A stretch of DNA of 64,000 nucleotides from Candidatus Oxydemutator sp. (GTDB lineage Bacteria > Pseudomonadota > Gammaproteobacteria > Poriferisulfidales > Oxydemutatoraceae). The notes beneath the pieces are model-generated. The model searched no databases. It was not told the DNA's origin and was given only the letters and a program-made list of their open reading frames with translations. Numbering within the stretch: position 1 is the stretch's first letter; the number at the start of each line of letters is the position of its first letter. This document shows, piece after piece, positions 1 through 64,000 of this stretch. A program made the translations under genes and the position numbers. The stretch spans positions 416,001 through 480,000 of the forward strand of contig OZ241883.1 of the NCBI GenBank assembly GCA_965203445.1, given 5' to 3'.

Positions 1-273
<273 letters not shown>

Positions 274-353
274 TCATACAGGAAGGCGGGTTTTGCAGAC
301 GCGCGGGCGGGTTTGGCGCGCCGACGGCCGAGGCGGCGGTGCCGCGCGGCGTA

Positions 354-797
354 TCAGGAAGCGGATAGCCGCCGTTTGACTTCGCGGCTGACCTGGGCCA
401 GGTCGGCGCGGCCCTGCGCCATCTCCTTGACGGCGCCCATGACGCGCCCCATCGCGCGCATATCCGACGCGCCGGCCTGCTCGACGGCGCGGTCTATCAG
501 GCGCGCCAGCTCGTCGCCGGACAGCGGTTCGGGCAGATAACTCCGGATGACCTCAAGCTCGAATTGCTCGCGCGCGCGCAAGTCCTCGCGTTGCGCGTCG
601 GCGAACTGCCCCATCGCCTCGTTTCTCTGTTTGGCCATCTTTTGCAGCACCGCGACGACGCCGGCGTCGTCCAGCGCGGCGCGCTTGTCAATCTCGACGC
701 GCTTTATGTCCGACAGCATCAGCCGCAGCACCGAAAGGCGGCGCTTGTCGCCGGCCTTCAGCGCGGCCTTCATGTCGTCCGCGATGCGCGACTTCAT
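354..797 (-). CDS. GatB/YqeY domain protein
   Basis: MKAALKAGDK..LSVLR, KQR.E...F, YLPEPLS, MGRVMG motifs; follows rpsU. Confidence 0.93.
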   Translation of the reverse strand: MKSRIADDMKAALKAGDKRRLSVLRLMLSDIKRVEIDKRAALDDAGVVAVLQKMAKQRNEAMGQFADAQREDLRAREQFELEVIRSYLPEPLSGDELARLIDRAVEQAGASDMRAMGRVMGAVKEMAQGRADLAQVSREVKRRLSAS

Positions 798-808
798 CGC
801 CGCATGAA

Positions 809-1030
809 TCAGTAGCGGCGGTGCTGGCGGTGCTGGCGCCCGTTCATGGCACGGCGACGCTGGTGGCGCTTGATGGCGGCTATGGCCTTGCGCTTACGGG
901 CCGCCGTCGGCTTCTCGTAATGCTCGCGCTTGCGCACCTCGGCCATGATCCCGGCCTTTTCGCAGACGCGACGAAACCGCCGCAACGCGACGTCGAACGG
1001 TTCGCTTTCCTTGACTCGAATGCTAGGCAT
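809..1030 (-). CDS. rpsU: 30S ribosomal protein S21
   Basis: [21 protein letters not shown]...REHYEKPT; real start at ATG 1030. Confidence 0.97.
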
Positions 1031-1058
1031 ACAATGTTGCTCCGGTAAAAGGAGCGCT

Positions 1059-1086
1059 ATTATACTGGCGGGGGAAGAGTTTTCAA
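1059..1086 (-). promoter_or_regulatory. sigma70 promoter of rpsU
   Basis: Minus strand TTGAAA-16 bp-TATAAT. Confidence 0.75.
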
Positions 1087-1094
1087 TTCCGAGA

Positions 1095-1275
1095 GGGTGG
1101 TTCGGGTTCCCTTGCCTCAGGTGCGGCGTTGCCGCCGGGTTTTTGAACTGGGCTCCCACTTTCGCGGGATGGTAAAGATTCACTGATTCGCCGACAAAAC
1201 AAGGCTTTCCCGAAATCTGTATCTTGGAGACGCATACATGCGGGATAACACCCAAAACAAGACACCCATGGCGGA
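1095..1275 (-). ncRNA. structured RNA of about 170-180 nt, possibly 6S-like
   Basis: Long G-U-rich closing stem (1249-1267 with 1104-1123) that pairs only on the minus strand; GAAA and GCAA tetraloop hairpins. Confidence 0.5.
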
Positions 1276-1287
1276 GGGTGGGCGCGC

Positions 1288-2112
1288 GTGAACGCAACGG
1301 CGGTTGACCGCTATGCGCTCGTCGGTTGCCCGGTCGGGCACAGCCTGTCGCCCGGGATACACGCGCGTTTCGCGGAGCAGACCGGCGAGGCCGTCGCCTA
1401 CGAGCTGCTCGAGGCGCCGCGCGACGGCTTTGCCGCGGCGCTTGCGCGCTTCGTTGCCGACGGCGGCAGGGGGTTGAACGTCACGCTGCCGTTCAAGGAG
1501 GAGGCGCATCGGCTGGCGAGTGCCGCCAGCGCGCGCGCGCGCGCGGCGGGTGCGGTCAACACGCTGGTGGTGCGCGCAAACGGCGACCTCTACGGCGACA
1601 ACACCGACGGCGCGGGCCTGCTGCGCGACCTGCACGCCAACTGCGGTTTGGAAACGAGCGGCCGCGACGTTCTCGTGCTCGGCGCCGGCGGCGCCGCGCG
1701 CGGCATCATCCTGCCGTTGCTCGAAAGCGGCGTCGCGTCGCTCGTGATCGCAAACCGCACCGTCGAACGCGCGCGTTCGCTCGAACGCCTGTTCGGCTCC
1801 GCCGGCGCCGTTGCCGCGTGCGCACCCGGCGATCTCGACGGCCGCCGCTTTCACGGCATCGTCAACGCGACTTCGGCCAGCCTTGCGGGCGAGGTGCCGC
1901 CGCTGCCCGAATCGGTCGAGGCGAAATGGGGCTACGACCTCGCCTACACCGAAGACGGCGCGACCGCCTTCGTCCGCTGGCTCGAAAAAAAAGGCGTCCG
2001 ACGGGCCTTTGACGGCTTCGGCATGTTGGTGGAGCAAGCCGCCGAATCTTTCTACCTGTGGCGCGGCGTGCGCCCGCAGACGGCGCCGGTAATCCGCGAG
2101 TTGCGCGGCTGA
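1288..2112 (+). CDS. aroE: shikimate dehydrogenase
   Basis: [41 protein letters not shown]. Confidence 0.96.
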
Positions 2113-2309
2113 AGAACCACCCATCACGTACACGACAATGTAATTGCCGCCGCCCCAAAGCGCACAACGCTTTCTCATCCGATGGCAGGCGGCGCGCCCC
2201 TCGCACCTTTCTACAATTTGTCCGGCCTGCCGGCAAGACAATATCAACTTATAAAATACGCACCAGGGGGGCGCGGCCCTCTTTTGCGTCTTGTCGGTCG
2301 GAGCACGTG

Positions 2310-2843
2310 TTACGCACCCGCCGCGTGTCGGTTTTTCAGTTCCACGTAGTGGCGCGCGGAGAAAAGCAGGAATTCTCTCTCCTCGTCGTTCAGTTCGCGG
2401 ATTTTTCTCACCGGGCTGCCCATCCACAGAAAGCCGCCCTCGATTTCTTTGGCGGTCGGAACCAGGCTATGCGCGGCTATCATCGCGCCGTCGCCGACCA
2501 CGGCGCCGTCCAACACCGTCGAACCCATACCGATCAGGCAGCCGTCGCCAAGCGTACACGCGTGGACGACGGCGTTGTGGCCTATGGTGACGCGGTCGCC
2601 CACGTGCAGCGGATAGCCGCCCGGCGCGAAACGGCTGGCACCGGTCACGTGGAGCACGGTCCCGTCTTGCACGTTGGTGCCGTCGCCGATGCGGATGGCC
2701 GCGACGTCGCCGCGCGCAACGCTCATCGGCCATAGCGAGCTGTCGGCGCCGATGACGACGTCACCCACGACCAGCGCGGTGTCATCTACAAAGGCCGTCG
2801 GGTGGATACGCGGCGTCTTGCCGCCTAATTCTCGGACGTTCAT
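2310..2843 (-). CDS. gamma carbonic anhydrase family protein (YrdA-like)
   Basis: Hexapeptide repeats, RGD, TNVQDG..LH, IGH...H. Confidence 0.93.
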   Translation of the reverse strand: MNVRELGGKTPRIHPTAFVDDTALVVGDVVIGADSSLWPMSVARGDVAAIRIGDGTNVQDGTVLHVTGASRFAPGGYPLHVGDRVTIGHNAVVHACTLGDGCLIGMGSTVLDGAVVGDGAMIAAHSLVPTAKEIEGGFLWMGSPVRKIRELNDEEREFLLFSARHYVELKNRHAAGA

Positions 2844-3007
2844 CGCGGACGCGGCAGTATAGCAAAAGCGGTTTTCGGCCTTAACAGTGTGATACCCGAC
2901 GCGGAATCATCGCCCGCCGCCACGGTGACGGCGGGCGCGGGCGCGGGCATTGCGTTCGCGGCGACGTCGTGACGCAAGATTAATTTTTTAATTGAGGGAG
3001 TAGAAAA

Positions 3008-3382
3008 ATGGGACAGAACAATACGATGAATCTGTCGTCTTCGATGGATACGGCGTCTGCGACTCTAGCCGCGCGGTGCTACGGCGATCCGGATTTTGCC
3101 AGGCGCCTGCGTGAGGATCCGAAGGCGGTGATCGAGGAGACGTGCGGCAAGAAATTGCCGGAATCTCTTGTGATCGAAGTTCACGAAAACGACGGCAGGA
3201 CGTGGCACGTGCCGGTTCCCCGAGGTGGGGACACCGACAAGCTGTCCGATGAGCAGTTGAAGGACGTCAGCGGGGGCTTCGAGATTGTCGTGGCGGCGCT
3301 GGTAGCCACCTCGATAGCGGTGGGCACGACCGTTGTCGGCGCGGTTGCCGCCGGGATGGTCCCGAGTCGGAATCAGGACTGA
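3008..3382 (+). CDS. NHLP-leader (proteusin-type) RiPP precursor peptide
   Basis: Nitrile-hydratase-like leader (DPDFARRLREDPKAVIEE..., IEVHE), double-Gly site LSDEQLKDVSGG, 34-aa V/A/T/G-rich core; RBS GAGGGAG. Confidence 0.88.
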   Translation: MGQNNTMNLSSSMDTASATLAARCYGDPDFARRLREDPKAVIEETCGKKLPESLVIEVHENDGRTWHVPVPRGGDTDKLSDEQLKDVSGGFEIVVAALVATSIAVGTTVVGAVAAGMVPSRNQD

Positions 3383-3384
3383 CG

Positions 3385-3560
3385 AGGTTTTCGGCCCGCC
3401 CTCTCCTAGAGGGAGAGGGCTGCATTACGGGCCTGCGGACAACTTTCCCCAGAGGGAGAGGGTTTGGGTGGGGTTCCTTCCGCCACCCTCTCCCAGAGGG
3501 AGAAGTTTGATTATTCTCCTTTATTCAGAGGTCTCCGAAAAACACGGGGCGGTTCATCCT
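3385..3560. repeat. composite CCCTCTCC..GGGAGAGGG palindromic repeat cluster
   Basis: Three hairpin units plus linkers shared with 8003-8110, 32027-32216 and 33370-33538. Confidence 0.8.
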
Positions 3561-3677
3561 GCCGTCTAATTCTGAATGCCCATCGCGGGCACGGCGACGT
3601 AACAAAAGCGGTTTTCGGCCGTCGTTCGTCGGCCAAACGGGGCGTTTCGTCGCCGCGGCGCGAGTGCGTGGTCTTGC

Positions 3678-4643
3678 GTGCGCCGACAATGGGGCATGGC
3701 TTATCGCGGAACTCATGGCGGAACTCGTCGCGGGGCAGGCCCGCCGCGCGGCTTTACGTTGGTGGAGATGCTGTCGGCGCTGACGCTGTCCGCACTGCTG
3801 ATCACTGCGCTGTTGACGTTGCAGCAAAACGCCGGGTTGGCGCACGTCGCCGCCGAGGAGCGCGCCGCCGCGACCCAGAAGCTGATCGTGTTGCGCCGCG
3901 AACTCGCCGACGCCGTCAGCGGCGTGATCCCGTCTTGCGCGAAAAAGAAAGATCGTTTCAACTTGATCACGGCCCCGCGCTTCTGGTTGCGGCCGTTCGA
4001 GGGCACGGTGCGGGTCTATGCCGGGAGTGAAACACCGACGGACATGAAAAAAACCGGCGCGCGTCCCGGCGAGCGCCGCGCGGACAGCGACTTCCTGGTG
4101 ATACGCGGCGCGGTGCTGCCGGCCGTCGCGGTCACCAGCCATACCGCGACGGGTTCCTTTCGCGTCTCGGACGCGGCCGGCTTCAAGCGCGGCGACGTCG
4201 CGCTGGTCTGCGGCGAACAGGCGAGCGTGCTGTTTCAGATCGCTGGCATCGGCGGGAGTTCGCTGCGCTATTCGGGCGGCGGCATGGCGCCCGGCAATTT
4301 CGCGTTCGGCGGCGGTGCCGTCGCCACGCGCTACACGGCGTCTGTCTTCTACGTCGGCGTCGGCAAGTCCGGCGACGGCTTTTCGCTGTACCGGCGTCGG
4401 CTCCCCGACGAGAACAGCGAGGCCAAACGGCGCTCGACGCTGTTGAACGCCGAGGAAATCGTCACCGGCATAAGGCGAATCGCCGCGCACGTCATCGTGC
4501 GCGACGGCGACCGCTTCCGCTATGCCAAGAGCGACTCTGGCGCCGGCGAACCCTTCGCAATCGAGATCGAGGCCGTGATCGCCGCGCGCGCCGGCTCAGC
4601 CGACGACGCCGGCGAGCGTCATGCGTTCACGATCGCGCTGTAG
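3678..4643 (+). CDS. type IV minor pilin, PilW-like
   Basis: Prepilin motif GFTLVEML, hydrophobic helix, C-terminal EEIVTGI; upstream of pilX/pilE-like genes. Confidence 0.75.
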   Translation: MRRQWGMAYRGTHGGTRRGAGPPRGFTLVEMLSALTLSALLITALLTLQQNAGLAHVAAEERAAATQKLIVLRRELADAVSGVIPSCAKKKDRFNLITAPRFWLRPFEGTVRVYAGSETPTDMKKTGARPGERRADSDFLVIRGAVLPAVAVTSHTATGSFRVSDAAGFKRGDVALVCGEQASVLFQIAGIGGSSLRYSGGGMAPGNFAFGGGAVATRYTASVFYVGVGKSGDGFSLYRRRLPDENSEAKRRSTLLNAEEIVTGIRRIAAHVIVRDGDRFRYAKSDSGAGEPFAIEIEAVIAARAGSADDAGERHAFTIAL

Positions 4644-5142
4644 CGCGGGTGCGCGCCACGCGTGCGCCGGCAGCGTCCTGCCGCTGGTGCTGGTGATGCT
4701 GTCGCTGGCGGCGCTGATGACCAGCGCCGGTCTCGAGCGTTCCGCCGACCGCTCGCTGCTGGCAAGCGCCGCGACCGAGCGCGACCGCCTGCGCGAAACC
4801 GCGTGGGCGGCGTTGGCGGCAGGCGTGCGCGACGCCAAGACCCGCACCTGTGCGGCCGATTTTCAAGCCGATAAGGACGGACGCTACGCCGAGGCGCGCG
4901 TCGCCCGTTGGGGCAAGGACTATCCGTGGGCGGCCGCCACCGACGCGCACCTGGGCGAAGACGGCGTTATCGCCGGCTTTATCATCGAACGACTGGCGCA
5001 CGACGATGACGACGGGCGCTGCCGCCTGCTGGTCACCGCCGGGGTGCGCGCCGCCGGCGGCGACCGCCTGTTCGGGCAGGCGCTGCTGTCGCCGTCGCGG
5101 GCGGCGCCGGACGCCGTGCGCATATTCGTCCCGGTTCGATGA
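4621..5142 (+). CDS. PilX-like minor pilin
   Basis: GSVLPLVLVMLSLAALM N-terminus (no Glu5), C-terminal LVTAG; position in operon; start uncertain. Confidence 0.65.
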   Translation: MRSRSRCSAGARHACAGSVLPLVLVMLSLAALMTSAGLERSADRSLLASAATERDRLRETAWAALAAGVRDAKTRTCAADFQADKDGRYAEARVARWGKDYPWAAATDAHLGEDGVIAGFIIERLAHDDDDGRCRLLVTAGVRAAGGDRLFGQALLSPSRAAPDAVRIFVPVR

Positions 5143-5555
5143 GACGCCGGCGCGCGCACGACCGACGGCGACACGCGCGCGGTTTCACGCTGGTCGAGCT
5201 GATGGTGACCATCGCCATCGTCGCGTTGCTCCTGACGACGGCGATGCCGGCCTACCGCGCGTACAGCGAGAAACTGATGATAGTGGACGGGCGCAACCAC
5301 CTGGTCGAGCTGATGTATCTGCAACACAAATACTTCGCCGAAAAAGCGACCTACACCGTTGATCCGGTCAAACACCTGGGCGTGGAGGACACGCTGTCGG
5401 ACAAAGGCCACTACCGCGTGACCGCCGCCGCCTGCGGCGGCGGCATCGCCGAATGCGTGCGCCTGTCGGCGGCGCCGGCGGCCGAGGACTCGGGCTTGCA
5501 GACGCTGACGCTCGACTCGCGCGGCGCGCGCACGCCGCGGAAATTATGGCGTTGA
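5139..5555 (+). CDS. type IV pilin, PilE-like
   Basis: RGFTLVELMVTIAIVALL..AMPAY, C-terminal LTLDSRG. Confidence 0.85.
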   Translation: MRRRRAHDRRRHARGFTLVELMVTIAIVALLLTTAMPAYRAYSEKLMIVDGRNHLVELMYLQHKYFAEKATYTVDPVKHLGVEDTLSDKGHYRVTAAACGGGIAECVRLSAAPAAEDSGLQTLTLDSRGARTPRKLWR

Positions 5556-7964
5556 CGCGCGCCTGGATTTTTTGTTCGCGGGTGCGCGCCGTTTCGCCGT
5601 GCTCTTCTTCTTGGCGCGGGCTTTTTTGGCCGCCGCTTTTTTGGCCGGCGTTCCCTTCGCCGACCTTTTGCGCGCCGGCGCGTCCTTTATCAGCTGCCTG
5701 CATTCTGCGAGCGTCAACTCCGACGGTTGCCTGTCCTTCGGCACGCTCGCGTTTTGCGAACCGTCGGTAACGTACGGCCCGTAGCGGCCGTTCAACACGC
5801 GCACACCGGCTTCGGGAAACTCCCGGATCAGCCTCTTCGCGTCGGCCAGCTTTTTCTCCTCGACCAGTTCGAGCGCGCGCGCCGCGCTGATCTCGTACGG
5901 ATCGTCCTCCCGGATCGAGACGTAGCGGTCGCCGTACTTGACGTACGGCCCATAGCGCCCGATGCCGACCAACATCGGCTCCCCCTGCGGCGTATGTCCG
6001 AGGTCGCGCGGCAGCTTGAACAGCTCGAGCGCCTCTTCGAGCGTAATGGTCTCCGTTTGCTGGCCCTTGCGCAGGCTCGCAAAGCGCGGCTTCTCGTCGT
6101 CCTCGGCGGTGCCGATCTGGACGAACGGGCCGTAGCGGCCGTGGCGCACGACAATCGGCTTGCCGGTCTTCGGGTCGTCGCCTAGCACGCGCGCCTGCGA
6201 CGCCTCCTGCTTGGTGATCGCCGCCTTATCCTCGACGCGCCGCTTGAACGGGCGCCAGAAATCGTCCAGCACCGGTACCCATTCCTTTTCGCCGCGCGAC
6301 ACCGCGTCGAGCGCGTCCTCGAGGCGCGCGGTGAAACCGTAATCCACGTATTGGTCGAAATGGTCGGTCAGAAAACGGTTGACGAGGCGCCCGGTCGGCG
6401 TCGGGTGAAAGCGCCGGTTGTCGAGCACCGCGTAGTTGCGGCTTTGCAGCGTCGAGATGATGCTGGCGTAGGTCGAGGGGCGGCCGATGCCGTATTCCTC
6501 GAGCGTCTTGATCAGCGTCGCCTCGTTGTAGCGCGGCGGCGGTTCGGTGAAATGCTGCTCCGGGATGACCTCGCGCAAGTCGACCGTGTCCCCTTCCGCC
6601 AACGCCGGCAGTTTGCTCTCCTTGTCCGCGCCCGCTTTTGTGCTCTCCTCCCGGGCGTCGTCCGTGCCCTCGGTATAGACCAGCATGAAGCCGGGATCGC
6701 GCATGGTCGAGCCGGTGGCGCGGAACGTGCAGCCTTTGCCGCACGCGAAGTCCACCGATACCACGTCGAACGTCGCCGGTATCATCTGGCAGGCGACCGC
6801 GCGCTTCCAGATCAGGTCGTAGAGCTTGAGCTGGTCGCCGCTCAGGTGCGCGCGCACGTCGCGCGGCGCGCGCGCCGCCGACGTCGGACGGATGGCCTCG
6901 TGCGCCTCCTGCGCGTTCTTGGATTTGGTCTTATAGACGTTCGGCTTCGGCGGCAGCTGGGCGTCGCCGAAGCGCGCCGCGATATAGGCGCGCAAGTCCT
7001 CGAGCGCCTCGCGCGCGAGCGTAACCGAGTCGGTGCGCATGTAGGTGATCAGGCCGACCGGGCCGGAACCGAGATCCACGCCTTCGTACAGTTGCTGCGC
7101 GACGCGCATCGTGTGCGACGAACGAAAGCGCAGCTTGCGCGCGGCCTCCTGTTGCAGCGTCGAGGTGATGAACGGCGGCGGCGGACGGCGCTTGCGCTGT
7201 TTCTTCACGCAGCGCGTGACCGGAATCGAGTCGCCGGTGTTTTCGTCTATCTGCCGGCACAGACGCTTCGCGTGTTTCTCGTCGGCGACGTCGAACTGCT
7301 CTAGTTTGCGTCCGTCGGCCTCGATCAGTTTGGCGGCGAAGGCGATGCCGTCCTTCGCAAGGCGCGCCTCTATAGTCCAGTATTCGCGCGCTTCAAACGC
7401 CTCGATTTCCTCCTCGCGCTCGACCAGCAGGCGCAACGCCGGACTCTGCACGCGCCCCGCCGACAGGCCGCTGCCGCCGATCTTGCGCCACAGCAGCGGC
7501 GACAGGTTGAAGCCGACCAGGTAGTCGAGCGCGCGCCGCGCCTGTTGCGCGTTGACCAGGACGTCCGACACCACGCGCGGATGGGCGATTGCGTCGCGCA
7601 CCGCGCGCTTCGTGATCTCGTGGAACACCACGCGGTACACTTTCTTGTTCTTGAGCGCGTTCTGCTGGCGCAGGATTTCGCACAGATGCCACGAGATGGC
7701 CTCGCCTTCGCGGTCGGGGTCGGTCGCCAGATACAGCGCGTCGGCCTTCTTCAGGTGTCGTATTATGTTCTTTACGTGTTTCTCGTTGCGCTCGATGATC
7801 TCGTACTTCATCTCGAAGTTGTTTTCGGTGTCCACCGCGCCCTCTTTCGGCACCAGATCGCGGACGTGACCGTACGAGGCCATGATCTCGAAGTCCGGCC
7901 CAAGGTACTTCTTCAGCGTCCGCGACTTCGCGGGCGACTCGACAATTAACAGGTTGCTGCTCAT
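5544..7964 (-). CDS. topA: DNA topoisomerase I
   Basis: IVESPAK, ATDPDREGE, SAGRVQS, ITYMRTDS, GIGRPSTY, C-terminal GRYGP repeats and Lys-rich tail. Confidence 0.98.
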   Translation of the reverse strand: MSSNLLIVESPAKSRTLKKYLGPDFEIMASYGHVRDLVPKEGAVDTENNFEMKYEIIERNEKHVKNIIRHLKKADALYLATDPDREGEAISWHLCEILRQQNALKNKKVYRVVFHEITKRAVRDAIAHPRVVSDVLVNAQQARRALDYLVGFNLSPLLWRKIGGSGLSAGRVQSPALRLLVEREEEIEAFEAREYWTIEARLAKDGIAFAAKLIEADGRKLEQFDVADEKHAKRLCRQIDENTGDSIPVTRCVKKQRKRRPPPPFITSTLQQEAARKLRFRSSHTMRVAQQLYEGVDLGSGPVGLITYMRTDSVTLAREALEDLRAYIAARFGDAQLPPKPNVYKTKSKNAQEAHEAIRPTSAARAPRDVRAHLSGDQLKLYDLIWKRAVACQMIPATFDVVSVDFACGKGCTFRATGSTMRDPGFMLVYTEGTDDAREESTKAGADKESKLPALAEGDTVDLREVIPEQHFTEPPPRYNEATLIKTLEEYGIGRPSTYASIISTLQSRNYAVLDNRRFHPTPTGRLVNRFLTDHFDQYVDYGFTARLEDALDAVSRGEKEWVPVLDDFWRPFKRRVEDKAAITKQEASQARVLGDDPKTGKPIVVRHGRYGPFVQIGTAEDDEKPRFASLRKGQQTETITLEEALELFKLPRDLGHTPQGEPMLVGIGRYGPYVKYGDRYVSIREDDPYEISAARALELVEEKKLADAKRLIREFPEAGVRVLNGRYGPYVTDGSQNASVPKDRQPSELTLAECRQLIKDAPARKRSAKGTPAKKAAAKKARAKKKSTAKRRAPANKKSRRASTP

Positions 7965-8002
7965 CGGGTTTTCTCGAAAGGGAAGCGATTATATACATAA
8001 AC

Positions 8003-8110
8003 CGCCCACCCTCTCCTAGGGGGAGAGGGTTACATTTTAGCCCACCCTCCCCTAGAGGGGAGGGTTACGTTACGGGTCTGCGGACAACTTCTCCCGGAGG
8101 GAGAAGGTCG
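8003..8110. repeat. CCCTCTCC-type palindromic repeat cluster
   Basis: Three hairpin units with the same linkers as 3385-3470. Confidence 0.8.
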
Positions 8111-8130
8111 GACAGATAGTGGGAGGGGGG

Positions 8131-8159
8131 TTGAACAACGTTGCGCGCGGCGTTAGACT
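8131..8159 (+). promoter_or_regulatory. sigma70 promoter of rpsT
   Basis: TTGAAC-17 bp-TAGACT, 9 nt before the ATG. Confidence 0.7.
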
Positions 8160-8168
8160 GCGCACTTT

Positions 8169-8432
8169 ATGGCCAACTCGACTTCGGCGCGCAAAAGCGC
8201 AAGGCAGGCGGAGAAACGCAGGTTGCATAACGCGGGTTTGCGCACGCGCCTGCGCACCCATGTCAAGAACGTCGCCAAGGCGGTCGTCGCCGGCGATGCC
8301 GAGGGCGCGCGCGCCGCCTACGAAAAGGCGGTGCCGATCATTGATTCCAGCGTCAACAAAAATCTGATTCACAAGAACAAGGCGGCGCGGCACAAAAGCC
8401 GCTTGAACCGCCTGCTGCGGCAGGCAAACTGA
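8169..8432 (+). CDS. rpsT: 30S ribosomal protein S20
   Basis: [21 protein letters not shown]...[13 protein letters not shown]. Confidence 0.97.
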
Positions 8433-8610
8433 CCGCCGGGAACGGGGCGCCGGCGCCCGACTTGCGCTCGACCGAACTCCCCCGGCTTCCTGCACCCGTT
8501 GTTCCCGTCGTACCTTCCCCACTCCCTGCCCGAACGGGTAGCGCGGCAATCGGCGCCGATAAAGCGCCGCGAGCAGCGCTGGGCCCTAGGCATCGAATAT
8601 AATCCCGCCG

Positions 8611-9738
8611 ATGAAGCACGCGGACGCCAAGCGCTGGGTCGTCAAGGTCGGCAGTTCGCTTGTGACCGACGACGGTTGCGGTCTCAACCTGGATTTGATC
8701 GGCGACTGGGCGGCCCAGATCGCGCGGCTGGTGCGCGGCGGGCGGCAGGTCGCGCTGGTGTCTTCGGGCTCGATCGCGGCCGGCATGCACGAGCTTGGCC
8801 GGCGCGACAGACCGCAGACGCTGCACGCCCTGCAGGCCGCGGCCGCGGTCGGTCAGATGGGGCTGATGCAGGGCTACCGGCAGGCTTTCGCCGGCCACGG
8901 CGTGACCACCGCGCAGGTGCTGCTGACGCACGAGGATTTCCGAGACCGCCAACGCTATCTGAACGCGCGCGCGGCGCTGACCGCGCTGCTCGAATTGGGC
9001 GCGGCGCCGGTCATCAACGAAAACGACACCGTCTCCACCGACGAGATCCAGCTCGGCGACAACGACACGCTGGCGGCGCAGGTCGCAAACCTGCTCGACG
9101 CCGGCCTGTTGCTGATTCTGACCAACCGGGAGGGTCTCCTCGAACGCGATCCGGCGCGCGACGCCGACGCCCGGCTGATACACGTCGCGGACACGAACGA
9201 CGCGCGGCTCGACCGGGCGGCGGGTCCCAGCAGCGGCGAACTGGGGCGCGGCGGCATGATCACCAAGGTGGCGGCGGCTCGGTGCGCGGCGCTGTCCGGC
9301 GCCTCGACCGTGATCGCGTCGGGGCGCGAACCGGACGTGATCGAACGCATCGCGTCGGGCGAGCGCATCGGCACGCTGATACAGGCCGCCGGCCAGCCGC
9401 TCGCGCTCAGAAAGCGCTGGATCATGAACCTCAAGCCGCGCGGCGCACTGACGTTGGACGACGGCGCCTGTAAGGCGCTGCGCGAACTCGGCAAAAGCCT
9501 GCTGCCGGTCGGCGTCGCCGCGCTCGACGGCGACTTCCGGCGCGGCGACGCGGTCACGTGCCGCACCGCCGCCGGGCGGCCGGTCGCGCGCGGCCTCGCC
9601 AACTACGCCGCCGACGAGGCGCGCCTGATCATCGGCAAGGGCGGCGCCGAGGTAAAGGCGATCATGGGCGCGCGCTACGAGGCGGAGCTGATCCACCGCG
9701 ACAATCTCGCGCTGGAAGGCGCGGCCGACGCGAGGTAA
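8611..9738 (+). CDS. proB: glutamate 5-kinase
   Basis: VVKVGSS, VSSGS, INENDTV, GDND, GGMITK, PUA domain. Confidence 0.97.
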   Translation: MKHADAKRWVVKVGSSLVTDDGCGLNLDLIGDWAAQIARLVRGGRQVALVSSGSIAAGMHELGRRDRPQTLHALQAAAAVGQMGLMQGYRQAFAGHGVTTAQVLLTHEDFRDRQRYLNARAALTALLELGAAPVINENDTVSTDEIQLGDNDTLAAQVANLLDAGLLLILTNREGLLERDPARDADARLIHVADTNDARLDRAAGPSSGELGRGGMITKVAAARCAALSGASTVIASGREPDVIERIASGERIGTLIQAAGQPLALRKRWIMNLKPRGALTLDDGACKALRELGKSLLPVGVAALDGDFRRGDAVTCRTAAGRPVARGLANYAADEARLIIGKGGAEVKAIMGARYEAELIHRDNLALEGAADAR

Positions 9739-9836
9739 CCCCGAGGCGAGACGGGAGGCGCAGAGGGTGCGGCACGACCCGGCGCCAGCGACCGCCTCGG
9801 GCGCCCCCTCCTGTATAATGCGCGGTCGCCGTTTCA

Positions 9837-11921
9837 ATGCGCCCCCAACAGCTTTTTCCGCGTCGCGCCCGCCTGCTGCCGGCGACGGCGTGGCTTTTGG
9901 CCGGCGTCTGCTGGCAGCCTGTTCACGCCGACGAGGACTTGTGCCGGAAGGAGGCTGCGGGCGGCGGTGACGGAGACGTGAAGATAAGCACGGAGCGACT
10001 GGCGACGCGCGCCGACGGGTTGTCCGCGTTTCGCGGCAACGTACAGGTCGAGCGCGGCGGCGATCGGCTGCGCGCCGACCGCGTGATACACAATCCCAGG
10101 ACGCAGCGGGTCAAGGCGCGGGGCGACGTGCGCTACTCGAGTTGCGGCGATCCCGACCCGGTGTGGTTCATCGCCGCCGACGAATTGACGTTGGACGGCA
10201 AAGAGGGCACCGGCGTGGCCAAAAACGCCTGGCTCCACGTCGCCGACGTGCCGGTCTTCTACCTGCCGCGCTACTACTTCTCGAAAAAGCGCAGGAGCGG
10301 ACTGCTGACGCCGCGCATCGCCCGCTCCGGCGACTCTGGCGGGCAGTTCGCGCAGCCGCTCTACCTGAACCTCGCGCCGAACCACGACGCCTTGATCACG
10401 CCGCATTACTACTCGAGGCGGGGCGCCCAGCTCAACGCCAGGTACCGCTATCTCTACCGGCTCGACCGCGGGCGCGCCGAGGCAGCCTGGCTGGACGACG
10501 GCGACTACGACGACGAACGTTACCACTGGGACTTTGAGCACCGCGCCGAGATAGACGATTTCTTCTCGCTCGACGCGCGCTGGCAGCGGGTGTCGGACGA
10601 GGAATACCTCGAGGATCTGCCCGCCGGTTTCGATATTTTCAGCGAATCCTATCTTCGCAGCCACCTGGAGAGCAATCTGCATTGGCGCGGTTTTCGCTTT
10701 CGCTTCATGGCCGAGGCGCTGCAACGCGCCGACGACGACGCGGCATACAGCGACCGCCCGTACGAGACGCAGCCGGCTTTCTCGGTTGCCGCGAATTTCA
10801 ACCCGCGCGGTTCGCGCCTGCACCTTGATCTGCACGCCGAGGCCGTGCGCTTCGGCCACCGCTACGACTACGTGCGCGACGACGCCGCTCCCGACGGTCT
10901 GAATCTTCGGCGCGGCAGGCGTTACCACGGCAGCCTGGCGATGCGCTGGGACTACCGCCGTCCCGGTTTTTACTTCACGCCGGCGCTGACCCTGAACCAC
11001 ACGCACTACGCTACCCGCCGCGAGCGGACGCGGCGCCGTTCGCTGCCGATCTACAGCGCGCGCGCCGGCCTCACGTTCGCCAAGGATAGCTTCGCCGGGC
11101 GTTACCGCCACACCATCGAACCGGAAATTTTCTATGTGAACGCGGCGCGCCGCAAGCAGGACGAAATTCCGCTGTACGACACCTGCGAGTCCGAGTTTCT
11201 CTTCAGCCGCCTGTTCGATGAAAATCGTTTCAACGGTATAGACCGAATCGGCGACGCCGACCGCGCGACGCTGGCGCTGACGTCGCGCCTGCTGCGTCGC
11301 GCCGACGGCGCCGAGACCGTGCGCGCGAGCCTGGGCCGCACGTATCACTTCCGCGACCGCAAGGTGGTGCTCGGCGCCGACTGCCGCGTCGCCGCGGCCG
11401 GCGCCGTGCGGCGCGCCGCGCGTTCCGACTGGGCCGGCGAGTTCGCGCTGAACGTCAATGACCGAGTGCGCCTCACGTCGTCGCTGGTCTGGGACGCCTC
11501 GGACGGCGACACCGCCAAGTACGGCTCGACGTTGTCGTTTCGCGGCGGGCGCAAGCGCGACCGCATCGTCAACCTGTTTCACCGCTACCGCGACGACGAC
11601 TACGAGCAGGCCGGCGCCAGCTTCCACGCACCGTTGGGCAAACGCCTGAGCCTGTTTGCGAGCGCGGCGCGCGATCTTCGCAACGACGCCGCGCTGCACG
11701 CCTTCGGCGGCCTCGAGTACCGCAGCTGCTGCTGGAGCGTGCGCCTGGCCGCGCAGCGGCGACTCAAGGACGTCAACAACGCGAGCGGCGACGTCGGCGG
11801 CGGTGGTCTTGATTACGACACCTTCGTCGGTATTCAGTTCAGCCTGCGCGGCCTGGGCGACGTCGGCGACAGCCTGGGGGAGCTGCTCGAACGCAGGGTG
11901 CCCGGTTACGATGCGCATTGA
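9837..11921 (+). CDS. lptD: LPS-assembly protein LptD
   Basis: Signal peptide, RRSGLLTP, LYLNLAPNHD, LFDENRFNGIDRIGDA, YRSCCW. Confidence 0.93.
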   Translation: MRPQQLFPRRARLLPATAWLLAGVCWQPVHADEDLCRKEAAGGGDGDVKISTERLATRADGLSAFRGNVQVERGGDRLRADRVIHNPRTQRVKARGDVRYSSCGDPDPVWFIAADELTLDGKEGTGVAKNAWLHVADVPVFYLPRYYFSKKRRSGLLTPRIARSGDSGGQFAQPLYLNLAPNHDALITPHYYSRRGAQLNARYRYLYRLDRGRAEAAWLDDGDYDDERYHWDFEHRAEIDDFFSLDARWQRVSDEEYLEDLPAGFDIFSESYLRSHLESNLHWRGFRFRFMAEALQRADDDAAYSDRPYETQPAFSVAANFNPRGSRLHLDLHAEAVRFGHRYDYVRDDAAPDGLNLRRGRRYHGSLAMRWDYRRPGFYFTPALTLNHTHYATRRERTRRRSLPIYSARAGLTFAKDSFAGRYRHTIEPEIFYVNAARRKQDEIPLYDTCESEFLFSRLFDENRFNGIDRIGDADRATLALTSRLLRRADGAETVRASLGRTYHFRDRKVVLGADCRVAAAGAVRRAARSDWAGEFALNVNDRVRLTSSLVWDASDGDTAKYGSTLSFRGGRKRDRIVNLFHRYRDDDYEQAGASFHAPLGKRLSLFASAARDLRNDAALHAFGGLEYRSCCWSVRLAAQRRLKDVNNASGDVGGGGLDYDTFVGIQFSLRGLGDVGDSLGELLERRVPGYDAH

Positions 11922-13221
11922 CCGTTTGCCGTTGATGACGCGAGCGCTGCGGGCGGCGTTCGCCGTCGCGCTCGCGGCCTACCCCGCGTACGCGCCAGCG
12001 GCGCCCGCCGCCGGCCAGACGCTCGACCGTATCGCCGCGGTCGTGGACGACGAGATTATCACCGTCCGTGAGCTGGACGACGCCGTGGGGCATCTGCGGC
12101 GGACGTTGCGCGAGCGGCGCGCCGAGATCCCCGAACAAAAGGTGCTGGCGGCGCAGGCGTTGCAGGAGTTGATCGTCAGAAAATTGCAGTTGCAGGAGGC
12201 GGCGCGGCGCGGCGTCGTCGTGACCGAACCGCAACTGGACCAGGCGATGGAGAACCTGGGCAAACGCAACCGCATGACGCTCGCCGAACTGAAGGAGCAG
12301 GTGGAGAAGGAAGGCGGCAGTTACGCCCGGTTGCGCGAAGACCTGCGCCGGCAGATGATCATCGCGCAACTGCGCCAGCGCGAGGTGACCGACAAGATCG
12401 AGGTCACCGAGCGGGAGATCCAGGAGTTTCTGGCGGCGCGCAACGTCGAATTCGAGTATCGTTTTGCGCGCGTGGCGCTGGCTCTGCCGGAGACCGAGGC
12501 CGGCCTCGAGCAGGCGCGCGCGTGGTTCAGGTCGCTGCGCGACGCGGCCGCGGACGGCGACTTCGGGGAGGCGGCGCGCGCCTCGGCGAGGCGCGCGCCG
12601 GAGGGGCTTAACGCGCGCTTCAAGGACCTGGGATGGCGTTACGCCGAGGAATTGCCGCGACCGCTTGCGAACAGGGCGGCGCGCATGAAGGTCGGCGCGT
12701 TTTCGCCGCTCATCAAAACCGGCAAGGCGCTGTACCTGTTTCGGCTCGAAGGCAAGCGCGACGCCGGGCAGCCCGAGGCGACGGAGATGCAGTACCACGC
12801 GCGCCACATCCTGATGCCGACCAACGCGATGGACACCGACGCCGTGGTGCGCGGCAAACTCGCGCGCATCAAGAAACGCATAGAGGACGGCGGGGATTTC
12901 TCCAAATACGCGAAGAAGTACTCGCAGGATCCCGGCAGCAGCTTCAAGGGCGGCGACCTGGGCTGGGTGTCGCCGAAGAGCATGGCGCCGGCGTTCGCCG
13001 GGAAGCTGCAAAGCAGCGCGAAGAACGAGATTGCCGGCCCGTTCAAGAGCTCCTTCGGGTGGCACTTGTTGCAGGTGCTGGGCGTGCGCGAGCACGACGT
13101 GGGCAGCGAGACGTGGCGCCGCCAGGCCGTCGCCGAAATCCGCAGGAAAAAATCTGACGAAGAAATCCGCTCGTGGCTGCTGCGCCTGCGTGAACGGCGC
13201 TACGTGGATATACGGCTGTAG
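11911..13221 (+). CDS. surA: periplasmic chaperone/PPIase SurA
   Basis: DRIAAVVDDEII, YHARHIL, YSQDPGS..KGGDLGW, SSFGWH; follows lptD; start approximate. Confidence 0.93.
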   Translation: MRIDRLPLMTRALRAAFAVALAAYPAYAPAAPAAGQTLDRIAAVVDDEIITVRELDDAVGHLRRTLRERRAEIPEQKVLAAQALQELIVRKLQLQEAARRGVVVTEPQLDQAMENLGKRNRMTLAELKEQVEKEGGSYARLREDLRRQMIIAQLRQREVTDKIEVTEREIQEFLAARNVEFEYRFARVALALPETEAGLEQARAWFRSLRDAAADGDFGEAARASARRAPEGLNARFKDLGWRYAEELPRPLANRAARMKVGAFSPLIKTGKALYLFRLEGKRDAGQPEATEMQYHARHILMPTNAMDTDAVVRGKLARIKKRIEDGGDFSKYAKKYSQDPGSSFKGGDLGWVSPKSMAPAFAGKLQSSAKNEIAGPFKSSFGWHLLQVLGVREHDVGSETWRRQAVAEIRRKKSDEEIRSWLLRLRERRYVDIRL

Positions 13222-13244
13222 GCCGCGTCCGGACGCAGGGCGGC

Positions 13245-14225
13245 GTGAACACCATCATCGTGACCTCCGGCGAGCCGGCCGGAATCGGGCCCGACGTCGC
13301 GGTCGCACTGGCGCACGTCGCGTTCGACGCCGGCGTCGTCGTGATCGGCGACGGTGATCTGCTCGCAAGCCGCGCCGCGCAAACCGGCGCCGAAGTCTCG
13401 TTCGAGCCGTTCGCGCCGGGCGCGACGCGCGGGCACGCCGGACACGGGCGGCTTGCGGTGCTCCACGTTCCGTTGAAGGCGCCGGTCGTCGCCGGGCGGC
13501 TCGATCCGCGCAACTCGGCCTACGTGCTCGAACTGCTCGACCGTGCGCTCGCCGGTTGTCTGGAGCGGCGCTTTCAGGCGCTGGTGACGTGCCCGGTGCA
13601 CAAGGCCGCGATCGCGCGTTCGGGCGTCGCCTTCAGCGGCCACACCGAATACCTGGCGGCGGCCGCGGGCGGGCGCGGCGTGATGCTGCTCGAGACCGGC
13701 GCAATGCGCGTCGCGTTGGCGACGACGCACCTGCCGTTGCGCGCGGTGGCGGACACGTTGACGCGGGCCGGCGTCGAGACGACGTTGTCCGTCGTGCACG
13801 ACGACCTGCGCGAACGTTTCGGCGTGGCGTCCCCACGCATCGCCGTGTGCGGACTCAATCCCCACGCCGGCGAGCAGGGCTGTCTCGGAAGCGAGGAACG
13901 GGAAATCATAGCGCCGGCCATACAGCGTATGCGGGCGCAAGGGATGCGCGTCGAAGGGCCGTTACCCGCCGACACCGTGTTCGTCGCCGGGCGTCTGCGA
14001 CGATACGACGTCGTCGTCGCGATGTACCACGACCAGGGGCTGCCGGTCGTCAAGCACGCGGGTTTCGGCGAGGCCGTCAACGTGACCCTCGGCCTGCCTT
14101 TCGTGCGCACCTCGGTGGATCACGGCACGGCGCTGGAACTCGCGGGCAGCGGGCGCGCGTCGGCCTCGAGCCTGGTGGCCGCGGTGCGACGGGCGGCGGA
14201 GTTGTGCGCGCCGCGGGAGCCTTAG
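13245..14225 (+). CDS. pdxA: 4-hydroxythreonine-4-phosphate dehydrogenase
   Basis: GEPAGIGP, GHTEYL, NPHAGE, MYHDQG, RTSVDHGTA. Confidence 0.97.
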   Translation: MNTIIVTSGEPAGIGPDVAVALAHVAFDAGVVVIGDGDLLASRAAQTGAEVSFEPFAPGATRGHAGHGRLAVLHVPLKAPVVAGRLDPRNSAYVLELLDRALAGCLERRFQALVTCPVHKAAIARSGVAFSGHTEYLAAAAGGRGVMLLETGAMRVALATTHLPLRAVADTLTRAGVETTLSVVHDDLRERFGVASPRIAVCGLNPHAGEQGCLGSEEREIIAPAIQRMRAQGMRVEGPLPADTVFVAGRLRRYDVVVAMYHDQGLPVVKHAGFGEAVNVTLGLPFVRTSVDHGTALELAGSGRASASSLVAAVRRAAELCAPREP

Positions 14226-14235
14226 GGTTACGGGT

Positions 14236-15000
14236 ATGCGCAAACGTTTCGGACAGCATTTCCTGCGCGACCAGGCGGTCGTCGCGCGCATCATGGAGAG
14301 CGTCGCGCCGGCGCCCGGCGACAACCTGATCGAAATCGGCCCCGGCCGAGGCGCGTTGACGCGGCCTTTGCTCGAGCGCGCCCGGCGGCTCGCGGTGATC
14401 GAGATAGACCGCGACCTTGCGCGCGGCCTCGAGGCGTGGAGCGCGCCCGGCGGGCGCCTGCGCGTGCATTGCGAAGACGCGCTGCAATTCGACTTCGCGC
14501 GCGCCGGCGGCGCCCTCAGGGTCGTCGGCAATCTTCCCTACAACGTATCCACGCCGCTGCTGTTTCGGCTGGTGCGCTTCCACGAGCAGGTCCGCGACCT
14601 GCACTTCATGTTGCAGCGCGAAGTGGTCGCGCGGCTGGCGGCGCGCCCGGGCGACGCCGCCTATTCGCGGCTCAGCGTCGTCAGTGCCTGCTGTTTCGAC
14701 GTGCGCCCGTTGTTCGACGTGCCGCCCGGGGCGTTCGCGCCTAGGCCCGCGGTCGTGTCCAGTTTCGTGCGCCTGCTGCCGAAACCCGCGCCGCCGCCCG
14801 CCGTCCGGGAACGCCTCGATTCGCTGGTCAAACTGGCGTTTTCACGGCGTCGCAAAACCGTCGCCAACGCACTGGCGACGCTGTTTGACCGGGAGGCGTT
14901 GGAGCGGCTTGGGATAAATCCGGGCCAGCGCCCGGAAACCCTGCGTGTTGACCAGTTTATGAAAATGTTGGGAACTATATACAAAAATGCACCATCGTAA
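14236..15000 (+). CDS. rsmA: 16S rRNA dimethyltransferase; last codons supplied by the inserted element
   Basis: KRFGQHFL, EIGPGRG, NLPYNVS, MLQREV. Confidence 0.96.
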   Translation: MRKRFGQHFLRDQAVVARIMESVAPAPGDNLIEIGPGRGALTRPLLERARRLAVIEIDRDLARGLEAWSAPGGRLRVHCEDALQFDFARAGGALRVVGNLPYNVSTPLLFRLVRFHEQVRDLHFMLQREVVARLAARPGDAAYSRLSVVSACCFDVRPLFDVPPGAFAPRPAVVSSFVRLLPKPAPPPAVRERLDSLVKLAFSRRRKTVANALATLFDREALERLGINPGQRPETLRVDQFMKMLGTIYKNAPS

Positions 15001-16296
15001 TGGTGATCAATGTATAGTGTGCCGTCTTGACGAGTTTATGAAAGTTTATCGAACAATCCGATACAGGTTACATGCCGGCACGCAGGCCAAAGCCCGCAAG
15101 TTGGCGGGCACGGCAGGGGCGTGCCGTTATGTGTGGAACCATTTCGTGGGGAAGTTGCGGGATGAGTATGCCGAGGAAGGCGAGTGCGATTACCGGTTTT
15201 ATTCGCTTGGTAAGCGGTTCACGGCTTTGCGAAGGGATGGCGATACGTGGTTGCAGGAGTATTCCATGCCGATAGTGCGCCAGGCATTGAAACCGATAGA
15301 AACCGCATATCGGCGGTTCTCTAAGAAGGAAGGAGGCCTGCCACGTTTCCATGCCAAGTATGTCCGCCCGGATAGCTTCCCGTTATGTGCCGGTGCATTC
15401 CGTATGCGTGGGCGCTACCTGTACATCGCCGAGATAGGCGAGGTGCTACTGCTTGGCCACAACCCATACCCGGATGGCGTGCCAAAGTCCGGCACGGTCA
15501 AGCGGGAATGCGGCAAGTGGTATGCGTATATCACATACGAAGTGGAGCAGACCGAAGTGTCGAAAGCAGAGTACTCTGTAGGAATAGATCGAAACGTCGG
15601 CCAGGTAACGTTGTCCGACGGGACGATGTATCGTATCCCGGATACGGCAAGGCCTGAGCGGCGCGTCAGGCGTTATCAGAGGATGATGGCGAGGCGTCAG
15701 GGGCCGAACCGCAAGAAGGGGATCAAGGCGTCGAACCGATGGCTACGCGCACAGTTGCTACACCAGAGGGCGCAGGCCACGTTGCGCCACGCCAGACGGA
15801 ATTGGTGCCATGGCGTATCGAGGGAAGTGGCCGACGGGTATTCTCTTGTCCATCTGGAGAAGTTGAACATCAAAGGAATGTCAGCCGGTGCCAAGGGCAC
15901 CAAAGAGAATCCAGGCAGGAACGTCCGGGCGAAGGCAGGCTTGAATCGAGTGATACTCGCCACCTGCTGGGGCAAGTTCCATCAGTGCCTGGATTACAAG
16001 ACGAATACGAACTACGTGAATCCCGCATACACAAGCCAGACGTGCAATGAGTGCGGGCATGTAGATAAGAACGGTAGAAGGTCGCAATCAGTATTTATTT
16101 GTACCGCCTGCGGTCATCGGGACAATGTGGACTGGAATTCTGCCCTTTGTATAAAGGGCAGAGGAGACGCCGCGATGAGTATGAAGGCCTCCGGGAATGG
16201 GGCTGCTGGACGTGGAGGATACGGGGTTAGCCGGCCCGTGAAGCGTCAAATTGATACAGAACGCCACCCGGTGGTGCATTTTTGTATATAATTCCC
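14970..16296 (+). mobile_element. tnpB-only element with 25-bp TIRs and 8-bp TSD
   Basis: TIRs GGGAA(C/T)TATATACAAAAATGCACCA at 14970-14994 and 16272-16296 (24/25 match); AAAATGTT at 14962-14969 and 16297-16304. Confidence 0.9.
15038..16291 (+). CDS. tnpB: RNA-guided endonuclease TnpB family
   Basis: HTH_OrfB N-terminus (GACRYVWN), RuvC-I GIDRN, RuvC-II LEKL, TSQTCNECG..CTACG Zn finger, RuvC-III DNVDWNSA; ORF opens at 14987. Confidence 0.93.
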   Translation: MKVYRTIRYRLHAGTQAKARKLAGTAGACRYVWNHFVGKLRDEYAEEGECDYRFYSLGKRFTALRRDGDTWLQEYSMPIVRQALKPIETAYRRFSKKEGGLPRFHAKYVRPDSFPLCAGAFRMRGRYLYIAEIGEVLLLGHNPYPDGVPKSGTVKRECGKWYAYITYEVEQTEVSKAEYSVGIDRNVGQVTLSDGTMYRIPDTARPERRVRRYQRMMARRQGPNRKKGIKASNRWLRAQLLHQRAQATLRHARRNWCHGVSREVADGYSLVHLEKLNIKGMSAGAKGTKENPGRNVRAKAGLNRVILATCWGKFHQCLDYKTNTNYVNPAYTSQTCNECGHVDKNGRRSQSVFICTACGHRDNVDWNSALCIKGRGDAAMSMKASGNGAAGRGGYGVSRPVKRQIDTERHPVVHFCI

Positions 16297-16339
16297 AAAA
16301 TGTTAAACAATGACGGCGATCAACTCCGGGAGGTTTGAC

Positions 16340-16720
16340 ATGCCAGACAAACTCTACGACATCAACGTGAGCGTGGAAACGCAGTTCCTCGAGGAACAGT
16401 CCGATCTGCTCAAGGATCGCTACGTTTTCGCGTACACCATCACCATTCTGAACGAGGGCAAGGTTCCGGCGCAACTGATCTCCCGCCACTGGATCATCAC
16501 CGACTCGAACCAGAAAATTCAGGAGGTGTCCGGCGAGGGCGTCGTCGGCGAGCAGCCCTATCTGCGTCCCGGAGTGAGTTTCCGCTACACCAGCGGCGCG
16601 GTCCTGGAGACGCCGTTCGGCACGATGCGCGGCAGCTACCAGATGCTCGCCGAAGACGGCACCGAATTCGAGGCCGAGATCGAAGAGTTTCAGCTGACCG
16701 CGCCGCACACCCTGCACTGA
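16340..16720 (+). CDS. apaG: ApaG protein
   Basis: YVFAYTITI, LISRHWIITD, GEGVVGEQP, YTSG; RBS GGGAGG before ATG 16340. Confidence 0.96.
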   Translation: MPDKLYDINVSVETQFLEEQSDLLKDRYVFAYTITILNEGKVPAQLISRHWIITDSNQKIQEVSGEGVVGEQPYLRPGVSFRYTSGAVLETPFGTMRGSYQMLAEDGTEFEAEIEEFQLTAPHTLH

Positions 16721-16786
16721 TTCTGCCAGCGCGCGACGAGACGCCGTCACGATACCCGTGATCAGCGCCATGAGCGCCGCCCGCCG

Positions 16787-17617
16787 ATGAGCCTCTACGC
16801 GGTCGGCGACGTGCAAGGCTGTTACGGCGACTTGCGGCGCCTGCTCGATAAAATCCGCTTCGATCCGGCGTCCGACGAGTTGTGGTTCGCCGGCGATCTC
16901 GTCAACCGAGGGCCGCAATCGTTAGAAACGCTGCGCTTTGTAAAAAGCCTCGGCGCGGCGGCACGTTGCGTGCTCGGCAACCACGAGTTTCACCTGTTGC
17001 GGCTGGCGACCGGCGTCGCCGGCAGCGACGACCCCGGCTTGCGCGCGGTGCTCGCCGCAGCCGACGCGGACGAGTTGATCGAATGGGTCGCAAGCCGCCC
17101 GCTGCTGCACGTGGATCGAAGGCGCGAACTGATTCTGGTGCACGCCGGTTTGTTGCCGCAGTGGGACGTCGAGACCGCGGCGGCGCTCGCGGCCGAAGTG
17201 GAGGCGGCGTTGCGCGGCGACGGTGATGACCGCGCGCGGCGTCGCCGGCAATTTCTGGCGACTGTGTACGGCGACCGCCCCGATCGTTGGGACGCGGCGC
17301 TCGAAGGCGCCGACCGCTCGCGCGTGATCGTCAACGCGCTGACGCGGTTGCGGTTTTGCGGCGCGGACGGGCGCATGGATCTGGAGCAGACCGGGCCGCC
17401 CGGTTCGCAGCCGCATGGTCTGCATCCGTGGTACGAATTGCCGCACCGCCACGGCGATTGCACCGTCGTGTTCGGCCATTGGGCGGCGCTGGGTTTTCGG
17501 CGGATGCCCGGTTGCGTTGCGCTCGATTCCGGCTGCGTATGGCGCGGGCGTCTGACCGCGTTTCGGCTCGAGCCCGGGCGCCGGGAGGCGTTCAGCGTGG
17601 GTTGCGGCGAGCACTGA
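16787..17617 (+). CDS. apaH: symmetrical bis(5'-nucleosyl)-tetraphosphatase
   Basis: GDVQGC, GDLVNRG, LGNH, VHAG, FGHWA, LDSGC. Confidence 0.96.
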   Translation: MSLYAVGDVQGCYGDLRRLLDKIRFDPASDELWFAGDLVNRGPQSLETLRFVKSLGAAARCVLGNHEFHLLRLATGVAGSDDPGLRAVLAAADADELIEWVASRPLLHVDRRRELILVHAGLLPQWDVETAAALAAEVEAALRGDGDDRARRRRQFLATVYGDRPDRWDAALEGADRSRVIVNALTRLRFCGADGRMDLEQTGPPGSQPHGLHPWYELPHRHGDCTVVFGHWAALGFRRMPGCVALDSGCVWRGRLTAFRLEPGRREAFSVGCGEH

Positions 17618-18149
17618 CCGCGGGCTTGTCGCCGCCGTTTCCGGTCACGGCGCCGCGTGCGCGCGGCGCGACTCTCGAAAGCACGCTGAAGCGCATGCCG
17701 TAGGCGTTGCGCTCGTCCGCCGGATGACGGCCCTGCTCGCGCGTCCGCCATTCGCGCTCGTCGAGTTCGGGGAACAGCACGTCGCCGTCGAGTTCGGCCT
17801 CGAGCAGCGTGCGGTAAATCGTGTCGGCAAACGGCAGCAACAGGCGGTAGATCTCGGCGCCGCCGATTACGAAGAAACGCGCACCGCCGACTAGCCGTTC
17901 GAGCCTTTCCGGATTCGCCGCCGTTTCAAAGCCCGCGCCCGCGAGCTCGCCGCGGCTCATGACGATGTTCCTGCGCCCGGGCAGCGCGCGGCGCCCGAGC
18001 GCGTCGAACGTGCGGCGTCCCATGACGACGGGGTGCCCCATCGTGGTCTCCCGGAAACGCCGCAAATCCGCGGGCAGATGCCACGGCATGCGGTTGCCCG
18101 CGCCGATGACGCGGTTGCGCGCGTGGCACACGATCAGCGACGCGTTCAT
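17592..18149 (-). CDS. folA: dihydrofolate reductase
   Basis: [35 protein letters not shown]. Confidence 0.96.
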
Positions 18150-18940
18150 ACTGCGACCGGCGCCGCGATGTGGGGATGCGCGTTATAGTCGAGCAGGGTG
18201 ACGTCCTCGAAACGAAAGTCGAACAGATCGGTTACCGCCGCGTTCAGCCGCACGCGCGGCGGCGGCAACGGTTCTCTCGTCAGTTGTTCGCGCGCCTGGT
18301 CGAGGTGGTTGCGGTACAGATGCGCGTCGCCGATCGAGTGGATCAGTTCGCCGCGCGCGAGTTCGCACACGTGGGCGACCATCGCCGTCAGCAGCGCATA
18401 GGACGCGACGTTGAACGGCACCCCCAGGAAGACGTCGGCGCTGCGCTGGTAGAACTGGCACGACAGGCGGTTGCCGGCGACGTAGAACTGGATCAGCACG
18501 TGGCACGGCGCCAGCCTCATGCGCCCCAACTCGCCGGGGTTCCACGCGCTGACGAGCAGTCTGCGCGAGTCGGGGTCTCGCCTGATCGCCTCGACGACGC
18601 CGCGCATTTGATCCACGCGGCCGCCGTCGGCGGCGCGCCACCCGCGCCACTGTGCGCCGTAGAGCGGGCCGACGTCGCCGTGCTCGTCGGCCCATTCGTC
18701 CCATATCGAGACGCCGTTGTCTTTCAGATAGGCGACGTTGGTGTCGCCCTTCAGAAACCACAGCAGCTCGTGGACGACCGATTTGAAATGGATCTTTTTC
18801 GTCGTCAGCAGCGGGAAACCCGCGCTCAGGTCGTAGCGCGACTGCCAGCCGAACAGCGACAGTGTGCCGGTGCCGGTGCGGTCTTCCTTGCGCACGCCGC
18901 GCGCAAGAATTTCCTCCAGCAGTCTGAGGTACGGACGCAT
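18146..18940 (-). CDS. thyA: thymidylate synthase
   Basis: DRTGTGT, ELLWF, LAPCH, YQRSAD, GVPFN; start ATG 18940. Confidence 0.97.
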
Positions 18941-18992
18941 TACGCGAATTATAAAACGCCCCGCCGCCCCCGTCATTCCCGCGAAACGCCAA

Positions 18993-19170
18993 TGTCAGCC
19001 CAAAGCACAAACGTCCTAATCGGACACAATGTGGTGGCTAAGGCGATAACCAGGCGGCGCTGCGGTTCAGGCCGCAGACTGGCGCCGGATCACCCGTGGA
19101 GACGTTGGCGGGGAAACCATCAAAGCGCTAAGCGCTGCCGCCAATAGGACATCTGTGCTTTGGTTCGACA
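18993..19170. mobile_element. MITE-like element with TGT...ACA ends
   Basis: Imperfect ~27-bp inverted ends TGTCAGCCCAAAGCACAAACGTCCTA / TGTCGAACCAAAGCACAGATGTCCTA; second copy at 29296-29413. Confidence 0.7.
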
Positions 19171-19219
19171 TAATTCCCACAAGCCTCGTCGCCGGATCCG
19201 ATGGTGTACAATCATCGGG

Positions 19220-20335
19220 ATGAGGCCCCCCGTTCCCGCCCGTTACTACGAACCCCAAGCACTTGAACCACGCAACCGTCGCGACGGTATCAGCGCGATG
19301 TTGCGCGTGCGCAACGGCGCGCAGTTTTTGCGTCTCGGTCTTGAGTCGTGTATAGACGTTTTCGACGAGATCGTCGCGGTGCACCATCAATGTAGTGACG
19401 ACACGCCGCAAATTCTGCATGAATACGCGGCGGCGTACCCGGGCCGGTTCAAGGTGTACGAATATCCGCATGAGGTTTTTCCCCCGAATACCCAGGAGCA
19501 CACCGAGCAAGGGCCCGAATCGCCGCACACAATCGCCGCGTTGTGCAATTACGCGCTGTCGAAGACGACGCGGCGCTTTGCCGTCAAACATGATGCCGAC
19601 CATTTGTATTGGCCGCGTTTCGCGAAAATTGCCGATTTTGTTCGCAGCGGCCGCGCCGGCGGCCGCAGCGTGTTAGTCCCGGGCGTCAATCTGGCGCGTA
19701 CGCGCGCGGGCGCTATCGGCGTATACCGGCCGCGCCCGATTTGTGGCAACGGCGACTACCTGTTTTTCCCGGTATCGCGGGGTACTTATTACGAGCATCA
19801 AGCCTCCTATGAACTGTTGTTTCAGTCGCGGCCGCTTCCACATGTATTCGCCGGTTTCGGGTTCTGGCATTTGAAGTTTCTACAGCGGCACTACGGGGTG
19901 CATCAGCACCTGTGGCGTTACAAGCCCAATGATTTTACGAAAAAGAATAGGGGCTACGACGAGCCGGTGCCTGACAAATGCCCGGCGCCGGATGGCCGCG
20001 ACTTGTGGCGTGGCTTCATTACCCACTATGAACGTAACCTCGAAGTCATTTCGTTGGAGAAATTCATCGCCTTGTTTGGCGGTAAGAGCAGCCCGTTCTT
20101 AAGCGAGAGCCAAGTGCGATTTCCGCGACGGGGGGACTGGAGGCAGGTGCGCAGATATTTCGCACATCTGATGATGCCGCTTATAGCGTTTTCGATATCG
20201 CCTCGTGTCGGTATCTACCGCAAGAATCTTTCGCCATCCTTATTGCGTATGATGTCGCCCTATTTGCTGGCGCGTTCGGTGAAGCGGGACCTGCGCGGAG
20301 TTCCCCTGCCCGTGGAAAGCGACTTGGCGGCGTAG
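19220..20335 (+). CDS. GT-A glycosyltransferase (GT2/CgtA-like)
   Basis: ISAMLRVRNG...DEIV...CSDDT...NYAL...KHDADH (DxD). Confidence 0.75.
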   Translation: MRPPVPARYYEPQALEPRNRRDGISAMLRVRNGAQFLRLGLESCIDVFDEIVAVHHQCSDDTPQILHEYAAAYPGRFKVYEYPHEVFPPNTQEHTEQGPESPHTIAALCNYALSKTTRRFAVKHDADHLYWPRFAKIADFVRSGRAGGRSVLVPGVNLARTRAGAIGVYRPRPICGNGDYLFFPVSRGTYYEHQASYELLFQSRPLPHVFAGFGFWHLKFLQRHYGVHQHLWRYKPNDFTKKNRGYDEPVPDKCPAPDGRDLWRGFITHYERNLEVISLEKFIALFGGKSSPFLSESQVRFPRRGDWRQVRRYFAHLMMPLIAFSISPRVGIYRKNLSPSLLRMMSPYLLARSVKRDLRGVPLPVESDLAA

Positions 20336-20475
20336 TGGCCGTCTCGGTTTTGTTCGTGTGCTCGCGTAACCCCTGCCGTTCGGCGGCCGCGCACGGCGTG
20401 TGATGATCAGCCAATCCTTATTCCCTACTCGACCTGGTTTGTCACGTTGCGTATACAATTCCCAAGGGCTGGATT

Positions 20476-21417
20476 ATGCCGATGAACGACTTGCTGCCCG
20501 AGGCGCAGGCGGCCCTCGAACGTCTCGACGCCGTCCGCGAGGCGCCGTCCCTGCTCCCCTGTTGCGTGCGCCGCGAGACGGTGTTTTCGGCGCAAGTCGA
20601 GGGGGCGCGGTTCTCGCTGGCGGATCTTCTGCGAGGCGAAATTGCGGAAACCGGTCGCGTGCCGGATGACGTGTCTGAGAGCCTCGCGCACGTCGGCGCG
20701 CTGGAACACGGCCTTAAGCGGCTGCGCGAGGGCGCGCCGCTCGACGCACCCTTGTTGCGCGAAGTGGGCGCGAGACTCCCGCCGCCGCAACCGACACAAC
20801 CGCGCCTGGCGAGCCTGGAACCCCTGTTGCGCGACGCGGCGACGCCCGCGCTGACCACGGCGGCGCTGGTGCACGCGCGGTTCGCAGCCGACCGCTCGTT
20901 CCAGCGCGGCGACCATCGCATCGCGCGCCTGCTGGTCACGTTGATTCTGCATCGCGACCAACCGCCGCGCCGTCCGCTGTTGTGCCTGAGCCTGCACTTC
21001 AAGCGCAACCGCCGCCGCTATCACGAATTGCTCGACGGCGCGGGCAGCGACGCCGGACGGGAGGATTGGCTCGCGTTCTTTTTCACCGGCGTGTGCGACG
21101 TGGCCGGCGAGACCGAGGCGCGGGCGCAAAAACTGGCGAGTCTGATCGGGCGCGACCGCGCCCACGTCAATTCAGCCGGCGTGCCCCGCTCGGTGAACAC
21201 CGCGCATGCCGAGTTTTGCAGGCGTCCCATCAGCACTACCAGAGCGCTCGCCAACGCCATCGGCTCCTCCTACCCGACCGCGCAAAGGGCGCTGCAACGC
21301 CTCTACGAACAGGGCATGGTACACCCGCTGGACGAGGAACAACGCAACCGCCGCGCTTTCGTCTATACCGAATACCTGAAACTGCTGAATGAAGATACGG
21401 CCAAGCCCGGCACGTAA
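20476..21417 (+). CDS. degenerate Fic family protein with C-terminal wHTH
   Basis: RETVFSAQVEG helix; Fic motif eroded to HARFAADRSFQRGDHRIAR; C-terminal RNRRAFVYTEYL. Confidence 0.75.
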   Translation: MPMNDLLPEAQAALERLDAVREAPSLLPCCVRRETVFSAQVEGARFSLADLLRGEIAETGRVPDDVSESLAHVGALEHGLKRLREGAPLDAPLLREVGARLPPPQPTQPRLASLEPLLRDAATPALTTAALVHARFAADRSFQRGDHRIARLLVTLILHRDQPPRRPLLCLSLHFKRNRRRYHELLDGAGSDAGREDWLAFFFTGVCDVAGETEARAQKLASLIGRDRAHVNSAGVPRSVNTAHAEFCRRPISTTRALANAIGSSYPTAQRALQRLYEQGMVHPLDEEQRNRRAFVYTEYLKLLNEDTAKPGT

Positions 21418-21539
21418 TTACGTGGCGCCGCCGTTCGCCGGAGTCGGTGCCCGGCGTCCGCCGGAGAGCGCCACGTGGCGGGAATTGCGGATACAGTGCC
21501 GCGAATCCGATCGGTCGGAGAAACCGTGGTTCCGACCTC

Positions 21540-22406
21540 TTAACGAACCGCGCGCGGCGCCGGCTTGCGCTCTTTCTTTGCGCGTGAACGGGGCAGTTTG
21601 CGAGACAATGGCGCGTGTGTATGGTGCTCGTCCGCCCGCATACCGAACGCGATCAAAGCGACGCCGGCGACGGCGAGCGGCAGCGACAGCATCTGCCCCA
21701 TCGTCAGCCAGCCCCACGCGATATAGCCTATGTGCGCGTCGGGTTCACGAACGAACTCGACCGCAAAGCGCATACCCGCGTAGAGCAGCGCGAACGTGCC
21801 GCTTACCGCGCCGGCGCGGCGCGGACGCGACGAGTAGAACCACAGGATTGCGAACAGCACGACGCCCTCCAGCAGAAATTCGTACAGTTGCGAGGGATGG
21901 CGCGCGACGTCGCCCGCGGCCGGAAAGACCATTGCCCACGGCAGGTCGGTGGCACGCCCCCACAATTCGCCGTTGATGAAGTTGCCGATGCGCCCGGCAC
22001 CCAGGCCGACAGGCACCAGCGGCGCGGCGAAATCGGCGGCCTGCAAAAATCCCAGGCCGCGCGCGCGCGCGAACACCGACAGCGCGACGAGCGCGCCCAG
22101 CAGGCCGCCGTGAAAACTCATGCCGCCCTCCCAGACGCGAAACAGCATCAACGGGTCGTGCACGAAAGCAGAGAAGTTGTAAAACAGCACGTAGCCGGCG
22201 CGCCCGCCGACGATGATGCCGATGACGCCGTAGAACAGCAGGTCGGCGACCTGCGACTCCTCGATCTTTTGCCACGCGAGGCGCGCGCGGCGCACACCGA
22301 GAAAATAAAAGGCGGCGAAGCCCAGCAGGTACATCAGGCCGTACCAGCGCACCTGCAACGGGCCGAAGGAAATCGCCACGGGATCGAACTCGGGAAAGGT
22401 CAGCAC
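21540..22406 (-). CDS. lgt: prolipoprotein diacylglyceryl transferase
   Basis: FDPVAISFGPLQVRWYGLMY, GGMSFHGG, RIGNFINGELWG, HPSQLYE; GTG start 22406. Confidence 0.97.
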   Translation of the reverse strand: MLTFPEFDPVAISFGPLQVRWYGLMYLLGFAAFYFLGVRRARLAWQKIEESQVADLLFYGVIGIIVGGRAGYVLFYNFSAFVHDPLMLFRVWEGGMSFHGGLLGALVALSVFARARGLGFLQAADFAAPLVPVGLGAGRIGNFINGELWGRATDLPWAMVFPAAGDVARHPSQLYEFLLEGVVLFAILWFYSSRPRRAGAVSGTFALLYAGMRFAVEFVREPDAHIGYIAWGWLTMGQMLSLPLAVAGVALIAFGMRADEHHTHAPLSRKLPRSRAKKERKPAPRAVR

Positions 22407-22442
22407 GCGGTTATGGTAACCGACGCCGCGTAAAATGCGGCA

Positions 22443-24545
22443 ATGTCGGGTAACATAGCGCGCGCGATGAGCGCAAGACAAAACCGCCTGGCGGACGAGA
22501 CCAGCCCGTATCTGCGACAGCACGCCGACAACCCGGTGGACTGGTTTCCGTGGGGCGACGAGGCGCTGGCCAAGGCGCGCGCCGAGGACAAGCCGGTGCT
22601 GTTGTCGGTCGGTTATTCGGCTTGCCACTGGTGCCACGTGATGGCGCACGAGTCGTTCGAGGACGCGCGCACCGCGGCCTTGATGAACGAGTTGTTCGTC
22701 AACGTAAAGGTGGACCGGGAGGAGCGCCCCGACCTCGACAAGATCTACCAGACCGCGCAGGTGCTGCTGACGCAGCGCAGCGGCGGCTGGCCGCTGACGA
22801 TGTTTCTGACGCCCGACGACCAGGCGCCTTTCTTCGGCGGCACCTACTTTCCGAAAGAGCGGCGCCACGGTATGCCTCCCTTCATGGAGGTGCTGCGTCT
22901 GGTCCATGATTACTACCGCGAGCGACGCGACGAGATACGCGGCCAGGCCGACGCGGTGCGCGGTGCGCTCGCGGCGATATACGACGGCGACGCGGCGGCG
23001 TCCGCACCGTCGCCGCGCCTGCCGGACGACGCCGCGCGCGCGCTCGAAAGCGCGTTCGATTCGCGCCACGGCGGCTTCGGAGGCGCGCCGAAGTTCCCGC
23101 AGTGCGCCTGTCTCGAGTTTCTGCTCGACCATTGGGCACGCAACAAGACCGCCGGCACCGACGATCCGCGCAGCGCGCACGTCGCGTTGTTCACGCTGGA
23201 GCGCATGAGCGGCGGCGGCGTCTATGACCAGCTCGGCGGCGGTTTCTACCGCTACTCGGTGGACGAGCGCTGGGCGATTCCGCACTTCGAGAAGATGCTC
23301 TACGACAACGGCCCGTTGCTCGGGTTGCTGGCACGGGCGTGGAGCGTCGGCGGCGGCGCCGGCTTCGGCGACAAGGCGCGCGAGACCGCACGCTGGGTCA
23401 TGCGCGAGATGCAGTCGCCCGAAGGCGGTTATTACTCGACGTTGGACGCGGATTCGCCGCAGGGCGAGGGCGCGTATTACCTATGGGACAAGGCCGAGGT
23501 CGAGCGTCTGCTGGGGCCGGACTACGCCGCTTTTGAATACCGCTTCGGATTGGACGCGCCGGCGAACTTTGAAGGGCGCTGGCATCTGGCCGAACACCAC
23601 GACGTCGCTCAGACCGCGGCCCACGTCGAACGCGCGCCCGACGACGTGCGCCGCGTACTTGAGCGCGCGCGGCAAAAACTTTTCGAGCACCGGTGCGCGC
23701 GCACGCCGCCGGGGCGCGACGAGAAGATCCTTGCGTCGTGGAACGCGCTGATGATCAAGGGCATGGCGCAGGCCGCGTGGCTGCTCGACGAGCCGGATTA
23801 CGCGGCCTCGGCGCGGCGCGCGTTGGCGTTCATCCGCGGCGCCATGTGGCGGGACGGGCGCCTGCTTGCGGCGTACAAGGACGGCACCGCGCGTCTCAAC
23901 GCCTATGTCGACGATTACGCTTTTCTCGTGGACGCGATCCTGTATCTGAACCAGGCGTCCTGGGACGACGGGGATTTCGACTTCGCCGTGCGCCTCGCCG
24001 ACCTGTTGCTCGATCACTACGAGGACCGCGACCGCGGCGGTTTTTATTTCACGTCGCACGATCACGAGAACCTGCTCGAGCGCCCGCGCGTGCTGGCCGA
24101 CGAGGCGACGCCGTCGGGTTACGGCACGGCCGCGCTCGCGCTCGGGCGCCTCGGCGGGATACTCGGCGACGAAAGATACCTGCGCGCGGCGGCGCGCGCG
24201 CTGGAGCGGGCGGCCGCCGCCATGCAACGCGCCCCCGAACAGCACGCGACGTTGTTGAGGGCCTACGCCGAGCAACGCGAACCGCCGGAGATCGTCATCA
24301 TCCGAGGCGCGGGCGAAACCTTGCGGCGGTGGTCGCGCGAGGCCGCACGGCATTGCCACCCGGCGCGCTTGTGTTTCGCGCTCCCGGCACGGACGCGGGG
24401 CCTGCCGCGGGCCCTTGCCGACAAGCGCGCCGCCGGCGCCGCGATCGCGTACCCGTGCCGGGGCACGGCGTGCGCCGAACCGTTGCGCGACCTCGGCGCT
24501 TTCGCGGATTACCTGAAGGCGACCGCCGTGCGCCTCGACGCGTGA
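22443..24545 (+). CDS. thioredoxin-domain protein, YyaL/SSP411 family
   Basis: [41 protein letters not shown]. Confidence 0.95.
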
Positions 24546-24560
24546 ACGCGTGACGGGCGC

Positions 24561-25313
24561 ATGAAGAATTTGCGTTGCGCAACCAGGATATTGCTGGCCG
24601 GTTCGCACGTGCTGCTCGCGTTGATCTTGTCGTTCTTCCTGCTGCCGGCAAAGCCGGAAAGCGGCGTCAGCCGCTTTCAGCAAAACGTGATATCGTGGCT
24701 GATGCGCCGCTGCCTCAGGTTGTTGTGCGTGCGCGTCGAGGTGCGCGGACAGCCGCGCGAGGGCACCCGGCTGATCGTCTCGAACCACGTCTCGTGGCTC
24801 GACGTTCTGTTGATAGGCAGCGTGTGCCCGGTGTGTTTCCTGTCGAAGGCCGAAGTCAGACGCTGGTTTGTCTTCGGCCGTCTGGCGGTGCGTTTCGGCA
24901 CCATATTCATCGAGCGCGGCAGCGGTGCCGGCGGCGCGCTCGACGCAATCGGCGCGCGTCTGTCGCGCGGCGTCGCGGTCGCGGTGTTTCCCGAGGGCAC
25001 CACCACCGACGGCACTTCGGTGCGACCTTTTTATCCGCGCATGTTGGCGGCCGCGATCGACACCGGCGTTCTCGTGCAACCGGTAGTGTTGTGCTACCCC
25101 ACGGGCGACGGCGGCGTCAGCGCGCTGGTGCCGTTCACCCGCGACCAGACGCTGTTTCAGCACATCCTGTCGCTGCTGAAGGAGAAGTCCATCGCCGCCG
25201 TCGTCAGCTTCACGCCGCCGATAGACCCGCGCGGTGTCGACCGCCGTCAGTTGGCCGCGCGCGCGCGCGACGCCATCGTCGCCGAACTGAAAAACGTCGC
25301 CGCCGCGGCCTGA
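24561..25313 (+). CDS. lysophospholipid acyltransferase family protein
   Basis: NHVSWLD (HxxxxD), FIER, FPEGT. Confidence 0.92.
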   Translation: MKNLRCATRILLAGSHVLLALILSFFLLPAKPESGVSRFQQNVISWLMRRCLRLLCVRVEVRGQPREGTRLIVSNHVSWLDVLLIGSVCPVCFLSKAEVRRWFVFGRLAVRFGTIFIERGSGAGGALDAIGARLSRGVAVAVFPEGTTTDGTSVRPFYPRMLAAAIDTGVLVQPVVLCYPTGDGGVSALVPFTRDQTLFQHILSLLKEKSIAAVVSFTPPIDPRGVDRRQLAARARDAIVAELKNVAAAA

Positions 25314-25349
25314 GGTGCTGTGCTATCATGGCGCGGCCTGTGCCGCGAT

Positions 25350-25426
25350 CGGAGTGTAGCTCAGCCTGGTAGAGCACTGCCTTCGGGAGGCAGGGGCCGG
25401 AGGTTCAAATCCTCTCACTCCGACCA
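25350..25426 (+). tRNA. tRNA-Pro(CGG)
   Basis: CGGAGTG acceptor stem, anticodon arm CTGCC-TTCGGGA-GGCAG, GGTTCAAATCC, CCA end. Confidence 0.97.
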
Positions 25427-25436
25427 CGCGTGAACG

Positions 25437-26180
25437 ATGAGGAAAAACGCACGGGCCGCGGGCCGAACCGGTTCACAACGGGCGATTCGACGGTTTGCGC
25501 TGAAATTGAAAGAGACGAAAGTCACATTCATCCTGGTCTGCGCCGTGGCGTTGTGCGCCGCGACCGGCGTCGCTTCGGCGTGTTCGCGCGCCGACGTCGA
25601 CTACTATCTTGAAAAAGGCTACACCCGCGAGCAGGTCGCCGCGATTTGCGACGAGGGGCGCGCGCCGGGCGGACTGCGCAAGCGCGACTACGAAACGTAC
25701 GACGACGCCCGCGAGGAGGAGATCCGCGACGACGTCCGCGGACGCGGACGCGACGGGAACATCGCGTTCCTGCAATCGGCGGTGAGCGCCTGGGACGTGA
25801 AGGCCACGCCGCGCCACCTCACTTACACCAGAAAGCTTTGTCTCGGCGCGGGTGGCGGCCGCGAGGTGACGGCGCGTATCAAGATCTGTCCGGAAGTGCG
25901 CTACCGCGTGTATTTCGCGGGCCTGAAGGTGCACGGTCACCAGCGCGAGTTCGTCCCGCCCGGCACGCGCGAGATCGAGGTCGAGGGCAAGGTCAAGCGC
26001 AAACTGCTGCACGACTTCGACGAGTATCCGCCCGCGACCCGCCGGCAGTTGCTCGGTTCCTACCGCGCGCGCACGCGCCAGGGCGGCACCGCGATTCCGA
26101 TTCGCAAAGACTACCCGATGCAGCGGGTGTACCAGATTCTGCGCGCCTATGCCAACCGCGCTGCGCACGCCGCGTCCTGA
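25437..26180 (+). CDS. hypothetical exported protein
   Basis: Hydrophobic signal-like segment ending ASA; host-like codon usage; start uncertain. Confidence 0.6.
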   Translation: MRKNARAAGRTGSQRAIRRFALKLKETKVTFILVCAVALCAATGVASACSRADVDYYLEKGYTREQVAAICDEGRAPGGLRKRDYETYDDAREEEIRDDVRGRGRDGNIAFLQSAVSAWDVKATPRHLTYTRKLCLGAGGGREVTARIKICPEVRYRVYFAGLKVHGHQREFVPPGTREIEVEGKVKRKLLHDFDEYPPATRRQLLGSYRARTRQGGTAIPIRKDYPMQRVYQILRAYANRAAHAAS

Positions 26181-26206
26181 GTTCCGGCCGTGAGGGTGCC
26201 AGGGCG

Positions 26207-27739
26207 CTAGGGCGCTCGGTTCACGATAACCGACGGCGCCTCCATCTCCTCGGGGATCGCAAGCCCCATCAGCTCGAGCACCGTCGGCGCGATGCTGCTG
26301 ATGCTGCAACCGCTGGCCAGTTGGTTCGGCGCGCCGTCACCGGCGACGATCAGGCACGGCACCGGGTTGTTGGTGTGCTGCGTGTTCGGCTGCTTGGTGG
26401 CGGTGTCCAGCATTTCGTCGCAGTTGCCGTGGTCGGCGGTGATCAGCGTCGTCCAGCCGTGCGCGAGCGCGTCCTCGACGATGCGCCCGACTTCGCGGTC
26501 GACCGTTTCCACGGCCTTGATAATCGGTTCCGGCGTCGCGGTGTGCCCGACCATGTCGGCGTTGGCGAAGTTGACGACGGCGAAGGCGTGCTCCTTCTTG
26601 CGCAGCGCGGCTATCGTCGCGTCGGCGACTTCCTTGGCGCTCATCTCCGGCTGGACGTCATAAGTCGCAACGTTCGGCGACTTGATCAACGCGCGGTCTT
26701 CGCCCGGCAAGGGCTGCTCGACGCCGCCGTTGAAGAAAAACGTCACGTGCGGGTATTTCTCGGTCTCGGCGCAGTGAAACTGTCTCAGGCCGGCGTCGCT
26801 GATGATGCGCGCGAGCGTCGTCTTCGGGCGGATCGGGGAGAACGCGATCAGACACGGGAAGCTTTGGTCTATCTCGGTCATCGTCGCGACGTTGGCGAGC
26901 GCCGCGCCGCCGCGGTCGAACTTGTCGAAGTCGGCGATGGCCAGCGCCTTGATCAGCTGGCGCGGGCGGTCGTTGCGAAAGTTGAACAGGATGACGTTCT
27001 CGCCGGCCAGCGGCCGTGCGTGCGGCAGCACCGTCGGTTCGATAAACTCGTCGCTGACGCCGGCTTCGTAGGCCGCACTGATTGCGGCCGCGGCATCGTC
27101 GGCGCGCGCGCCGTCGGCCGTGGCCAGCGCGCGCCACGCTTTTTCGGTGCGCTCCCAGCGGTTGTCGCGGTCCATCGCGTAATAGCGCCCCGTCACCGTG
27201 GCGATGACGCCGCCGGCGCGTTCGAGCGGGTCTTGCAGCTCAGCGACAAATTTGTGCGCGCAGCGCGGCAGCGTATCGCGTCCGTCGGTGATCAAGTGCA
27301 CCACCGGCCGACACTCGAGGTCGCGCGCCAGTCGGATCAGCGCCAGCAGGTGACGCAGATGGGAGTGCACACCGCCGTCCGAAACCAGGCCGAGCAGGTG
27401 AATCGGGCGGTTCGCCCCTTTCGCCTTCTTGATCATGAAGGCCAGCGACGGATTGTCGAAGAATTCGCCGCTCTCGATGGCCTCGTTGATGCGCACCAGG
27501 TCCTGCGGAATCACGCAGCCGCAACCCATCGTGATGTGGCCGACCTCGGAGTTGCCGATCTGTCCCGGCGGCAGGCCGACCGCCGGGCCCGACGCCTCGA
27601 GCAGGGTATGGGGATAGTCGGCGAACAGGCGGTCGAGGTGGGGCGTGTCGGCCAGGTAAATCGCGTTGTTGGTCTTGGCGGGGCTGATGCCGAAGCCGTC
27701 TATGATGATCAGCAGCGTTCTGTTGACGGCGGGCGGCAT
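26207..27739 (-). CDS. gpmI: 2,3-BPG-independent phosphoglycerate mutase
   Basis: IIDGFG, GNSEVGH, SDGGVHSH, AETEKYPHVT, DMVGH, TADHGN. Confidence 0.97.
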   Translation of the reverse strand: MPPAVNRTLLIIIDGFGISPAKTNNAIYLADTPHLDRLFADYPHTLLEASGPAVGLPPGQIGNSEVGHITMGCGCVIPQDLVRINEAIESGEFFDNPSLAFMIKKAKGANRPIHLLGLVSDGGVHSHLRHLLALIRLARDLECRPVVHLITDGRDTLPRCAHKFVAELQDPLERAGGVIATVTGRYYAMDRDNRWERTEKAWRALATADGARADDAAAAISAAYEAGVSDEFIEPTVLPHARPLAGENVILFNFRNDRPRQLIKALAIADFDKFDRGGAALANVATMTEIDQSFPCLIAFSPIRPKTTLARIISDAGLRQFHCAETEKYPHVTFFFNGGVEQPLPGEDRALIKSPNVATYDVQPEMSAKEVADATIAALRKKEHAFAVVNFANADMVGHTATPEPIIKAVETVDREVGRIVEDALAHGWTTLITADHGNCDEMLDTATKQPNTQHTNNPVPCLIVAGDGAPNQLASGCSISSIAPTVLELMGLAIPEEMEAPSVIVNRAP

Positions 27740-27788
27740 GGAGCGGCTAATGTATAGCAGACGCGGACGCGGTTCAAGCGGGTGCGGC

Positions 27789-28592
27789 CTAGCGTTCGTC
27801 TTCGCCGGGTGTCGTCGCCGGCGACGCGCCCTCGGCGCGTTCGTCGCCGCCGCGTTCGACCAGGCGCGCGAGCACCAGGCCCAGCTCGAACAGCAACCAG
27901 ATCGGCACCGCCAACAGCACTTGCGATATGACGTCCGGCGGCGTCAGCGCCATGCCGAGCACGAACGCACCGACGATGATGTACGGGCGCTTGCGCGCCA
28001 GCCCCTCGACCGTCGTCGAGCCGGCCTTGACCAGCACCAACGTCACCACCGGCACCTCGAAAGCGGCGCCGAACGCGAAGAATATCTTGACGACGAAATC
28101 GAGGTAGCGGCCGATGTCGGTCATCACGGTCACGCCCTGCGGCGCGACGCCGGTAAAAAACGCGAACATCAGCGGGAAGGCGACGAAATAGGCGAACGCC
28201 ATGCCGACGTAGAACAACAACGTGCTAGAGAGCAACAACGGCATTGCGATGCGTTTCTCGTTGCGGTAGAGACCGGGTGCCACGAACCCCCACAGTTGAT
28301 AGAAGATCAGCGGTATGGCGATGACCAGCGCCAGCAGCATCGTCATCTTGAACGGCGTCAGAAAGGGCGAGGCGACCTCGATTGCGACCATCGAGCTGCC
28401 TTGCGGCAGATACTCGATCAGCGGCGCCGAAAGATAGTTGTATATCGGGTTGGCGAACGGGAACAGCACGAGAAAAATCGCGCCGGTGCCGATGAAGATC
28501 TTGAGCAGCCGCTGGCGCAGCTCGACCAAGTGCGAGACGATCGGGCGCTCGCCGTCAGTCTCTGCCGAGCGGCCGGTCTTCCGATCGGACAT
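27789..28592 (-). CDS. tatC: twin-arginine translocase TatC
   Basis: SHLVELRQRL, FVAPGLY, FEVP, TPPD; start probably 28592. Confidence 0.96.
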   Translation of the reverse strand: MSDRKTGRSAETDGERPIVSHLVELRQRLLKIFIGTGAIFLVLFPFANPIYNYLSAPLIEYLPQGSSMVAIEVASPFLTPFKMTMLLALVIAIPLIFYQLWGFVAPGLYRNEKRIAMPLLLSSTLLFYVGMAFAYFVAFPLMFAFFTGVAPQGVTVMTDIGRYLDFVVKIFFAFGAAFEVPVVTLVLVKAGSTTVEGLARKRPYIIVGAFVLGMALTPPDVISQVLLAVPIWLLFELGLVLARLVERGGDERAEGASPATTPGEDER

Positions 28593-29001
28593 CCTGGGTG
28601 TTCGGGGTTTCCCTTGTGTCCGGAGTTTCGTCACGCGGCGCGGCGCGTTCGCTGGCGGCGGGCGCGGCGGCGGGCGCGGTGCCGGACGTTTCGTCGGGCG
28701 AGTAGCGCCCGCTTTCGATCTGCTCCTCGATGGATTGCACCAGCGGATCGGTGTTGCGCAGATCGCGGTTGATCCGCCGTTGCGCGTCGCCTAGCACGTC
28801 GTGCGTGTCGTTCATGATCTTTTTCAGGTCGCCGGCGCGCGTCTCGTTCATGAAGTCGGCCCTGAACTGGTTGGCGATGCCGCGCACGCGCCCCAACCAT
28901 TGCCCGAGGGTCGCGGCCAGCGCCGGCAGGCGCTCGGGGCCGACGACCAGCAACGCGACGAACAGGATCAGCGCGAGCTCCCAGAAACCGAAGTCAGCCA
29001 T
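28555..29001 (-). CDS. tatB: TatB
   Basis: DFGFWEL..VALLVVGPERLP. Confidence 0.93.
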   Translation of the reverse strand: MADFGFWELALILFVALLVVGPERLPALAATLGQWLGRVRGIANQFRADFMNETRAGDLKKIMNDTHDVLGDAQRRINRDLRNTDPLVQSIEEQIESGRYSPDETSGTAPAAAPAASERAAPRDETPDTRETPNTQDVRSEDRPLGRD

Positions 29002-29010
29002 CGCCGCGCC

Positions 29011-29208
29011 CTACTCCTTCTTGTCGGCCGCCTGCTCGTCGGTTACCCGCTGCTGCTTGTCTGCGGCGCCGTCTTCCTCGCCCATGGACTTCTTGAAACT
29101 CTTGATCGCGCTGCCCAGGTCGGAACCAAGACTTCTCAGCTTCTTGGTGCCGAACAGCAGCACGACGATCACCAAAATCAAGAGTATTTGCAGGGGACCC
29201 CAACTCAT
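29011..29208 (-). CDS. tatA: TatA/E
   Basis: [32 protein letters not shown]. Confidence 0.95.
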
Positions 29209-29295
29209 AGTTTTGCTCCGTACAGGATGGCGCGCGGGCGCGAACCGAATTATTGTAGCACTTTTCGTCTTCCAGGGGGGTGCTTGACCATTTTG

Positions 29296-29413
29296 TGTCA
29301 AACCAGAACACAAACGTCCTACCGTTTCCAAAGCACAGATGTCCTATTGCCGGCGGCGCTTAGCGCTTTCAGGGTCTTCCCGCCAGCGCGTCCCCACGGG
29401 TGATCCTGCGCCC
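29296..29413. mobile_element. partial copy of the TGT-ended MITE/IS end
   Basis: About 85 bp match to the reverse complement of 19082-19163; two tandem AAGCACA.A.GTCCTA-like motifs after TGT. Confidence 0.65.
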
Positions 29414-29647
29414 TTCACCGGCATAGACCCGATCTCGATTGCCGAAGTCCAAAAACTCATGCTACACTTAAAAGCCAAAGGAATCGGACTGCTGATAACC
29501 GATCACAACGTCCGCGAAACACTGAAAATCTGCGACCGCGGATACATCTTCCATCACGGCGAGATCATCGCACAAGGAACGCCGCGCGAAATTCTCGCCC
29601 ACCAGACGGTGCGCAAGGTGTACCTGGGATCGCAATTCAAAATCTGA
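29411..29647 (+). pseudogene. lptB: 3' fragment of the LPS export ATPase LptB
   Basis: PFTGIDPISI...ITDHNVRETL...VRKVYLG; no Walker A/B; begins at the MITE junction. Confidence 0.85.
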
Positions 29648-29658
29648 CCGAGAGGCAC

Positions 29659-30657
29659 ATGAACACACTGCTGATCACGGGCGGCGCGGGCTTCGTAGGC
29701 CACGCCGTCATCGAACATTTTCTGAAAACCACCGACTGGAACGTCGTTTCGCTCGACCGCCTCGACTATTCCGGCAACCTCAACCGCCTGAGCGAGGTCA
29801 TCGGCGACGATCCCGACTATAAGCGGCGCCTGCGGGTGGTGTGGCACGACCTCAAGGCCGAGATCAACCCCACCGTCGCCTCTCATATCGGCAAAGCCGA
29901 CTACATCTTTCACGTGGCCGCGGCCTCGCACGTGGATCGCAGCATCGAGGATCCGCTGTCTTTTGCGATGGACAACGTCGTCGGCACCGTCAATCTGCTG
30001 AACTTCGCCCGCCACTATCAATCCGACAAGCTGAAGCTACTCATTTATTTCAGCACCGACGAAGTCTTCGGGCCGGCGCCGCCGGGGGTGCACTATCGTG
30101 AAAACGACCGCTACGACTGCGGCAATCCCTATTCGGCCTCCAAGGCCGGCGCCGAGGAGTTTGCGCTGGCGTTCGAGAACACCTACCAGATACCGGTCAT
30201 CGTGACCCACACGATGAACGTGTTCGGCGTCCGCCAGCACCCGGAGAAGTATATTCCCAAGGTCATCCGCCACGTTCTCGACGGCGAGAGCATCCCGATC
30301 CACGCCGACGAAACCCGCACCATTCCGGGTTCGCGCCACTACATCAGCACCGCGGACGTGGCGCTCGCGCTCGAGTTTCTGGTGGCCAACCACACGCTGC
30401 GCGAGAAATACAACGTCGTCGGCAAAGAGGAGATAGACAATCTGCAACTGGCGCTGAAGATCGCCGACTGCGTCGGCAAGCCGTTGCAATACGAGCTGGT
30501 GGATTTCCACTCGTCGCGTCCGGGGCACGATCTGCGCTACGCGTTGAGCGGCGACAAGATGAAGCGTCTGGGTTGGGAGCCGAGAGGAATCGAGCAGCGG
30601 CTGGATGAGACCGTGCAGTGGTATCTGCGACACCGGCAGAAATGGCTGTATGGATAA
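29659..30657 (+). CDS. NAD-dependent epimerase/dehydratase (dTDP-glucose 4,6-dehydratase-like)
   Basis: TGGAGFVG, AASHVDRS, STDEV, YSASK, RPGHDLRYA. Confidence 0.9.
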   Translation: MNTLLITGGAGFVGHAVIEHFLKTTDWNVVSLDRLDYSGNLNRLSEVIGDDPDYKRRLRVVWHDLKAEINPTVASHIGKADYIFHVAAASHVDRSIEDPLSFAMDNVVGTVNLLNFARHYQSDKLKLLIYFSTDEVFGPAPPGVHYRENDRYDCGNPYSASKAGAEEFALAFENTYQIPVIVTHTMNVFGVRQHPEKYIPKVIRHVLDGESIPIHADETRTIPGSRHYISTADVALALEFLVANHTLREKYNVVGKEEIDNLQLALKIADCVGKPLQYELVDFHSSRPGHDLRYALSGDKMKRLGWEPRGIEQRLDETVQWYLRHRQKWLYG

Positions 30658-31873
30658 ACCCCCTTTCATTCTCCGCCTGACGAGGCGCTTGCGGCATGAA
30701 ATCAGTCAGATGCGCAAGGCCGCCACCGACGCATGCACGACGATGTACTACGAATTCGGGATCGAAAAGTATCCGGTTCTCGCCCGCGCCGCCCAAAAAA
30801 TCATCTCGCCAGTGCCCCGCACCTACACCGATACTTACATCCACGAAGAGCCAACCGCCGATTACATCGGCGCACCCACCGTCTCCCACCACCATGACGC
30901 ATACATCGTCGCCACCTACCCGGTGGACGCGCACGTGCAAAAAAGCAACCTCACTTTCCTATATTTTCACCCCCGGCACATGGCATGTTCGTACTATTCT
31001 TCTTTCGCGGAAATGCACACTTTTTACTACACTCCGTTCGAGGACTACATTTATACGTGCGCCACCATACGCAACGCGATATTGTACGATTACGACACGT
31101 TGCTGGAAAGAAACTATTCGTTCGACACGGAGAACGGCGAGATTTACATTTTTTGGATGCAGCTTCCCCGCTTCATCAAGAAGATGGCTGCAAAAAACCC
31201 GCGTTTGCGGGAAAAACTTTTTGTATGGAACATGGAACAATTGAGCATTCCCAGATACCAAATAGACGCCCGCCGCCAGTACACCGCCTCGAACTATCCC
31301 AAAGTCTTGACCCACTCCCCGTCCAACCTGCGGTTTTTGCCGCCTGGATCCATAGTTCTCCCGTACCGCCGCGATCCGCGGGAGGTGGCGAAACTACAAG
31401 CTTGCTCGGCGGGTGCCTTCGAGTACGACGTGGCCTTCGTCGGCGATGCCAACGAGCGTAGAGGCAACGTGCTGCGCGCCCTCGAGGCAAGAGGCATCAA
31501 AATTATTCACCTGACGAACACCTATGGAGACGCGCGTGATGAACTCATCGGCAAGGCGAAAATCCTTCTGAACGTTCAGTGGAGCAAAGCCCACGCAATT
31601 TATCCGCACCAGCGTTGCGACCGCTGGATGTTCGCCGGCAAACTGATCGTCTCGAATGAATGCCTCGATCAGGATCAACTCGACGTGCACGCCAACGTCG
31701 TATTCGCCCCGCATGACCGACTGGTGGACAAGGTCGAAGAAATGCTCGCGGACTTCGACCGCTTTCAGCACGAATACACGAACAACGACCTCGAGAAAAT
31801 CGCGCGCGAAAGAGACATGTACTGGCATTGCTTCGTCGAGAATGCACAATTCAGTAATCTGCCGACGAATTAG
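30650..31873 (+). CDS. hypothetical protein with GT-B-like C-terminal domain
   Basis: YDVAFVG..RR...YG..RDELI.KAKILLNV...IVSNE; overlaps the epimerase stop. Confidence 0.6.
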   Translation: MDKPPFILRLTRRLRHEISQMRKAATDACTTMYYEFGIEKYPVLARAAQKIISPVPRTYTDTYIHEEPTADYIGAPTVSHHHDAYIVATYPVDAHVQKSNLTFLYFHPRHMACSYYSSFAEMHTFYYTPFEDYIYTCATIRNAILYDYDTLLERNYSFDTENGEIYIFWMQLPRFIKKMAAKNPRLREKLFVWNMEQLSIPRYQIDARRQYTASNYPKVLTHSPSNLRFLPPGSIVLPYRRDPREVAKLQACSAGAFEYDVAFVGDANERRGNVLRALEARGIKIIHLTNTYGDARDELIGKAKILLNVQWSKAHAIYPHQRCDRWMFAGKLIVSNECLDQDQLDVHANVVFAPHDRLVDKVEEMLADFDRFQHEYTNNDLEKIARERDMYWHCFVENAQFSNLPTN

Positions 31874-31931
31874 CGACCATATCGGCAATGAAATCTCAGC
31901 AATTCGCCGACGGAAACTACGAGGTGTATCA

Positions 31932-33418
31932 GTGTTAGCGGCGATCGAGGCAACCAGGCTACGGGTGTCGAAAAGCACCGAGGCAAAGAAGAAATCGCTG
32001 CTCGGTCAGTTTCTAACGCCCGCAAAAAGGATCTGGTCGGGAACGCCGTGGGGGCGTTCCCTTGCTGGTGTATAAAACCGGAACGGCCCTCACCCCAACC
32101 TGAATCGCCCCGTGTTTTTCGAAGACTCCCCAATGAGGGAAAAGGGGCCAGCAAAATGTAACCCTCTCCCCCCTAGGAGAGGGTGGGCGGAGAAAATGGG
32201 CCGAAAACCTTTTGGCGGCGCTTGCTGCGCGGATACGCGGACAAGCTGCCCTTTTCCCTGGAAACCATCGGCGGCGACTTTGTGGAACAGGCGGTGAACG
32301 AAGTCCAATTCGGGCGACGCGGCTATACCCACGCTGTTCTGAACCCGCCGTACAAAAAAATAACAAGCAATTCCCGTTGGCGCCTGCTCCTTCGCCAAGT
32401 CGGAATTGAAACCGTCAATCTTTATTCGGCCTTTGTCGCGTTGTCTCTTTTGCTGATGGTTCCGGGCGGGCAAATTGTGGCTGTCATTCCTCGCAGCTTT
32501 TGCAACGGGCCCTACCATCGCTCTTTTCGCAATTTTATTCTGAAGCGCGCGGCGATCCGGCACGTGCACTTGTTCCAGGCGCGCAACCGGACGTTCAAAG
32601 ACGACGGCGTGTTACAGGAAAACGTTATCATCCGGCTTGAATGCGGCGGACGGCAAGGGCCGGTAACGGTTTCCGCTTCGACCGACGATACTTTTTGCGA
32701 CATCACCGCACACGCGCATCCGTTTGATCAAATTGTGCTTCCGAACGATACGGAAAGATTTATCCACGTGCCGATTTCTTTTGAGAAAAACATCATCGAG
32801 TCATCCGCGGCCATCCGCCATACTCTGGCCGACCTCGGCCTCGGCGTGTCGACCGGGCCGGTGGTCGACTTTCGATTGAAAAAGCATCTGCGCGACGCGC
32901 CCGAGGCGGGAACCGTCCCCTTGCTTTATCCTGGGCACTTCACCGCCGACGGCATGATATGGCCGCGAGCGCACGGGAAAAGACCGAACGCCATTTGTCG
33001 CAACGGCGACACCGAAAAGTGGCTGTATCCGAACGGTTTTTATTGTGTGGTGCGCCGATTTTCGTCAAAGGAAGAAAAGCGCCGAATTGTGGCGGGCGTG
33101 GTTGATCCTGGCACCTTTGGCGGCGCGCCCGCGCTGGGCTTCGAGAACCATTTGAACCTGTTTCATGAGGACAAGCACGGATTGCCGCAATTTTTGGCAC
33201 ACGGGCTGGCCGCATTTCTCAACACCACCGCCGTTGATGAATGTTTTCGGCGTTTCAGCGGCCACACACAGGTCAACGCCACCGATCTCAGGTTGATGAA
33301 GTATCCAAGCCGCGAAGCACTGATGAAGCTTGGCAGATGGGCCGCGTGCCGCAAGAAACCGACGCAGGCAAGGATCTGGTCGGGAACACCGTGGGGGCGT
33401 TCCCTTACTGATGTATAA
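31932..33418 (+). pseudogene. BsuBI/PstI-like N6-adenine DNA methyltransferase, interrupted
   Basis: N-terminus KSLLGQFLTPA cut at 32027; resumes with NPPY, NLYSAF, IPRSF.NGPY, STGPVVDFR, FSGHTQVNATDL; motif I region absent. Confidence 0.85.
32027..32216. repeat. composite repeat, copy A
   Basis: Direct repeat of 33370-33538 with a different central module. Confidence 0.85.
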
Positions 33419-33538
33419 AACCGGAACGGCCCTCACCCCAGCCCTCTCCCTCCGGGAGGAGTTGTCCGCAGGCCTGTAATGTAACCCTCTCTCCCTAGGA
33501 GAGGGTGGGCGGAGAAAATGGGCCGAAACCCTTTCGGC
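33370..33538. repeat. composite repeat, copy B
   Basis: AAGGATCTGGTCGGGAAC...CCCTCACCCC...CCTAGGAGAGGGTGGGCGGAGAAAATGGGCCGAAA. Confidence 0.85.
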
Positions 33539-33544
33539 CGTGCT

Positions 33545-33949
33545 TCATAGCAGGCTGAGGGTTAGGGCCACCGCCGTCAGGAGTGATCCCAGGATCACGA
33601 TTGCCGAGAGCGGTTTTCCGAATCCTCGGCACAGAAGCCGTCCGGCCAAGCCAAGCAGCAGCGCGGCGGCGGCGAACACCAGCGCGAACGTAACCACGCC
33701 TCGCGGGTTGCGCAAAGCCTCCGGGAATACGGCCATGAACAACGCCAGGCGTTCTTCGCGGTTTCCGCCCTGCAGAAAAGCCTGTATCCACTGCCACGCG
33801 AACCAGGACGGCACCGCCAGCACGCCCGCGCCGAGCAGCGGCAGCATGAAGGAGCAGTCGCCGCGCCTCTTCCGCTTCTCCGGCGCCTCAGCCGTTTCGT
33901 GCGTCTCAGCCGGTTCCCGCGTCTCGGTCGGTTCTTGTTCGTTTTTCAT
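33545..33949 (-). CDS. hypothetical membrane protein
   Basis: Three hydrophobic segments; overlaps the hisE end. Confidence 0.6.
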   Translation of the reverse strand: MKNEQEPTETREPAETHETAEAPEKRKRRGDCSFMLPLLGAGVLAVPSWFAWQWIQAFLQGGNREERLALFMAVFPEALRNPRGVVTFALVFAAAALLLGLAGRLLCRGFGKPLSAIVILGSLLTAVALTLSLL

Positions 33950-34256
33950 CGTGGCCGGAAGTTCCGAAGCGGCGCTCCAGTTCGGCGAACAGCCGCTCCA
34001 CCGTAATTCCCTTGCGTGCGAGCAGCACCTGGCAGTGAAACCACAAGTCGGCCATCTCGCGCACGACGTGATCGTGGTCGGCGCCGCTTGCGGCCTCGAT
34101 CAACTCGGCGGATTCCTCGGCAATTTTGTCGAGAATGGCGTCGTCGCCGCGCTGGTAGAGCGCGGCGCTGTACGATTCCTCGGGTGACGCACCCTTGCGC
34201 TGTTCCAGCACCCGGGCGATGCGCCCGATGATCTCCGCCCTGGCCGCCGTGCTCAC
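33906..34256 (-). CDS. hisE: phosphoribosyl-ATP pyrophosphatase
   Basis: [36 protein letters not shown]; GTG overlaps the hisF stop. Confidence 0.94.
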
Positions 34257-35011
34257 AGCCGCACCTCGACGCCGCGCGCGCGCATGTATTGCTTGGCCTC
34301 GCGTATCGTGTGTTCGCGGTAGTGGAAGATGCTGGCCGCGAGCACCGCGTCGGCGCGCCCTTCGGTGACGCCCTCGACCAAGTGGTCGAGCTTGCCGACG
34401 CCGCCGGAGGCGATCACCGGTATCGGGACGCTCTCGCTGACGCGCCGCGTCAGCGGCAGATCGAAGCCCTCGCGCGTGCCGTCCTTGTCCATGCTGGTCA
34501 GCAGGATTTCGCCGCAGCCGCAGGCCGCCATCCGGCGCGCCCAGTCGACGGCGTCGAGTCCCGTCGGCGTGCGCCCGCCGTGCGTGTGGACTTCCCAGCC
34601 GCCGTTGCCGCGCTTCGCGTCTATCGCGACGACGATGCACTGCGATCCGACTTTGTTCACCGCGGCGCGCACCAGATCCGGGTTCTCCACCGCGGCCGTG
34701 TTGACCGCGATTTTGTCGGCGCCGGCCTGGTGCAGCGCGCGGATGTCCGCGACGTCGCGCACGCCGCCGCCGACGGTCAGCGGCATGAACACTTCGCCGG
34801 CGACGCGCTCGACGACGTCGAGCATGATGTCGCGCCCGTCGGAACTGGCGGTGATGTCGAGAAACGTGATCTCGTCGGCGCCCTCCTCGTTGTAGCGTTT
34901 TGCGATTTCCACCGGATCGCCGGCGTCGGTTACGTTGACGAAGTTGACGCCCTTGACGACGCGCCCGCGGTCGACGTCGAGGCACGGGATGACACGCTTG
35001 GCCAGCGGCAT
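34253..35011 (-). CDS. hisF: imidazole glycerol phosphate synthase subunit HisF
   Basis: [29 protein letters not shown]. Confidence 0.97.
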
Positions 35012-35024
35012 CGGCGGGACCTCT

Positions 35025-35774
35025 TCAGGATCGGGGCGGCGGGCAGAGCGCGTCGACCAGTTTGCGGGTTTCGGCCAAGTCCAACGCCCCCTCGTAGAGC
35101 GCGCGCCCGAGCACCACGCCGCGGATGCCTTCCTCGCCGGTCGTGCATATCGCCTTGACGTCGTCGAGCGTCGTGAAACCGCCGGCGGCGATCACCGGAA
35201 TGCGGATCGAGGAGGCGAGTTTCACGGTGCCCTCTATGTTCGGCCCGCTCATCATGCCGTCGCGGCTGACGTCGGTGTGGATGATCGCGGCGACGCCGTC
35301 GGTCTCGAAGTGCTGCACCAGGTCCACCGGGTCGTGGTGCACCAATTTCGACCAGCCCGATACGGCGATCTGGTTTTCCTTGATGTCTATGCCGACGATG
35401 ACGTGGCCGGGGAATTCCAGGCACAGGTCGTTGATGAAGTGCGGCTGGCTCGCCGCGCGCGTGCCGAGTATCACGTACTGAACGCCGGCGTCGAGATACG
35501 CCTGCACCGTCTCCTCGTCGCGTATGCCGCCGCCGACCTGCACCGGGAGATCCGGCAGACTCTGGACGATTTGTTCGACCAGGTGCATGTTCTCCGGCTT
35601 GCCACTGGCGGCGCCGTCGAGGTCTATCACGTGCAGGCGCTCGGCGCCGGCCTCGGCCCAGCGCTTTGCGACGGCGACCGGATCGTCGGAAAACACCGTG
35701 GTCTGGTCGCGCCGGCCCTGGCGCAGGCGGACGCATCTGCCGTCTTTCAGATCAATCGCGGGGATCAGGAGCAT
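35025..35774 (-). CDS. hisA: ProFAR isomerase
   Basis: [32 protein letters not shown]. Confidence 0.96.
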
Positions 35775-35839
35775 AACGGGAGTATAACGGTTGCCCATGC
35801 GCGGGGGCGCGCCTGCCTTCCAAGTATAGCGCACCACGT

Positions 35840-36481
35840 CTATGCCTTTCCATCCCAGCGCACGAAGTTTTCCAGCAGACGCAGACCGGCGTCGGCGCTT
35901 TTCTCCGGATGAAACTGCACCGCGAACACGGAAGCGGCCGCGATTGCGCAGACGAATTCCCCGCCGTACTCGGTACGCGCCGCGATCAGGCCGTCGTCGG
36001 CCGGCTCGGCGTGATAGCTATGCACGAAATAAAAGTGCTCGTCGTCGCGGATGCCGTGCCACAACGGATGCGCGCGCGTCCGGCGCACGCGATTCCAGCC
36101 CATGTGCGGGATTTTGAGACCGGGCGCCGCGTCGGCGCGCCCCTGCAAACGTCTGACGTCGCCGGCGAACAGGCCGAGGCAGTCGGTGCCGTCGTTCTCG
36201 TCGCTGCGTCCGAGCAACACTTGCAGGCCCATGCAGATACCGAGGAAGGGCTTCTCCGCGGCGGCGCGCGCAAGCGGCCGCACGAGCTTGCGCGCGTGGA
36301 TCGCGCTCATGCAGTCGCCGGCCGCGCCTTGCCCGGGGAACACGACTTTGTCGGCGTCGTCGACGCGGCGCCCGTCGCCGGTGGTGACTACCCGCGTGCC
36401 GCCCGGGCTGACGTGGCGCAGCGCGCGCTCAACCGAGCGCAGGTTGCCCATGCCGTAATCCACGATGGTGATGGTGAGCAT
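35840..36481 (-). CDS. hisH: imidazole glycerol phosphate synthase subunit HisH
   Basis: DYGMGNL, GICMG, PHMGWN, QFHPEKS. Confidence 0.96.
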   Translation of the reverse strand: MLTITIVDYGMGNLRSVERALRHVSPGGTRVVTTGDGRRVDDADKVVFPGQGAAGDCMSAIHARKLVRPLARAAAEKPFLGICMGLQVLLGRSDENDGTDCLGLFAGDVRRLQGRADAAPGLKIPHMGWNRVRRTRAHPLWHGIRDDEHFYFVHSYHAEPADDGLIAARTEYGGEFVCAIAAASVFAVQFHPEKSADAGLRLLENFVRWDGKA

Positions 36482-36534
36482 CGCCTTATCCCGCGCCCTG
36501 CGCCCCGCGCCGCAAGGCACACGCCGCTATATCG

Positions 36535-37128
36535 TCATAAAACGCCTTTGGTCGAGGGCAGGACGGCGGCCATGCGCGGATCCGGTTCGACCGCCATGCG
36601 ACACGCCTTGGCAAACGCCTTGAACAAGGTCTCGGCGATATGGTGGCCGTTGTTGCCGCGCAGGTTGTCCAGGTGCAACGTCGCCCGCGCGTGGTTGACG
36701 AAGCCCTGAAAGAATTCATGAATCAGGTCGACGTCGAACTCGCCGATGCGCGCGCGCGGATAGCTGACGTGATATTCGAGGCCGGGGCGCCCCGAGAAAT
36801 CAACGACCGCGCGCGACAACGCCTCGTCGAGCGGCACGTAGGCGTGGCCGTAGCGGCGGATGCCTTTCTTGTCGCCGAGCGCCCGCGCGAAGCATTGCCC
36901 CATGGCGATGCCGACGTCCTCGACGGTATGGTGGTGATCCACCTCGAGGTCGCCCGCGGCCTTGAGGTCGAGATCGAAACAGCCGTGCTTGCGAAATTGG
37001 TCGAGCATGTGCTCGAGGAAGGGGATGCCGATCTCGATGCGGTTTTTGCCCGAACCGTCCAGGTTCAATTCGATGTCAATTTGCGTCTCGGCGGTATGGC
37101 GCCGGACGCTGCTGGTACGCGCGTTCAT
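36535..37128 (-). CDS. hisB: imidazoleglycerol-phosphate dehydratase
   Basis: [20 protein letters not shown]. Confidence 0.96.
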
Positions 37129-37228
37129 TGGGAGAGGCGTCGGAAGAACCGGATTATAAGTGAAAATTCCTCGTACAGGTGGGCCGCCGATGCCGAAGTC
37201 TTGCCGTTTCCCCTTGCTCTATCGCCCC

Positions 37229-37675
37229 TCAATCGGGCTTGACGCGCAGCAGGAAGGTCGCAGGTCCCTGGTTGACCAATTCCACGCGCATGTCGGCGCC
37301 GAAACGCCCGCGCGCGGTTTTCGGGTGTAGCCGCGCGATGGCGTCGCACAACTGCGCGAACAGCGTCTCGGCTTGTTGCGGCGCGGCCGCGGTCGAGAAA
37401 CCGGGGCGCATGCCCTTGTGCGTGTCCGCCGCCAGCGTGAACTGCGGCACCAGCAGAATCTCGCCCTCGACGTCGCCTATGCTGCGGTTCATTCTGCCAT
37501 CGTCGTCGTCGAAAATCCGGTAGCCGACGATGCGTCGCGCCATGCGCTCGACCGCCGCCGCCACGTCGCCGGGTTCAAACGCCGCGAACACTAAGACACC
37601 AAGCCCAACGTCGGCGATGGTCTCGCCGCCGGTCGCAACCGAGGCGCGCGCGACGCGCTGCAACAGTGCGATCAT
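37229..37675 (-). CDS. dtd: D-aminoacyl-tRNA deacylase
   Basis: LLQRV, PQFTL, FGADM, NQGP. Confidence 0.95.
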   Translation of the reverse strand: MIALLQRVARASVATGGETIADVGLGVLVFAAFEPGDVAAAVERMARRIVGYRIFDDDDGRMNRSIGDVEGEILLVPQFTLAADTHKGMRPGFSTAAAPQQAETLFAQLCDAIARLHPKTARGRFGADMRVELVNQGPATFLLRVKPD

Positions 37676-37710
37676 GAGGTGATCATCGCGCGATCATGTG
37701 CGGCGCGCCG

Positions 37711-38661
37711 TCATCCAAAGCGCCTGGCCGCGGCGTCGGTCGCCTCGACCAGGTGGTGGACGTTGCCGGCCTCGAAAGCCGAGTGGCCGGACTCGTCGGC
37801 GATTTGCAGTTGCGAGCGCGGCCAGTGTCGGTGCAGCAGCCACGCCTGTTCCAGCGGGCACACCACGTCGTAGCGCCCGTGCACGATGGTGCCCGGAATA
37901 TCGCCGAGCTTGTCGGCGTCGGCCAGCAGTTGCCCCTCTTTAAGAAAGATGCCATTGACAAAGAAGTGGCACTCGATGCGCGCGAGGCTCAGCGCGACGT
38001 GCGGGTCGCTGAAGAACTGAACCACCGAAGGCTTGGGCCTGAGGGTCGCGGTCTTGCCCTCCCACACCGACCACGCGACCGCGGCCGCAAGCCGCGCCCG
38101 CTCGTCGGCGCCGGTCAGACGGCGGTAGTAGGCGCCGATCATGTCGTCGCGCTCATCGGGCGGTATGACCTCCTCGAACGAACGCCACAGATCCGGGAAC
38201 AGAAACTTCGCGCCGTCCTGGTAAAACCACGACAGATCGCGCCGCCGGCACAGGAACACGCCGCGCAGTATCAGCGACAGGCACCGTTCGGGATGGGTCT
38301 CGGCGTAGGCGAGCGCCAGCGTCGAGCCCCACGACCCGCCGAACACGACCCAGCGCTCGATGCCGAGATGCTCGCGGATCGTCTCGAGGTCGGCAATCAG
38401 GTGTTGCGTCGTGTTGTCCCTCAGTTCGGCGTGCGGCGTCGAACGCCCGCTGCCGCGCTGATCGAAGAGCACGATGCGGTAGGCCGCGGGATCGAAGAAG
38501 CGCCGATGATCGGCCTCGCAACCGGCGCCCGGCCCGCCGTGCAGAAACACCGCTGGCAACCCGCGCGGATTGCCCGATTCCTCGACGTACAGCGTATGCA
38601 GCGCATCCACCGGCAAAAAAAACGACCGCTCGGCGCTGATTTTGGGGTAGAGGGTGCGCAT
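37711..38661 (-). CDS. pip: proline iminopeptidase
   Basis: HGGPG, DQRG, GGSWG, GRYD; 12-bp tandem repeat upstream gives alternative ATGs up to 38685. Confidence 0.95.
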   Translation of the reverse strand: MRTLYPKISAERSFFLPVDALHTLYVEESGNPRGLPAVFLHGGPGAGCEADHRRFFDPAAYRIVLFDQRGSGRSTPHAELRDNTTQHLIADLETIREHLGIERWVVFGGSWGSTLALAYAETHPERCLSLILRGVFLCRRRDLSWFYQDGAKFLFPDLWRSFEEVIPPDERDDMIGAYYRRLTGADERARLAAAVAWSVWEGKTATLRPKPSVVQFFSDPHVALSLARIECHFFVNGIFLKEGQLLADADKLGDIPGTIVHGRYDVVCPLEQAWLLHRHWPRSQLQIADESGHSAFEAGNVHHLVEATDAAARRFG

Positions 38662-38802
38662 TGGCGTGGGCATTGGCGTGGGCATTGCAGCGGCGACAGT
38701 CTATCAGGTCGACGGCAAAAACTCCCGACCGACGGGCGTGGCCGGGCCTGTGATAATGTGTCATCCATAATGTGTCACCCCGATAAGTTGCGCTGAAAAA
38801 TC

Positions 38803-39627
38803 ATGCCCGAAGTAACGTGGTGCGGCAGGCGATGGCGTCATCAACTGGAGCGTCTCGTCCGAGGTGTCGAGGCGGAGCTGTTGATAGCATGTCCGTTCAT
38901 CCAGCTGCGCGAAGCCAGATTCCTATCCACCGCTCTCGGCGCCGTGGAGGCGGACGTGCGCGTGTTGACGGATATAAGAATGGACAGCATCGTCAACGGT
39001 TCCTTGGACGTCGGCGCGCTTCTGCTGCTCGCCGCGTTCAGTCCGAAGTCCGGGGTAACGACGCTTCCCGGGCTGCACGCCAAAGTGTTTGTCGCGGACT
39101 GCAAACGGGCGATTATCACCTCCGGCAATCTGACCCGTTCCGGGCTGGATCACAACTACGAGTATGGCGCGGTCGTCAGCGGCAAAAAGACGGTCGGGCG
39201 GGTGCGCAAAGACGTGGAGAGGTTTGCCCGAGGCGGCACCATCGTCGGCGACGAAGCTCTGCGCGAAATCGCGCGGCTGGCCCGGCCTCTGATCGAAAAA
39301 AGCGAGCCTGGGACCTTCGGCAAAAAGGAAGCGGCGTTGAACCGGGCCGTGGCCGAAGCGCAGGTGGGGCCGCGCTCGGCAAACGCCGTCTTCGGCGACG
39401 CGATATGCCGGGTGCTGGCCGACCGCGTGCCGCGCACCACAAGGCGGCTGAACGAGGAAATCCGGCAGCTGCTTCCCGATTTGTGCCATGACGCACTACA
39501 CTTGACCATCAACGGCAAATCCTACGGGAAAAAGTGGAAGCATCAGGTGCGAAACGCCCAGGTTACCCTCAAGAAAAGAGGCCGTATTCTTTATGACGAG
39601 ACCGCAAGACGCTGGCTGCTTGCATAA
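38803..39627 (+). CDS. PLD-family (HKD) nuclease with C-terminal winged-helix-like domain
   Basis: LHAKVFVAD...TSGNLT...EYG; C-terminus KWKHQVRNAQVTLKKRG..W. Confidence 0.75.
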   Translation: MPEVTWCGRRWRHQLERLVRGVEAELLIACPFIQLREARFLSTALGAVEADVRVLTDIRMDSIVNGSLDVGALLLLAAFSPKSGVTTLPGLHAKVFVADCKRAIITSGNLTRSGLDHNYEYGAVVSGKKTVGRVRKDVERFARGGTIVGDEALREIARLARPLIEKSEPGTFGKKEAALNRAVAEAQVGPRSANAVFGDAICRVLADRVPRTTRRLNEEIRQLLPDLCHDALHLTINGKSYGKKWKHQVRNAQVTLKKRGRILYDETARRWLLA

Positions 39628-39707
39628 CGGCGGCCAGGCCCGTCGTGCGGACGTCGCCTGCATCGCGCCGGGGCCGGGCGCACGCCATCGGGTTCGGCTG
39701 CGCCGAA

Positions 39708-40369
39708 TGGACGCGATGACGGCTGATTCGCCACAATCGCCGCCGGTTGCGGGCGTTTTGGTGCGCTATCTCGGGCGGTGCGAATACGTCGGGGTGCGCG
39801 ACGCGATGGAGGCATACACGCGGCGGCGCACGGCGACGAGTGCCGATCAGTTCTGGTTGCTGGAACATTTTCCGGTTTATACGGCGGGGCGCGCGACCGC
39901 GCCGGATGCGCTGGCGCGCCGCGTCGCGCGCTCGATTCCGGTCGTATGCACCGACCGCGGCGGGCAGGCGACGTATCACGGGCCGGGACAGGCCGTGCTC
40001 TATACGCTGCTCGACTTAAGGCGCCGCGCGCTCGGCGTGCGACGTTGCGTGTATCTGCTCGAAGGGGCCGTCATCGCTTTTCTCGGCGATTGCGGCGTGC
40101 GCGCGCACCGCTTGGCGGACGCCCCCGGCGTCTATGTGCGCGGGCGCAAGATCGCCTCGCTCGGATTGCGCGTGCGCGGCGGATGCTGCTACCACGGCGT
40201 CGCGTTGAACGTCGGCATGGATTTGTCGCCTTTCGACGGCATCGTCGCGTGCGGTATGCGCGGTATGCGGGCGACGCAAATGGCGGACTGCGGCGCGGCG
40301 CCGGACGTCAAGAGCGCGGCTTTCGGTCTTGCGCGGAGTCTGGCCGCGCGGTTGGACGAACGTGTCTGA
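39708..40369 (+). CDS. lipB: octanoyltransferase
   Basis: LEH.PVYT, DRGGQATYHGPGQ, KIASLG, HGVALNV; start approximate. Confidence 0.95.
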
Positions 40370-41381
40370 GCACCGCCCTGTCCACGCCGCAACGTCGCGC
40401 GCGAACCCGGCCACCCACCGGCGCGGCGCGCACAAGTTGTTGCGCGCGCGCAGCGCCGCCGCCAGGGCCGCCGCCAACGCCGCCACCAACGCCGTCGCCA
40501 GCACCGCCACCGGCGCCGCGCCTCTCGCCAGGCCGCGTTGGCTGAGGGCAAAACTGGTCTCCGATCCGGTTTCCGGTTCGCGCGTGGCACGTATGCGGCG
40601 GCTGCTCAGGCAAGACCGGCTGCACAGCGTCTGCGAGGAGGCGCGATGTCCGAACCTGAACGAATGCTTCTCGCGCAACACCGCGACCTTCCTGATTTTG
40701 GGCGACCGCTGCACGCGCCGGTGCGCGTTCTGCGACGTCGCGCACGGGCACCCAATGCCGCCGGATCCATATGAACCCGGGCGCTTGGCGCGGCTGGTGC
40801 GCCGCCTTGCGCTCGCCTACGTCGTCGTCACGTCGGTGGATCGCGACGACCTCGCCGACGGCGGCGCCGCGCACTTCGCCGCGTGCGTGCGCGAACTGCG
40901 CGCGATAACGACGGCGCGCGTCGAGATACTGGTTCCGGACTTTCGCAGGCGGATTGCGCGTGCGCTGTGCGCGCTCGCGCGCGCGCCCTGCGACGTGTTC
41001 GCCCACAACGTCGAGACGGTGCCGCGGCTTTACCGCGAGGTTCGCGCCGGCGCCGATTATTCCGAATCGCTGCGGCTGCTGCTGGAACACAAGCGCCGCT
41101 TCCCCGACGTTCCGACAAAGTCGGGACTGATGTTGGGGCTGGGCGAAACTACCGACGAGATCGAGGAAGTGATGCGCGACCTGCGCCGCCACCGCGTGGA
41201 CCTGCTGACCATCGGCCAGTATCTGCGCCCGGCGCCCGGTTACTGGCCGGTGCGACGCTACGCCGCCCCTGCCGAGTTCAAGCGCCTGGCCAAGATGGGC
41301 CGCGCGATGGGGTTTCGCCACGTCGCAAGCGGCCCGCTGGTGCGCTCGTCGTACCACGCCGACGCATACGCACCCGATTGA
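40362..41381 (+). CDS. lipA: lipoyl synthase
   Basis: CEEARCPNLNEC, CTRRCAFC, RSSYHA. Confidence 0.96.
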   Translation: MSEHRPVHAATSRANPATHRRGAHKLLRARSAAARAAANAATNAVASTATGAAPLARPRWLRAKLVSDPVSGSRVARMRRLLRQDRLHSVCEEARCPNLNECFSRNTATFLILGDRCTRRCAFCDVAHGHPMPPDPYEPGRLARLVRRLALAYVVVTSVDRDDLADGGAAHFAACVRELRAITTARVEILVPDFRRRIARALCALARAPCDVFAHNVETVPRLYREVRAGADYSESLRLLLEHKRRFPDVPTKSGLMLGLGETTDEIEEVMRDLRRHRVDLLTIGQYLRPAPGYWPVRRYAAPAEFKRLAKMGRAMGFRHVASGPLVRSSYHADAYAPD

Positions 41382-41382
41382 C

Positions 41383-41470
41383 CTTCCCCCTCCCTATCCT
41401 GGAGAAGGACTCTGCATTCCCCCTCTCCCTCCGGGTGAGGGCCTCTTCATTCTCCCTCTGGGAGAGGGTT
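41383..41470. repeat. degenerate CCCTCTCCC..GGGAGAGG palindrome cluster
   Basis: Three degenerate units between convergent genes. Confidence 0.65.
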
Positions 41471-41496
41471 TGAAAGAGGGCCGCCGGCCTTATACA

Positions 41497-43098
41497 TCAG
41501 TGCCACAATCGTTTTGCCTTGAGGTGGAAAATTGTTTCCGAATATGCGGCCGTGCGGTCTTTTTCTACGCGGTTGAGGACGGGGCGTCTGTATTGGTGGA
41601 CGATCCGCAAATCGGAAGCCTCGGCAATCTGCGGATACAGGTCGTATTTGTCGTTGGCGACGAGGAAAACGTCGAAATCGTCGCGCAGGAAACGCCGGCA
41701 ATTCACCAGAACCTTTGCGATCTCGGTCGCATAAGAGGCGCGCGCCTGCCTCCCCTGGCCCTTGGAAAGCGGCCCTATCTCCCATGCGTCCCGGCGCGAG
41801 AAACCGAAGAGATCGTAGGAGTAGGCATGCTGCTCGTGATAATCAATCAGGCCGACGTAGGGCGGGCTGGAAAAAATCCCCTTGATCTTCTGCGAGGCGA
41901 CCAGATCGGCAAGCGCCTTGTTTTTTCCCGCAAGGGCCGCGCGGACGTCTATCGTCCGGCTGTCGCCGACCAGGCAGTGCTGATGCGTTCCCGTGCGCAA
42001 TGCGCCGAAGTCGCGCAGACGCCGGCACGTGTCCTCGCAATAGCGCCGCCACCATCCGAAAAGCGACAAAATCGGCTTGCAGACCTTTCCGTGCTTCTTG
42101 CAATAATAGGGACGCGCGACGGGTTCCTTCAGCGTCCCCAGATCGGCGTGGGTCGTCGCGCGGCAGGAGCGGATCGTGCGGCTCAGCACGACCCTCGCGA
42201 CGTCTTTCACGTCGGCGCGGCGTATCCCTTGCAGCCGCGCCAGCAGAAAATCCATCTCCCGTCTGACCGGCGGCGCATACCATTTGTCTAAAAAGTCGCG
42301 CCCGCCGGGCGGCGCGACCTCGACGCCGTATCGCCGCACGAGACCGTCGAAAACAGGCAGAAATTCTTTCAGCTTCTCCGCCGCGTAACGACGCTCGGGA
42401 ATTTTTCCCTGATTCACGTCGCGGCGATAATCGGGAGACGGAAAGTATTTCTGATTAAACGCCTTCAGGCGATCCGTCAGTTCGGCGTCAAAGAGGAGAT
42501 GGGCGCCGCCCTTGCGGAATTCCCGCAAAGACTCGGTCAGGCGCGAGAACACCGATTCGACGCGATCCACGTCACAGGTGCCGATTTTCACGTTGCCGAC
42601 GAGGGCGTTGAACGCTGAGACGTCCACGCCTACCGCGTGCATTCCAAGCTCGTTGGCCTGCACCAGGGTCGTCCCGCTGCCGCAGAAAGGATCCAGCACG
42701 ACGTCCTCCTCCCCGAAGCAGGCCTCTTTCTTGAAAGCGTCGGTATGGCCGTCCAGGAAATACTCTGCGAGCTGCGGGATGAACTTGCCCTTGTAGGGAT
42801 GCAGACGATGGACGTGCTTCGTTCTTTCGGCTTCCCGGTATTCGGTGAAAGAAAGCCGCCAGTTGAGATCGTCGCCGAGCTGCTCTTTCCAGCGTTTTTC
42901 CTGGGGGCCTATCTGATTCCGATAATAGTCTTCCAGATCGCCGGCACGGACGGCAGGGCCGCCGTCGCCGGCGCTTTTTCGCACCCTGCCGTACTGGACG
43001 AGATAGCTGATATTGGACTGCGTGACTTGTCGGCCCAGCAGCTTGGAAGCGAACCGGCTCGCTTCCGCCAAAGTCAGCAGGTCTGCGTCTTTTGCCAC
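41497..43098 (-). CDS. DNA methyltransferase (likely N4-cytosine) with N-terminal HTH
   Basis: HPYKGKFIPQ, DPFCGSGTT (motif I), SSPPY (motif IV). Confidence 0.88.
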   Translation of the reverse strand: MAKDADLLTLAEASRFASKLLGRQVTQSNISYLVQYGRVRKSAGDGGPAVRAGDLEDYYRNQIGPQEKRWKEQLGDDLNWRLSFTEYREAERTKHVHRLHPYKGKFIPQLAEYFLDGHTDAFKKEACFGEEDVVLDPFCGSGTTLVQANELGMHAVGVDVSAFNALVGNVKIGTCDVDRVESVFSRLTESLREFRKGGAHLLFDAELTDRLKAFNQKYFPSPDYRRDVNQGKIPERRYAAEKLKEFLPVFDGLVRRYGVEVAPPGGRDFLDKWYAPPVRREMDFLLARLQGIRRADVKDVARVVLSRTIRSCRATTHADLGTLKEPVARPYYCKKHGKVCKPILSLFGWWRRYCEDTCRRLRDFGALRTGTHQHCLVGDSRTIDVRAALAGKNKALADLVASQKIKGIFSSPPYVGLIDYHEQHAYSYDLFGFSRRDAWEIGPLSKGQGRQARASYATEIAKVLVNCRRFLRDDFDVFLVANDKYDLYPQIAEASDLRIVHQYRRPVLNRVEKDRTAAYSETIFHLKAKRLWH

Positions 43099-43129
43099 GT
43101 TTCCGGTGCGGCGCCCGTCGCGCGCCCGC

Positions 43130-44500
43130 TCAGCCGCCCGATTTCTTGTCCGCGTAATACTCGTGCGTCAGCTTGACGATGATCGGCGACAACAGCGCCA
43201 GCGCGATCAGGTTGGGCAGCGCCATCAGCGCGTTGAACACGTCGGCCACCAGCCAGATCAGGTCTATGCCGGCCCTGGCGCCGCCTTCCCACAGCAGCAC
43301 CAGCGGCCCGACGAACACCGTGACCAGATACAGCAGACGATAGACCGTGACCTGATTCAGGCCGAACAGATACTGCCAGCATTTCTCCCCGTAATAACTC
43401 CAGCCGAGGATCGTCGTGTAGCCGAACAGGATGACCGCGGCCGCCAGCAGGTATTCGCTGCCGGGCAGCACGCTGGCGAACGCCATCGTCGTCAGGTCGA
43501 CGCCGGTCTCGCCGGTCTCCCAGACGCCGGTTACGACGATGGCGAGGCCGGTTATCGTGCAGATGACGAGGGTGTCTATGAAGGTTCCGAGCATCGCGAC
43601 GTGGCCCTGGCGCACCGGGCTGTCGGTCTGGGCCGCGGCGTGCGCAATCGGTGCGCTGCCTAAGCCGGCTTCGTTCGAGAACACGCCGCGCGCGACGCCG
43701 AAGCGGATCGCGGCCCAGACCGCGGCGCCGGCGAAGCCGCCGGCCGCGGCCGTGCCGGTGAAGGCGGTGGAGACGACGAGAGCGACGGCCGCGGGAATTT
43801 CGGTCACGTGCGCGAACACCACGATCAGGCCGGCGAGCACGTAGAGCACCGCCATCGTCGGCACCAGTTTGCTCGCCCACGTGGCGATGCGGGCGATGCC
43901 GCCGAACAGTACGATCGCGGTCAACGCGGTGAGCACGACCGCGGTCCACAGCGGCGAGAAGCCGTGGTCGTCGAGCGCGTCGGCTATCGAATTGGACTGG
44001 ATCATGCAGCCGATGCCGACGGCGCTGACCGTGCCGAACGTTGCGAACAGAAAGGCGAGCCACTTCCAGTTTTCGCCGAGTCCGTTTTTGATGTAGTGCA
44101 TCGGGCCGCCGATGCGTTTGCCGGCGGCGTCGGTCTCGCGGAAGCGCACGGCACACACCGCCTCGCTGTATTTCGTGGCCATGCCGACGAGGGCCGTGAT
44201 CCACATCCAGAACAGCGCGCCGGGGCCGCCGAGCGCGATTGCGGTCGCGACGCCGGCGATGTTGCCGATGCCGATGGTCGCCGACAGCGACGTCATCAAC
44301 GCGCGGAACGCGCTGATGTCGCCCTCGCCCTGCGCCTCCCGTCCCTGCCACAACAGCGAGAAGCCGTAGCCGATTTTTCGCACCGGCAGCCACGACAGCC
44401 GGGTCGTCAACAACAGCCCGACGCCGAGGATCGCGATCAGCATCGGCGGCCCCCAGACGATGCCGCTGACGGTGCCGATGAAGTTTTGTAATGCCTGCAT
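43130..44500 (-). CDS. alanine/glycine:cation symporter (AGCS family)
   Basis: GIGNIAGVATA, GGPGALFWMW, GGPMHY, FSNEAGLGSA. Confidence 0.95.
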   Translation of the reverse strand: MQALQNFIGTVSGIVWGPPMLIAILGVGLLLTTRLSWLPVRKIGYGFSLLWQGREAQGEGDISAFRALMTSLSATIGIGNIAGVATAIALGGPGALFWMWITALVGMATKYSEAVCAVRFRETDAAGKRIGGPMHYIKNGLGENWKWLAFLFATFGTVSAVGIGCMIQSNSIADALDDHGFSPLWTAVVLTALTAIVLFGGIARIATWASKLVPTMAVLYVLAGLIVVFAHVTEIPAAVALVVSTAFTGTAAAGGFAGAAVWAAIRFGVARGVFSNEAGLGSAPIAHAAAQTDSPVRQGHVAMLGTFIDTLVICTITGLAIVVTGVWETGETGVDLTTMAFASVLPGSEYLLAAAVILFGYTTILGWSYYGEKCWQYLFGLNQVTVYRLLYLVTVFVGPLVLLWEGGARAGIDLIWLVADVFNALMALPNLIALALLSPIIVKLTHEYYADKKSGG

Positions 44501-44529
44501 GGTGTGCCCCGTTGGTTGAGCTGCCGCAA

Positions 44530-45177
44530 TTATACGGCGGCGATTGCGTTTTTATCGGGCCACGTGCAGCAATCCGCTATCGGGCAGTCGGCACACGCCG
44601 GGTTGCGCGCCTTGCACGTGTAGCGCCCGTGCAGGATCAGCCAGTGGTGCGCGTGGCGCTTGAACTCGTCGGGAACGACCGCCAGCAGTTTTTTCTCGAC
44701 CGCCTCGGGCGTCTTGCCCGGCGCCAGGCCGGTGCGGTTCGCTACCCGAAAGATATGCGTGTCCACCGCAATCGTCGGTTGGCCGAAGGCGTTGTTCAGG
44801 ATTACGTTCGCGGTCTTGCGCCCGACGCCGGGCAGGCTGGTCAGCGCTTCCATGGTGCCCGGCACGCGCCCGCGGTGTTCGGCGAGCAGGATTTTGCAGG
44901 TGGCGATGATGTTGTCGGCCTTGGAATTGAACAGGCCGATGGTGCGGATGTGGGTTTTCAGTCGCCGCTTGCCAAGCTCCAGCATTTTGGCGGGCGTGTT
45001 CGCCTCCTTGAACAACGTGCGCGTCGCCTTGTTGACGCCGACGTCGGTCGCCTGCGCCGACAATATCACCGCGACCAGCAACTCGAAGCGCGAGCGATAG
45101 ACCAGTTCGCTGCGCGGGTTCGGATTGCGCTCGCGAAGGCGGGTGAAAATCGTGCGGGCGGCGGCGCCAGGCGGCAT
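44530..45177 (-). CDS. nth: endonuclease III
   Basis: LSAQATD, LPGVGRKTA, VDTH, C-x6-C-x2-C-x5-C. Confidence 0.96.
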   Translation of the reverse strand: MPPGAAARTIFTRLRERNPNPRSELVYRSRFELLVAVILSAQATDVGVNKATRTLFKEANTPAKMLELGKRRLKTHIRTIGLFNSKADNIIATCKILLAEHRGRVPGTMEALTSLPGVGRKTANVILNNAFGQPTIAVDTHIFRVANRTGLAPGKTPEAVEKKLLAVVPDEFKRHAHHWLILHGRYTCKARNPACADCPIADCCTWPDKNAIAAV

Positions 45178-45181
45178 GGTT

Positions 45182-45592
45182 TCAGCTTGACCGCGCGCCG
45201 CCGGTGGCCGCGGCGACGCGCCGTTGCAGCGCCTGCCTGGCCGTATCGCGCGCACTTTTGCGGCGTTCGTCTTCGCGCGCAAGGCGCCGCTTGCGCGCCT
45301 TGATGCGCCGCGCGGCATCGCGCATTCGCCGTTGTCGCGCCTCGGGCGTCTCGGGCGTCTCGGGCTCAGGCGCCATTGCGATGCAATCCACCGGACACAC
45401 GGGCAGGCACAACTCGCAACCGATGCACTGCTCCTCGATCACGGCGTGCAACCATTGCGCTGCGCCGAGAATCGCGTCCACCGGGCAGGCCGCAAGACAC
45501 AGCGCGCAACCGATGCATTCCTCCTCGTCTATGCGCGCGACGGCGCACGTGAATTTCAGGCGCGGCGCGGCGCGCGTTGTCGGCGTCTCCAT
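45182..45592 (-). CDS. RnfB/RsxB-like 2x[4Fe-4S] ferredoxin (short)
   Basis: [16 protein letters not shown] and [16 protein letters not shown]; between metG and nth. Confidence 0.85.
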
Positions 45593-45596
45593 GCGC

Positions 45597-47651
45597 CTAC
45601 CGGATCTTCATGCCCGGCTGCGCGCCGGCGTCGGGTGCGATCAGGAACAGTTCGCCGCCGCCGGCGCCGGCGGCCAGCACCATCCCCTCGGAGACGCCGA
45701 AGCGCATTTTCTTCGGCGCCAGGTTGGCGACGACGACGACCAGGCGGCCTGGCAGGCGCTCGCTCTCGTACGCGCGGCGGACGCCGGCCATGATCGTGCG
45801 GTTGCGCGCCTCGCCCACGTCTATTGCAAGGCGCAGCAATTTGTCGGCGCCCTCGATTTTCTCGGCGCTGACGATTTTGCCGACGCGCAGATCGAGCTTC
45901 TGAAAATCGGGCAGCCCGATTTGCGCCGCTTGTGTGGGCGCGTCGTCCGCCGCCGACGCACTCGTTTCAGATTTCGGGGCGCTGCCGGGCGTTTCCACCA
46001 GACGCTTCGCCACGTCGCGCTCGATGCGCGTGAGCAGCGGGCGAAAGCGGTTGATCCTGTGGTGCTCGCCGGCACCTGCTTTTTCCACGAAAGGGTCGCG
46101 TTGCCAGTGCTGTAACGAACAGTTCAAAAACGCCTCGGCCCGCGCGCACGTCTCGGGCAGCACCGGCTTCAGGTAGAGGACGAGGCGGCTGAACAGCAAC
46201 AGGCCGAGACTGCATACGACGTGCAGCTCGCCGCCGGCGTCCGGGCGCTGCTCGCGTTTTGCGATCTGCCACGGCTTGTGGCGATCTATGTAGCGGTTGG
46301 CCTCGTCGGCGAGCGCCATGACGGCGCGCATCGCGGCCGCGTATTCGAGGGTCTCGTATCGGCGCGCGACGTCGGCGCCGGCGTCCTGGAAACGGCGATA
46401 GAGATCGTGGCCGACGGTCTTGTCCGTGCACAGGATGCGGTCGTCGAAGTACCGGTGGATGAAGCTCGCGCAGCGGCTTGCGACGTTGACGATTTTGCCG
46501 ACCAGATCGCCGTTGACGCGCTGCACGAAATCGTCGAGTCCCAAGTCGGCGTCGGCGACGTTGTCGCCGAGTTTGGCGGCGAAGTAATAGCGCAGATACT
46601 CCGGCGACAGATGCCGCAGATAGGTCTTTGCGGTGATGAAGGTGCCGCGCGACTTCGACATTTTCTGGCCGTCGACCGTCACGAAGCCGTGGCAGTGCAC
46701 CGCGGTCGGCTTGCGAAAACCCGCGCCCTCGAGCATCGCCGGCCAGAACAGCGTGTGGAAATAGGCGATGTCCTTGCCGATAAAATGGTGCAGTTCGGCG
46801 TCGGAAGCGGCGCCCCAGAAGCGCTCGAAGTCCACGCCCTCGCGTTTGCAGTAGTCTTTGAAACTCGCCATGTAGCCTATCGGCGCGTCGAGCCAGACGT
46901 AGAAGTACTTGCCGGGGTGGTCCGGTATCTCGAAGCCGAAGTACGGCGCGTCGCGCGAGATGTCCCAGTCTTGCAGCCCGGCGTCGAACCACTCGTCCAG
47001 CTTGTTGCCGATCTCGGGCTGCACGTGCCCGCCCTTCGTCCAGCGTTTGAGGCTGTCCTCGAAGTCGCGCAGCCGGAAGAAGTAGTGCTCCGATTCGCGC
47101 GCGACCGGCTTGTCGCCGGTCACCACCGACACCGGGTTTTTCAGTTCCGAGGCCGCATAGGTCGCACCGCACGCCTCGCAGCAGTCGCCGTACTGATCGG
47201 CGGCGCCGCAGCGCGGACACTCGCCCTTGATGTAGCGGTCGGGCAGAAACATCCCCGCCCGTTCGTCGTAGGCCTGGGTGACGTTGCGGCGCGTGACGTG
47301 CCCGCCCTCCTTGAGGCGGCGATAGATCAGCTCCGACAGTTCGCGGTTTTCGTCCGAATGCGTCGTGTAGTAGTTGTCGAAATGCACCAGAAACGCGGCG
47401 AAGTCGTCGGCGTGCTCCTTGTGCATACGCGCGATCAGTTCCTCGGGCGCCACGCCTTCCCGTTGCGCCTTGATCATGATCGGCGTGCCGTGCGCGTCGT
47501 CGGCGCAGATGTAATGACAGACGTTGCCGCAAAGCCGCTGAAAGCGAACCCAGACGTCCGCCTGTATGTACTCGAGCAGATGCCCGAGGTGTATCGGCCC
47601 GTTGGCGTACGGCAGGGCGTTGGTAACCAGTATTTCGCGCTTTTTTGTCAT
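45597..47651 (-). CDS. metG: methionine--tRNA ligase
   Basis: [17 protein letters not shown]-terminal tRNA-binding domain. Confidence 0.98.
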
Positions 47652-47738
47652 TTGCGGGGTGGTGGCGGGATACGTTCGCGGCGAGGTCGGGCTGCTTTCG
47701 GGCGGGAAGCTTCGTTGCGCGGGGCGGCGGATACGGCT

Positions 47739-48002
47739 TTATTGCGCCCGCAATTTGCCGGAGGCGGTTTTCCCGGTTTTCTCAGTCTTCTCCAGGCACT
47801 CGGCCAGCCAGATTTTTATGATGGATTGCCGGGTCACCCCCAGACGGGCGGCTTCCCGATCTATGGACTCGATCATCCAGGTCGGGAAATCCACGTTGAC
47901 GCGCTTTTGCTCGCGCATCGGTCTCCTGGCCTTCGACAAGTCCAGGGCGCCCGTAATATCCTTTCCCTCGTCAAAGTTTTTATCAAAATGTTTCGCTTTC
48001 AT
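47739..48002 (-). CDS. BrnA-like/CopG antitoxin (intact copy)
   Basis: MKAKHFDKNFDEG...KRVNVDFP.WMIESID.EA.RLGVTRQSIIK. Confidence 0.85.
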   Translation of the reverse strand: MKAKHFDKNFDEGKDITGALDLSKARRPMREQKRVNVDFPTWMIESIDREAARLGVTRQSIIKIWLAECLEKTEKTGKTASGKLRAQ

Positions 48003-48139
48003 AGAGAGCAACCTCCTCGGGGTCGGGACTTCCGGACTGAATGTATAAAAATTATACCATTATGGAGTTTGCGAAGACTTTGTGATGTGACTTGCCCGAC
48101 TACCCCGGTATCATTTTTTCCAGATCTTGCCGGCGTGCT

Positions 48140-49486
48140 TCAGCCCTTTTTTCCCATCTCTTGCAGGCGCGCCTCCAGATCGGGCGGCGCCACAAATAGA
48201 AACGTGCGGCCCGCGCGCGAGTGGCGCAGCAGATCTCTCTGCTCCAACGTCAGCAGATCATTGCGCGCCGTCGCGTACGTGATGCCGTGGCTGTTGAGAT
48301 GCGACCTGATCGAGTAGCGAACACCGGGGTTGCGCAGGGCGTGTCCCAGCAGCGCGGTTTGCCGATGATTCAATCCGACGTCGGCGCGCAACATCTGCTC
48401 GATGGCGCGCACCTGCCCGCTTTTGCGCGCAATGTAATTGTGCAGTTGTTTGATGGCCCCGTTGATGACCCGCAGTTGGGCGAGAATGAAATAAGTAAGA
48501 TCGTTCTCGTCGGTTTCGGTGTAGAGAAACGAGCGTGCGTAAGCCGCCGGCGCCTTGCGCAGGATGCTGGAAATGGAAAGGAATTCGGCGAGCCAGTAGC
48601 CTTGTTTCAGCATCGCCCAGTAAAACAGGGCGCGCGCGGTGCGTCCGTTGCCGTCCATGAAAGGGTGGTCGTAGGCGAACCAGAAATGCAGGAGTATGGC
48701 ACGCACCACCGGATGTACGAATTCGTGGCGCGGGCCACCGTTGGCAAATCGGCAAAGCTTTTCCATGTGTTTTGGGATTTCCCGCGCCTTCGGCGGTTGA
48801 TGCAATAGCGTGCCGTCTCGGTCGTATACCGCAATTTCGTCGTCGGTGCGCAGCCACGGCGGGGGGCAATCGGCGGGCAGCGTGTCCTTGCAGATGACGC
48901 CGTGAATCTCCTTTATCAGGGCCGGCGTCATTTTCCGTTGCTTGTGTTCGCCCGTGAGTTGCATCGCATGGTAGTTGTTGAGAATCATCCGTTCGGCGCG
49001 ATCCACGGGACGGCGCCCGGAGCGCAACATTTCCTTTGCCACCTTGCGCGTCGTCGCGGCGCCTTCGAGCTGGCTTGAGGTGATCGCCTCCTCGATCAGC
49101 GAACCTTGCAGATAGCGGTCTTTGCTACGTGGATTGGCAATCGGGTCGGGCACGTTGATCTGGCCGCTTGCGCCCCGGTCAACGTTGTGCAGCATCTCGA
49201 GGGCGGGGTCGGGCATCGTGTAGGAAAAACTGCGCCCTGCACGATCCACGAGCGGGACGAAACGCCGGGTCTGCAATCGTGTCCATTTGATGGACGCCCA
49301 CCATTCCTCCGATGTAAGCCCCTTTGGGGGCCGCACGTAGCGCAGAGTATGCCAATGGCGGTATTTTCCCTCCGGAGCAGGGCCGGTTTCCGTTCCGGGC
49401 AACTGCGCGATGCGTCGCAGGAGATCAGCGTCGGCCAATTTCTCTATAGAATCTTCATATGTCGCTGGCGTTACAGGGATTTTCAT
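48140..49486 (-). CDS. Fic family protein with C-terminal HTH
   Basis: HPFMDGNGRTAR; inhibitory SSQLEG. Confidence 0.93.
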   Translation of the reverse strand: MKIPVTPATYEDSIEKLADADLLRRIAQLPGTETGPAPEGKYRHWHTLRYVRPPKGLTSEEWWASIKWTRLQTRRFVPLVDRAGRSFSYTMPDPALEMLHNVDRGASGQINVPDPIANPRSKDRYLQGSLIEEAITSSQLEGAATTRKVAKEMLRSGRRPVDRAERMILNNYHAMQLTGEHKQRKMTPALIKEIHGVICKDTLPADCPPPWLRTDDEIAVYDRDGTLLHQPPKAREIPKHMEKLCRFANGGPRHEFVHPVVRAILLHFWFAYDHPFMDGNGRTARALFYWAMLKQGYWLAEFLSISSILRKAPAAYARSFLYTETDENDLTYFILAQLRVINGAIKQLHNYIARKSGQVRAIEQMLRADVGLNHRQTALLGHALRNPGVRYSIRSHLNSHGITYATARNDLLTLEQRDLLRHSRAGRTFLFVAPPDLEARLQEMGKKG

Positions 49487-49920
49487 CTTCGGGTCTTTTT
49501 TATAAAAATCTATCAGTTCAGTTAAAATTAATAGATAGACCCTTTTTTGTCAATCATCTGTATGGGGCCACCACATTCTGGACAAATGGGGGAGTTGTTT
49601 CTCGACGGCTTGGCACGGGGCGATCTTCCCCAAACTCCAGTGTGGGCGCTCGGCGTTGTAGCGTTCCAGGTAGAGGAGCGTTCAAGGGCCGCGTCGCGAC
49701 TGCTGGTGCGACGACTTGCCAACGCCAACGCAAAACGACTGCTGTGATCCGTCACCGTGAAGATATAGTGACGACTGTTCCGTGCAAAAAGCATCGCTGA
49801 TTTTGGGCGTTAAGCACTGGTGCTTGCGCGCCAGTGCTTAACACGCTAAGCCCACCAGAATTTTGGGAGCGCAGCAAGTAAAATTTCTGCGTGTAGCGCC
49901 TTATCAGACATGGGTTCTCA

Positions 49921-50148
49921 TCACCGTTCTTTACATTCATATGCTTTACGAACGGTTGTTCTGATGTAGGCACTTAAACCTTCACCATATTGAGCGAGCC
50001 GCTTCATTTCTTTTATGTTCAATGATCCAGCACTCCAACAGGTGTAACGATAAATAGAACCATTATTAAACTGTACACGGATGAAGTCGCTACCAATCTC
50101 ATAGCCGCATACACCAGAATCACCACCTAGATTTTTGTATCTTTCCAT
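49921..50148 (-). CDS. small KTSC-like protein, fused in frame to a truncated brnA copy
   Basis: MERYKNLGGDSGV.GYEIG.DFIRVQF..GSIYRYT...G.GL.AYI. Confidence 0.65.
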   Translation of the reverse strand: MERYKNLGGDSGVCGYEIGSDFIRVQFNNGSIYRYTCWSAGSLNIKEMKRLAQYGEGLSAYIRTTVRKAYECKER

Positions 50149-50233
50149 GACGCGCTTTTGCTCGCGCATGGGTCTTCTGGCTTTCGACAAGTCCAGGGCA
50201 CTCGTAACATCCTTTCCCTCATCAAAGTTTTTA

Positions 50234-50506
50234 TCAAAATTTTTCGCTTTCATAGAGAGCAACCTCCTCGGGTCGGGACTTTCGGACTGAAATGATGCGG
50301 ATATTTTCCCCACGATAGGTGATCACACATGACCAGTGTTTATCCGCAATCATTCCAATCACCAGATACCTCGGTTCGCCTTCATTTCTGGCTGGTATTT
50401 CCAACAAGTTGGAATCATCCCAAAGTTTTTGGGCATTGACAAAGTCAATGCCGTGCTTGCCGAGATTTGTCGTGCTCTTACGCCCGTCAAACTCGAATCT
50501 GACCAT
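50234..50506 (-). CDS. BrnT family toxin
   Basis: FEFD..KS..N..KHGIDF...EPR...IRIISVRK. Confidence 0.9.
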   Translation of the reverse strand: MVRFEFDGRKSTTNLGKHGIDFVNAQKLWDDSNLLEIPARNEGEPRYLVIGMIADKHWSCVITYRGENIRIISVRKSRPEEVALYESEKF

Positions 50507-50523
50507 GGTATAAAAATTATACC
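50507..50523. promoter_or_regulatory. palindromic operator overlapping the brnT -10 box
   Basis: GGTATAA-AAA-TTATACC perfect inverted repeat containing minus-strand TATAAT. Confidence 0.7.
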
Positions 50524-50613
50524 ATTATGGAGTTTGCAAAGACTTTGTGATGTGACTTGCCCGACTACTGCACGGGGCGCCGAGTAGTCGGCTATATGAA
50601 GAGAGTGGGGCAA

Positions 50614-52671
50614 TCAGATCTCTGATACTTGCAGTTTTTCCCCTATCACACGTTCCCAGTTTTGTAGAGTCGCGCAATAGTATGGGAGTGGTTTGCCCTC
50701 ATACTCAGCGATATGCAGATTTCCTTCGCCAAGCAACAGTGTCAGGATTGGGCGTTTCAGTTCATCTTCTTTCCGGGGATCTTCGGGGCTTTTGCTTTCC
50801 TTGATGAGGTGGTACAACTGGCCGCCATAAACCCCGATTCCATCCTCTCCACTAGGCATCGCCCTGGGTACGCGACAGTACTTGGTATTGCGCTCCTTCA
50901 ATTTCTCCAATAGCTTGTTTTTAACGTCAGCCATTGCAGCCGAGGCCGCTTGAATTACTTCTTGAGCACCAGTGTCTTCAATAACTTGAGTCTGCTGTTC
51001 CTCCTTACATATATTACCCATGTAGACTTCACCGAAATCGCGCAGGCGAACGGGAAGAACAAAGGGTTGGTGCGGTGCACTCCACATGTAGCAGTTGCCG
51101 GGAATGGGTTCCGCAATAAGATGAGCCAGAATATCTGACGAATAGTGAGAGTTGTACTTGCCGAGAACACTGGCATCACCCTCGGAGAGTAAATGAAAGC
51201 AGAACCAGTTGTCCGCCTGACTAAGCAGTTCAGGTGCCATCGCACCGGGCTGTTGCGTGACGAGCATGGCCCCAAGATCGTACTTGCGCCCTTCCTTCAC
51301 CCATTCGACATAGGGACTGGTATCGTCCAGGTTACGGCCGAGGACACTCTGCGCTTCCTCGACAACGGCAACAACGGGAATGATCGGATTTCCGCCCGTA
51401 AAGTGTTCCTGATTGTGCGAGAAAATTTTTCGGAGAAGCAATCCGGCGAGTTTATTGCCCGCACCAGAACTCAACAGGCTGATGTCGATCACAACGACTT
51501 TCCCCTTCGCCAGAGCCTGTAGCGTTCCCGACAAGACTTGGCTGTCCGGATCATGGAGAGTACGTACGACACCAGACATATTGCTGCGGGCAGCTGCGAT
51601 TTCCGCCGTTGACTGAGAAATTTGTCCTATAGCGTAGCCAAGGAGTGTGCCGACTTCCTTATCATCGGCCTGTAGTCCCTTTTCGTAAATCAGCTCAACG
51701 AGCTTGTGCCAGTTAGCATTGGAGACACTCTTGAGTTTGAGTACATTCTGTTGGGATTGGCGATCGGAAGAAACTGCGATGCCGATGACGTCGCGCGGGG
51801 AAAGGTCCCGGATATCGAGTTTCACCTCGCCAGCCTTCCAACTGCCATAGTATGCGCTTGGTGCCTGTCGGTTTGTGAACACCAGAAGTTTTTCCTTCAA
51901 ATCTGGGACGTCGCACAGTCCAGGACGGCCCGCCACACGGTCAGGCCAGAAATACTCGCCATCAGGGTCGAAAATCAGGGTGCCGACGGGACGACCGTTA
52001 GCCGTCGTTGGTTGCGTCTGATACAACTCCGCAATGAGGAACTTGACGAGATTCGACTTCCCATAGCCTGCGCGCGCAAAGACGACGGAGCGTCGAGAAA
52101 CAAGGTTCTTTATATCGAAAGTGACCTGAAGGCGGGGATCAAGAGATATTAATTCCGGCTGTGTCTGTTTGTGATCGGCTCCGCTGAATACGAACTCACC
52201 CAACACGTACTCTCCTAATTCCGTCTTGCCCCGGCTCAGTTTGCAGAGTTCCTGCAAAACCCTCTCGCTGGGCAAAGCGACCTGTGCACCGAGATGCGGG
52301 AGCCTGCGTTGTGAGGGGACGTATATGATACTGTTGCCGTCCGTGCGCACCGCCCCAAGCAATTTCACTTGCACGCGATACTTGAGACGCTGCTCCTTCA
52401 AGTCCTCAGGCACCTTCTGTTGCCTGCGTTGCATCGTGTTGACGTAATCTTCTCCTTCCGGCGCCGCCAGTAATCCAGAAGGAACAAAACGGGTTATGCG
52501 TCCAAGCGAAGCTTCCTCTGGTGACCCGAGTTCGACGAGAAGAAATTGCCCGAGTTGTGGACGGTCGAGCATACTGGCGTCGTACGGAGCAACAATCTCG
52601 GCTGCAAACTCATATCCGCGTTCGTTGAATCCTTTGAACGTTCCTACGATTTTCGAATTTGCGAACAGCAT
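50614..52671 (-). CDS. HerA/DUF87 ATPase
   Basis: HAS-barrel-like N-terminus, Walker A ARAGYGKS, DPDGEY, Walker B VVEEAQ, EGRKY, TQQP. Confidence 0.88.
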   Translation of the reverse strand: MLFANSKIVGTFKGFNERGYEFAAEIVAPYDASMLDRPQLGQFLLVELGSPEEASLGRITRFVPSGLLAAPEGEDYVNTMQRRQQKVPEDLKEQRLKYRVQVKLLGAVRTDGNSIIYVPSQRRLPHLGAQVALPSERVLQELCKLSRGKTELGEYVLGEFVFSGADHKQTQPELISLDPRLQVTFDIKNLVSRRSVVFARAGYGKSNLVKFLIAELYQTQPTTANGRPVGTLIFDPDGEYFWPDRVAGRPGLCDVPDLKEKLLVFTNRQAPSAYYGSWKAGEVKLDIRDLSPRDVIGIAVSSDRQSQQNVLKLKSVSNANWHKLVELIYEKGLQADDKEVGTLLGYAIGQISQSTAEIAAARSNMSGVVRTLHDPDSQVLSGTLQALAKGKVVVIDISLLSSGAGNKLAGLLLRKIFSHNQEHFTGGNPIIPVVAVVEEAQSVLGRNLDDTSPYVEWVKEGRKYDLGAMLVTQQPGAMAPELLSQADNWFCFHLLSEGDASVLGKYNSHYSSDILAHLIAEPIPGNCYMWSAPHQPFVLPVRLRDFGEVYMGNICKEEQQTQVIEDTGAQEVIQAASAAMADVKNKLLEKLKERNTKYCRVPRAMPSGEDGIGVYGGQLYHLIKESKSPEDPRKEDELKRPILTLLLGEGNLHIAEYEGKPLPYYCATLQNWERVIGEKLQVSEI

Positions 52672-52672
52672 A

Positions 52673-53836
52673 TCAGGCCTCCTTATATCTGAGGTTCGTC
52701 AGCGTCCGTCCCAGATGCTTCATGCGAAGCAAGCGTTCAGATTCTTCATCCGTAAGTCTGCTGCACATTCCTTGAAGCAGCATGTCCTGGAGATCCTGAA
52801 TCTCGAGCCCCGACAGCTTTGCGAAATTGTGCGCTTTCTGGATACACATCGGGTAGTCCGGAATAGGAAAACCTTGCTGCGCATCAACGGTCAGTTGTCC
52901 GAGGATGCGTTCCGCCTGACCAGCCTGCCACTCGGCAACGTCAACGGGCCATACAGGATCCATAGGTCTATCACCGAATTTAACGAGATAGAGTTTCCCA
53001 AAGGACTGGTATAGTCGCCGGCCGGTGTCGTCCTCGTCAGTGGTTTCATACGTGTCGAGCCAGGTACGATCGAAGTTGTAGCACTCGGCCTCAATATCCT
53101 CATCAACCCGAACAAAGCATGGATAAGGTTTGTGAAACGTGGCTTCGAGTTCCAGGGCGACGGCAAGTCGACCGAGTACGGCACTTTGCTTGGCTACCCC
53201 GACTAACGACAGTTGTGCGTTTTCCTTTGCATGAGTGGCAACACCGGCACGGATTTTCTGATCAAGCAAAGGAAACATGTCTCGGGTGAACGATTTGGTT
53301 CGGAGAAGACCATCCCGCACCAAAATTGTATCCCCTCCCCATTGGAGGTTGGGGTTGGCGACGAGATCATATAAGACGGCCCATTCTACAATGTCTCGAT
53401 AGCAGCGCATTGCCCCTGTACTCTTGCCGGGCGTTCCAATCCCTCTGATGAGATACGACATCTGTTCGAGGGTTTTGCCCGTGTCTTGGGCCAACCGCTC
53501 CAGGGGTGTAACTGTATGTCCCGAATCCTGTTTGGTTCTTTCTTCCAGTTCTTCAATGCTGATGGTGCTGGAGACAGCGTCGAGCACATGTTCCTTACCA
53601 CGCGAATCAACCACGCGCACAAGTTCGACAATCGCCGGATTGAAGGCAAGACGGTTATCACCTCCATCCGCAGAGACGAATGAAACGGCATTAACGGAGT
53701 AGGAACGGAGTGGTTTCACTCCATCCCGAAGGCGTTTCGCGTACTCGCGAAACTTTTGGAGATGAGGGACTTCGGAGTTATACGCCTTCATCACCTTTCG
53801 TCTGAGTTCCTCTCTATCCAGGTTAGCGAGTGACAC
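52673..53836 (-). CDS. NurA-like nuclease
   Basis: VSADGG, RDIVEW, LVRDGLL, VGVAK, DYP....AH; directly upstream of herA; start GTG 53836 or TTG 53887. Confidence 0.75.
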   Translation of the reverse strand: MSLANLDREELRRKVMKAYNSEVPHLQKFREYAKRLRDGVKPLRSYSVNAVSFVSADGGDNRLAFNPAIVELVRVVDSRGKEHVLDAVSSTISIEELEERTKQDSGHTVTPLERLAQDTGKTLEQMSYLIRGIGTPGKSTGAMRCYRDIVEWAVLYDLVANPNLQWGGDTILVRDGLLRTKSFTRDMFPLLDQKIRAGVATHAKENAQLSLVGVAKQSAVLGRLAVALELEATFHKPYPCFVRVDEDIEAECYNFDRTWLDTYETTDEDDTGRRLYQSFGKLYLVKFGDRPMDPVWPVDVAEWQAGQAERILGQLTVDAQQGFPIPDYPMCIQKAHNFAKLSGLEIQDLQDMLLQGMCSRLTDEESERLLRMKHLGRTLTNLRYKEA

Positions 53837-53840
53837 GTTC

Positions 53841-55007
53841 TCAGCCCATTGTCTCAGCGATTGTATGGAGTCGACGCAGGTTGGCAATGGTTCCTCCCAG
53901 GTTCCAGTTTCTCCATTCAGGGAACCGTTGTGCTCGAGGAAACGCCCATCGCTCGGCCCAATACTCGGTAATCTGGCTTGGTGTCTGCGTTATGTACTCA
54001 GGATGCACTGCTTTTCCAAGAAGAAAGTCGCGTGTATTGCCAGCGAGAGGGATGACAAAAACTTGCCGACGGATTCCGTGCTGAAGAATGTCGGCCTTTA
54101 TTCCCAATTCTGTTGCAGCTTGGCGAATGACCCGTATACGCCAATTTGGTCCATTACCGAATTTGTTTCCTTGGGCATAGGAGTGATTGCGACGGATGAG
54201 GACGTCCCGCAGTTGCGTGAATGTGTCTTCGTCAATATGAAAGTGTCCATAGCCCTGAGAATACCACGTTGGAACTTGATGATTTTCAACATTCGTGAGA
54301 AATGCAGTTCCCTGCGGAATGCGAAGGCGGTTGTATATGGATGATCGTCCAAGTGCCGACGATGTCGTCAGAAGAACAAGTTGTGGTTTCTTTTTCTTTT
54401 CACTTATTACACCCCGATAGTTGCGATACTTCAGGTGGAAATTTCTTACTATCTCGCTGGAGGTAGCCAACAGGGCCACCAACTTACCGCCTAAGATCTT
54501 GCTGTATGGCGGTAAGGCCCCAAGGACAAATGCGTCCATCGTGTGGATTAGACGATCTTTGCGTCCGTTGGCATCCCAACCAACCCAAGCGTCTCGCGGC
54601 GTGAGATTAAAGACGGGATCAGTCAGTCCGATAATACCGATGAGCTTCCCGTTGTTTTTATCTCTGACAAGGTAGCGCATACGCCTCCCGAAGCCTTTGC
54701 TTACTGGAATTGACCAAAGAAGTGAGGCGGCGTTGAATATTTGGGAGTCACAGGTTCCTCCTGCCACAGCAGTTAATTGAGGCTCGATCTCAGAAATATT
54801 AATTTCACGTGGATTGGCGAGATACTGGCGCAGAAGACCAATGTGATGCTCAAAGGAGCCATTCATAGTAGCCATAGTGGCCAAACGTTTTCCTGAGTGG
54901 AACACGCGAATCTGCTTTTTGTTTAAGGTGCTGGGCAAGGATGGAAACTGCTCGGCTACGCTAAGCAGATGTCTTCGTAGGGAATATTCCTTGGGGGTGA
55001 GTTTCAT
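53841..55007 (-). CDS. DUF4338 (Druantia DruA-like) protein
   Basis: WSIPVSKGFGRR.RYLV, GKLIGI, RD..VGW, MDAFVLGALPPY..LGGKLVA, TTSSALGRSSIYNRL. Confidence 0.85.
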   Translation of the reverse strand: MKLTPKEYSLRRHLLSVAEQFPSLPSTLNKKQIRVFHSGKRLATMATMNGSFEHHIGLLRQYLANPREINISEIEPQLTAVAGGTCDSQIFNAASLLWSIPVSKGFGRRMRYLVRDKNNGKLIGIIGLTDPVFNLTPRDAWVGWDANGRKDRLIHTMDAFVLGALPPYSKILGGKLVALLATSSEIVRNFHLKYRNYRGVISEKKKKPQLVLLTTSSALGRSSIYNRLRIPQGTAFLTNVENHQVPTWYSQGYGHFHIDEDTFTQLRDVLIRRNHSYAQGNKFGNGPNWRIRVIRQAATELGIKADILQHGIRRQVFVIPLAGNTRDFLLGKAVHPEYITQTPSQITEYWAERWAFPRAQRFPEWRNWNLGGTIANLRRLHTIAETMG

Positions 55008-55148
55008 GGGTAAGCTTGAGCGCGTTCTCTGTATTCCAGGGATTATGTGGCGCGCAATAGAAAATTGACTTTTGTTAGCGTCCGGCTCTCGGCGGGCGGG
55101 CGCGATATTTGCCGCGCCGATGCGACGGGAAGAGAGAGTATAAGCCGG

Positions 55149-55454
55149 TCAGGCGGGTTTGTAGCGTCGGACTTTGATTTTGTCCGCACGGGCGCGCATT
55201 TGCGAGGCGTCATACCATGCCTGCATTCGCAGCAGCAGGTCCATGCCGACGCCGAATGCTTTCTCAAGGCGCAGCGCCATCTCCGGCGATAGCGCGGCGT
55301 TGCCGTTCAGCAAGGCCGAAAGCGTCGCGCGACGCACCCCCAGAATCGCAGCCGCCTTCGTTACGTTCAAACCCAATTCCTCGATGACTTCCGTACGAAT
55401 GAAACTGCCCGGATGCGGGGGAACCATGTTCACTTTGAGACCGCCAGTAACCAT
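55149..55454 (-). CDS. higA: HigA family antitoxin
   Basis: [22 protein letters not shown]. Confidence 0.9.
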
Positions 55455-55510
55455 CAGTGGTAATCCTCCAAAGTGAGGCGATCAATATGACCGCTTATCA
55501 CGTCTCCAAG
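55454..55510 (-). pseudogene. 3' remnant of HigB toxin
   Basis: ...LEDYH-stop overlapping the higA start; 5' part replaced. Confidence 0.55.
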
Positions 55511-55637
55511 TGTACGGCGATACCGCTCATAGCACAAGTGTGTGTATAAGGCCAGAAACATACTGGACAGGTTGTTGACCCGGCCAAGTTTGATGTGTAT
55601 GTTCCTTACACATGCATATTGAATACAGACGAGTTCC

Positions 55638-55913
55638 ATGGCCAGAGTGCAGTTGATAATCCCTGACGAGGAGCGCACCCGGTTTGCCCACCAGGCACGC
55701 CGGGAAGGCATGTCCCTGAGCGCCTGGCTGCGCGCCGCGGCCCGTGAACGGCTTGCGCGGCAATTGAAAACCGGACGCTTTGAATCCGAAGCGGAACTCG
55801 CGGCCTTTTTCGCCGAATGTGACAAATTGGAAGGCCCGGGCGAGGAGCCGGACTGGAGACAACACCTGGTCACCATCAACGAATCCCGCGGGCGCGGCGT
55901 ATCAAACACTTGA
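55638..55913 (+). CDS. RHH/VapB-like antitoxin, orphan copy
   Basis: Near-identical to 58398-58673. Confidence 0.75.
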   Translation: MARVQLIIPDEERTRFAHQARREGMSLSAWLRAAARERLARQLKTGRFESEAELAAFFAECDKLEGPGEEPDWRQHLVTINESRGRGVSNT

Positions 55914-55947
55914 GCTGCCGGGTTTGATTCGCGGACGGCGGGCACGG

Positions 55948-57186
55948 CTACAGTTTTTCCCACAGACGGCGCGTGGGGACGGCGTGAAGCTTTTCCCCGA
56001 AGCGGATCATTTTCCCCCCGTTATAAACCACCGCGCCGCCGGCAAAGGCGTCCCCCATCGTGGATTGCAGGCGGCGCAGGCCGCGAAAGTCGGAAGGGGA
56101 AATGGTGGCCGAGGACTTCACTTCCACGCCGGCGACGGAGTGCACGCTGCGTTCGATAACGAGGTCCACTTCCACGCCGTCTTTGTCGCGGTAGTGAAAA
56201 AAATCATGCCTTTCATCGTGCCCGTCCGCCTGCCGCCTCAATTCCTGCAGGACGAAAGTTTCCAGCAGTTGTCCGAGCAACGCGCGGTCGTTTCGCAGTT
56301 CCTCCGCGTCCACTTTCAGCAGCGCGCAGGCAAGCCCGGTGTCGGCCAGATGCAGTTTCGGGGTCTTGACGAATCGTTTGCGTCTGTTCGCGTGCCACGC
56401 GGGAATTCTTTCCAGCAGAAACAGCCGCTCCAGCAAAGAGATATAACCTTGAATCGTCGGTCTGCTGTGCTGAAAGTATGCCGCGAGTTTATTGACGTTC
56501 AAAAGCCGCGCCGTGGAGGCCGCCGAAAACGCCAACAGTCTCGGCAGATCCTCGACCGACCGGATGCGTGAAATCGTGAATGCATCGCTATTGGCTATGG
56601 TTGTCAGATAGCTTTGGTACCACTCGATGCGACGTGTCTTGTCGGAGTATTCGAGGGCCGCCGGATAACCGCCATATACTATTCTTTGCGCGGGATCGGT
56701 CAGCGCGACTTGCCAGCGGTTCGGAAACTTTGCCGAGAACAGCAAATCCAGAAAATCCGGTTTTTTGTGTTCCAGCTCGGTTTGCGCGAGCGGATGCATA
56801 CGGACGATTTCCATTCGTCCGGCGAGCGAATCGGAAAGTCCGCGCACGTGCAGAACGCTGACCGAGCCGGTCAAAATGAAGCGCCCTGGAACGCGGTTTT
56901 TGTCAACGGCGAGTTTTATCTGTGAAAAGATTCGGGGAGATTTCTGAATCTCGTCCAATATGACTTTTCTCGGCAGAGAATTGACAAAGCCCACGGGGTC
57001 GTTCAGGACGTAATCCAGGGTTTGTGCATCGTCCATGCTGATATAGACATAGCCCGCGGATTTCCCCACTTTCTGCGCGAGCGTCGTTTTGCCACACTGA
57101 CGCGGCCCATGAATCAGCGTAACCGGAGTGTCTTTCAAGGCCCTTCTCAGGCATGGTTCCACGTGGCGGGGATGCAGTCTTTTCAT
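55948..57186 (-). CDS. AAA ATPase with DUF4143-type C-terminus
   Basis: GPRQCGKTT, LDEIQ, LTGS, SLAGR, KTPK..DTG, EVDLV...EVK. Confidence 0.9.
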   Translation of the reverse strand: MKRLHPRHVEPCLRRALKDTPVTLIHGPRQCGKTTLAQKVGKSAGYVYISMDDAQTLDYVLNDPVGFVNSLPRKVILDEIQKSPRIFSQIKLAVDKNRVPGRFILTGSVSVLHVRGLSDSLAGRMEIVRMHPLAQTELEHKKPDFLDLLFSAKFPNRWQVALTDPAQRIVYGGYPAALEYSDKTRRIEWYQSYLTTIANSDAFTISRIRSVEDLPRLLAFSAASTARLLNVNKLAAYFQHSRPTIQGYISLLERLFLLERIPAWHANRRKRFVKTPKLHLADTGLACALLKVDAEELRNDRALLGQLLETFVLQELRRQADGHDERHDFFHYRDKDGVEVDLVIERSVHSVAGVEVKSSATISPSDFRGLRRLQSTMGDAFAGGAVVYNGGKMIRFGEKLHAVPTRRLWEKL

Positions 57187-57213
57187 ACGGTTTATTATGT
57201 CCGCAAGTGGGAC

Positions 57214-57295
57214 TGATTGCAAGTTTATATATAGGACGATTAAAAGTTCAGTAAGAGGATGATTGCAAGTTTCATGTATGGCTGATTGAAAGTAT
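57214..57295. repeat. four direct repeats with 23-bp period
   Basis: TGATTGCAAGTTT (57214), CGATTAAAAGTTC (57237), TGATTGCAAGTTT (57260), TGATTGAAAGTAT (57283). Confidence 0.75.
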
Positions 57296-57325
57296 TTTCA
57301 CCCCGTAAAAAGCGGCAGGCTGCCG

Positions 57326-58204
57326 CTATCCGTGCCCGATTTTCCAGACGCCCTTTTCTCGGAAGGCCGGGATGGTCTGGCGGCGGGCGGCGTTGGTGAC
57401 GGCGGGTGCCGAGAGTTTTTGTTGCCTGATGTAATCGGACAAGCGGACGATTCGTTCTCCTTTCAGGTAGGCAGTCCGTTTGTGCAGAGATTCCATCAAG
57501 GCCAGGAACAGAATCTTTTCCATCCCCTTTGTCCGGCCGTTGGCGTCGTAATCGCGCAACGCCTGATAGTAGACCTGCTTTTCTTTGTTGCGGATTATGA
57601 CGCAGGGAAATCCCGACTCCAGCAGCTGGAAATTGACGAGCACCCGTCCGATGCGGCCGTTGCCGTCGCAAAACGGATGGATGGATTCAAAATCCAGATG
57701 GAATTTTGCTATTTTGTCGAGAAAATAAGCGTTCATATCGTTTGCGCAGGAAAGCAGAATTTCGCTCATCATTTCTTCGACGTGTTCCGGCGGAGGTGCT
57801 ACGTGATAACCGACGCGCACGAACTCGCCCTGCCGCCGAAAGCGCCCGGCGATGGAGTCGTCAATGCCGCCCATCAGCATATTGTGGAGCAGCAGTATCA
57901 GGTCTCTGGTCAGCGGTTCTCTCTCCGCGGCCCTGTCGCGCTCGTATGCGATCACACGCGCCAGGTTTTTCGCCTCGAACATTTCCCGAATGGATACGTT
58001 TCGGGATAACTTGGTCCCCAGCAGGATTTTCTCGGTCTCCCGCAGGGTCAGCGTGGAGTTTTCTATCGCGTTGGAGTTATAGACGTTCTCCGGCGTTTCC
58101 GCCTCGTCAATCAAGGCCAGCAGGGATTCCTTGCCGGTTTTGAGGGAGGCATATTCCTCCCGCAAACGTTGGATTCTGTCTCTGATGGACGGGGAGATTG
58201 CCAT
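57326..58204 (-). CDS. Fic family protein
   Basis: SNAIEN inhibitory motif, HPFCDGNGRIGR, small C-terminal HTH-like domain. Confidence 0.93.
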   Translation of the reverse strand: MAISPSIRDRIQRLREEYASLKTGKESLLALIDEAETPENVYNSNAIENSTLTLRETEKILLGTKLSRNVSIREMFEAKNLARVIAYERDRAAEREPLTRDLILLLHNMLMGGIDDSIAGRFRRQGEFVRVGYHVAPPPEHVEEMMSEILLSCANDMNAYFLDKIAKFHLDFESIHPFCDGNGRIGRVLVNFQLLESGFPCVIIRNKEKQVYYQALRDYDANGRTKGMEKILFLALMESLHKRTAYLKGERIVRLSDYIRQQKLSAPAVTNAARRQTIPAFREKGVWKIGHG

Positions 58205-58397
58205 AGGGAAATTCTACCTGTATTCACGCAATAAGTGCAAAAAAACGTGAATTCAGGCACCAAAAACGGGGCTATTCACGATTTCGGGTAGTGTGTATAA
58301 GGCCAGAAACATATCAGACATTTTGTTGACTTGGCCAGGTTCGATGTGTATGCTTCTTACACATGCACATTGAGTGCATTGAATACAGGAGAGTTTC

Positions 58398-58673
58398 ATG
58401 GCAAGAGTGCAGTTGATAATCCCCGACGAGGACCGCACCCGGTTTGCCTACCAGGCACGCCGGGAGGGCATGTCCCTGAGCGCTTGGCTGCGGGCCGCGG
58501 CCGGTGAACGGCTTGTGCGACAGTCGAAAACCAGACGCTTTGAATCCGAAGCAGAACTCGCGGCCTTTTTCGCTGAGTGCGACAAATTGGAAGGCCCGGG
58601 CGTGGAACCGGACTGGAACCAGCACCTGGCCACCATAAACGAATCCCGCCGGCGCGGCATATCAAACACTTGA
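58398..58673 (+). CDS. RHH/VapB-like antitoxin
   Basis: MARVQLIIPDE...AR.EGMSLSAWLR; overlaps the PIN gene. Confidence 0.8.
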   Translation: MARVQLIIPDEDRTRFAYQARREGMSLSAWLRAAAGERLVRQSKTRRFESEAELAAFFAECDKLEGPGVEPDWNQHLATINESRRRGISNT

Positions 58674-59065
58674 TCTTCGTAGATACCAACGTATTCATGT
58701 ACTCGGTGGGCCGGGCACATCCGCTGCAGGAACCGGCCCGCGAATTTTTTGCCGAGTCGGACCGCAATCAGACACCGTTATGCACTTCCGCGGAAGTCTT
58801 ACAGGAACTGGCCCATGCTTACCTTCCCGTGCAGCGACAACGAACGCTCGAGGCTGCCATGTCGCTTGTAATCAGGGCGGGAATTGAGGTTTGGCCTTTG
58901 GAGAGCGAGGATGTACATCTCGCCTGCCAACTGCATGAGCAGTTCCCCACCCTTGGCGTAAGAGACCTCTGCCACCTGGCAAGTTGCCAGCGACACGGAG
59001 CGACCAGTATCAAGACCTTCGATAAAGCCCTCGCCACTGTCGCAAACATCCCGAAAAATATATAG
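58670..59065 (+). CDS. vapC: VapC/PIN toxin
   Basis: IFVDTNVF, EVLQE, RDLCH, TFD; TTG start. Confidence 0.88.
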   Translation: MIFVDTNVFMYSVGRAHPLQEPAREFFAESDRNQTPLCTSAEVLQELAHAYLPVQRQRTLEAAMSLVIRAGIEVWPLESEDVHLACQLHEQFPTLGVRDLCHLASCQRHGATSIKTFDKALATVANIPKNI

Positions 59066-59091
59066 AGGGAAATGGTGCTATATTCTGTTGT

Positions 59092-61527
59092 ATGCCGAGC
59101 AGAATTGTCGATCTAATAAAAAAATGGGCGAACTGGCTGTGGTGCCGAATATCCGCCACTACTGATAGCGGTGATGGCGACAAGCCTGTTCCGCCAAATA
59201 ACGATGTATCCAGTCAGCCGGAAGGTGTTGGACAAGATCGCATCGAGCCATATTCTGATGGTCCCGAGAAACCACTTGACGAGAATCAACGGACAGAGAA
59301 CAAAAATGAGCAGGCGTCTGGCGACGGAAAAACACCCCAGAGTTCTCCTGCGTCAAATAAGCAATCAGGGCTTCCCGCTACCGATACTGATAGCGGCAAG
59401 CCTGTTCCGCCGAATAACGATATATCCAGTCAGCCGGAGGATGTTGAACAAAATCGCATCGAGTCATGTTCTGATGGTCACGAGAAACAACCCGACGAGG
59501 ATCAACGGACAGAGGACAAAATTGAGCGGGCATCTGGCGACGGAATAACGTCCCAAAGTTCTCCTGCGTCAAATAAGCAGTCAGGCCTTTCCGCTACCGA
59601 TGAGGATGACTCCGACTCTTATGATCATGAAAAGCCTGAACTGGCAGGAAACGACAAACCCGTTGGCAGGCAATCCAAGCCTCCCAGAGAAATACCCGCG
59701 AGACGAGGGCGGGAAAGAGGCACCTCGTCCCGGAAGGAAAAGGGAGAACCAAAGAAATCTTCCCCTGGCCCCCGAGCACAACTGATATGCATAGAAAAAG
59801 AACAGCGCTGGGGGCTGTACTTATCTGCGGATGAGGAATGCCCAATAGCAAAAGTTCGGCAAGGAAACGAACCTCTGGCCAGTGCAGGAGGTGAATGGAG
59901 TATTCTATCCTTCCGTGGCAGCTTGTCCATCACCTATGAGGATGGAGAACGTCACGAGATTGAGCTATTCAATGATAGACCGCTGGTCTTCAAATTCCAA
60001 GGCGGATGGCAAGGCACAGGCCACAAAGTCAAATACATCACGAGCGGCCATTTCATCGTCATCGTGCCGCAAGAATGGCATCGCAGAGGGAACGTCCCGG
60101 TCGAACAGGATGGGTGCACGGACTCCGGGTTCATTGCACACTACTTCTCTCGTGGGAGAGAAGACTCATCCGAAGATGCAGGCGGTTTCGGGGAATATGC
60201 CGGCCCATTGACGAAATCCAGCTTCACATTGATCGGGAATCGTATCTTCGACAACTCCGATGAAGGCGAACTGTTCGGCGGCCCGGTTCTGGAGCTGAAC
60301 CTCGCTTCTGAGGTCGAGTGGGTGCGAGTCGGCGAGGAAAGAGATGGCGGATGGCCGGGCGACAACTTCAAGCCGGACAAACCTCTTGCAGAGGTCCTGA
60401 ACGGCCGACAGGGGCGATTCTTCGTTCGTGTGTACGACGATGATACCAAACGGCTGGACAGTGACGAGTTTCGATATTTCGCCAATCTTCAAAAAATCCT
60501 TGTGGATGGCGCGCCCTACAGTGAAACTTCGCTGCTCATTCCGTCTTCGACCGGCCATTCTCCGACGGAAGTGCAGCTCATCGGCACCGAGGATTCCCTC
60601 ATTCTCCCAAAATTGGAGACAGATGAGGCCTGGACAACCGTACGGCCGGACGGCACCGTTGTTGTCAAACCGCATCCAGACGGCGATCATGTTTCTTGTA
60701 AGCTGGAGTCCGATAAGGGCAGCGTCCGGGTGGAAATAAAGCTCCCCCGCATCTGGTGGCGGTTGAGCCAACGCGGGGAACAATCCGAAGACTGGCACAG
60801 CGTACCATTCGAGGTGACGCGCCAGGGATTCAGGGACCGTGCCGAACGGGACGAGGCTATTTGGCTGCGGTTGCCGCTACGTATCGCTTCCGTCAAGGCA
60901 GGATTCGACGAAGAAACAGATCGAAAGTACCGCTCTGACAAGAAGGGAGAAGATGTCGAGATTCCCTTGCTCGATTTTCTCGACTACCGGCAGATTGACC
61001 AACGGCTGAACGCGGACACTTCGCTTAATATTGAAATTGGCGAACAAGTGTTGGCACTTATCCAGGTTTCCAGTGATCCGGTGCCAACGATCCTCTCATT
61101 TGCGTGTGAACCGGAGGCCATCAACGAGGGGGATGTGGCGACCTTGTCCTGGGAAACTCAGGACACGGAACCCGAAGGCGTAACAATCGAACCCGAAATC
61201 GGGTCGGTGAAACCAAATGGCAGCCGCACTGTTTCGCCGAACGAGACCACAACTTATACGCTGAGATTGACGGCTGCCAATATGGATGACGTGACAAAAG
61301 ACGCGACCGTGACGATTCATCGGGAAGCACCGCACGGAACACCACCGGAAGCCATGGTCAAGTGTCGGAGTGGATGGCGACGAGGCAAGGGCTTCAGCCG
61401 GCGCGAACTGCGCGCCGCAGGTCTGGCACCAGAGAACGACGCGCGGGGTTTCATTCCTGTCGACCGCCGCCGACGGAGCATGCATCCGGACAACGTAGCA
61501 ACACTCAGGAGGTTGACTGATGCCTGA
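59092..61527 (+). CDS. 811-aa protein: disordered repeat N-terminus, beta-rich middle, Ig-like domain, C-terminal eL13-like motif
   Basis: 72-aa tandem duplication; PTILSF...ATLSW...TTTYTL; RRGKGFSRRELRAAGL...IPVDRRRRSMHPDNV. Confidence 0.8.
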   Translation: MPSRIVDLIKKWANWLWCRISATTDSGDGDKPVPPNNDVSSQPEGVGQDRIEPYSDGPEKPLDENQRTENKNEQASGDGKTPQSSPASNKQSGLPATDTDSGKPVPPNNDISSQPEDVEQNRIESCSDGHEKQPDEDQRTEDKIERASGDGITSQSSPASNKQSGLSATDEDDSDSYDHEKPELAGNDKPVGRQSKPPREIPARRGRERGTSSRKEKGEPKKSSPGPRAQLICIEKEQRWGLYLSADEECPIAKVRQGNEPLASAGGEWSILSFRGSLSITYEDGERHEIELFNDRPLVFKFQGGWQGTGHKVKYITSGHFIVIVPQEWHRRGNVPVEQDGCTDSGFIAHYFSRGREDSSEDAGGFGEYAGPLTKSSFTLIGNRIFDNSDEGELFGGPVLELNLASEVEWVRVGEERDGGWPGDNFKPDKPLAEVLNGRQGRFFVRVYDDDTKRLDSDEFRYFANLQKILVDGAPYSETSLLIPSSTGHSPTEVQLIGTEDSLILPKLETDEAWTTVRPDGTVVVKPHPDGDHVSCKLESDKGSVRVEIKLPRIWWRLSQRGEQSEDWHSVPFEVTRQGFRDRAERDEAIWLRLPLRIASVKAGFDEETDRKYRSDKKGEDVEIPLLDFLDYRQIDQRLNADTSLNIEIGEQVLALIQVSSDPVPTILSFACEPEAINEGDVATLSWETQDTEPEGVTIEPEIGSVKPNGSRTVSPNETTTYTLRLTAANMDDVTKDATVTIHREAPHGTPPEAMVKCRSGWRRGKGFSRRELRAAGLAPENDARGFIPVDRRRRSMHPDNVATLRRLTDA
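59182..59601 (+). repeat. in-frame 216-bp tandem duplication
   Basis: AAGCCTGTTCCGCC at 59182 and 59398, with similarity continuing for about 200 bp. Confidence 0.9.
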
Positions 61528-64000
61528 CGCAAACGACATCGAACGGTGGACCGAAATGATCCGCCAACGGTACGAGAACTACCTGAAGACGTCCTTTTAC
61601 TTCAAGGATGGCAACCTTCGGGACTCGTTCCGGTCTGCTCTGCAAGAAGGCGGCAGCCTGCTGAAGGGGCCGTTTCCCGAACCGGCGCGCGGCTTCAAGA
61701 AGGGTATGCATGCAAGGAATCTGGCACAGAACTGTTTTCCCAAAAAGAGTGAGGAGGTTCTTCCTGCGCTACTGATTGATAAACATGACTACCAGTTGTA
61801 CGTCCATCAGGAACGCGCGATACGCGCTGTACACCTGGATCGGCAAAACATCGTCGTCGCTACCGGCACCAGCAGCGGAAAGACGGAAAGTTTTCTTTAT
61901 CCCATCCTGTTCGAGCTGTTCCATCAGTACCTCACAGACAAACTGCGGGAACCGGGTGTGCGGGCTTTGATCCTGTATCCGATGAACGCGCTTGCCAACG
62001 ATCAGCGTGAACGCCTTGGGGGTATCTGCCAGGAGCTGGCCGATGCAGGATCGGCATTTCGCCCGACCTTCGGGCAATACATCGGCCAGACACCCGAGGA
62101 CGAAAAGGACCACCGGCGCAATGCCACGGCGTGGGAGGAAAGACGACTCCCTAGTGAGCTCGTCTTTCGTAAGGAAATGCGGGACACTCCGCCCCACATT
62201 CTGCTTACCAACTACTCTATGCTGGAGTACCTGCTGATTCGTCCCGACGACAGTCCACTCTTCGACGGAGATCGGGGTACACACTGGCAGTTCATCGTGT
62301 TGGACGAGGCACACCAGTACCGGGGTGCCAAAGGCATGGAGATGGGCATGTTGATCCGGCGCCTCAAGCAACGGCTGCGTGACGGCGGGCGGAAGGAAAC
62401 TTTCCGCTGTATCGCCACCAGCGCAACCATTTCGTCCGGCGAAGACGAGAAAGATAGACAAGCAGTCGCGCAGTTTGCAAAATCGCTTTTTGGAGAACCG
62501 TTCTCGGCATCCGGCATCATCTTTGGAGAGGCGGAACAACCAAGCGCGGACGAATCGCCACGCCGCTACCATGCCTTTCTACGCTCGCTCGAAGGCGCGT
62601 TTTTGGTTCATAGAGACGGTGCGGACGCTGTCGTGCTCAATCGAAAAGGTGTAGCAGAAAGCGATTCGACCTCAGAACCTTTGGAGATCGCACTGTGCCG
62701 CGAGTGTGGACAGCACTACTACGTTGGCCAAGAGCAGGGCGGAAAGTTGCAGGAGGCCGTACGGGACCCCAGCCAGTCGAACTTCGGCGTGGAATACTAC
62801 CTGCCGTCGGAGGATGGAGATCATCTCCTTTGCAGGCGTTGCGGGATGCTTTCCATGTCGAAACCGGCATGCGATTGCGGCGTATCGGTTCACGTCAAGC
62901 AGTGCCAACCCCACCAAGAGCATGCCGACCAGTTAAAGCAATGCGAGACGTGCGGGTATCAGCGCGGCGGCATCGGCGATCCCGTGCAAGAGATCGTCCA
63001 CGGCTCCGATGCGCCCAATGCCGTCATTGCGACCGCGCTCCACGAACTCTTGCCCGAGGACCGGCGCAAAGTGCTGGCTTTTGCCGACAGTCGCCAAGAG
63101 GCCGCATTCTTTGCGTGGTATGCCGAGGACTCCTACGCAAAGCTACGCGACCGCAATCTGATGTTTCGCGCGATGAAAGCGGGACCAATCGATCCGGAAG
63201 GCTTATCCATTGACGACCTCAAAAACCGGCTACATAAACAGTGGGAAGAGGCTGGCTTGTTCGATGAGCCAGATGCCAGGGAGAGCAATGACCGAAAAGT
63301 GCTGATGTCGATCCTCCGCGAAGCGGTGACGGACGAGCGGAGGTTGTCTTTGAGTGGGGTCGGTCTGGTCAGGTGGTCCATCAAAATTCCTGACGACGTG
63401 GAATTACCCTTGGCAATGCAGCCACCTTGGAATCTGACAGAGGATGAAACACGTCGTTTGCTCGGGTATCTTATGGATGAATTGCGAGTTCGCCGTGCCA
63501 TGAATCTACCGGAAGGCCCTGGGGTGCCGGGATGGAGTGACGTATCGACTCGGAATCAACAAGCATACTGTCAGGGAATGCCGGGCAATAGGAGAAACGT
63601 TCGAAAATGGGGCGGTCCCCAATCCACAATCGTCAGCCACTTCCTTCGCAGGCTCCTGACGGACAGCAATCTTTCAGATGACAAGAGACGGTCAGCCTCC
63701 ACCGAACTCATGAAGAATGTCTGGCAGACTTTGCGCAAGCGCGACGGTGAACGCGGCACGGCTGATTGCATTCTTTCCAGTACAAGCATCAATGGAGCAT
63801 TTCGTCTCAACCCGCGCTGGCTTCGAATACAGCTGGCTGCATCAGGCGAAATCTGGGAATGCGATACCTGCGCAAGCCTGACCGCCCATAACGTGCGCAA
63901 AGTTTGTCCTCGGAATAAATGTCCCGGAAAACTGGAACCTGCCGACCAATCGCGCCTCCGGCAAAATCACTATCGAATCCTCTACGAAAGTGCCGACTTG
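61520..64000 (+). CDS. large SF2 DEAH helicase (YprA/DruE-like), runs off window
   Basis: Manual translation: LYVHQ, TGTSSGKTE, YPMNALANDQ, LTNYSMLEYLL, LDEAH, TSAT, CxxC clusters, KVLAFADSRQEAA; absent from the ORF track because it has no stop in the window. Confidence 0.92.
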   Translation, partial: MPDANDIERWTEMIRQRYENYLKTSFYFKDGNLRDSFRSALQEGGSLLKGPFPEPARGFKKGMHARNLAQNCFPKKSEEVLPALLIDKHDYQLYVHQERAIRAVHLDRQNIVVATGTSSGKTESFLYPILFELFHQYLTDKLREPGVRALILYPMNALANDQRERLGGICQELADAGSAFRPTFGQYIGQTPEDEKDHRRNATAWEERRLPSELVFRKEMRDTPPHILLTNYSMLEYLLIRPDDSPLFDGDRGTHWQFIVLDEAHQYRGAKGMEMGMLIRRLKQRLRDGGRKETFRCIATSATISSGEDEKDRQAVAQFAKSLFGEPFSASGIIFGEAEQPSADESPRRYHAFLRSLEGAFLVHRDGADAVVLNRKGVAESDSTSEPLEIALCRECGQHYYVGQEQGGKLQEAVRDPSQSNFGVEYYLPSEDGDHLLCRRCGMLSMSKPACDCGVSVHVKQCQPHQEHADQLKQCETCGYQRGGIGDPVQEIVHGSDAPNAVIATALHELLPEDRRKVLAFADSRQEAAFFAWYAEDSYAKLRDRNLMFRAMKAGPIDPEGLSIDDLKNRLHKQWEEAGLFDEPDARESNDRKVLMSILREAVTDERRLSLSGVGLVRWSIKIPDDVELPLAMQPPWNLTEDETRRLLGYLMDELRVRRAMNLPEGPGVPGWSDVSTRNQQAYCQGMPGNRRNVRKWGGPQSTIVSHFLRRLLTDSNLSDDKRRSASTELMKNVWQTLRKRDGERGTADCILSSTSINGAFRLNPRWLRIQLAASGEIWECDTCASLTAHNVRKVCPRNKCPGKLEPADQSRLRQNHYRILYESADL

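Follow-up and report, generated by a model that had tools for sequence, protein, structure and literature searches.

An intact tnpB gene as the only cargo of a non-autonomous IS1595-type element in Candidatus Oxydemutator sp., and a candidate one-sided motif beside its insertion sites

The window analyzed here is a stretch of 64,000 nucleotides from the genome of Candidatus Oxydemutator sp., in which the genes rsmA/ksgA and apaG are separated by an element of 1327 bp (positions 14970-16296). The terminal inverted repeats (TIRs) of the element, as read from the sequence, are identical at 24 of 25 positions, or at 25 of 27 when extended; the left end, at 14970, reads GGGAACTATATACAAAAATGCACCATC, and the reverse complement of the right end, at 16296, reads GGGAATTATATACAAAAATGCACCACC. 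An inverted-repeat search within 14700-16600 returned the TIRs of the element as the longest inverted pair (36 nt, 89%), a length that is reached because the 8-mer that flanks the element on both sides is near-palindromic itself. Allowing up to two mismatches, GGGAATTATATAC occurs three times in the 64-kb window versus 0.27 occurrences expected, and none of 100 shuffles contained three or more. The features of the element and its flanks are summarized in Table 1.

Table 1. Features of the tnpB element and its flanks (positions in the window)
Feature	Positions	Strand	Basis
rsmA/ksgA	14236..15000	+	Pfam RrnaAD, 1.6e-60; comparison with empty sites
ATG, candidate TAM (family consensus A-K-R)	14959..14961	+	Upstream of left duplication copy; site logo
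TSD, left copy, AAAATGTT	14962..14969	.	Single copy at the empty sites of three congeners
IRL, IS1595 type, GGG start	14970..14996	+	25/27 identical to right end
tnpB leader, short, untranslated	14997..15037	+	Sequence reading
tnpB, 417 aa	15038..16291	+	RuvC D-E-D and CCCC zinc finger intact; Pfam, NCBIfam and PDB matches
Conserved RNA helices in the 3' end of tnpB, candidate omegaRNA scaffold	16187..16247	+	RNAalifold covariation
Terminal hairpin with inner right TIR as 3' arm, candidate guide-proximal omegaRNA stem	16249..16293	+	Folding
IRR	16270..16296	-	25/26 identical to the TIR of an IS1595 element in congener G001
TSD, right copy, AAAATGTT	16297..16304	.	Repeat search; congener empty sites
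Candidate guide (duplication copy plus flank)	16297..16316	+	TnpB biology and position of the flank motif
apaG, downstream flanking gene	16340..16720	+	Pfam ApaG domain, 2e-36

The AAAATGTT repeat is a true target-site duplication (TSD), as is proven by three genomes of the same genus (G001, G002 and G003), in which the rsmA-apaG junction is empty and reads ...GACCAGTTTATGAAAATGGTAAAC..., with the 8-mer present once and no element. The seventh base of the 8-mer is G in these empty sites versus T at the element. By comparison with the empty sites, the last 11 codons of rsmA were replaced upon insertion by 10 codons from the duplication and the left TIR; the start of apaG (MPDKLYD) is homologous to that of the congeners (MPTTKLYD). 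Contigs from three DNA runs were mapped to 14700-16600; both junctions were covered in two of the runs (X1 and X2), and no piece joining 14969 to 16297, the empty-site junction, was found among the contigs of the three runs. The only long skip, from 14738 to 16418 in X2 (side 29), does not correspond to the empty site; it probably belongs to another organism.

The only long sense open reading frame of the element (14987-16291 in the ORF list) holds tnpB, whose start was placed by homology at the ATG at 15038, the paralogues starting at the homologous ATGAA(A/G), and whose stop codon (TAA, 16289-16291) falls within the right TIR. The Pfam domains HTH_OrfB_IS605, OrfB_IS605 (RuvC) and the Cas12f1-like_TNB zinc ribbon were identified in the product, which scored 184.8 bits against the NCBIfam family guided_TnpB (NF040570; cut-off 100) and stayed under the cut-offs of the narrower NCBIfam models IS200_TnpB (129 vs 425) and IS607_TnpB (83 vs 350). 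In alignments with TnpB-like chains of solved structure in the PDB, the RuvC D/E/D residues correspond; ISDra2 TnpB was matched at E 7e-15. The leader of tnpB contains a hairpin (CACCAT-CGTA-ATGGTG), which overlaps the inner left TIR. An earlier note on this DNA had described a 1327-bp element with TIRs and an 8-bp TSD, whose sole gene is a tnpB with apparently intact RuvC acidic residues that runs into the right TIR; all of this was confirmed.

A protein homology search yielded 2513 relatives of this TnpB at E ≤1e-20, few of which are named, and then only as 'transposase', in MAGs. The genome itself contains 13 diverged tnpB-only copies with common GGGAATTATATA termini; regarding their duplications, the two copies agree at 8/8 positions in 8 of the 13 and at 7/8 in 2. 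Together with those of 80 related loci whose ends could be called (58), these copies form a set of 71 elements, 38 of which have an 8/8 duplication and 8 a 7/8 duplication. A search of 1.5 kb around each of the 80 related loci found no transposase. The tnpB frame is open over at least 380 aa in 66 of 70 cases; among the 66 intact relatives, the D/E/D residues are kept in all and the zinc-finger cysteines in 65-66, and the stop codon is always within 30 nt of the end of the element (4-30 nt inside the end in 64, 1-3 nt beyond the called end in two). Relatives with protein identities between 100% and 35%, in MAGs of several phyla, retain the unit of TIRs and tnpB. Judged by these sequence comparisons, the element belongs to an old, multi-phylum lineage of tnpB cassettes.

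A partner element with the same termini and the duplication ATCAGAAA resides in the same genome (C1:1978350-1980965). It encodes the domains DDE_Tnp_IS1595 (1e-43) and Zn_ribbon_IS1595, and its transposase scored 205.9 bits against the NCBIfam IS1595 family transposase (cut-off 75); it is also the single match of PF12762 (Pfam DDE_Tnp_IS1595) in the genome. Its TIR matches that of the 14970-16296 element at 20 of 26 positions by manual count; the TIR of an IS1595 element in the congener G001 does so at 25 of 26. Since the best-matching transposase is found in a congener and not in this genome, the copy described here may now be stranded. Four further TIR types are common to cassettes and transposase-bearing elements (22-26 of 26 positions), and the inner TIRs of different cassette sub-lineages match different transposase-bearing IS1595 elements. 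Regarding the transposase-bearing copies, the duplication is 8/8 in 15 of 15; some of the partner elements carry a passenger gene (here methyltransferase-HNH). Y1_Tnp (PF01797) had no match in the complete, single-contig genome, with control matches in 6 of 14 genomes.

The 14970-16296 element is a non-autonomous member of the IS1595-family DDE (cut-and-paste) group, with an intact tnpB as its only cargo. Of the features of the IS1595 family, the 8-bp duplication and the shared TIRs are present, and a Zn-ribbon/DDE_Tnp_IS1595 gene of its own is absent; because tnpB is its only gene, the element was filed as a non-autonomous derivative and not as an IS. The earlier note had proposed that a non-autonomous DDE-type element has captured TnpB, and had pointed to sibling copies and an autonomous partner as the evidence to look for. 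Both were found, the former as the 13 tnpB-only elements with shared termini and the latter as the resident IS1595 DDE element and that of G001 with matching termini, and the proposal is supported by them and by the lack of nested IS605 ends.

Within the 3' end of tnpB, RNAalifold predicted 13 base pairs from 44 sequences, with compensatory changes in 7 of them; the helices pair 16187-16191 with 16199-16203, 16209-16213 with 16243-16247, and 16217-16219 with 16234-16236. Paired cells amounted to 98.7% versus 81.7% in shuffles (0 of 500 shuffles as high) and 34-45% in slid controls, although the shuffle statistics overstate independence because both the RNA counts and the site counts are based on interrelated sequences. 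The last 60 nt of the 14970-16296 element fold with a minimum free energy of -13.5 kcal/mol. Across 70 elements, the fold of the right end was more stable than its left-end equivalent in 62 and than its own antisense in 54, and in 68 the inner TIR and the stretch upstream of the TIR are self-complementary. When the own upstream arm was compared in cross-pairing with the arms of other sub-lineages, it was the best in 14 of 64 cases and within the best tenth in 26 of 64, with a mean of -10.6 kcal/mol versus -8.2 kcal/mol for the others, a moderate signal obtained with fixed cut points that split short hairpins. No pairs were returned when RNAalifold was applied to the last 55 nt of 43 elements, aligned with MAFFT, because the stems lie at differing offsets, and per-sequence folding was used instead. 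Rfam had no match at E ≤1. A pseudoknot of the conserved loop GGGAAU (16194-16199) with the terminal AUUCCC was considered and is not supported: in the Rariloculaceae copies the end is AAGUCCC and the loop GGCGACA, and no covariation was seen. An omegaRNA that overlaps both the end of the open reading frame and the TIR, and that takes its guide from the flank, as supposed in the earlier note, would fit the covariation, the TIR hairpin and the one-sided motif described below.

With insertion sites oriented by tnpB, position -1, just upstream of the duplication, is a purine in 45 of 45 non-redundant sites and in 7 of 7 sites of a replicate set (52/52 cassette sites in total), whereas the mirrored position fits in only 16 of the 45. 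Position -2 is mostly T or G (C in 1/45), and position -3 is A in 23/45. At the sites of transposase-bearing partners the purine was found in 10/15 or 6/15 (Fisher p 5e-4 and 3e-7), a comparison with only 15 control sites, five of which belong to a single element family of one genome. The motif holds about 1 bit of information at -1 and about 0.3 bit each at -2 and -3 (no more than 0.35 bit at any position from -5 to -2, with the -1 purine alone fixed), which is far below known TnpB TAMs, in a logo that pools clades with differing TAMs. Within the duplication, the positions T2/T7 and T3/T6 are W-rich, i.e., there is a symmetric, AT-rich site preference. Positions -3 to -1 avoid exactly CCC, the trinucleotide found there at the occupied junction. 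Stop codons were considered as the source of the -1 purine and rejected, since A prevails at -3 and T or G at -2. The one-sided purine at -1 looks like a TAM and is put forward as a candidate.

As a whole, we consider it quite probable that the element is an IS1595-type tnpB cassette moved in trans, in which TnpB is a possible retention or homing module. The cassette would be mobilized by a cognate IS1595 transposase. The inner TIR would supply the 3' arm of the omegaRNA stem next to the guide, and the right duplication copy and the flank would form the guide. The nuclease would then cut an unoccupied or precisely excised site with a purine-ending motif (approximately A-K-R) upstream of the 8-mer, and the occupied junction would be spared by the CCC of the TIR in the position of the motif, so that a DDE element would have in TnpB a module for its retention or homing. 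For the more specific claims, that the omegaRNA scaffold would consist of the 3' end of tnpB and the right TIR and that the nuclease would serve retention or homing, we see about even chances. Held more tentatively, with somewhat less than an even chance, is a dual role of the same 25 nt as DNA end for the IS1595 transposase and as omegaRNA stem, combined with a co-varying arm, a minimal TAM and homing of an element that relies on a DDE transposase in trans. Under such a dual role, the upstream arm would co-vary with every switch of the TIR to another partner transposase, the variable 8-bp duplication copy would be the first part of the guide, the terminal CCC of the TIR would protect the occupied junction, and TnpB would have co-evolved with a trans-encoded DDE transposon across several bacterial phyla. 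According to section 6.2 of PMC13565253, DDE excision already leaves a double-strand break, which makes a homing benefit less obvious than for IS605.

The usual contexts of TnpB are IS200/IS605 or IS607, and small hairpins lie just inside both TIRs of the 14970-16296 copy, as might be seen if an IS200/IS605-type (IS1341-group) tnpB element had inserted into an unrelated MITE, to which the TIRs and the duplication would then belong. Such an origin is exceedingly improbable. A stop codon within 30 nt of the element end in 66/66 intact relatives leaves no room for a separate right end, and the persistence of the TIR-tnpB unit between 100% and 35% protein identity and across phyla, the absence of Y1_Tnp matches from the complete genome and a left end without a fixed 4-5-nt target before it all speak against a nested insertion. 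The IS605-type ends that the earlier note had named as a sign of such nesting are not found inside the element, and the DDE reading stands. Another reading places the guide in the variable stretch that separates the conserved CGTCAAATGGATAC motif from the TIR, with the nuclease targeting TIR-like DNA at its own ends or those of a rival. The stretch does differ among sub-lineages while its surroundings are conserved, and its 5' half resembles the left TIR in the same direction; nevertheless, the match to the left TIR is imperfect (approximately 11/20 for copy L014), the scaffold precedes the stretch, a TAM-like context is lacking, and self-complementarity with the inner TIR in 68/70 elements indicates a stem and not a free guide, so that this reading is very unlikely.

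It is possible, though unlikely, that TnpB is mere cargo or has some other role, and that the one-sided purine stems from the transposition machinery or the genomic context and is not a TAM. A possible source would be a transpososome whose asymmetry results from an additional TIR-like arm inside the right end. The flank motif is weak and the transposase-bearing controls are few (n=15); a symmetric, AT-rich preference, which is part of what is seen at the sites, would be expected of the transposase alone, and the ATGA or TGA found at some sites could mark the ends of genes. However, A at -3 with T or G at -2 is inconsistent with stop codons, the purine is found in 52/52 cassette sites versus 10/15 and 6/15 in partners with the same ends, and the avoidance at three positions concerns exactly the CCC of the occupied junction. 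The conservation of the catalytic residues and of the RNA structure argues against inert cargo.

The cassette reading, with mobilization in trans, differs from several known systems. IS607 elements are without TIRs or duplications and encode a serine recombinase TnpA, whereas the 14970-16296 element has both TIRs and a duplication. In the IS1341 group of IS200/IS605, tnpB is also the only gene, belongs to the same guided_TnpB family and overlaps a structured RNA region with its 3' end. Section 5.1 of PMC13565253 describes IS200/IS605 elements as having no TIRs, no duplications, a Y1 transposase and insertion beside a fixed 4-5-nt motif; here, in contrast, the TIRs (25/27) and the 8-bp duplication are present, and there is no fixed target motif and no Y1. 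The IS1595 family has 8-bp target duplications (Siguier et al. 2009, as summarized in PMC8101967), and its Merlin relatives have TIRs starting with GG (PMC8101967). The element shares the 8-bp duplications of this family but is without a transposase, carries an RNA-guided nuclease as cargo and has a candidate RNA that apparently uses the TIR as a stem.

In the TnpB branches DDE-1 to DDE-6 and in solo TnpBs (Altae-Tran et al. 2023, PNAS, PMC10691335), tnpB likewise lies between DDE-type inverted repeats, the 3' end of tnpB is near the end of the transposon, and solo copies are taken to be mobilized in trans, as here; however, the TnpB of these branches is described together with a transposase, and here all of the 80 loci are free of one over 1.5 kb. 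DDE families named together with TnpB in these texts are IS630 (PMC10691335) and ISL2, IS630 and IS1031 (PMC13565253, section 6.2). IS1595 is not mentioned in the main text of PMC10691335, whose Additional Files 10 and 11 may list such ends. Literature joining TnpB with IS1595 included nothing on point by title or abstract, that joining TnpB with ISXO2 was not found, and that joining Fanzor with Merlin consisted of general reviews only. Fanzor1 in eukaryotic DDE transposons is likewise a TnpB-type nuclease captured by transposons with TIRs and TSDs (PMC3627910; PMC13565253, section 6.2); as given in the latter, its RNA scaffold extends to the right TIR and the TAM is the site beside the left duplication copy, and the duplications are short and fixed (TA, TTAA), with the 5' copy in the TAM and the 3' copy in the scaffold. 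The 8-bp duplication described here is variable and would therefore have to be part of the guide, unlike in Fanzor1. TnpB within DDE elements with TIRs is a kind already known (2023); the one-sided motif beside the insertion sites is the new point.

The genome contains 13 diverged cassettes and one resident partner and, with the cognate partners found in relatives, represents a compact natural test set; the one-sided purine makes a prediction, testable by assay, about what defines guide and TAM for a long, variable duplication. In its accepted role, TnpB restores IS605/IS607 elements that have excised without a scar, a role that is not obviously transferable to DDE transposons, where target duplications are made and breaks are left. 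If the TAM reading fails, the element is just a further example of TnpB cassettes within DDE shells, a kind known since 2023. If it is true, it would explain how an RNA-guided nuclease serves a cut-and-paste element, and the lineage would provide a family of nucleases that are compact and have a very permissive TAM.

The tnpB gene between rsmA/ksgA and apaG is carried by a transposase-less cassette with IS1595-type ends, which keeps an intact tnpB and was inserted with an 8-bp duplication. Its two ends are identical at 24 of 25 positions over the span of an earlier note, or 25 of 27 when extended, and form the longest inverted repeat found by an inverted-repeat search of 14700-16600. The flanks match in three genomes of the same genus from which the element itself is absent, and there the rsmA-apaG junction reads ...GACCAGTTTATGAAAATGGTAAAC..., with the 8-mer in single copy. 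The 8-mer is therefore a true target-site duplication, and the 1327-bp element with near-identical repeats that had been claimed is borne out by the sequence and by this empty site. The last 11 codons of rsmA (VNYKGNETRRA in the congeners) are replaced by 10 codons (LGTIYKNAPS) supplied by the duplication together with the left repeat. The element is co-directional with, and inside, the rsmA-apaG-apaH operon; apaG must therefore be expressed either by read-through of the element or from a start inside it. In the window, three copies of the 13-nt end motif are present (vs 0.27 expected by chance), and genome-wide the motif yields 133 matches at up to two mismatches (25 exact), with many solo or degraded ends.

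Features of the window cassette, related end pairs and IS1595 partners (window numbering, except for C1, the single contig of the complete genome, and L033, a locus in the congener G001)
Feature	Position	Size	Sequence or remark
Cassette (sequence reading)	14970-16296	1327 bp	
Left inverted end	starts 14970		GGGAACTATATACAAAAATGCACCATC
Right inverted end, as reverse complement	ends 16296		GGGAATTATATACAAAAATGCACCACC
8-mer immediately outside both ends	14962-14969 and 16297-16304		AAAATGTT
Replaced rsmA terminus	14962-15000	10 codons	
tnpB start	15038		ATG, by homology with paralogues
tnpB stop	16289-16291		TAA, within right repeat
Public gene call P0001	within 15038-16291	341 aa	82% of the 417-aa frame
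Solo end motif	20451-20463, - strand		GGGAATTGTATAC, 1 mismatch, without nearby partner end
Miniature end pair	C1:113341-113503	163 bp	without intact duplication
Miniature end pair	C1:757576-757755	180 bp	without intact duplication
Miniature end pair	C1:247602-248387	786 bp	
Partial transposase match	C1:512990-513433		without convincing ends
Resident partner	C1:1978350-1980965	2616 bp	same termini as cassettes, own duplication ATCAGAAA
G001 partner	L033:~272-2809	2538 bp	same design as resident partner, duplication CTTCTTTA

When the element was compared with the complete 2.38-Mb genome, 23 matches were obtained, 13 of them full-length or nearly full-length tnpB-only copies with 64-81% DNA identity to the window copy. 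The TIR-bounded siblings sought are thus present: each of the 13 terminates in GGGAATTATATA...TATATAATTCCC or a one-base variant, and their flanking 8-mers are identical in eight copies, match at 7/8 in two and at 6/8, 6/8 and 4/8 in the remaining three. The inner repeat halves vary among sub-lineages, and left and right agree within each copy. The three miniature end pairs look like internal-deletion derivatives of cassettes. In the same-family genome G006, about 15 short matches are confined to the final 70-130 nt of the element (query positions 1768-1900) and may be miniature elements keeping just the RNA and right-end part.

A 314-aa protein of the resident partner has DDE_Tnp_IS1595 (1e-43) and Zn_ribbon_IS1595 domains; it is an IS1595 family transposase according to NCBIfam (205.9 bits vs a cut-off of 75) and the sole match to PF12762 (Pfam DDE_Tnp_IS1595) in the genome. 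The partial match (42% identity over residues 13-158, E 8e-31) is probably an IS1595 transposase remnant; a profile search of the complete genome found no Y1 transposase. Regarding the repeats, the resident partner agrees with sub-lineages L005, L006 and L014 at 24/26 positions vs only 20/26 with the window copy, and the G001 partner agrees with the window copy at 25/26. Four further repeat types are common to transposase-bearing elements and tnpB cassettes (22-26 of 26 positions). Same-family relatives hold plain IS1595 elements of 1.28-1.41 kb (e.g., eight copies in G004), and all 15 transposase-bearing copies examined have perfect 8-bp duplications. The proposal of a non-autonomous DDE-type element carrying TnpB, with an autonomous partner of matching ends, is upheld by the transposase-less cassette, its IS1595-type ends and the two partners. 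As a passenger, both partners of this genus encode a fusion of an adenine DNA methyltransferase with a C-terminal HNH domain, the best NCBIfam matches of which are the HNH domains of Cas9d and IscB (E 3e-13 and 5e-11, below cut-offs).

A scan of relatives (one genome per species) yielded 80 loci with TnpB identities of 35-58%, from MAGs labelled Gammaproteobacteria (Ca. Porisulfidus, Oxydemutatoraceae, Rariloculaceae), Thermodesulfobacteriota, Dadabacteria and others. GG...CC inverted ends could be placed on 58 of these, which together with the 13 own copies gives 71 elements with duplications of 8/8 in 38 and 7/8 in eight; L093, one of the 58, has a dubious end call and was dropped from later counts. 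No IS1595 transposase was found within 1.5 kb of any of the 80 loci. Because ends and duplications recur in this way and the transposase is absent nearby, the design of a cassette plus separate partner is old and stable and not a one-off capture. The general kind, TnpB within DDE-type ends, is already known: the main text of Altae-Tran et al. 2023 (PMC10691335) describes six DDE-transposase-linked TnpB branches, each of which has inverted terminal repeats, as well as solo TnpBs with matching ends that were probably moved in trans. IS1595 is absent from that main text, and passages of a 2026 review (PMC13565253) name ISL2, IS630 and IS1031. Nothing on point was found in the literature on TnpB with IS1595 or with ISXO2.

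The one long sense ORF of the window element encodes a product with three TnpB domains that matches the solved ISDra2 TnpB along its whole length (E 7e-15). The public gene call lacks the N-terminal HTH domain. A frame of at least 380 aa is open in 66 of 70 elements; in all 66, RuvC D, E, D are invariant, which agrees with the apparently intact acidic residues reported earlier, and 65-66 have the four zinc-finger cysteines. As described for the window copy, the ORF runs into the right repeat, and the stop lies within 30 nt of the element end in 66/66 (4-30 nt inside in 64, 1-3 nt past the called end in two).

Three helices with 13 pairs, seven with compensatory changes, were obtained from 44 aligned sequences of the tnpB 3' region; paired cells reach 98.7% vs 81.7% in shuffles (0/500 as high) and 34-45% with slid partners. 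The RNA figures overstate independence, since one and the same alignment supplied both the structure and the test, and its members are related. Some compensatory changes replace the amino acid at both partners of a pair (GGA CGU ... CGU CAA to GCA CGG ... CGU GAA). In a hairpin predicted in the last ~45 nt, conserved GATAC pairs with GTATA of the repeat, and the variable inner repeat is the 3' arm of the inner stem. Averaged over 70 elements, the folding energy of the final 60 nt is -13.2 kcal/mol, vs -8.6 kcal/mol for the equivalent left-end sequence (right end more stable in 62/70) and -10.3 kcal/mol for the antisense strand (sense more stable in 54/70).

Insertion sites were compared using 45 non-redundant sites with duplications of at least 7/8, oriented by tnpB. 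The position directly upstream of the duplication (-1) is a purine in 45/45 (G 27, A 18), as it is in 7/7 replicate sites from metagenome contigs; position -2 is C in one site, position -3 is A in 23, and the duplication itself never begins with G. Downstream, only 16/45 sites fit at the mirrored position. Among transposase-bearing partners (n=15), the purine is found in 10/15 in one orientation and 6/15 in the other (Fisher p 5e-4 and 3e-7). Duplication positions 2, 3, 6 and 7 are symmetrically AT-rich, which probably reflects the transposase. At the occupied right junction, CCC of the repeat fills the same three positions.

These features suggest a mechanism in which a cognate IS1595 transposase would move the cassette in trans, and a putative omegaRNA would span the tnpB 3' end, the right repeat and then the flank. 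If its guide begins with the duplication copy and the purine-ending upstream motif is the TAM (the motif adjoining the target), the nuclease would cut unoccupied or precisely excised sites and spare its own junction, and the cassette would be regained through repair templated by an occupied sister copy. This would parallel Fanzor1 in eukaryotic DDE transposons, as outlined in PMC13565253; according to that account, however, the short fixed duplication of Fanzor1 is split between TAM and scaffold. The asymmetry of the insertion site is the sole lead from the cassette that deserves a test.

Follow-up and report, generated by a model that had tools for sequence, protein, structure and literature searches.

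What is DruA doing beside a NurA-HerA pair? Druantia type I, which acts broadly and potently against phages, has DruA as its signature protein, and we know of no mechanism for Druantia. The question is raised by a 64,000-nucleotide stretch of DNA from Candidatus Oxydemutator sp. (the window), in which druA stands in a minimal three-gene setting next to a putative effector with structurally understood relatives (TdpAB and NurA-HerA). The trio looks like a bacterial defence against viruses that travels widely and has yet to be described. ORF listing and translation gave three co-oriented minus-strand reading frames, each intact and open:

50614-52671, minus strand: gene for a HerA-like (TdpA-like) P-loop translocase, 685 aa
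52673-53836, minus strand: gene for a NurA-like (TdpB-like) nuclease, 387 aa from GTG 53836
53841-55007, minus strand: druA (DUF4338/DruA), 388 aa, GNAT-like predicted fold, pI 10.4, proposed self-marking (DNA-modifying) component

The longest ORF of the middle gene spans 52673-53887 and would encode 404 aa from TTG 53887. We placed the start at GTG 53836 because the majority of the 120 homologues listed are 387 aa long, and the gaps are therefore 4 nt between druA and the NurA-like gene and 1 nt between the latter and the HerA gene. An earlier note on this DNA had described three tightly packed same-strand genes with these gaps, the first encoding DUF4338/DruA and the second NurA. The ORF coordinates bear out the layout, the first protein matches Pfam PF14236 (DUF4338, E 1.6e-76) and PADLOC DruA1 (5.2e-120), and the predicted fold of the second agrees with its assignment. 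A promoter and terminator scan of 50200-55700 returned counts at chance level and is hence uninformative on operon structure.

The middle protein matches no Pfam, PADLOC v2 or NCBIfam family at E values up to 0.1. The best Foldseek match of its AF2 model (pLDDT 83.3) is TdpB (8wfd_G; E 3.9e-14, TM 0.63/0.68), followed by NurA of Sulfolobus, Thermococcus, Pyrococcus and Deinococcus (2ygk at E 1.6e-6, 9x1m, 3tai and 7f6d), and a profile of the family recovers TdpB from PDB sequences at E 2e-6. The predicted fold is that of NurA, an RNase-H-like fold. Across 21 family sequences D57, E71, D77, D148, E151, R174, K216, H336 and D351 are invariant and D/E175 is conserved. Of the candidate active-site residues, located on the predicted model, D57 lies at the end of strand 1, E151 in the helix before strand 170-175, D/E175 where this strand ends, and H336 in a late helix. 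The operon partner across the 1-nt gap is a DUF87 ATPase (Pfam, E 4.9e-24) with Walker A GYGKS at 202-206 and Walker B VVEEA at 436-440; TdpA (8wet_A, E 2.2e-22) leads its matches among PDB sequences, with HerA 4d2i reaching only 1.9e-9. Because the nuclease and the ATPase have their nearest solved relatives in TdpB and TdpA, by sequence, profile and fold, the pair is, as far as homology and modelling can tell, a TdpAB-type translocase-nuclease.

How far does the kinship with TdpAB extend? TdpABC, whose primary paper is reportedly An et al. 2025 (Nat Chem Biol 21:1160), is described in PMC12914056 as a phosphorothioate-based defence whose modification is made by tdpC alone. Known from thermophiles (structures 8wet and 8wfd), it resembles the trio in uniting a HerA-like/NurA-like pair with a gene for a DNA-marking enzyme, here a proposed one. 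It differs in that the third gene of the trio encodes a DUF4338/GNAT protein rather than tdpC, which is not among the other neighbours either (Fic, BrnT, HigA-like, DUF4143 ATPase and PIN). In addition, TdpB and the window's NurA-like protein are only 15-16% identical in structural alignment, and the window's HerA, at 685 aa against 586 aa for TdpA, has about 100 extra C-terminal residues. In the Tdp system, phosphorothioate marks on self DNA block both translocation and nuclease activity of TdpAB. Sir2-HerA and DUF4297-HerA likewise pair a HerA-type ATPase with an effector within a defence island, but neither Sir2 nor DUF4297 was found in the trio's neighbourhood, and the window's HerA scores 49.3 bits against NCBIfam HerA_antiphage, far below the cut-off of 800.

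We collected 45 related genome loci with the NurA-like protein, all from metagenome-assembled genomes, and sought its partners by tblastn. DruA is present at 41 and HerA adjacent at 44, in the order DruA-NurA-HerA at 30 loci and NurA-HerA-DruA at 11. By record label the 45 loci fall into a dozen or more phylum-level groups, so the trio does recur in unrelated genomes, a point on which the earlier note had let its proposal stand or fall. Clustering of the ORFs in the flanks revealed no fourth conserved gene, any further family being shared by three loci at most; the trio is self-contained. This distribution bears on whether the cassette merely carries out housekeeping resection of double-strand-break ends, as in archaeal and Deinococcus NurA-HerA complexes, with DruA as an accessory. 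Those complexes share the nuclease fold and the HerA ATPase partner, and resect DNA ends. In contrast, the window's protein has no Pfam NurA match, and its cassette is mobile and patchily distributed, with identities of up to 84-85% between trio genomes of different phylum labels and broken copies at L029, L044 and L045. The trio also lies in a low-GC defence island, and a non-exhaustive scan of window ORFs revealed no mre11 or rad50 nearby. We consider a housekeeping role very improbable.

The trio had been proposed as a candidate new defence system, to be refuted by a match with a catalogued one. PADLOC v2 has no model for the middle protein, and we found no description in the literature of the DruA-NurA-HerA trio or of the methylase version discussed below, although supplements (e.g. 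those of PMC10853773 and PMC12839542) could mention them. With the recurrence of the trio and the NurA fold of its middle protein, every refuting condition of the earlier note that computation can address has turned out in its favour. The proposal is to be narrowed in one respect: the trio looks undescribed, but its NurA-HerA pair is TdpAB-like and the system is therefore not wholly new.

The genomic surroundings are those of a defence island. GC content is 0.49-0.54 in the trio versus 0.62-0.71 at 40-47 kb of the window, and the low-GC block exceeds the trio, running from about 47.5 kb to the window end. The nearby genes include:

48140-49486: Fic
50234-50506: BrnT
55149-55454: HigA-like antitoxin
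57326-58204: Fic
58577-59065: PIN protein
from 61520, plus strand: DruE/YprA-type helicase, 1419 aa, with DEAD, Helicase_C and MZB domains

A DUF4143 ATPase is also among them, and the helicase gene is preceded by one for an 811-aa protein without a family match. The defence-type neighbours comprise SoFic, BrnT, PDC-S01, PDC-S04/Fic, PIN, the DruE-type helicase, a type I HsdR and a TIR-STAND protein. GC profile and domain matches alike agree with the lower-GC block amid TA and Fic genes that had been reported at first sight. A tRNA scan of 30-64 kb found none, and there is therefore no tRNA-linked island border within the window.

The DruE-type helicase invites a different account of druA, which might serve (or also serve) this enzyme in a split or rearranged Druantia to which NurA-HerA is an add-on. 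The portion of the helicase inside the window, the only portion compared, matches PADLOC DruE1 at 1.8e-73, and at L015 and L025 the trio has DruE-like matches no more than 8 kb away. Plasmid-borne DruA proteins, about 40% identical to that of the window, adjoin DEAD/DEAH helicases in Druantia-like operons; on a Meiothermus plasmid the distance is 1.1 kb. However, L015 and L025 are the only two of the 45 other trio loci with such a helicase (flanks covered). In the window it is not co-directional with druA in one operon but lies 6.5 kb away on the opposite strand, beyond four unrelated genes, whereas druA is just 4 nt from the NurA-like gene. Unlike Druantia type I (DruABCDE), the trio has NurA-HerA as its effector instead of DruE, and PADLOC profiles for DruB, DruC and DruD found no match among the trio and its eight neighbours. 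A split Druantia thus seems improbable. The earlier remark that no druB/C/D and no mre11/rad50 are adjacent holds for those genes as far as the ORFs scanned go, but a DruE-type helicase is to be added to the picture.

What, then, could DruA contribute? The best 50 VIA-align matches listed for its AF2 model (pLDDT 84.2) are all GNAT-type, over residues 70-340. At the top is phage Mu Mom (8bv8_B; Z 8.8, rmsd 3.9, 172 residues aligned, 9% identity), tied with ordinary acetyltransferases in a Z range (7.3-8.8) that is middling for VIA-align. The best 50 Foldseek matches are mostly acetyltransferases but weak, none better than E 0.029. DruA is predicted to have a GNAT fold, as PMC10853773 also states for DUF4338. 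It is strongly basic (pI 10.4; K+R 53 vs D+E 28), and in the predicted model strand 156-164 is followed by the invariant Y168 and K175 and the nearly invariant G173 and G174, candidate donor-binding or catalytic positions. Mom, likewise of the GNAT superfamily, modifies a base of double-stranded DNA, transferring glycine from tRNA to adenine N6 (PMC13219725). It differs from DruA in being a phage counter-defence enzyme, and DruA is extended by helical segments at both its N- and its C-terminus.

The function of DruA may also be approached through a sister clade of this NurA/HerA pair. Its 80 metagenome loci (L047-L126) were gathered by a profile scan with an 8-sequence alignment, a 28-sequence alignment being too diverse. 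DruA is found at none of the 80, and at 63 of them a DNA methylase of about 376 aa is adjacent (different queries yielded the 45-locus and 80-locus sets, each with a bias towards its own clade). The methylase matches PF01555 (E 1e-7 to 1e-11) and PADLOC MTase_II (down to 3.6e-20), and at 49 of the 63 loci it is the immediate upstream neighbour, encoded on the same strand. It belongs to the N6_N4 family, with the SPPY motif, which we take to be typical of N4-cytosine methylases, in 47 of 48 full-length copies examined. These cassettes share with the trio the NurA-like and HerA-like families (36-40% identity) and a layout of three genes whose third member occupies the same slot, and differ in that this gene is a methylase, not DruA. 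In a tree of 110 NurA-like proteins, the DruA-linked clade (35 rows) and the methylase-linked clade (75 rows) each have an SH-aLRT of 100, and one DruA/methylase change suffices. A DNA methyltransferase replaces DruA in its slot in the sister clade, and the function of DruA thereby becomes the question of a DruA-dependent DNA mark. Of the original suggestion that DUF4338 senses or modifies DNA, it is the second half that gains strength, because a DNA methyltransferase fills the DruA slot.

We give an even chance to the reading that the trio is a self-contained, horizontally transferred anti-phage/anti-plasmid cassette on restriction-modification logic, in which DruA labels self DNA and NurA-HerA attacks whatever lacks the label. 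HerA would presumably form a hexameric ATPase ring and NurA a nuclease dimer of the RNase-H-like type; the two would make up a TdpAB-type machine that threads and degrades double-stranded DNA. DruA, as a strongly basic GNAT-fold enzyme, would most likely modify host DNA covalently; the mark would stall or exclude NurA-HerA, and only unmarked incoming DNA would be destroyed. That DruA pairs with other effectors as well, as beside the plasmid-borne DEAD/DEAH helicases, fits this view. If it is right, a new kind of enzymatic DNA modification would take part in bacterial self/non-self discrimination, and the TdpAB-type machine would work with at least three kinds of mark, namely phosphorothioate, methyl and that of DruA.

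The modifier is not always there. At L008 the NurA-HerA pair is intact, with catalytic-type residues and Walker motifs kept, and no DUF4338 was found anywhere in the genome; the ORF upstream of this pair was ruled out as a DruA remnant by hhalign. Five sister loci with sufficient flank lack the methylase, and three of them (L051-L053) are bare NurA-HerA pairs among housekeeping genes. Because such loci exist, the pair would not be lethal without its modifier. Bare pairs are an outcome that a strict restriction-modification model would not predict, and L008, read from its genome sequence, argues against strict DruA dependence. Also weighing against the marking cassette are the origin of all 45 genome loci in metagenome-assembled genomes and the lack of any match to the NurA-like protein on sequenced plasmids or phages. 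These same pairs fit an effector that is harmless until activated, as would be the case if DruA were a sensor, a regulator or a protein acyltransferase, detecting infection or acylating a phage or host protein and so switching on or backing up NurA-HerA in an innate, modification-independent defence. GNAT enzymes for the most part have protein or small-molecule substrates, and the structural matches of DruA are tied; the DUF4338 GNAT is moreover listed among possible protein-targeting effector domains (PMC10853773). Against this, the slot elsewhere holds DNA modifiers, the methylase at 63 of 80 sister loci and tdpC in TdpABC, not sensors, and the strong positive charge of DruA fits nucleic-acid binding. 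We regard a sensor or protein acyltransferase as a serious minority possibility.

Under the marking model, a more specific proposal may be ventured, though tentatively. DruA might write a novel acyl or aminoacyl mark on a DNA base, at adenine N6 as Mom does or at cytosine N4, presumably the target position of the SPPY methylases in the sister cassettes. The mark would be the 'self' signal for NurA-HerA and, in Druantia type I, for DruE. A hint in favour of the marking model at large comes from a preprint (10.1101/2024.04.14.589459) that reports an m6A-like signal in E. coli with Druantia type I, a system without a methylase domain. A shared DruA mark, if real, would explain that signal and give Druantia its first biochemical handle.

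Could the cassette instead serve a mobile element's own biology, by pumping or processing DNA in transfer or excluding competing elements, rather than host defence? The flanks of the 45 loci show no conserved gene for an integrase, a transposase or transfer, and collections of sequenced plasmids and phages contain nothing that matches the NurA-like protein; we give such a role very little credence. In its favour, many mobile elements use HerA/FtsK ATPases to pump DNA (PMC10853773). One genome (G319) has a divergent trio in which DruA is joined by a 404-aa middle protein with no detectable likeness to the NurA-like family and by a HerA/FtsK-like protein, and this trio directly follows TnsB-like, TniB and TniQ genes.

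The three genes were described in the earlier note as co-oriented, tightly packed and set in a lower-GC block, and the annotation agrees on each point. All three are minus-strand open reading frames that translate without stops:

53841-55007, minus strand: druA, encoding 388 aa
52673-53887, minus strand: NurA-like gene, the middle gene, 404 aa when read from a TTG; likely start at GTG 53836
50614-52671, minus strand: HerA-like gene, encoding 685 aa

A length of 387 aa prevails among 120 listed homologues of the middle protein, so the NurA-like gene most likely starts at the GTG at 53836. With this start, the gaps are 4 nt between druA and the NurA-like gene and 1 nt between the NurA-like and HerA-like genes. 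The GC content of the trio is 0.49-0.54, compared with 0.62-0.71 at 40-47 kb of the window. The low-GC stretch runs from ∼47.5 kb to the window end, and the trio is therefore one tenant of a larger island.

No family in Pfam, PADLOC or NCBIfam matched the middle protein, yet its predicted fold is that of NurA, as it had been named. A profile of 21 family members found TdpB among PDB sequences (E 2e-6); TdpB is the NurA-like nuclease of the phosphorothioate-based defence system TdpABC. An AlphaFold2 model of the middle protein (pLDDT 83.3) also matched TdpB in Foldseek (E 3.9e-14, TM 0.63/0.68), and the next matches were NurA of Sulfolobus, Thermococcus, Pyrococcus and Deinococcus. Because of these profile and Foldseek matches, the middle protein is a predicted NurA-fold nuclease of the TdpB kind. 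Residues D57, E71, D77, D148, E151, R174, K216, H336 and D351 are invariant across the 21 sequences. The HerA-like protein matches DUF87 (E 4.9e-24) and carries Walker A (GYGKS, 202-206) and Walker B (VVEEA, 436-440) motifs; its matches to the antiphage HerA models of PADLOC and NCBIfam are weak (49 bits, cut-off 800). Its best sequence relative among solved structures is TdpA (8wet_A, E 2.2e-22), the HerA-like ATPase of TdpABC, with Sulfolobus HerA (4d2i) behind it (E 1.9e-9). We consider it very probable that the trio is a defence cassette with a TdpAB-like effector.

The trio was expected to recur in unrelated genomes if it was a system, and it does. A word-index search returned 944 relatives of the NurA-like protein, all unnamed and lacking any Pfam domain, and an exhaustive search gave 298 clusters at 50% identity (E up to 0.001). 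With each species represented by a single genome, a NurA-like relative is encoded at 45 loci. All 45 lie in metagenome-assembled genomes, with record titles that include Latescibacterota, Nitrospirota, Acidobacteriota, Bacteroidota, Chloroflexota, Planctomycetota, Firmicutes, Gammaproteobacteria, Gemmatimonadota, Actinomycetota, Poribacteria, Thermodesulfobacteriota and others. By tblastn, HerA adjoins the NurA-like gene in 44 of the 45 loci (the contig of the 45th stops there) and DruA is present in 41, in the order DruA-NurA-HerA at 30 loci and NurA-HerA-DruA at 11. Two loci that gave no DruA match are cut by a contig end (L034) or hold a truncated cassette (L032), and broken copies occur at L029, L044 and L045. 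ORF clustering across the 45 loci and the window found only the trio families common to many loci; the remaining frequent clusters are shadow ORFs within the three genes. The same clustering yielded no fourth conserved gene, every flanking family being confined to at most three loci. Copies of 84-85% identity sit in genomes labelled as other phyla, which indicates that the cassette has been transferred horizontally.

A sister clade carries the same translocase-nuclease pair with a DNA methylase in place of DruA. Scanning metagenome contigs with an alignment of eight more distant NurA-like proteins gave 80 loci, all of which encode the NurA-like gene, with HerA after it wherever the contig allows; none of the 80 matched the DruA profile (E up to 1e-5). 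A third conserved gene of ∼376 aa adjoins the pair in 63 of these loci. In 49 of the 63 it sits immediately upstream in the same orientation; in the others it is downstream, on the same strand in nine, on the other strand in four and in both downstream forms in one. The Pfam N6_N4 DNA methylase family matched all seven scanned representatives (E 2.4e-7 to 7.3e-11), PADLOC type II methyltransferase models matched five of five (down to 3.6e-20), and an SPPY motif is present in 47 of 48 full-length copies. Among the 17 loci in which the methylase is absent, 12 contigs are too short to tell and five have enough flank: L051-L053 are bare NurA-HerA pairs amid housekeeping genes, L060 has a 361-aa gene of no recognised kind, and L070 has a REase-ARP nuclease. 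We found no name for this methylase-NurA-HerA cassette.

A maximum-likelihood tree was built from 110 NurA-like proteins, namely the window's, 34 from the 45 genome loci and 75 from the 80 metagenome loci; ORFs shorter than 350 aa, containing X or missed by the ORF selection were left out (absent rows include L001, L004, L008, L021 and L038). The tree has a DruA-linked clade of 35 rows, comprising 33 with a DruA ORF, L013 (a DruA match not contained in one ORF) and L007 (no DruA), and a methylase-linked clade of 75 rows, of which 59 have the methylase, five lack it and 11 have flanks of unknown content. Each clade has an SH-aLRT of 100. One DruA/methylase change suffices on this tree, which is the product of a quick search, has long branches meeting at the join (a tool warning) and draws on two locus sets, each collected with a query taken from the clade it represents.

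The gene called DUF4338/DruA in the earlier note is just that, its product matching PF14236, the DruA/DUF4338 family of Pfam, at E 1.6e-76 and the PADLOC model DruA1 at 5.2e-120. Its structure model (pLDDT 84.2) gave weak Foldseek matches (E 0.029 or worse), mostly to acetyltransferases among the best 50 rows. In an all-against-representatives structure search, the best 50 rows were all GNAT-type (Z 7.3-8.8, residues 70-340). Phage Mu Mom ranked first (Z 8.8, rmsd 3.9, 172 aligned), a lead within one Z unit of other GNAT entries and thus a tie. These matches agree with the assignment of DUF4338 as a GNAT domain in PMC10853773. The protein is very basic (pI 10.4, 53 K+R against 28 D+E), and its invariant residues include R108/R109, Y168, K175 and H257. 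A precedent for a GNAT enzyme acting on DNA is Mom itself, which is reported to modify adenine N6 of double-stranded DNA with glycine taken from charged tRNA (PMC13219725).

What DruA contributes can be approached through the other partners of the pair. TdpABC combines the same translocase and nuclease with tdpC, which is reported to produce the phosphorothioate mark alone (PMC12914056); the sister clade has a DNA methylase with the pair, and the window has DruA. Since two of the three partners, tdpC and the methylase, are DNA-marking enzymes, DruA would on the simplest reading be the third DNA marker. DruA also behaves as a module joined with different effectors, because Nitrosococcus and Meiothermus plasmids carry Druantia-like operons in which a DruA of ∼40% identity adjoins DEAD/DEAH helicases. 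An m6A-like sequencing signal has been described as specific to E. coli with Druantia type I, which has no methylase domain (preprint 10.1101/2024.04.14.589459); it offers a hint, and only that, of DruA as a marker.

The main rival casts DruA as an activator or sensor, and it gains from loci that depart from strict restriction-modification. At L007 and L008, NurA-HerA pairs without DruA lie between CoA-transferase and enoyl-CoA hydratase genes, at about 8000-11300. The L008 pair differs from the window residue in two of 67 checked columns (the invariant columns of the 21-sequence alignment plus D/E175), neither of them proposed to be catalytic; its HerA keeps the Walker motifs, and the pair looks intact. 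DUF4338 had no match anywhere in that genome. An ORF upstream of the L008 pair was considered as a DruA remnant and ruled out by hhalign. The L007 HerA ORF lacks its first 33 residues, and DruA is present elsewhere in its genome. The intact L008 pair, together with the bare sister-clade pairs, argues that NurA-HerA is not lethal alone, as an activator or sensor would allow. A marking role for DruA, which the tdpC and methylase partners favour, could accommodate these pairs if the machine, like NurA-HerA, needs a free DNA end to load; topology would then keep a circular chromosome safe, and the mark would mainly limit self-damage following breaks.

We read the trio as a TdpAB-type restriction module whose partner is a different one that probably marks DNA. 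The full statement, a TdpAB-like defence cassette in which DruA modifies DNA, we regard as an even call. Nor does the trio appear to be a described system: neither the middle protein nor its sister-clade relative is covered by a PADLOC v2 model, and we found no literature description of DruA-NurA-HerA or methylase-NurA-HerA, a mention in the Tdp primary paper or in supplementary data being possible. NurA, HerA and DUF4338 are all absent from the YprA/ARMADA preprint, and bacterial NurA-HerA complexes mainly target viral DNA according to a 2026 review (PMC13748450). The earlier interpretation is supported as far as computation goes.

The trio is surrounded by a dense defence island with toxin-antitoxin genes:

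45597-47651: MetRS, marking the chromosomal side of the island
48140-49486: SoFic-like Fic protein
50234-50506: BrnT
55149-55454: HigA-like antitoxin
55948-57222: PDC-S01 DUF4143 ATPase
57326-58204: Fic/PDC-S04 protein
58577-59065: PIN protein
59092-61527, plus strand: 811-aa protein, no family match
61520 to past the window end (3521-7780 of L127, the contig extended past the window), plus strand: 1419-aa DruE/YprA-type helicase with DEAD, Helicase_C and MZB/DUF1998 domains
L127 7933-17606, past the window: type I HsdR and a 1355-aa protein with nucleotidyltransferase, HsdS, TIR and STAND-NTPase domains

The helicase gene overlaps that of the 811-aa protein by 8 nt and is 6.5 kb away from druA, on the opposite strand; the part within the window matches PADLOC DruE1 (1.8e-73) and DruE3 (6.5e-70). 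DruE-like matches occur in the 8-kb flanks of only two of the 45 other trio loci (L015 and L025). For this reason we take the helicase to be a neighbour distinct from the trio, perhaps forming a Druantia type III-like pair with the 811-aa protein. Outside the low-GC island, a 533-aa type II DNA methyltransferase (41497-43098, minus strand; PADLOC MTase_II 2.7e-213) adjoins a 349-aa protein with no family match (40308-41357, minus strand), and the two may be a restriction-modification pair.

DUF4338 is found in other arrangements as well. In a genome of the same class (L157, G319:C1:2592000-2611000), positions 6622-14742 of the minus strand encode a TnsB-like transposase, TniB and TniQ, directly followed by a trio in which DruA has 397 aa, the middle protein 404 aa and a P-loop ATPase 614 aa. 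No resemblance to the NurA-like family could be detected in the 404-aa protein, whereas the ATPase and the window HerA align near Walker B (E 1e-4). The three form a divergent DruA trio, apparently carried as cargo of a Tn7-like transposon. Across the phylum, DUF4338 is present in 26 of 401 genomes, the window's own included (L129-L156). Some matches fall inside ORFs of 700-1300 aa. Many others are short (profile positions about 40-230, ORFs of ∼300 aa) and occur in two to three copies per genome, often on small contigs or at contig ends; this pattern may point to a form of the domain that is repeated or mobile.

What the first reader, a model, noticed from the sequence alone, without database searches (positions are those of the whole stretch)
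59092..64000. Protein with an archaeal/eukaryotic ribosomal eL13-like tail coupled to a DruE-like helicase
Seen: the last ~60 aa (RRGKGFSRRELRAAGL..DARGFIPVDRRRRSMHPDNV) match the ribosomal L13e signature R.GRGFS..EL..AGL....AR..GI.VD.RR.S; the stop codon overlaps the start (ATGCCTGA) of a large Zn-cluster SF2 helicase. Known: bacterial ribosomes lack eL13, and large-partner-plus-helicase pairs are the Druantia type III layout. Inference: a Druantia-like two-gene system in which a co-opted RNA-binding ribosomal domain is a nucleic-acid sensor or tether.
Basis: partly seen in the sequence, partly recalled or inferred. Interest (0 to 1): 0.88.

Follow-up and report, generated by a model that had tools for sequence, protein, structure and literature searches.

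The report
Druantia-like helicase pair with ribosomal-protein tail
A bacterial two-gene, Druantia-like anti-phage helicase cassette whose partner protein ends in a whole archaeal-type ribosomal protein eL13, a tail that relatives sometimes swap for other ribosome or RNA-polymerase proteins, which hints at how such systems sense infection.

Summary
Window 59092-61527 encodes an 811-aa protein. Its last ~55 residues are homologous to ribosomal protein eL13 by sequence (NCBIfam 2.7e-11; family profile vs PDB 3.6e-9, all 70 hits eL13) and by predicted fold (top 50 Foldseek hits all in eukaryotic ribosome entries). Its stop overlaps (ATGCCTGA) the start of a 1419-aa DruE-like helicase (DEAD, Helicase_C, MZB/DUF1998; PADLOC DruE1 5.5e-160) that has no nuclease domain.

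The pair is a conserved stand-alone cassette. 65 of 73 related loci, all titled as MAGs of many bacterial phyla, carry the helicase directly downstream, and no other neighbour recurs.

The partner is not DruH by sequence (no PADLOC hit; hhalign 0.2%). It does share DruH's published build, a chain of Ig-like domains plus a C-terminal module.

The new point is that the tail is an integration hot spot. 213 of 248 family proteins end in eL13, but others end in uS17, uS5 or RNA-polymerase omega (97.7% nt identical to that genome's own rpoZ), or carry NusB before the eL13 tail. eL13 remnants lie behind several replaced tails.

I read it as a new Druantia-III-like variant whose partner carries modules from the gene-expression machinery, as anchor or bait. 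The function is untested.

The parts
59092..61527 (+). Partner gene (811 aa; P0001), a new family and a DruH analogue
   Evidence: ORF. 315 relatives at E<=1e-3 among 8000 scored candidates. 1502 representatives at E<=1e-30. No PADLOC family.
59095..59154 (+). N-terminal helix, aa 2-21
   Evidence: AlphaFold model, block pLDDT 77-80. Function unknown.
59155..59760 (+). Disordered acidic, Ser/Pro-rich region, aa 22-223. It contains a 216-nt tandem repeat x2 at 59172-59601.
   Evidence: pLDDT below 50 for aa 22-223. Tandem Repeats Finder: 87% matches.
59779..61326 (+). All-beta body, aa 230-745: a chain of Ig-like beta-sandwich domains. The last one (aa 661-742, 61072-61317) is weakly PKD/He_PIG/Big_9-like.
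   Evidence: AlphaFold secondary structure and pLDDT mostly 80-95. Foldseek hits to multi-Ig proteins with low TM. Weak Pfam Ig hits below cut-off.
61354..61524 (+). eL13-homologous C-terminal module, aa 755-811 (NCBIfam match aa 759-808 = 61366-61515)
61507..61527 (+). Translational-coupling junction: AGGAGG at 61507-61512, helicase ATG at 61520, partner TGA at 61525-61527
   Evidence: Sequence. The same 8-nt overlap occurs in 34 of 65 related loci and an 11-nt overlap in 11.
61520..64000 (+). DruE-like YprA-family helicase. It runs on to window-equivalent 65779 (genome C1:477520-481779), 1419 aa, with no nuclease domain.

Best explanation
This is a self-contained two-gene anti-phage cassette of the Druantia type III kind. 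It resembles the compact 'III-B-like' form whose DruE lacks a nuclease.

Gene 2 is the ATP-driven DruE/YprA helicase. By analogy with published E. coli DruE, it engages single-stranded parts of phage DNA intermediates and unwinds them.

Gene 1 is a cytosolic scaffold or sensor built from a chain of Ig-like domains. It fills DruH's role without being DruH by sequence.

The C-terminus of gene 1 is a slot for one whole small protein of the gene-expression machinery:
- by default an archaeal-type eL13;
- in variants uS17, uS5 or RNA-polymerase omega;
- in one case NusB placed before the eL13.

I infer that this module is the partner's ligand-binding end. It would dock the sensor on ribosomal or other structured RNA, or on the ribosome/RNA-polymerase machinery, and so position or gate the helicase on DNA that is being expressed.

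Shown here: gene anatomy, homologies, conserved pairing, tail exchange.
Inferred: defence function, docking, gating.
For: Helicase identity:
- DEAD, Helicase_C and MZB domains.
- PADLOC DruE1 5.5e-160 and DruE3 5e-151, far above DpdJ (2e-26) and DrmA (1.4e-18).
- No Pfam nuclease domain. This fits the text of Bell et al. [quoted passage not shown]

Conserved pairing:
- 65 of 73 loci with a partner relative have the helicase directly downstream on the same strand.
- 50 of those 65 have overlapping stop and start.
- No other flanking ORF family occurs in more than 5 of 73 loci within 5 kb.

Defence-island setting:
- GC is about 0.47-0.58 against 0.61-0.71 upstream.
- Neighbours are SoFic, HerA-like, DruA, PDC-S01 and a PIN protein, then HsdR and a TIR-STAND fusion.

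Partner build:
- All-beta Ig-like chain. Published DruH has six Ig-like subdomains plus a C-terminal domain that helps bind ssDNA (Hu et al. 2026, section 9 read).

Tail:
- eL13 homology by sequence and fold.
- It is about the size of free-standing 70-100-aa L13e proteins and 41-60% identical to them over 51-84% of the tail.
- Residues F, S, E, D, R are invariant across 44 tails.
- Other tails, confirmed by Pfam above cut-off: RNA_pol_Rpb6/omega in L013 and Ribosomal_S17 in L038; uS5 N+C in P0162 and P0253; NusB followed by eL13 in P0117.
- The L013 omega tail is 97.7% identical over 311 nt to that genome's own rpoZ. All 4 differences inside the rpoZ codons are third-position and silent.
- One locus (L007) keeps the partner and eL13 tail but has a GmrSD_N protein plus an AAA ATPase instead of DruE. 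That is what a modular sensor would allow.
Against: - No experiment exists. Nothing shows defence, RNA or ribosome binding, or partner-helicase contact.
- Bacteria have no eL13 (own genome: the only PF01294 match is this tail; bacterial SSU rRNA). A docking site on a bacterial ribosome for the commonest tail is therefore pure conjecture.
- Of the tail types other than eL13 that gave a Pfam hit above cut-off, one is not from the expression machinery (MacB_PCD in P0225).
- Seven or so further tail types gave no Pfam or PDB match at all.
- Several replaced tails carry their own stop and leave an untranslated eL13 remnant. Some may be damage rather than adaptation.
- The omega case is a single locus.
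- uS17 tails are only 45-46% identical to the host copy and to each other, so their origin is unresolved.
- All 73 loci are titled as MAGs. Frameshifts in L050, L051 and L055 could be assembly errors.
Confidence: 0.45

Rival explanations
1. Integrated decoy. The C-terminal module is bait that mimics a component of the host expression machinery. A phage factor that binds or modifies ribosomal proteins, omega or NusB would hit the bait and so switch on the helicase. This would parallel the integrated decoy domains of plant NLR receptors (concept recalled, not from a call).
For: - Whole host-type proteins are integrated: omega, uS17, uS5, NusB.
- The omega copy is protein-identical to the host's own omega with only silent changes, as a mimic must be.
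- The tail position is a hot spot with many different inserts.
- Remnants show repeated replacement.
Against: - The commonest and ancestral tail is eL13, which bacteria do not have. It cannot mimic a host protein of these bacteria.
- No phage factor is known to me that targets uS17, uS5 or omega specifically.
- Nothing in the calls separates bait from anchor.
Confidence: 0.2
2. Generic nucleic-acid clamp. The eL13 module is simply a small basic nucleic-acid-binding domain that does for this partner what the C-terminal domain does for DruH, namely hold ssDNA made by the helicase. It would have no link to ribosomes.
For: - Published DruH binds ssDNA between Ig5 and its C-terminal domain (section 9 read).
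- eL13, uS17, uS5 and NusB are all RNA binders by established knowledge (recalled).
- Small 127-128-aa proteins join an eL13 core to helix-hairpin-helix motifs.
Against: - By recalled knowledge, omega is not a nucleic-acid-binding protein, yet it replaces the tail in L013.
- The residues conserved in the tails are the same as in true eL13. That suggests a specific eL13-type contact rather than mere charge.
Confidence: 0.2
3. Relic or coupling element. The tail has no ligand. It persists because its 3' coding end carries the Shine-Dalgarno sequence and start of the helicase gene, and the other tails are neutral or harmful insertions.
For: - AGGAGG and ATG lie inside the tail's last codons.
- After replacement, the 3' end of the eL13 coding sequence is kept untranslated in front of the helicase start in L013, L035, L038, L050, L051, L054 and L055.
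Against: - The invariant residues (G-F-S, E, D-R-R) lie 60-130 nt upstream of the start, outside any ribosome-binding site.
- Protein-level conservation spans many phyla at 28-53% identity.
- Four of five Pfam-identified replacement types come from one small functional class.
Confidence: 0.08
4. Not a defence system. It would be a housekeeping YprA/MrfA-type repair helicase with an accessory protein.
For: - The YprA family includes repair helicases (Bell et al. 2025, section 5 read).
- NCBIfam gives only weak generic helicase hits.
Against: - The best HMM matches are the DruE models, by over 100 orders of magnitude.
- Low-GC island packed with defence genes.
- Patchy spread across many phyla as a mobile two-gene unit in varying neighbourhoods.
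Confidence: 0.05

Closest known systems
Druantia type III (DruH-DruE), especially the compact 'III-B / III-like' branch without PLD nuclease
   Same: - Two genes, partner first, with overlapping stop and start.
- DruE-family helicase with Zn clusters between the RecA halves and a C-terminal MZB/DUF1998.
- Partner made largely of Ig-like domains plus a C-terminal module (DruH structures in passages read).
- Defence-island setting.
   Different: - The partner has no detectable sequence likeness to DruH: PADLOC none; hhalign 0.2% against E. coli 'STY4851/ECs_5259 family' DruH.
- It is shorter (811 aa against 1119 aa in the E. coli record).
- Where DruH has a globular N-terminal domain, it has a disordered repeat N-terminus.
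- It ends in eL13.
- The helicase is 1419 aa, only about 29% identical to E. coli DruE over 59% of its length, and has no nuclease.
Ribosomal protein eL13 (short archaeal form, NCBIfam PRK12277)
   Same: - Core signature G-[KR]-G-F-S..E....G.........D.RR.S.H..N.
- Size of a whole short L13e.
- Predicted fold.
   Different: - Fused to the end of a bacterial defence-type protein.
- Scores below NCBIfam's equivalog cut-off (42.9 against 96 bits).
- The host is a bacterium with no eL13 of its own.
TALON / TOTE conflict systems (YprA-like helicase or effectors together with TATA-binding-protein and cold-shock domains)
   Same: A component borrowed from the transcription or translation apparatus sits in a predicted immune operon built around a YprA-family helicase (Bell et al. 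2025, section 5 read).
   Different: - There the borrowed proteins are separate genes (TBP, TPR-CSD), and a NERD nuclease is present.
- Here a ribosomal or RNA-polymerase protein is fused to an Ig-rich partner, and there is no nuclease.
Integrated decoy domains of plant NLR immune receptors (recalled concept, no call)
   Same: A variable, host-derived domain is grafted onto a conserved immune scaffold, with repeated replacement at one position.
   Different: Different kingdom and scaffold. No evidence here that the grafted domain is a pathogen target.

Membership tests
Druantia type III | DruE-type helicase (PADLOC DruE HMMs) | tested here: met
   DruE1 5.5e-160, DruE3 5e-151; next other family DpdJ 2e-26.
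Druantia type III | C-terminal MZB / DUF1998 Zn domain in the helicase | tested here: met
   PF09369 1.1e-13, aa 1310-1390 of 1419.
Druantia type III | DruH partner protein (PADLOC DruH model; 'STY4851/ECs_5259 family') | tested here: not met
   PADLOC gave 0 families at E<=0.1 for P0001. hhalign of the 42-sequence profile against E. coli DruH gave probability 0.2%. Only the general build (Ig-like chain) is alike.
Druantia type III | Two-gene operon, partner upstream, no further conserved gene | tested here: met
   65 of 73 loci. No flank family in more than 5 of 73.
Druantia type III | Protects against phage | not testable with these tools
   Needs a plaque assay.
Druantia type I | DruA-DruB-DruC-DruD-DruE in one operon | tested here: not met
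   A DruA gene (PF14236 1.6e-76) lies 4 kb away on the other strand, with a 404-aa protein and a HerA-like ATPase. None of the 73 related loci has DruA, that 404-aa protein or HerA within 10 kb.
Ribosomal protein eL13 (PF01294 / PRK12277) | Sequence match to the family model above the curated cut-off | tested here: inconclusive
   Whole protein 21.3 bits, below 24.9. Tail alone 26.6 bits, above 24.9. NCBIfam 42.9 bits against an equivalog cut-off of 96. So it is homologous to the core, but not an equivalog.
Ribosomal protein eL13 (PF01294 / PRK12277) | eL13 core fold | tested here: met
   Foldseek top 50 all in eukaryotic ribosome or pre-60S entries, TMq 0.51-0.68, rmsd 2.3-6.1 A. Caveat: the model comes from an alignment of homologous tails.
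Ribosomal protein eL13 (PF01294 / PRK12277) | Is a subunit of the organism's ribosome | not testable with these tools
   The organism has a bacterial SSU rRNA. eL13 is archaea/eukaryote-specific (PMC9932298, passages).
YprA/MrfA-like helicase family | SF2 DEAD/DEAH core plus Helicase_C plus MZB at the C-terminal side | tested here: met
   GTSSGKT and DEAH motifs are visible.

The most novel reading that the evidence does not exclude
The C-terminus of this DruH-like immune scaffold is a dedicated integration slot for whole small proteins of the gene-expression machinery. The default is an archaeal-type eL13. The slot has been repeatedly overwritten by the host's own omega, uS17 and uS5, and extended by NusB. 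That would make it a bacterial counterpart of NLR integrated domains. The module would either bait phage factors that hijack ribosomes or RNA polymerase, or anchor a helicase-based immune system on the transcribing and translating machinery, so that it meets phage DNA as soon as that DNA is expressed.
Probability: 0.3. Interest if true: 0.9.

Novelty: new variant of a known kind. Interest (0 to 1): 0.8.

Why it matters
Four 2026 papers on Druantia III leave the partner protein's role open. They describe it variously as a sensor, a scaffold, or an ATP-gated ssDNA binder (abstracts; passages and sections read).

This cassette belongs to a large family: 1502 representatives at E<=1e-30 in the 50%-identity library. 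PADLOC's models give no hit for the partner. In this family the partner's business end is a recognisable, swappable module taken from the ribosome or RNA polymerase.

That makes 'what does the partner recognise?' directly testable, by deleting the tail, swapping it and pulling it down. If the tails turn out to be baits or anchors, it would show a new way for bacterial immunity to watch the expression machinery.

It is also a clear case of an archaeal/eukaryotic ribosomal protein living on in bacteria in a non-ribosomal job.

I found no paper that links L13e/eL13 with Druantia or DUF1998:
- 'L13e' + 'DUF1998': 0 papers.
- 'L13e' + 'Druantia': 0 papers.
- 'eL13' + 'defense system' + 'helicase' + 'bacteria': 1 unrelated plant-virus review.
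- 'ribosomal', 'L13', 'S17', 'NusB', 'omega': 0 occurrences in the main text of Bell et al. 2025.

Supplementary tables were closed and could hold domain lists that I did not see.

Tried and rejected
- DruH homology. PADLOC scan of P0001 gave no hit. hhalign of the family profile against E. coli DruH and against the partner of the best plasmid helicase hit, Clostridium butyricum, both gave probability 0.2%. The profile against PDB sequences found only eL13. Published DruH cryo-EM chains may not be in that copy.
- Whole-protein Foldseek gave only generic multi-Ig proteins with TM 0.08-0.16, so it names no specific family.
- Link to the nearby DruA-404aa-HerA genes was rejected: absent from all 73 related loci.
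- Other tail types. My by-eye labels are 'basic coiled coil', 'HTH-like', 'winged-helix-like', 'HARE-like' and Zn-ribbon. They had no Pfam match at E<=0.05-1 and no PDB sequence match at E<=1 for four of them (L033 only chance-level IscB and uL10 hits at E 0.18-0.87). I had guessed bS6 for P0135 and P0191, and uL29 for the coiled-coil tails. No tool supports either guess, so I dropped both.
- My first by-eye figure of about 58% identity between the L038 uS17 tail and that genome's own uS17 (in my note) was wrong. BLASTP gives 46% over 91 aa.
- Search for stand-alone tails among proteins under 446 aa with the single sequence gave 1 hit, probably a fragment. The profile search then found 73 small L13e-type proteins. 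I could not learn their organisms (not available).
- Expression: no RNA holder listed.
- No tRNA at the island borders. The promoter and terminator scan was uninformative.
- Complex prediction was not used. The pair exceeds 1000 residues and I had no basis for choosing the touching domains.
Full report
WHAT IS THERE

Window 59092-61527 (+) is an intact 811-aa ORF, P0001. Its TGA overlaps the ATG of the next ORF in the string ATGCCTGA (61520-61527). An AGGAGG lies 7 nt before that ATG.

The second ORF runs off the window. In the genome (one contig of 2,378,814 bases; the window is C1:416001-480000) it is 1419 aa, P0003.
- Pfam finds DEAD (4.3e-18), Helicase_C (7.4e-11) and the MrfA Zn-binding domain MZB, the former DUF1998, at aa 1310-1390 (1.1e-13). 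It finds no nuclease domain.
- PADLOC's best models are DruE1 (5.5e-160) and DruE3 (5e-151). The next other family is DpdJ at 2e-26.
- The organism has a bacterial SSU rRNA (1554 bits over the full model).

THE eL13 TAIL IS REAL

- On the whole protein, Pfam Ribosomal_L13e scores 21.3 bits (E 2.7e-4), under the 24.9-bit cut-off. The 75-aa tail alone scores 26.6 bits.
- NCBIfam PRK12277, named 50S ribosomal protein L13e, gives E 2.7e-11 for aa 759-808 against profile positions 25-74 of 83. This is far below its equivalog cut-off (42.9 against 96 bits).
- A profile of 42 family members searched against all PDB chain sequences matched 70 sequences at E<=1. The 60 listed are all named eL13/L13. 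The best is 9e6q_AH at 3.6e-9. No other part of the protein matched anything.
- Of 44 tails taken from the window and 43 related loci, 40 hit PF01294 on their own (best 8.6e-11). F, S, E, D and R are invariant, and G, R, H and N nearly so.
- An AlphaFold model of the tail (mean pLDDT 77.9) gave 50 top Foldseek hits that all lie in eukaryotic ribosome or pre-60S entries. TMq is 0.51-0.68 with 24-33% identity. At least 17 of them are chains that names eL13.
- The only PF01294 match in the whole genome is this tail. eL13 is archaea/eukaryote-specific (PMC9932298, passages seen).
- A profile search for small proteins found 73 proteins of 58-132 aa. Several carry the source name 'ribosomal protein L13e'. 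They are 41-60% identical to the tail over 51-84% of it. The tail is therefore about one whole short-form L13e, not just a motif. I could not learn the organisms of these small proteins (one search was not available).

THE REST OF THE PARTNER

The AlphaFold model of the full protein (mean pLDDT 72) shows four regions:
- a helix at aa 2-21;
- a disordered region at aa 22-223, which contains a 216-nt tandem repeat x2;
- a confidently modelled all-beta body at aa 230-745;
- the tail.

Foldseek matches the body only to generic multi-Ig proteins such as contactin, DSCAM and GhpA, with low TM. Pfam gives only weak Ig-type hits for aa 661-742.

Published DruH is likewise a chain of Ig/Fn3-like domains. 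One group reads ten domains, of which one is Ig-like and three Fn3-like (passages seen). Another reads an N-terminal globular domain, six Ig-like subdomains and a C-terminal domain that, with Ig5, binds ssDNA and is blocked by ATP (section 9 read).

By sequence, however, P0001 is not DruH:
- PADLOC gives no family at E<=0.1.
- hhalign of the family profile against E. coli DruH gives probability 0.2%. That DruH is the 'STY4851/ECs_5259 family protein' beside a Zorya II / DruE / SNF2 array on plasmid NZ_CP127005.1.
- The same holds for the partner of the best plasmid helicase hit.

A CONSERVED TWO-GENE CASSETTE

The word-indexed search found 315 relatives at E<=1e-3 among 8000 scored candidates, at 43-57% identity. 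Only one carries a source name, and that name is 'hypothetical protein'.

The exhaustive search of 50%-identity representatives found 1502 at E<=1e-30. The 15,697 at E<=1e-3 are inflated by Ig domains: three of the top 150 are giant Ig-repeat proteins.

A scan of one genome per species returned 73 loci. All are titled as MAGs. They come from, among others, Thermodesulfobacteriota, Binatia, Latescibacterota, Verrucomicrobia, Acidobacteriota, Dadabacteria, Rhodothermales, Gamma- and Alphaproteobacteria, Chloroflexota (SAR202, Dehalococcoidia), Spirochaetia, Poribacteria, Gemmatimonadota and Nitrospinales.

In 65 of the 73 loci a relative of the helicase starts directly downstream on the same strand. 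The 8 without are:
- 3 contigs that end at the match (L034, L060, L071);
- 4 partial or degenerate matches (L056, L070, L074, L075);
- L007, where an intact partner with an eL13 tail is followed, with the same 8-nt overlap, by a GmrSD_N protein and an AAA_15/AAA_21 ATPase.

Among the 65, stop and start overlap in 50 (by 8 nt in 34, by 11 nt in 11).

No other ORF family within 5 kb occurs in more than 5 of 73 loci. DruA, the 404-aa protein and HerA of the window are in none.

The window's cassette sits in a low-GC stretch (about 0.47-0.58 against 0.61-0.71 upstream). Its neighbours are SoFic, a HerA-like ATPase, DruA, a PDC-S01 ATPase, a second Fic protein and a PIN protein. Downstream come a type I HsdR and a 1355-aa nucleotidyltransferase-HsdS-TIR-STAND fusion.

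WHERE IT FITS IN THE LITERATURE

Bell et al. [quoted passage not shown] They name a representative, 'Druantia Type III-B'.

The present helicase fits that description: 1419 aa, ending right after MZB. I could not place it on a tree against the named representatives. It is only about 29% identical to E. coli DruE over 59% of its length.

None of the main texts I searched mentions a ribosomal domain. Supplements were closed.

THE TAIL IS A HOT SPOT

An HMM built from the tails finds an eL13-type tail in 213 of 251 proteins in hand. In 205 of these it ends within 10 residues of the C-terminus. The 38 without are:
- 3 giant Ig-repeat proteins that are not family members;
- 7 fragments that end inside the body;
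- 28 with another tail.

That makes 213 of 248 family proteins.

Among the 73 loci:
- 52 have the tail at E<=1e-5, plus L059 at 1.4e-5.
- L054 is a borderline partial match (3.7e-4) of a different tail type.
- 12 more have other tails.
- 7 are fragments.

The eL13 tail is kept even where the last Ig domain is missing, for example in L043-L046 and L061-L069.

Other tails confirmed by Pfam above cut-off:
- RNA_pol_Rpb6 (omega) in L013: 36.5 bits against a cut-off of 26.
- Ribosomal_S17 over its full length in L038: 99.1 bits. P0070 also carries it by a precomputed Pfam label.
- Ribosomal_S5 N- and C-terminal domains in P0162 and P0253. These two tails are 61% identical to each other, so this is probably one event.
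- A full NusB domain (2.1e-27) followed by an eL13 tail in P0117.
- MacB_PCD in P0225. This one does not fit the pattern.

P0254 has only a sub-threshold HHH_5 hit. Seven or so further tail types match nothing. L018, L047 and L048 carry insertions inside the eL13 tail with both halves kept.

THE OMEGA CASE IS A RECENT CAPTURE OF THE HOST'S OWN GENE

The L013 genome has two RNA_pol_Rpb6 matches with the same score, the tail and a separate 108-codon frame.
- The two protein sequences are identical from the Met to the end.
- The DNA is 97.7% identical over 311 nt.
- Of the 7 differences, 4 lie within the rpoZ codons and all are third-position and silent. Two lie in the two junction codons before the Met. 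One lies after the stop.
- Because the copies differ, this is not a collapsed-repeat artefact.
- Behind the captured gene's own stop, the 95-nt gap before the helicase start still encodes, in another frame, the second half of an eL13 tail, ending at the helicase start.

Similar untranslated remnants of the eL13 tail's end lie before the helicase start in L035, L050, L051, L054 and L055, and in degenerate form in L038.

So the eL13 tail is ancestral, and other tails arose by insertion into it. The retained 3' end is also where the helicase's ribosome-binding site sits, which explains why it is kept.

The L038 uS17 tail is 46% identical to that genome's own uS17 and 45% to P0070's tail. It is therefore old, and its source is unresolved. 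The frameshifted look of L050, L051 and L055 could be an assembly error.

HOW IT MOST LIKELY WORKS

Shown: a DruE-family helicase with intact motifs is translationally coupled to an Ig-rich protein whose C-terminus carries a whole small protein. That protein is usually eL13. In four of the five other types that Pfam identifies, it is another component of the ribosome, RNA polymerase or antitermination machinery.

From established work on E. coli Druantia III (abstracts; passages and sections read): DruE is a 3'-to-5' helicase that acts on ssDNA-containing duplexes. Both genes are needed. DruH is called a sensor, a scaffold or an ATP-gated ssDNA binder.

Inference: here the helicase is the effector and the partner is the sensor or scaffold. 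The tail is the partner's ligand-binding end. By recalled knowledge, omega binds the beta' subunit rather than nucleic acid, and the omega copy is an exact copy of the host protein. What the tails have in common is therefore the expression machinery rather than RNA binding. I favour docking onto structured RNA or onto the ribosome/RNA-polymerase machinery (0.45 for the whole statement; about 0.8 for 'Druantia-like defence pair').

Rivals:
- bait for phage factors, i.e. an integrated decoy (0.2);
- a plain nucleic-acid clamp like DruH's C-terminal domain (0.2);
- a relic kept only for translational coupling (0.08);
- not a defence system (0.05).

The main weakness of both the docking and the bait readings is that bacteria have no eL13, so neither a host site nor a host original is known for the commonest tail.

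NOVELTY AND VERDICT

The helicase half is a known kind. The partner family, its eL13 end and the exchange of that end for uS17, uS5 or omega (and the NusB insertion before it) are, as far as my searches reach, not described. I could not see supplements.

I class it as a new variant of a known kind. Interest 0.8.

Noticed in passing
window 50614-55007 (- strand): A DruA gene (PF14236 1.6e-76; PADLOC DruA1 5.2e-120) at 53841-55007 is followed on the same strand by a 404-aa protein with no family (52673-53887) and a HerA-like ATPase (50614-52671, DUF87 4.9e-24). This is DruA in a three-gene set without DruB, DruC, DruD or DruE. It is not linked to the cassette in any of the 73 related loci.
   Followed up: partly
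window 48140-49486, 55948-57222, 57326-58204, 58577-59065: Further defence-type genes fill the low-GC island. They are a SoFic-like Fic protein (PADLOC 1.3e-40), a PDC-S01 AAA_14/DUF4143 ATPase (7e-156), a second Fic/DOC protein and a PIN-domain protein. GC drops from about 0.61-0.71 to about 0.47-0.58 at roughly 48 kb.
   Followed up: partly
L002 6936-10124 (-) and 12542-16606 (-), i.e. genome C1:481935-485123 and 487541-491605: Just past the window lie a type I restriction HsdR (1063 aa) and a 1355-aa single ORF. The ORF joins a nucleotidyltransferase, two HsdS specificity repeats, a TIR domain and a STAND NTPase, in DNA of only 0.34-0.45 GC.
   Followed up: no
L007 9413-15137: One related locus keeps the partner with its eL13 tail. 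In place of DruE it has, with the same 8-nt overlap, a GmrSD_N (DUF262) protein and then an AAA_15/AAA_21/DUF3696 ATPase. The partner may therefore serve other effectors.
   Followed up: partly
P0284, P0288, P0307 and about 15 similar proteins of 127-131 aa: These small free-standing proteins join an N-terminal eL13 core to helix-hairpin-helix motifs (precomputed PF14520, PF11798, PF14229). One is labelled by its source as a 'flap endonuclease-1-like 5' DNA nuclease'. The organisms are unknown to me.
   Followed up: no
L017, L052, L062, L072: The helicase match spans 5.2-9.8 kb instead of about 4.2 kb, so something is inserted in or beside the helicase gene in these loci.
   Followed up: no
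record titles of L003-L075: All 73 loci are titled as MAGs. Many titles name lineages that I recall as typical of marine sponge or coral microbiomes (Poribacteria, 'Poriferihabitaceae', Latescibacterota, Dadabacteria, SAR202, Binatia). The habitat link is my recollection and was not tested.
   Followed up: no
P0126-P0255 subset (alignment A4): 2 of 51 long or atypical family members carry a DUF4389 domain (6.1e-19). I did not locate it within those proteins.
   Followed up: no
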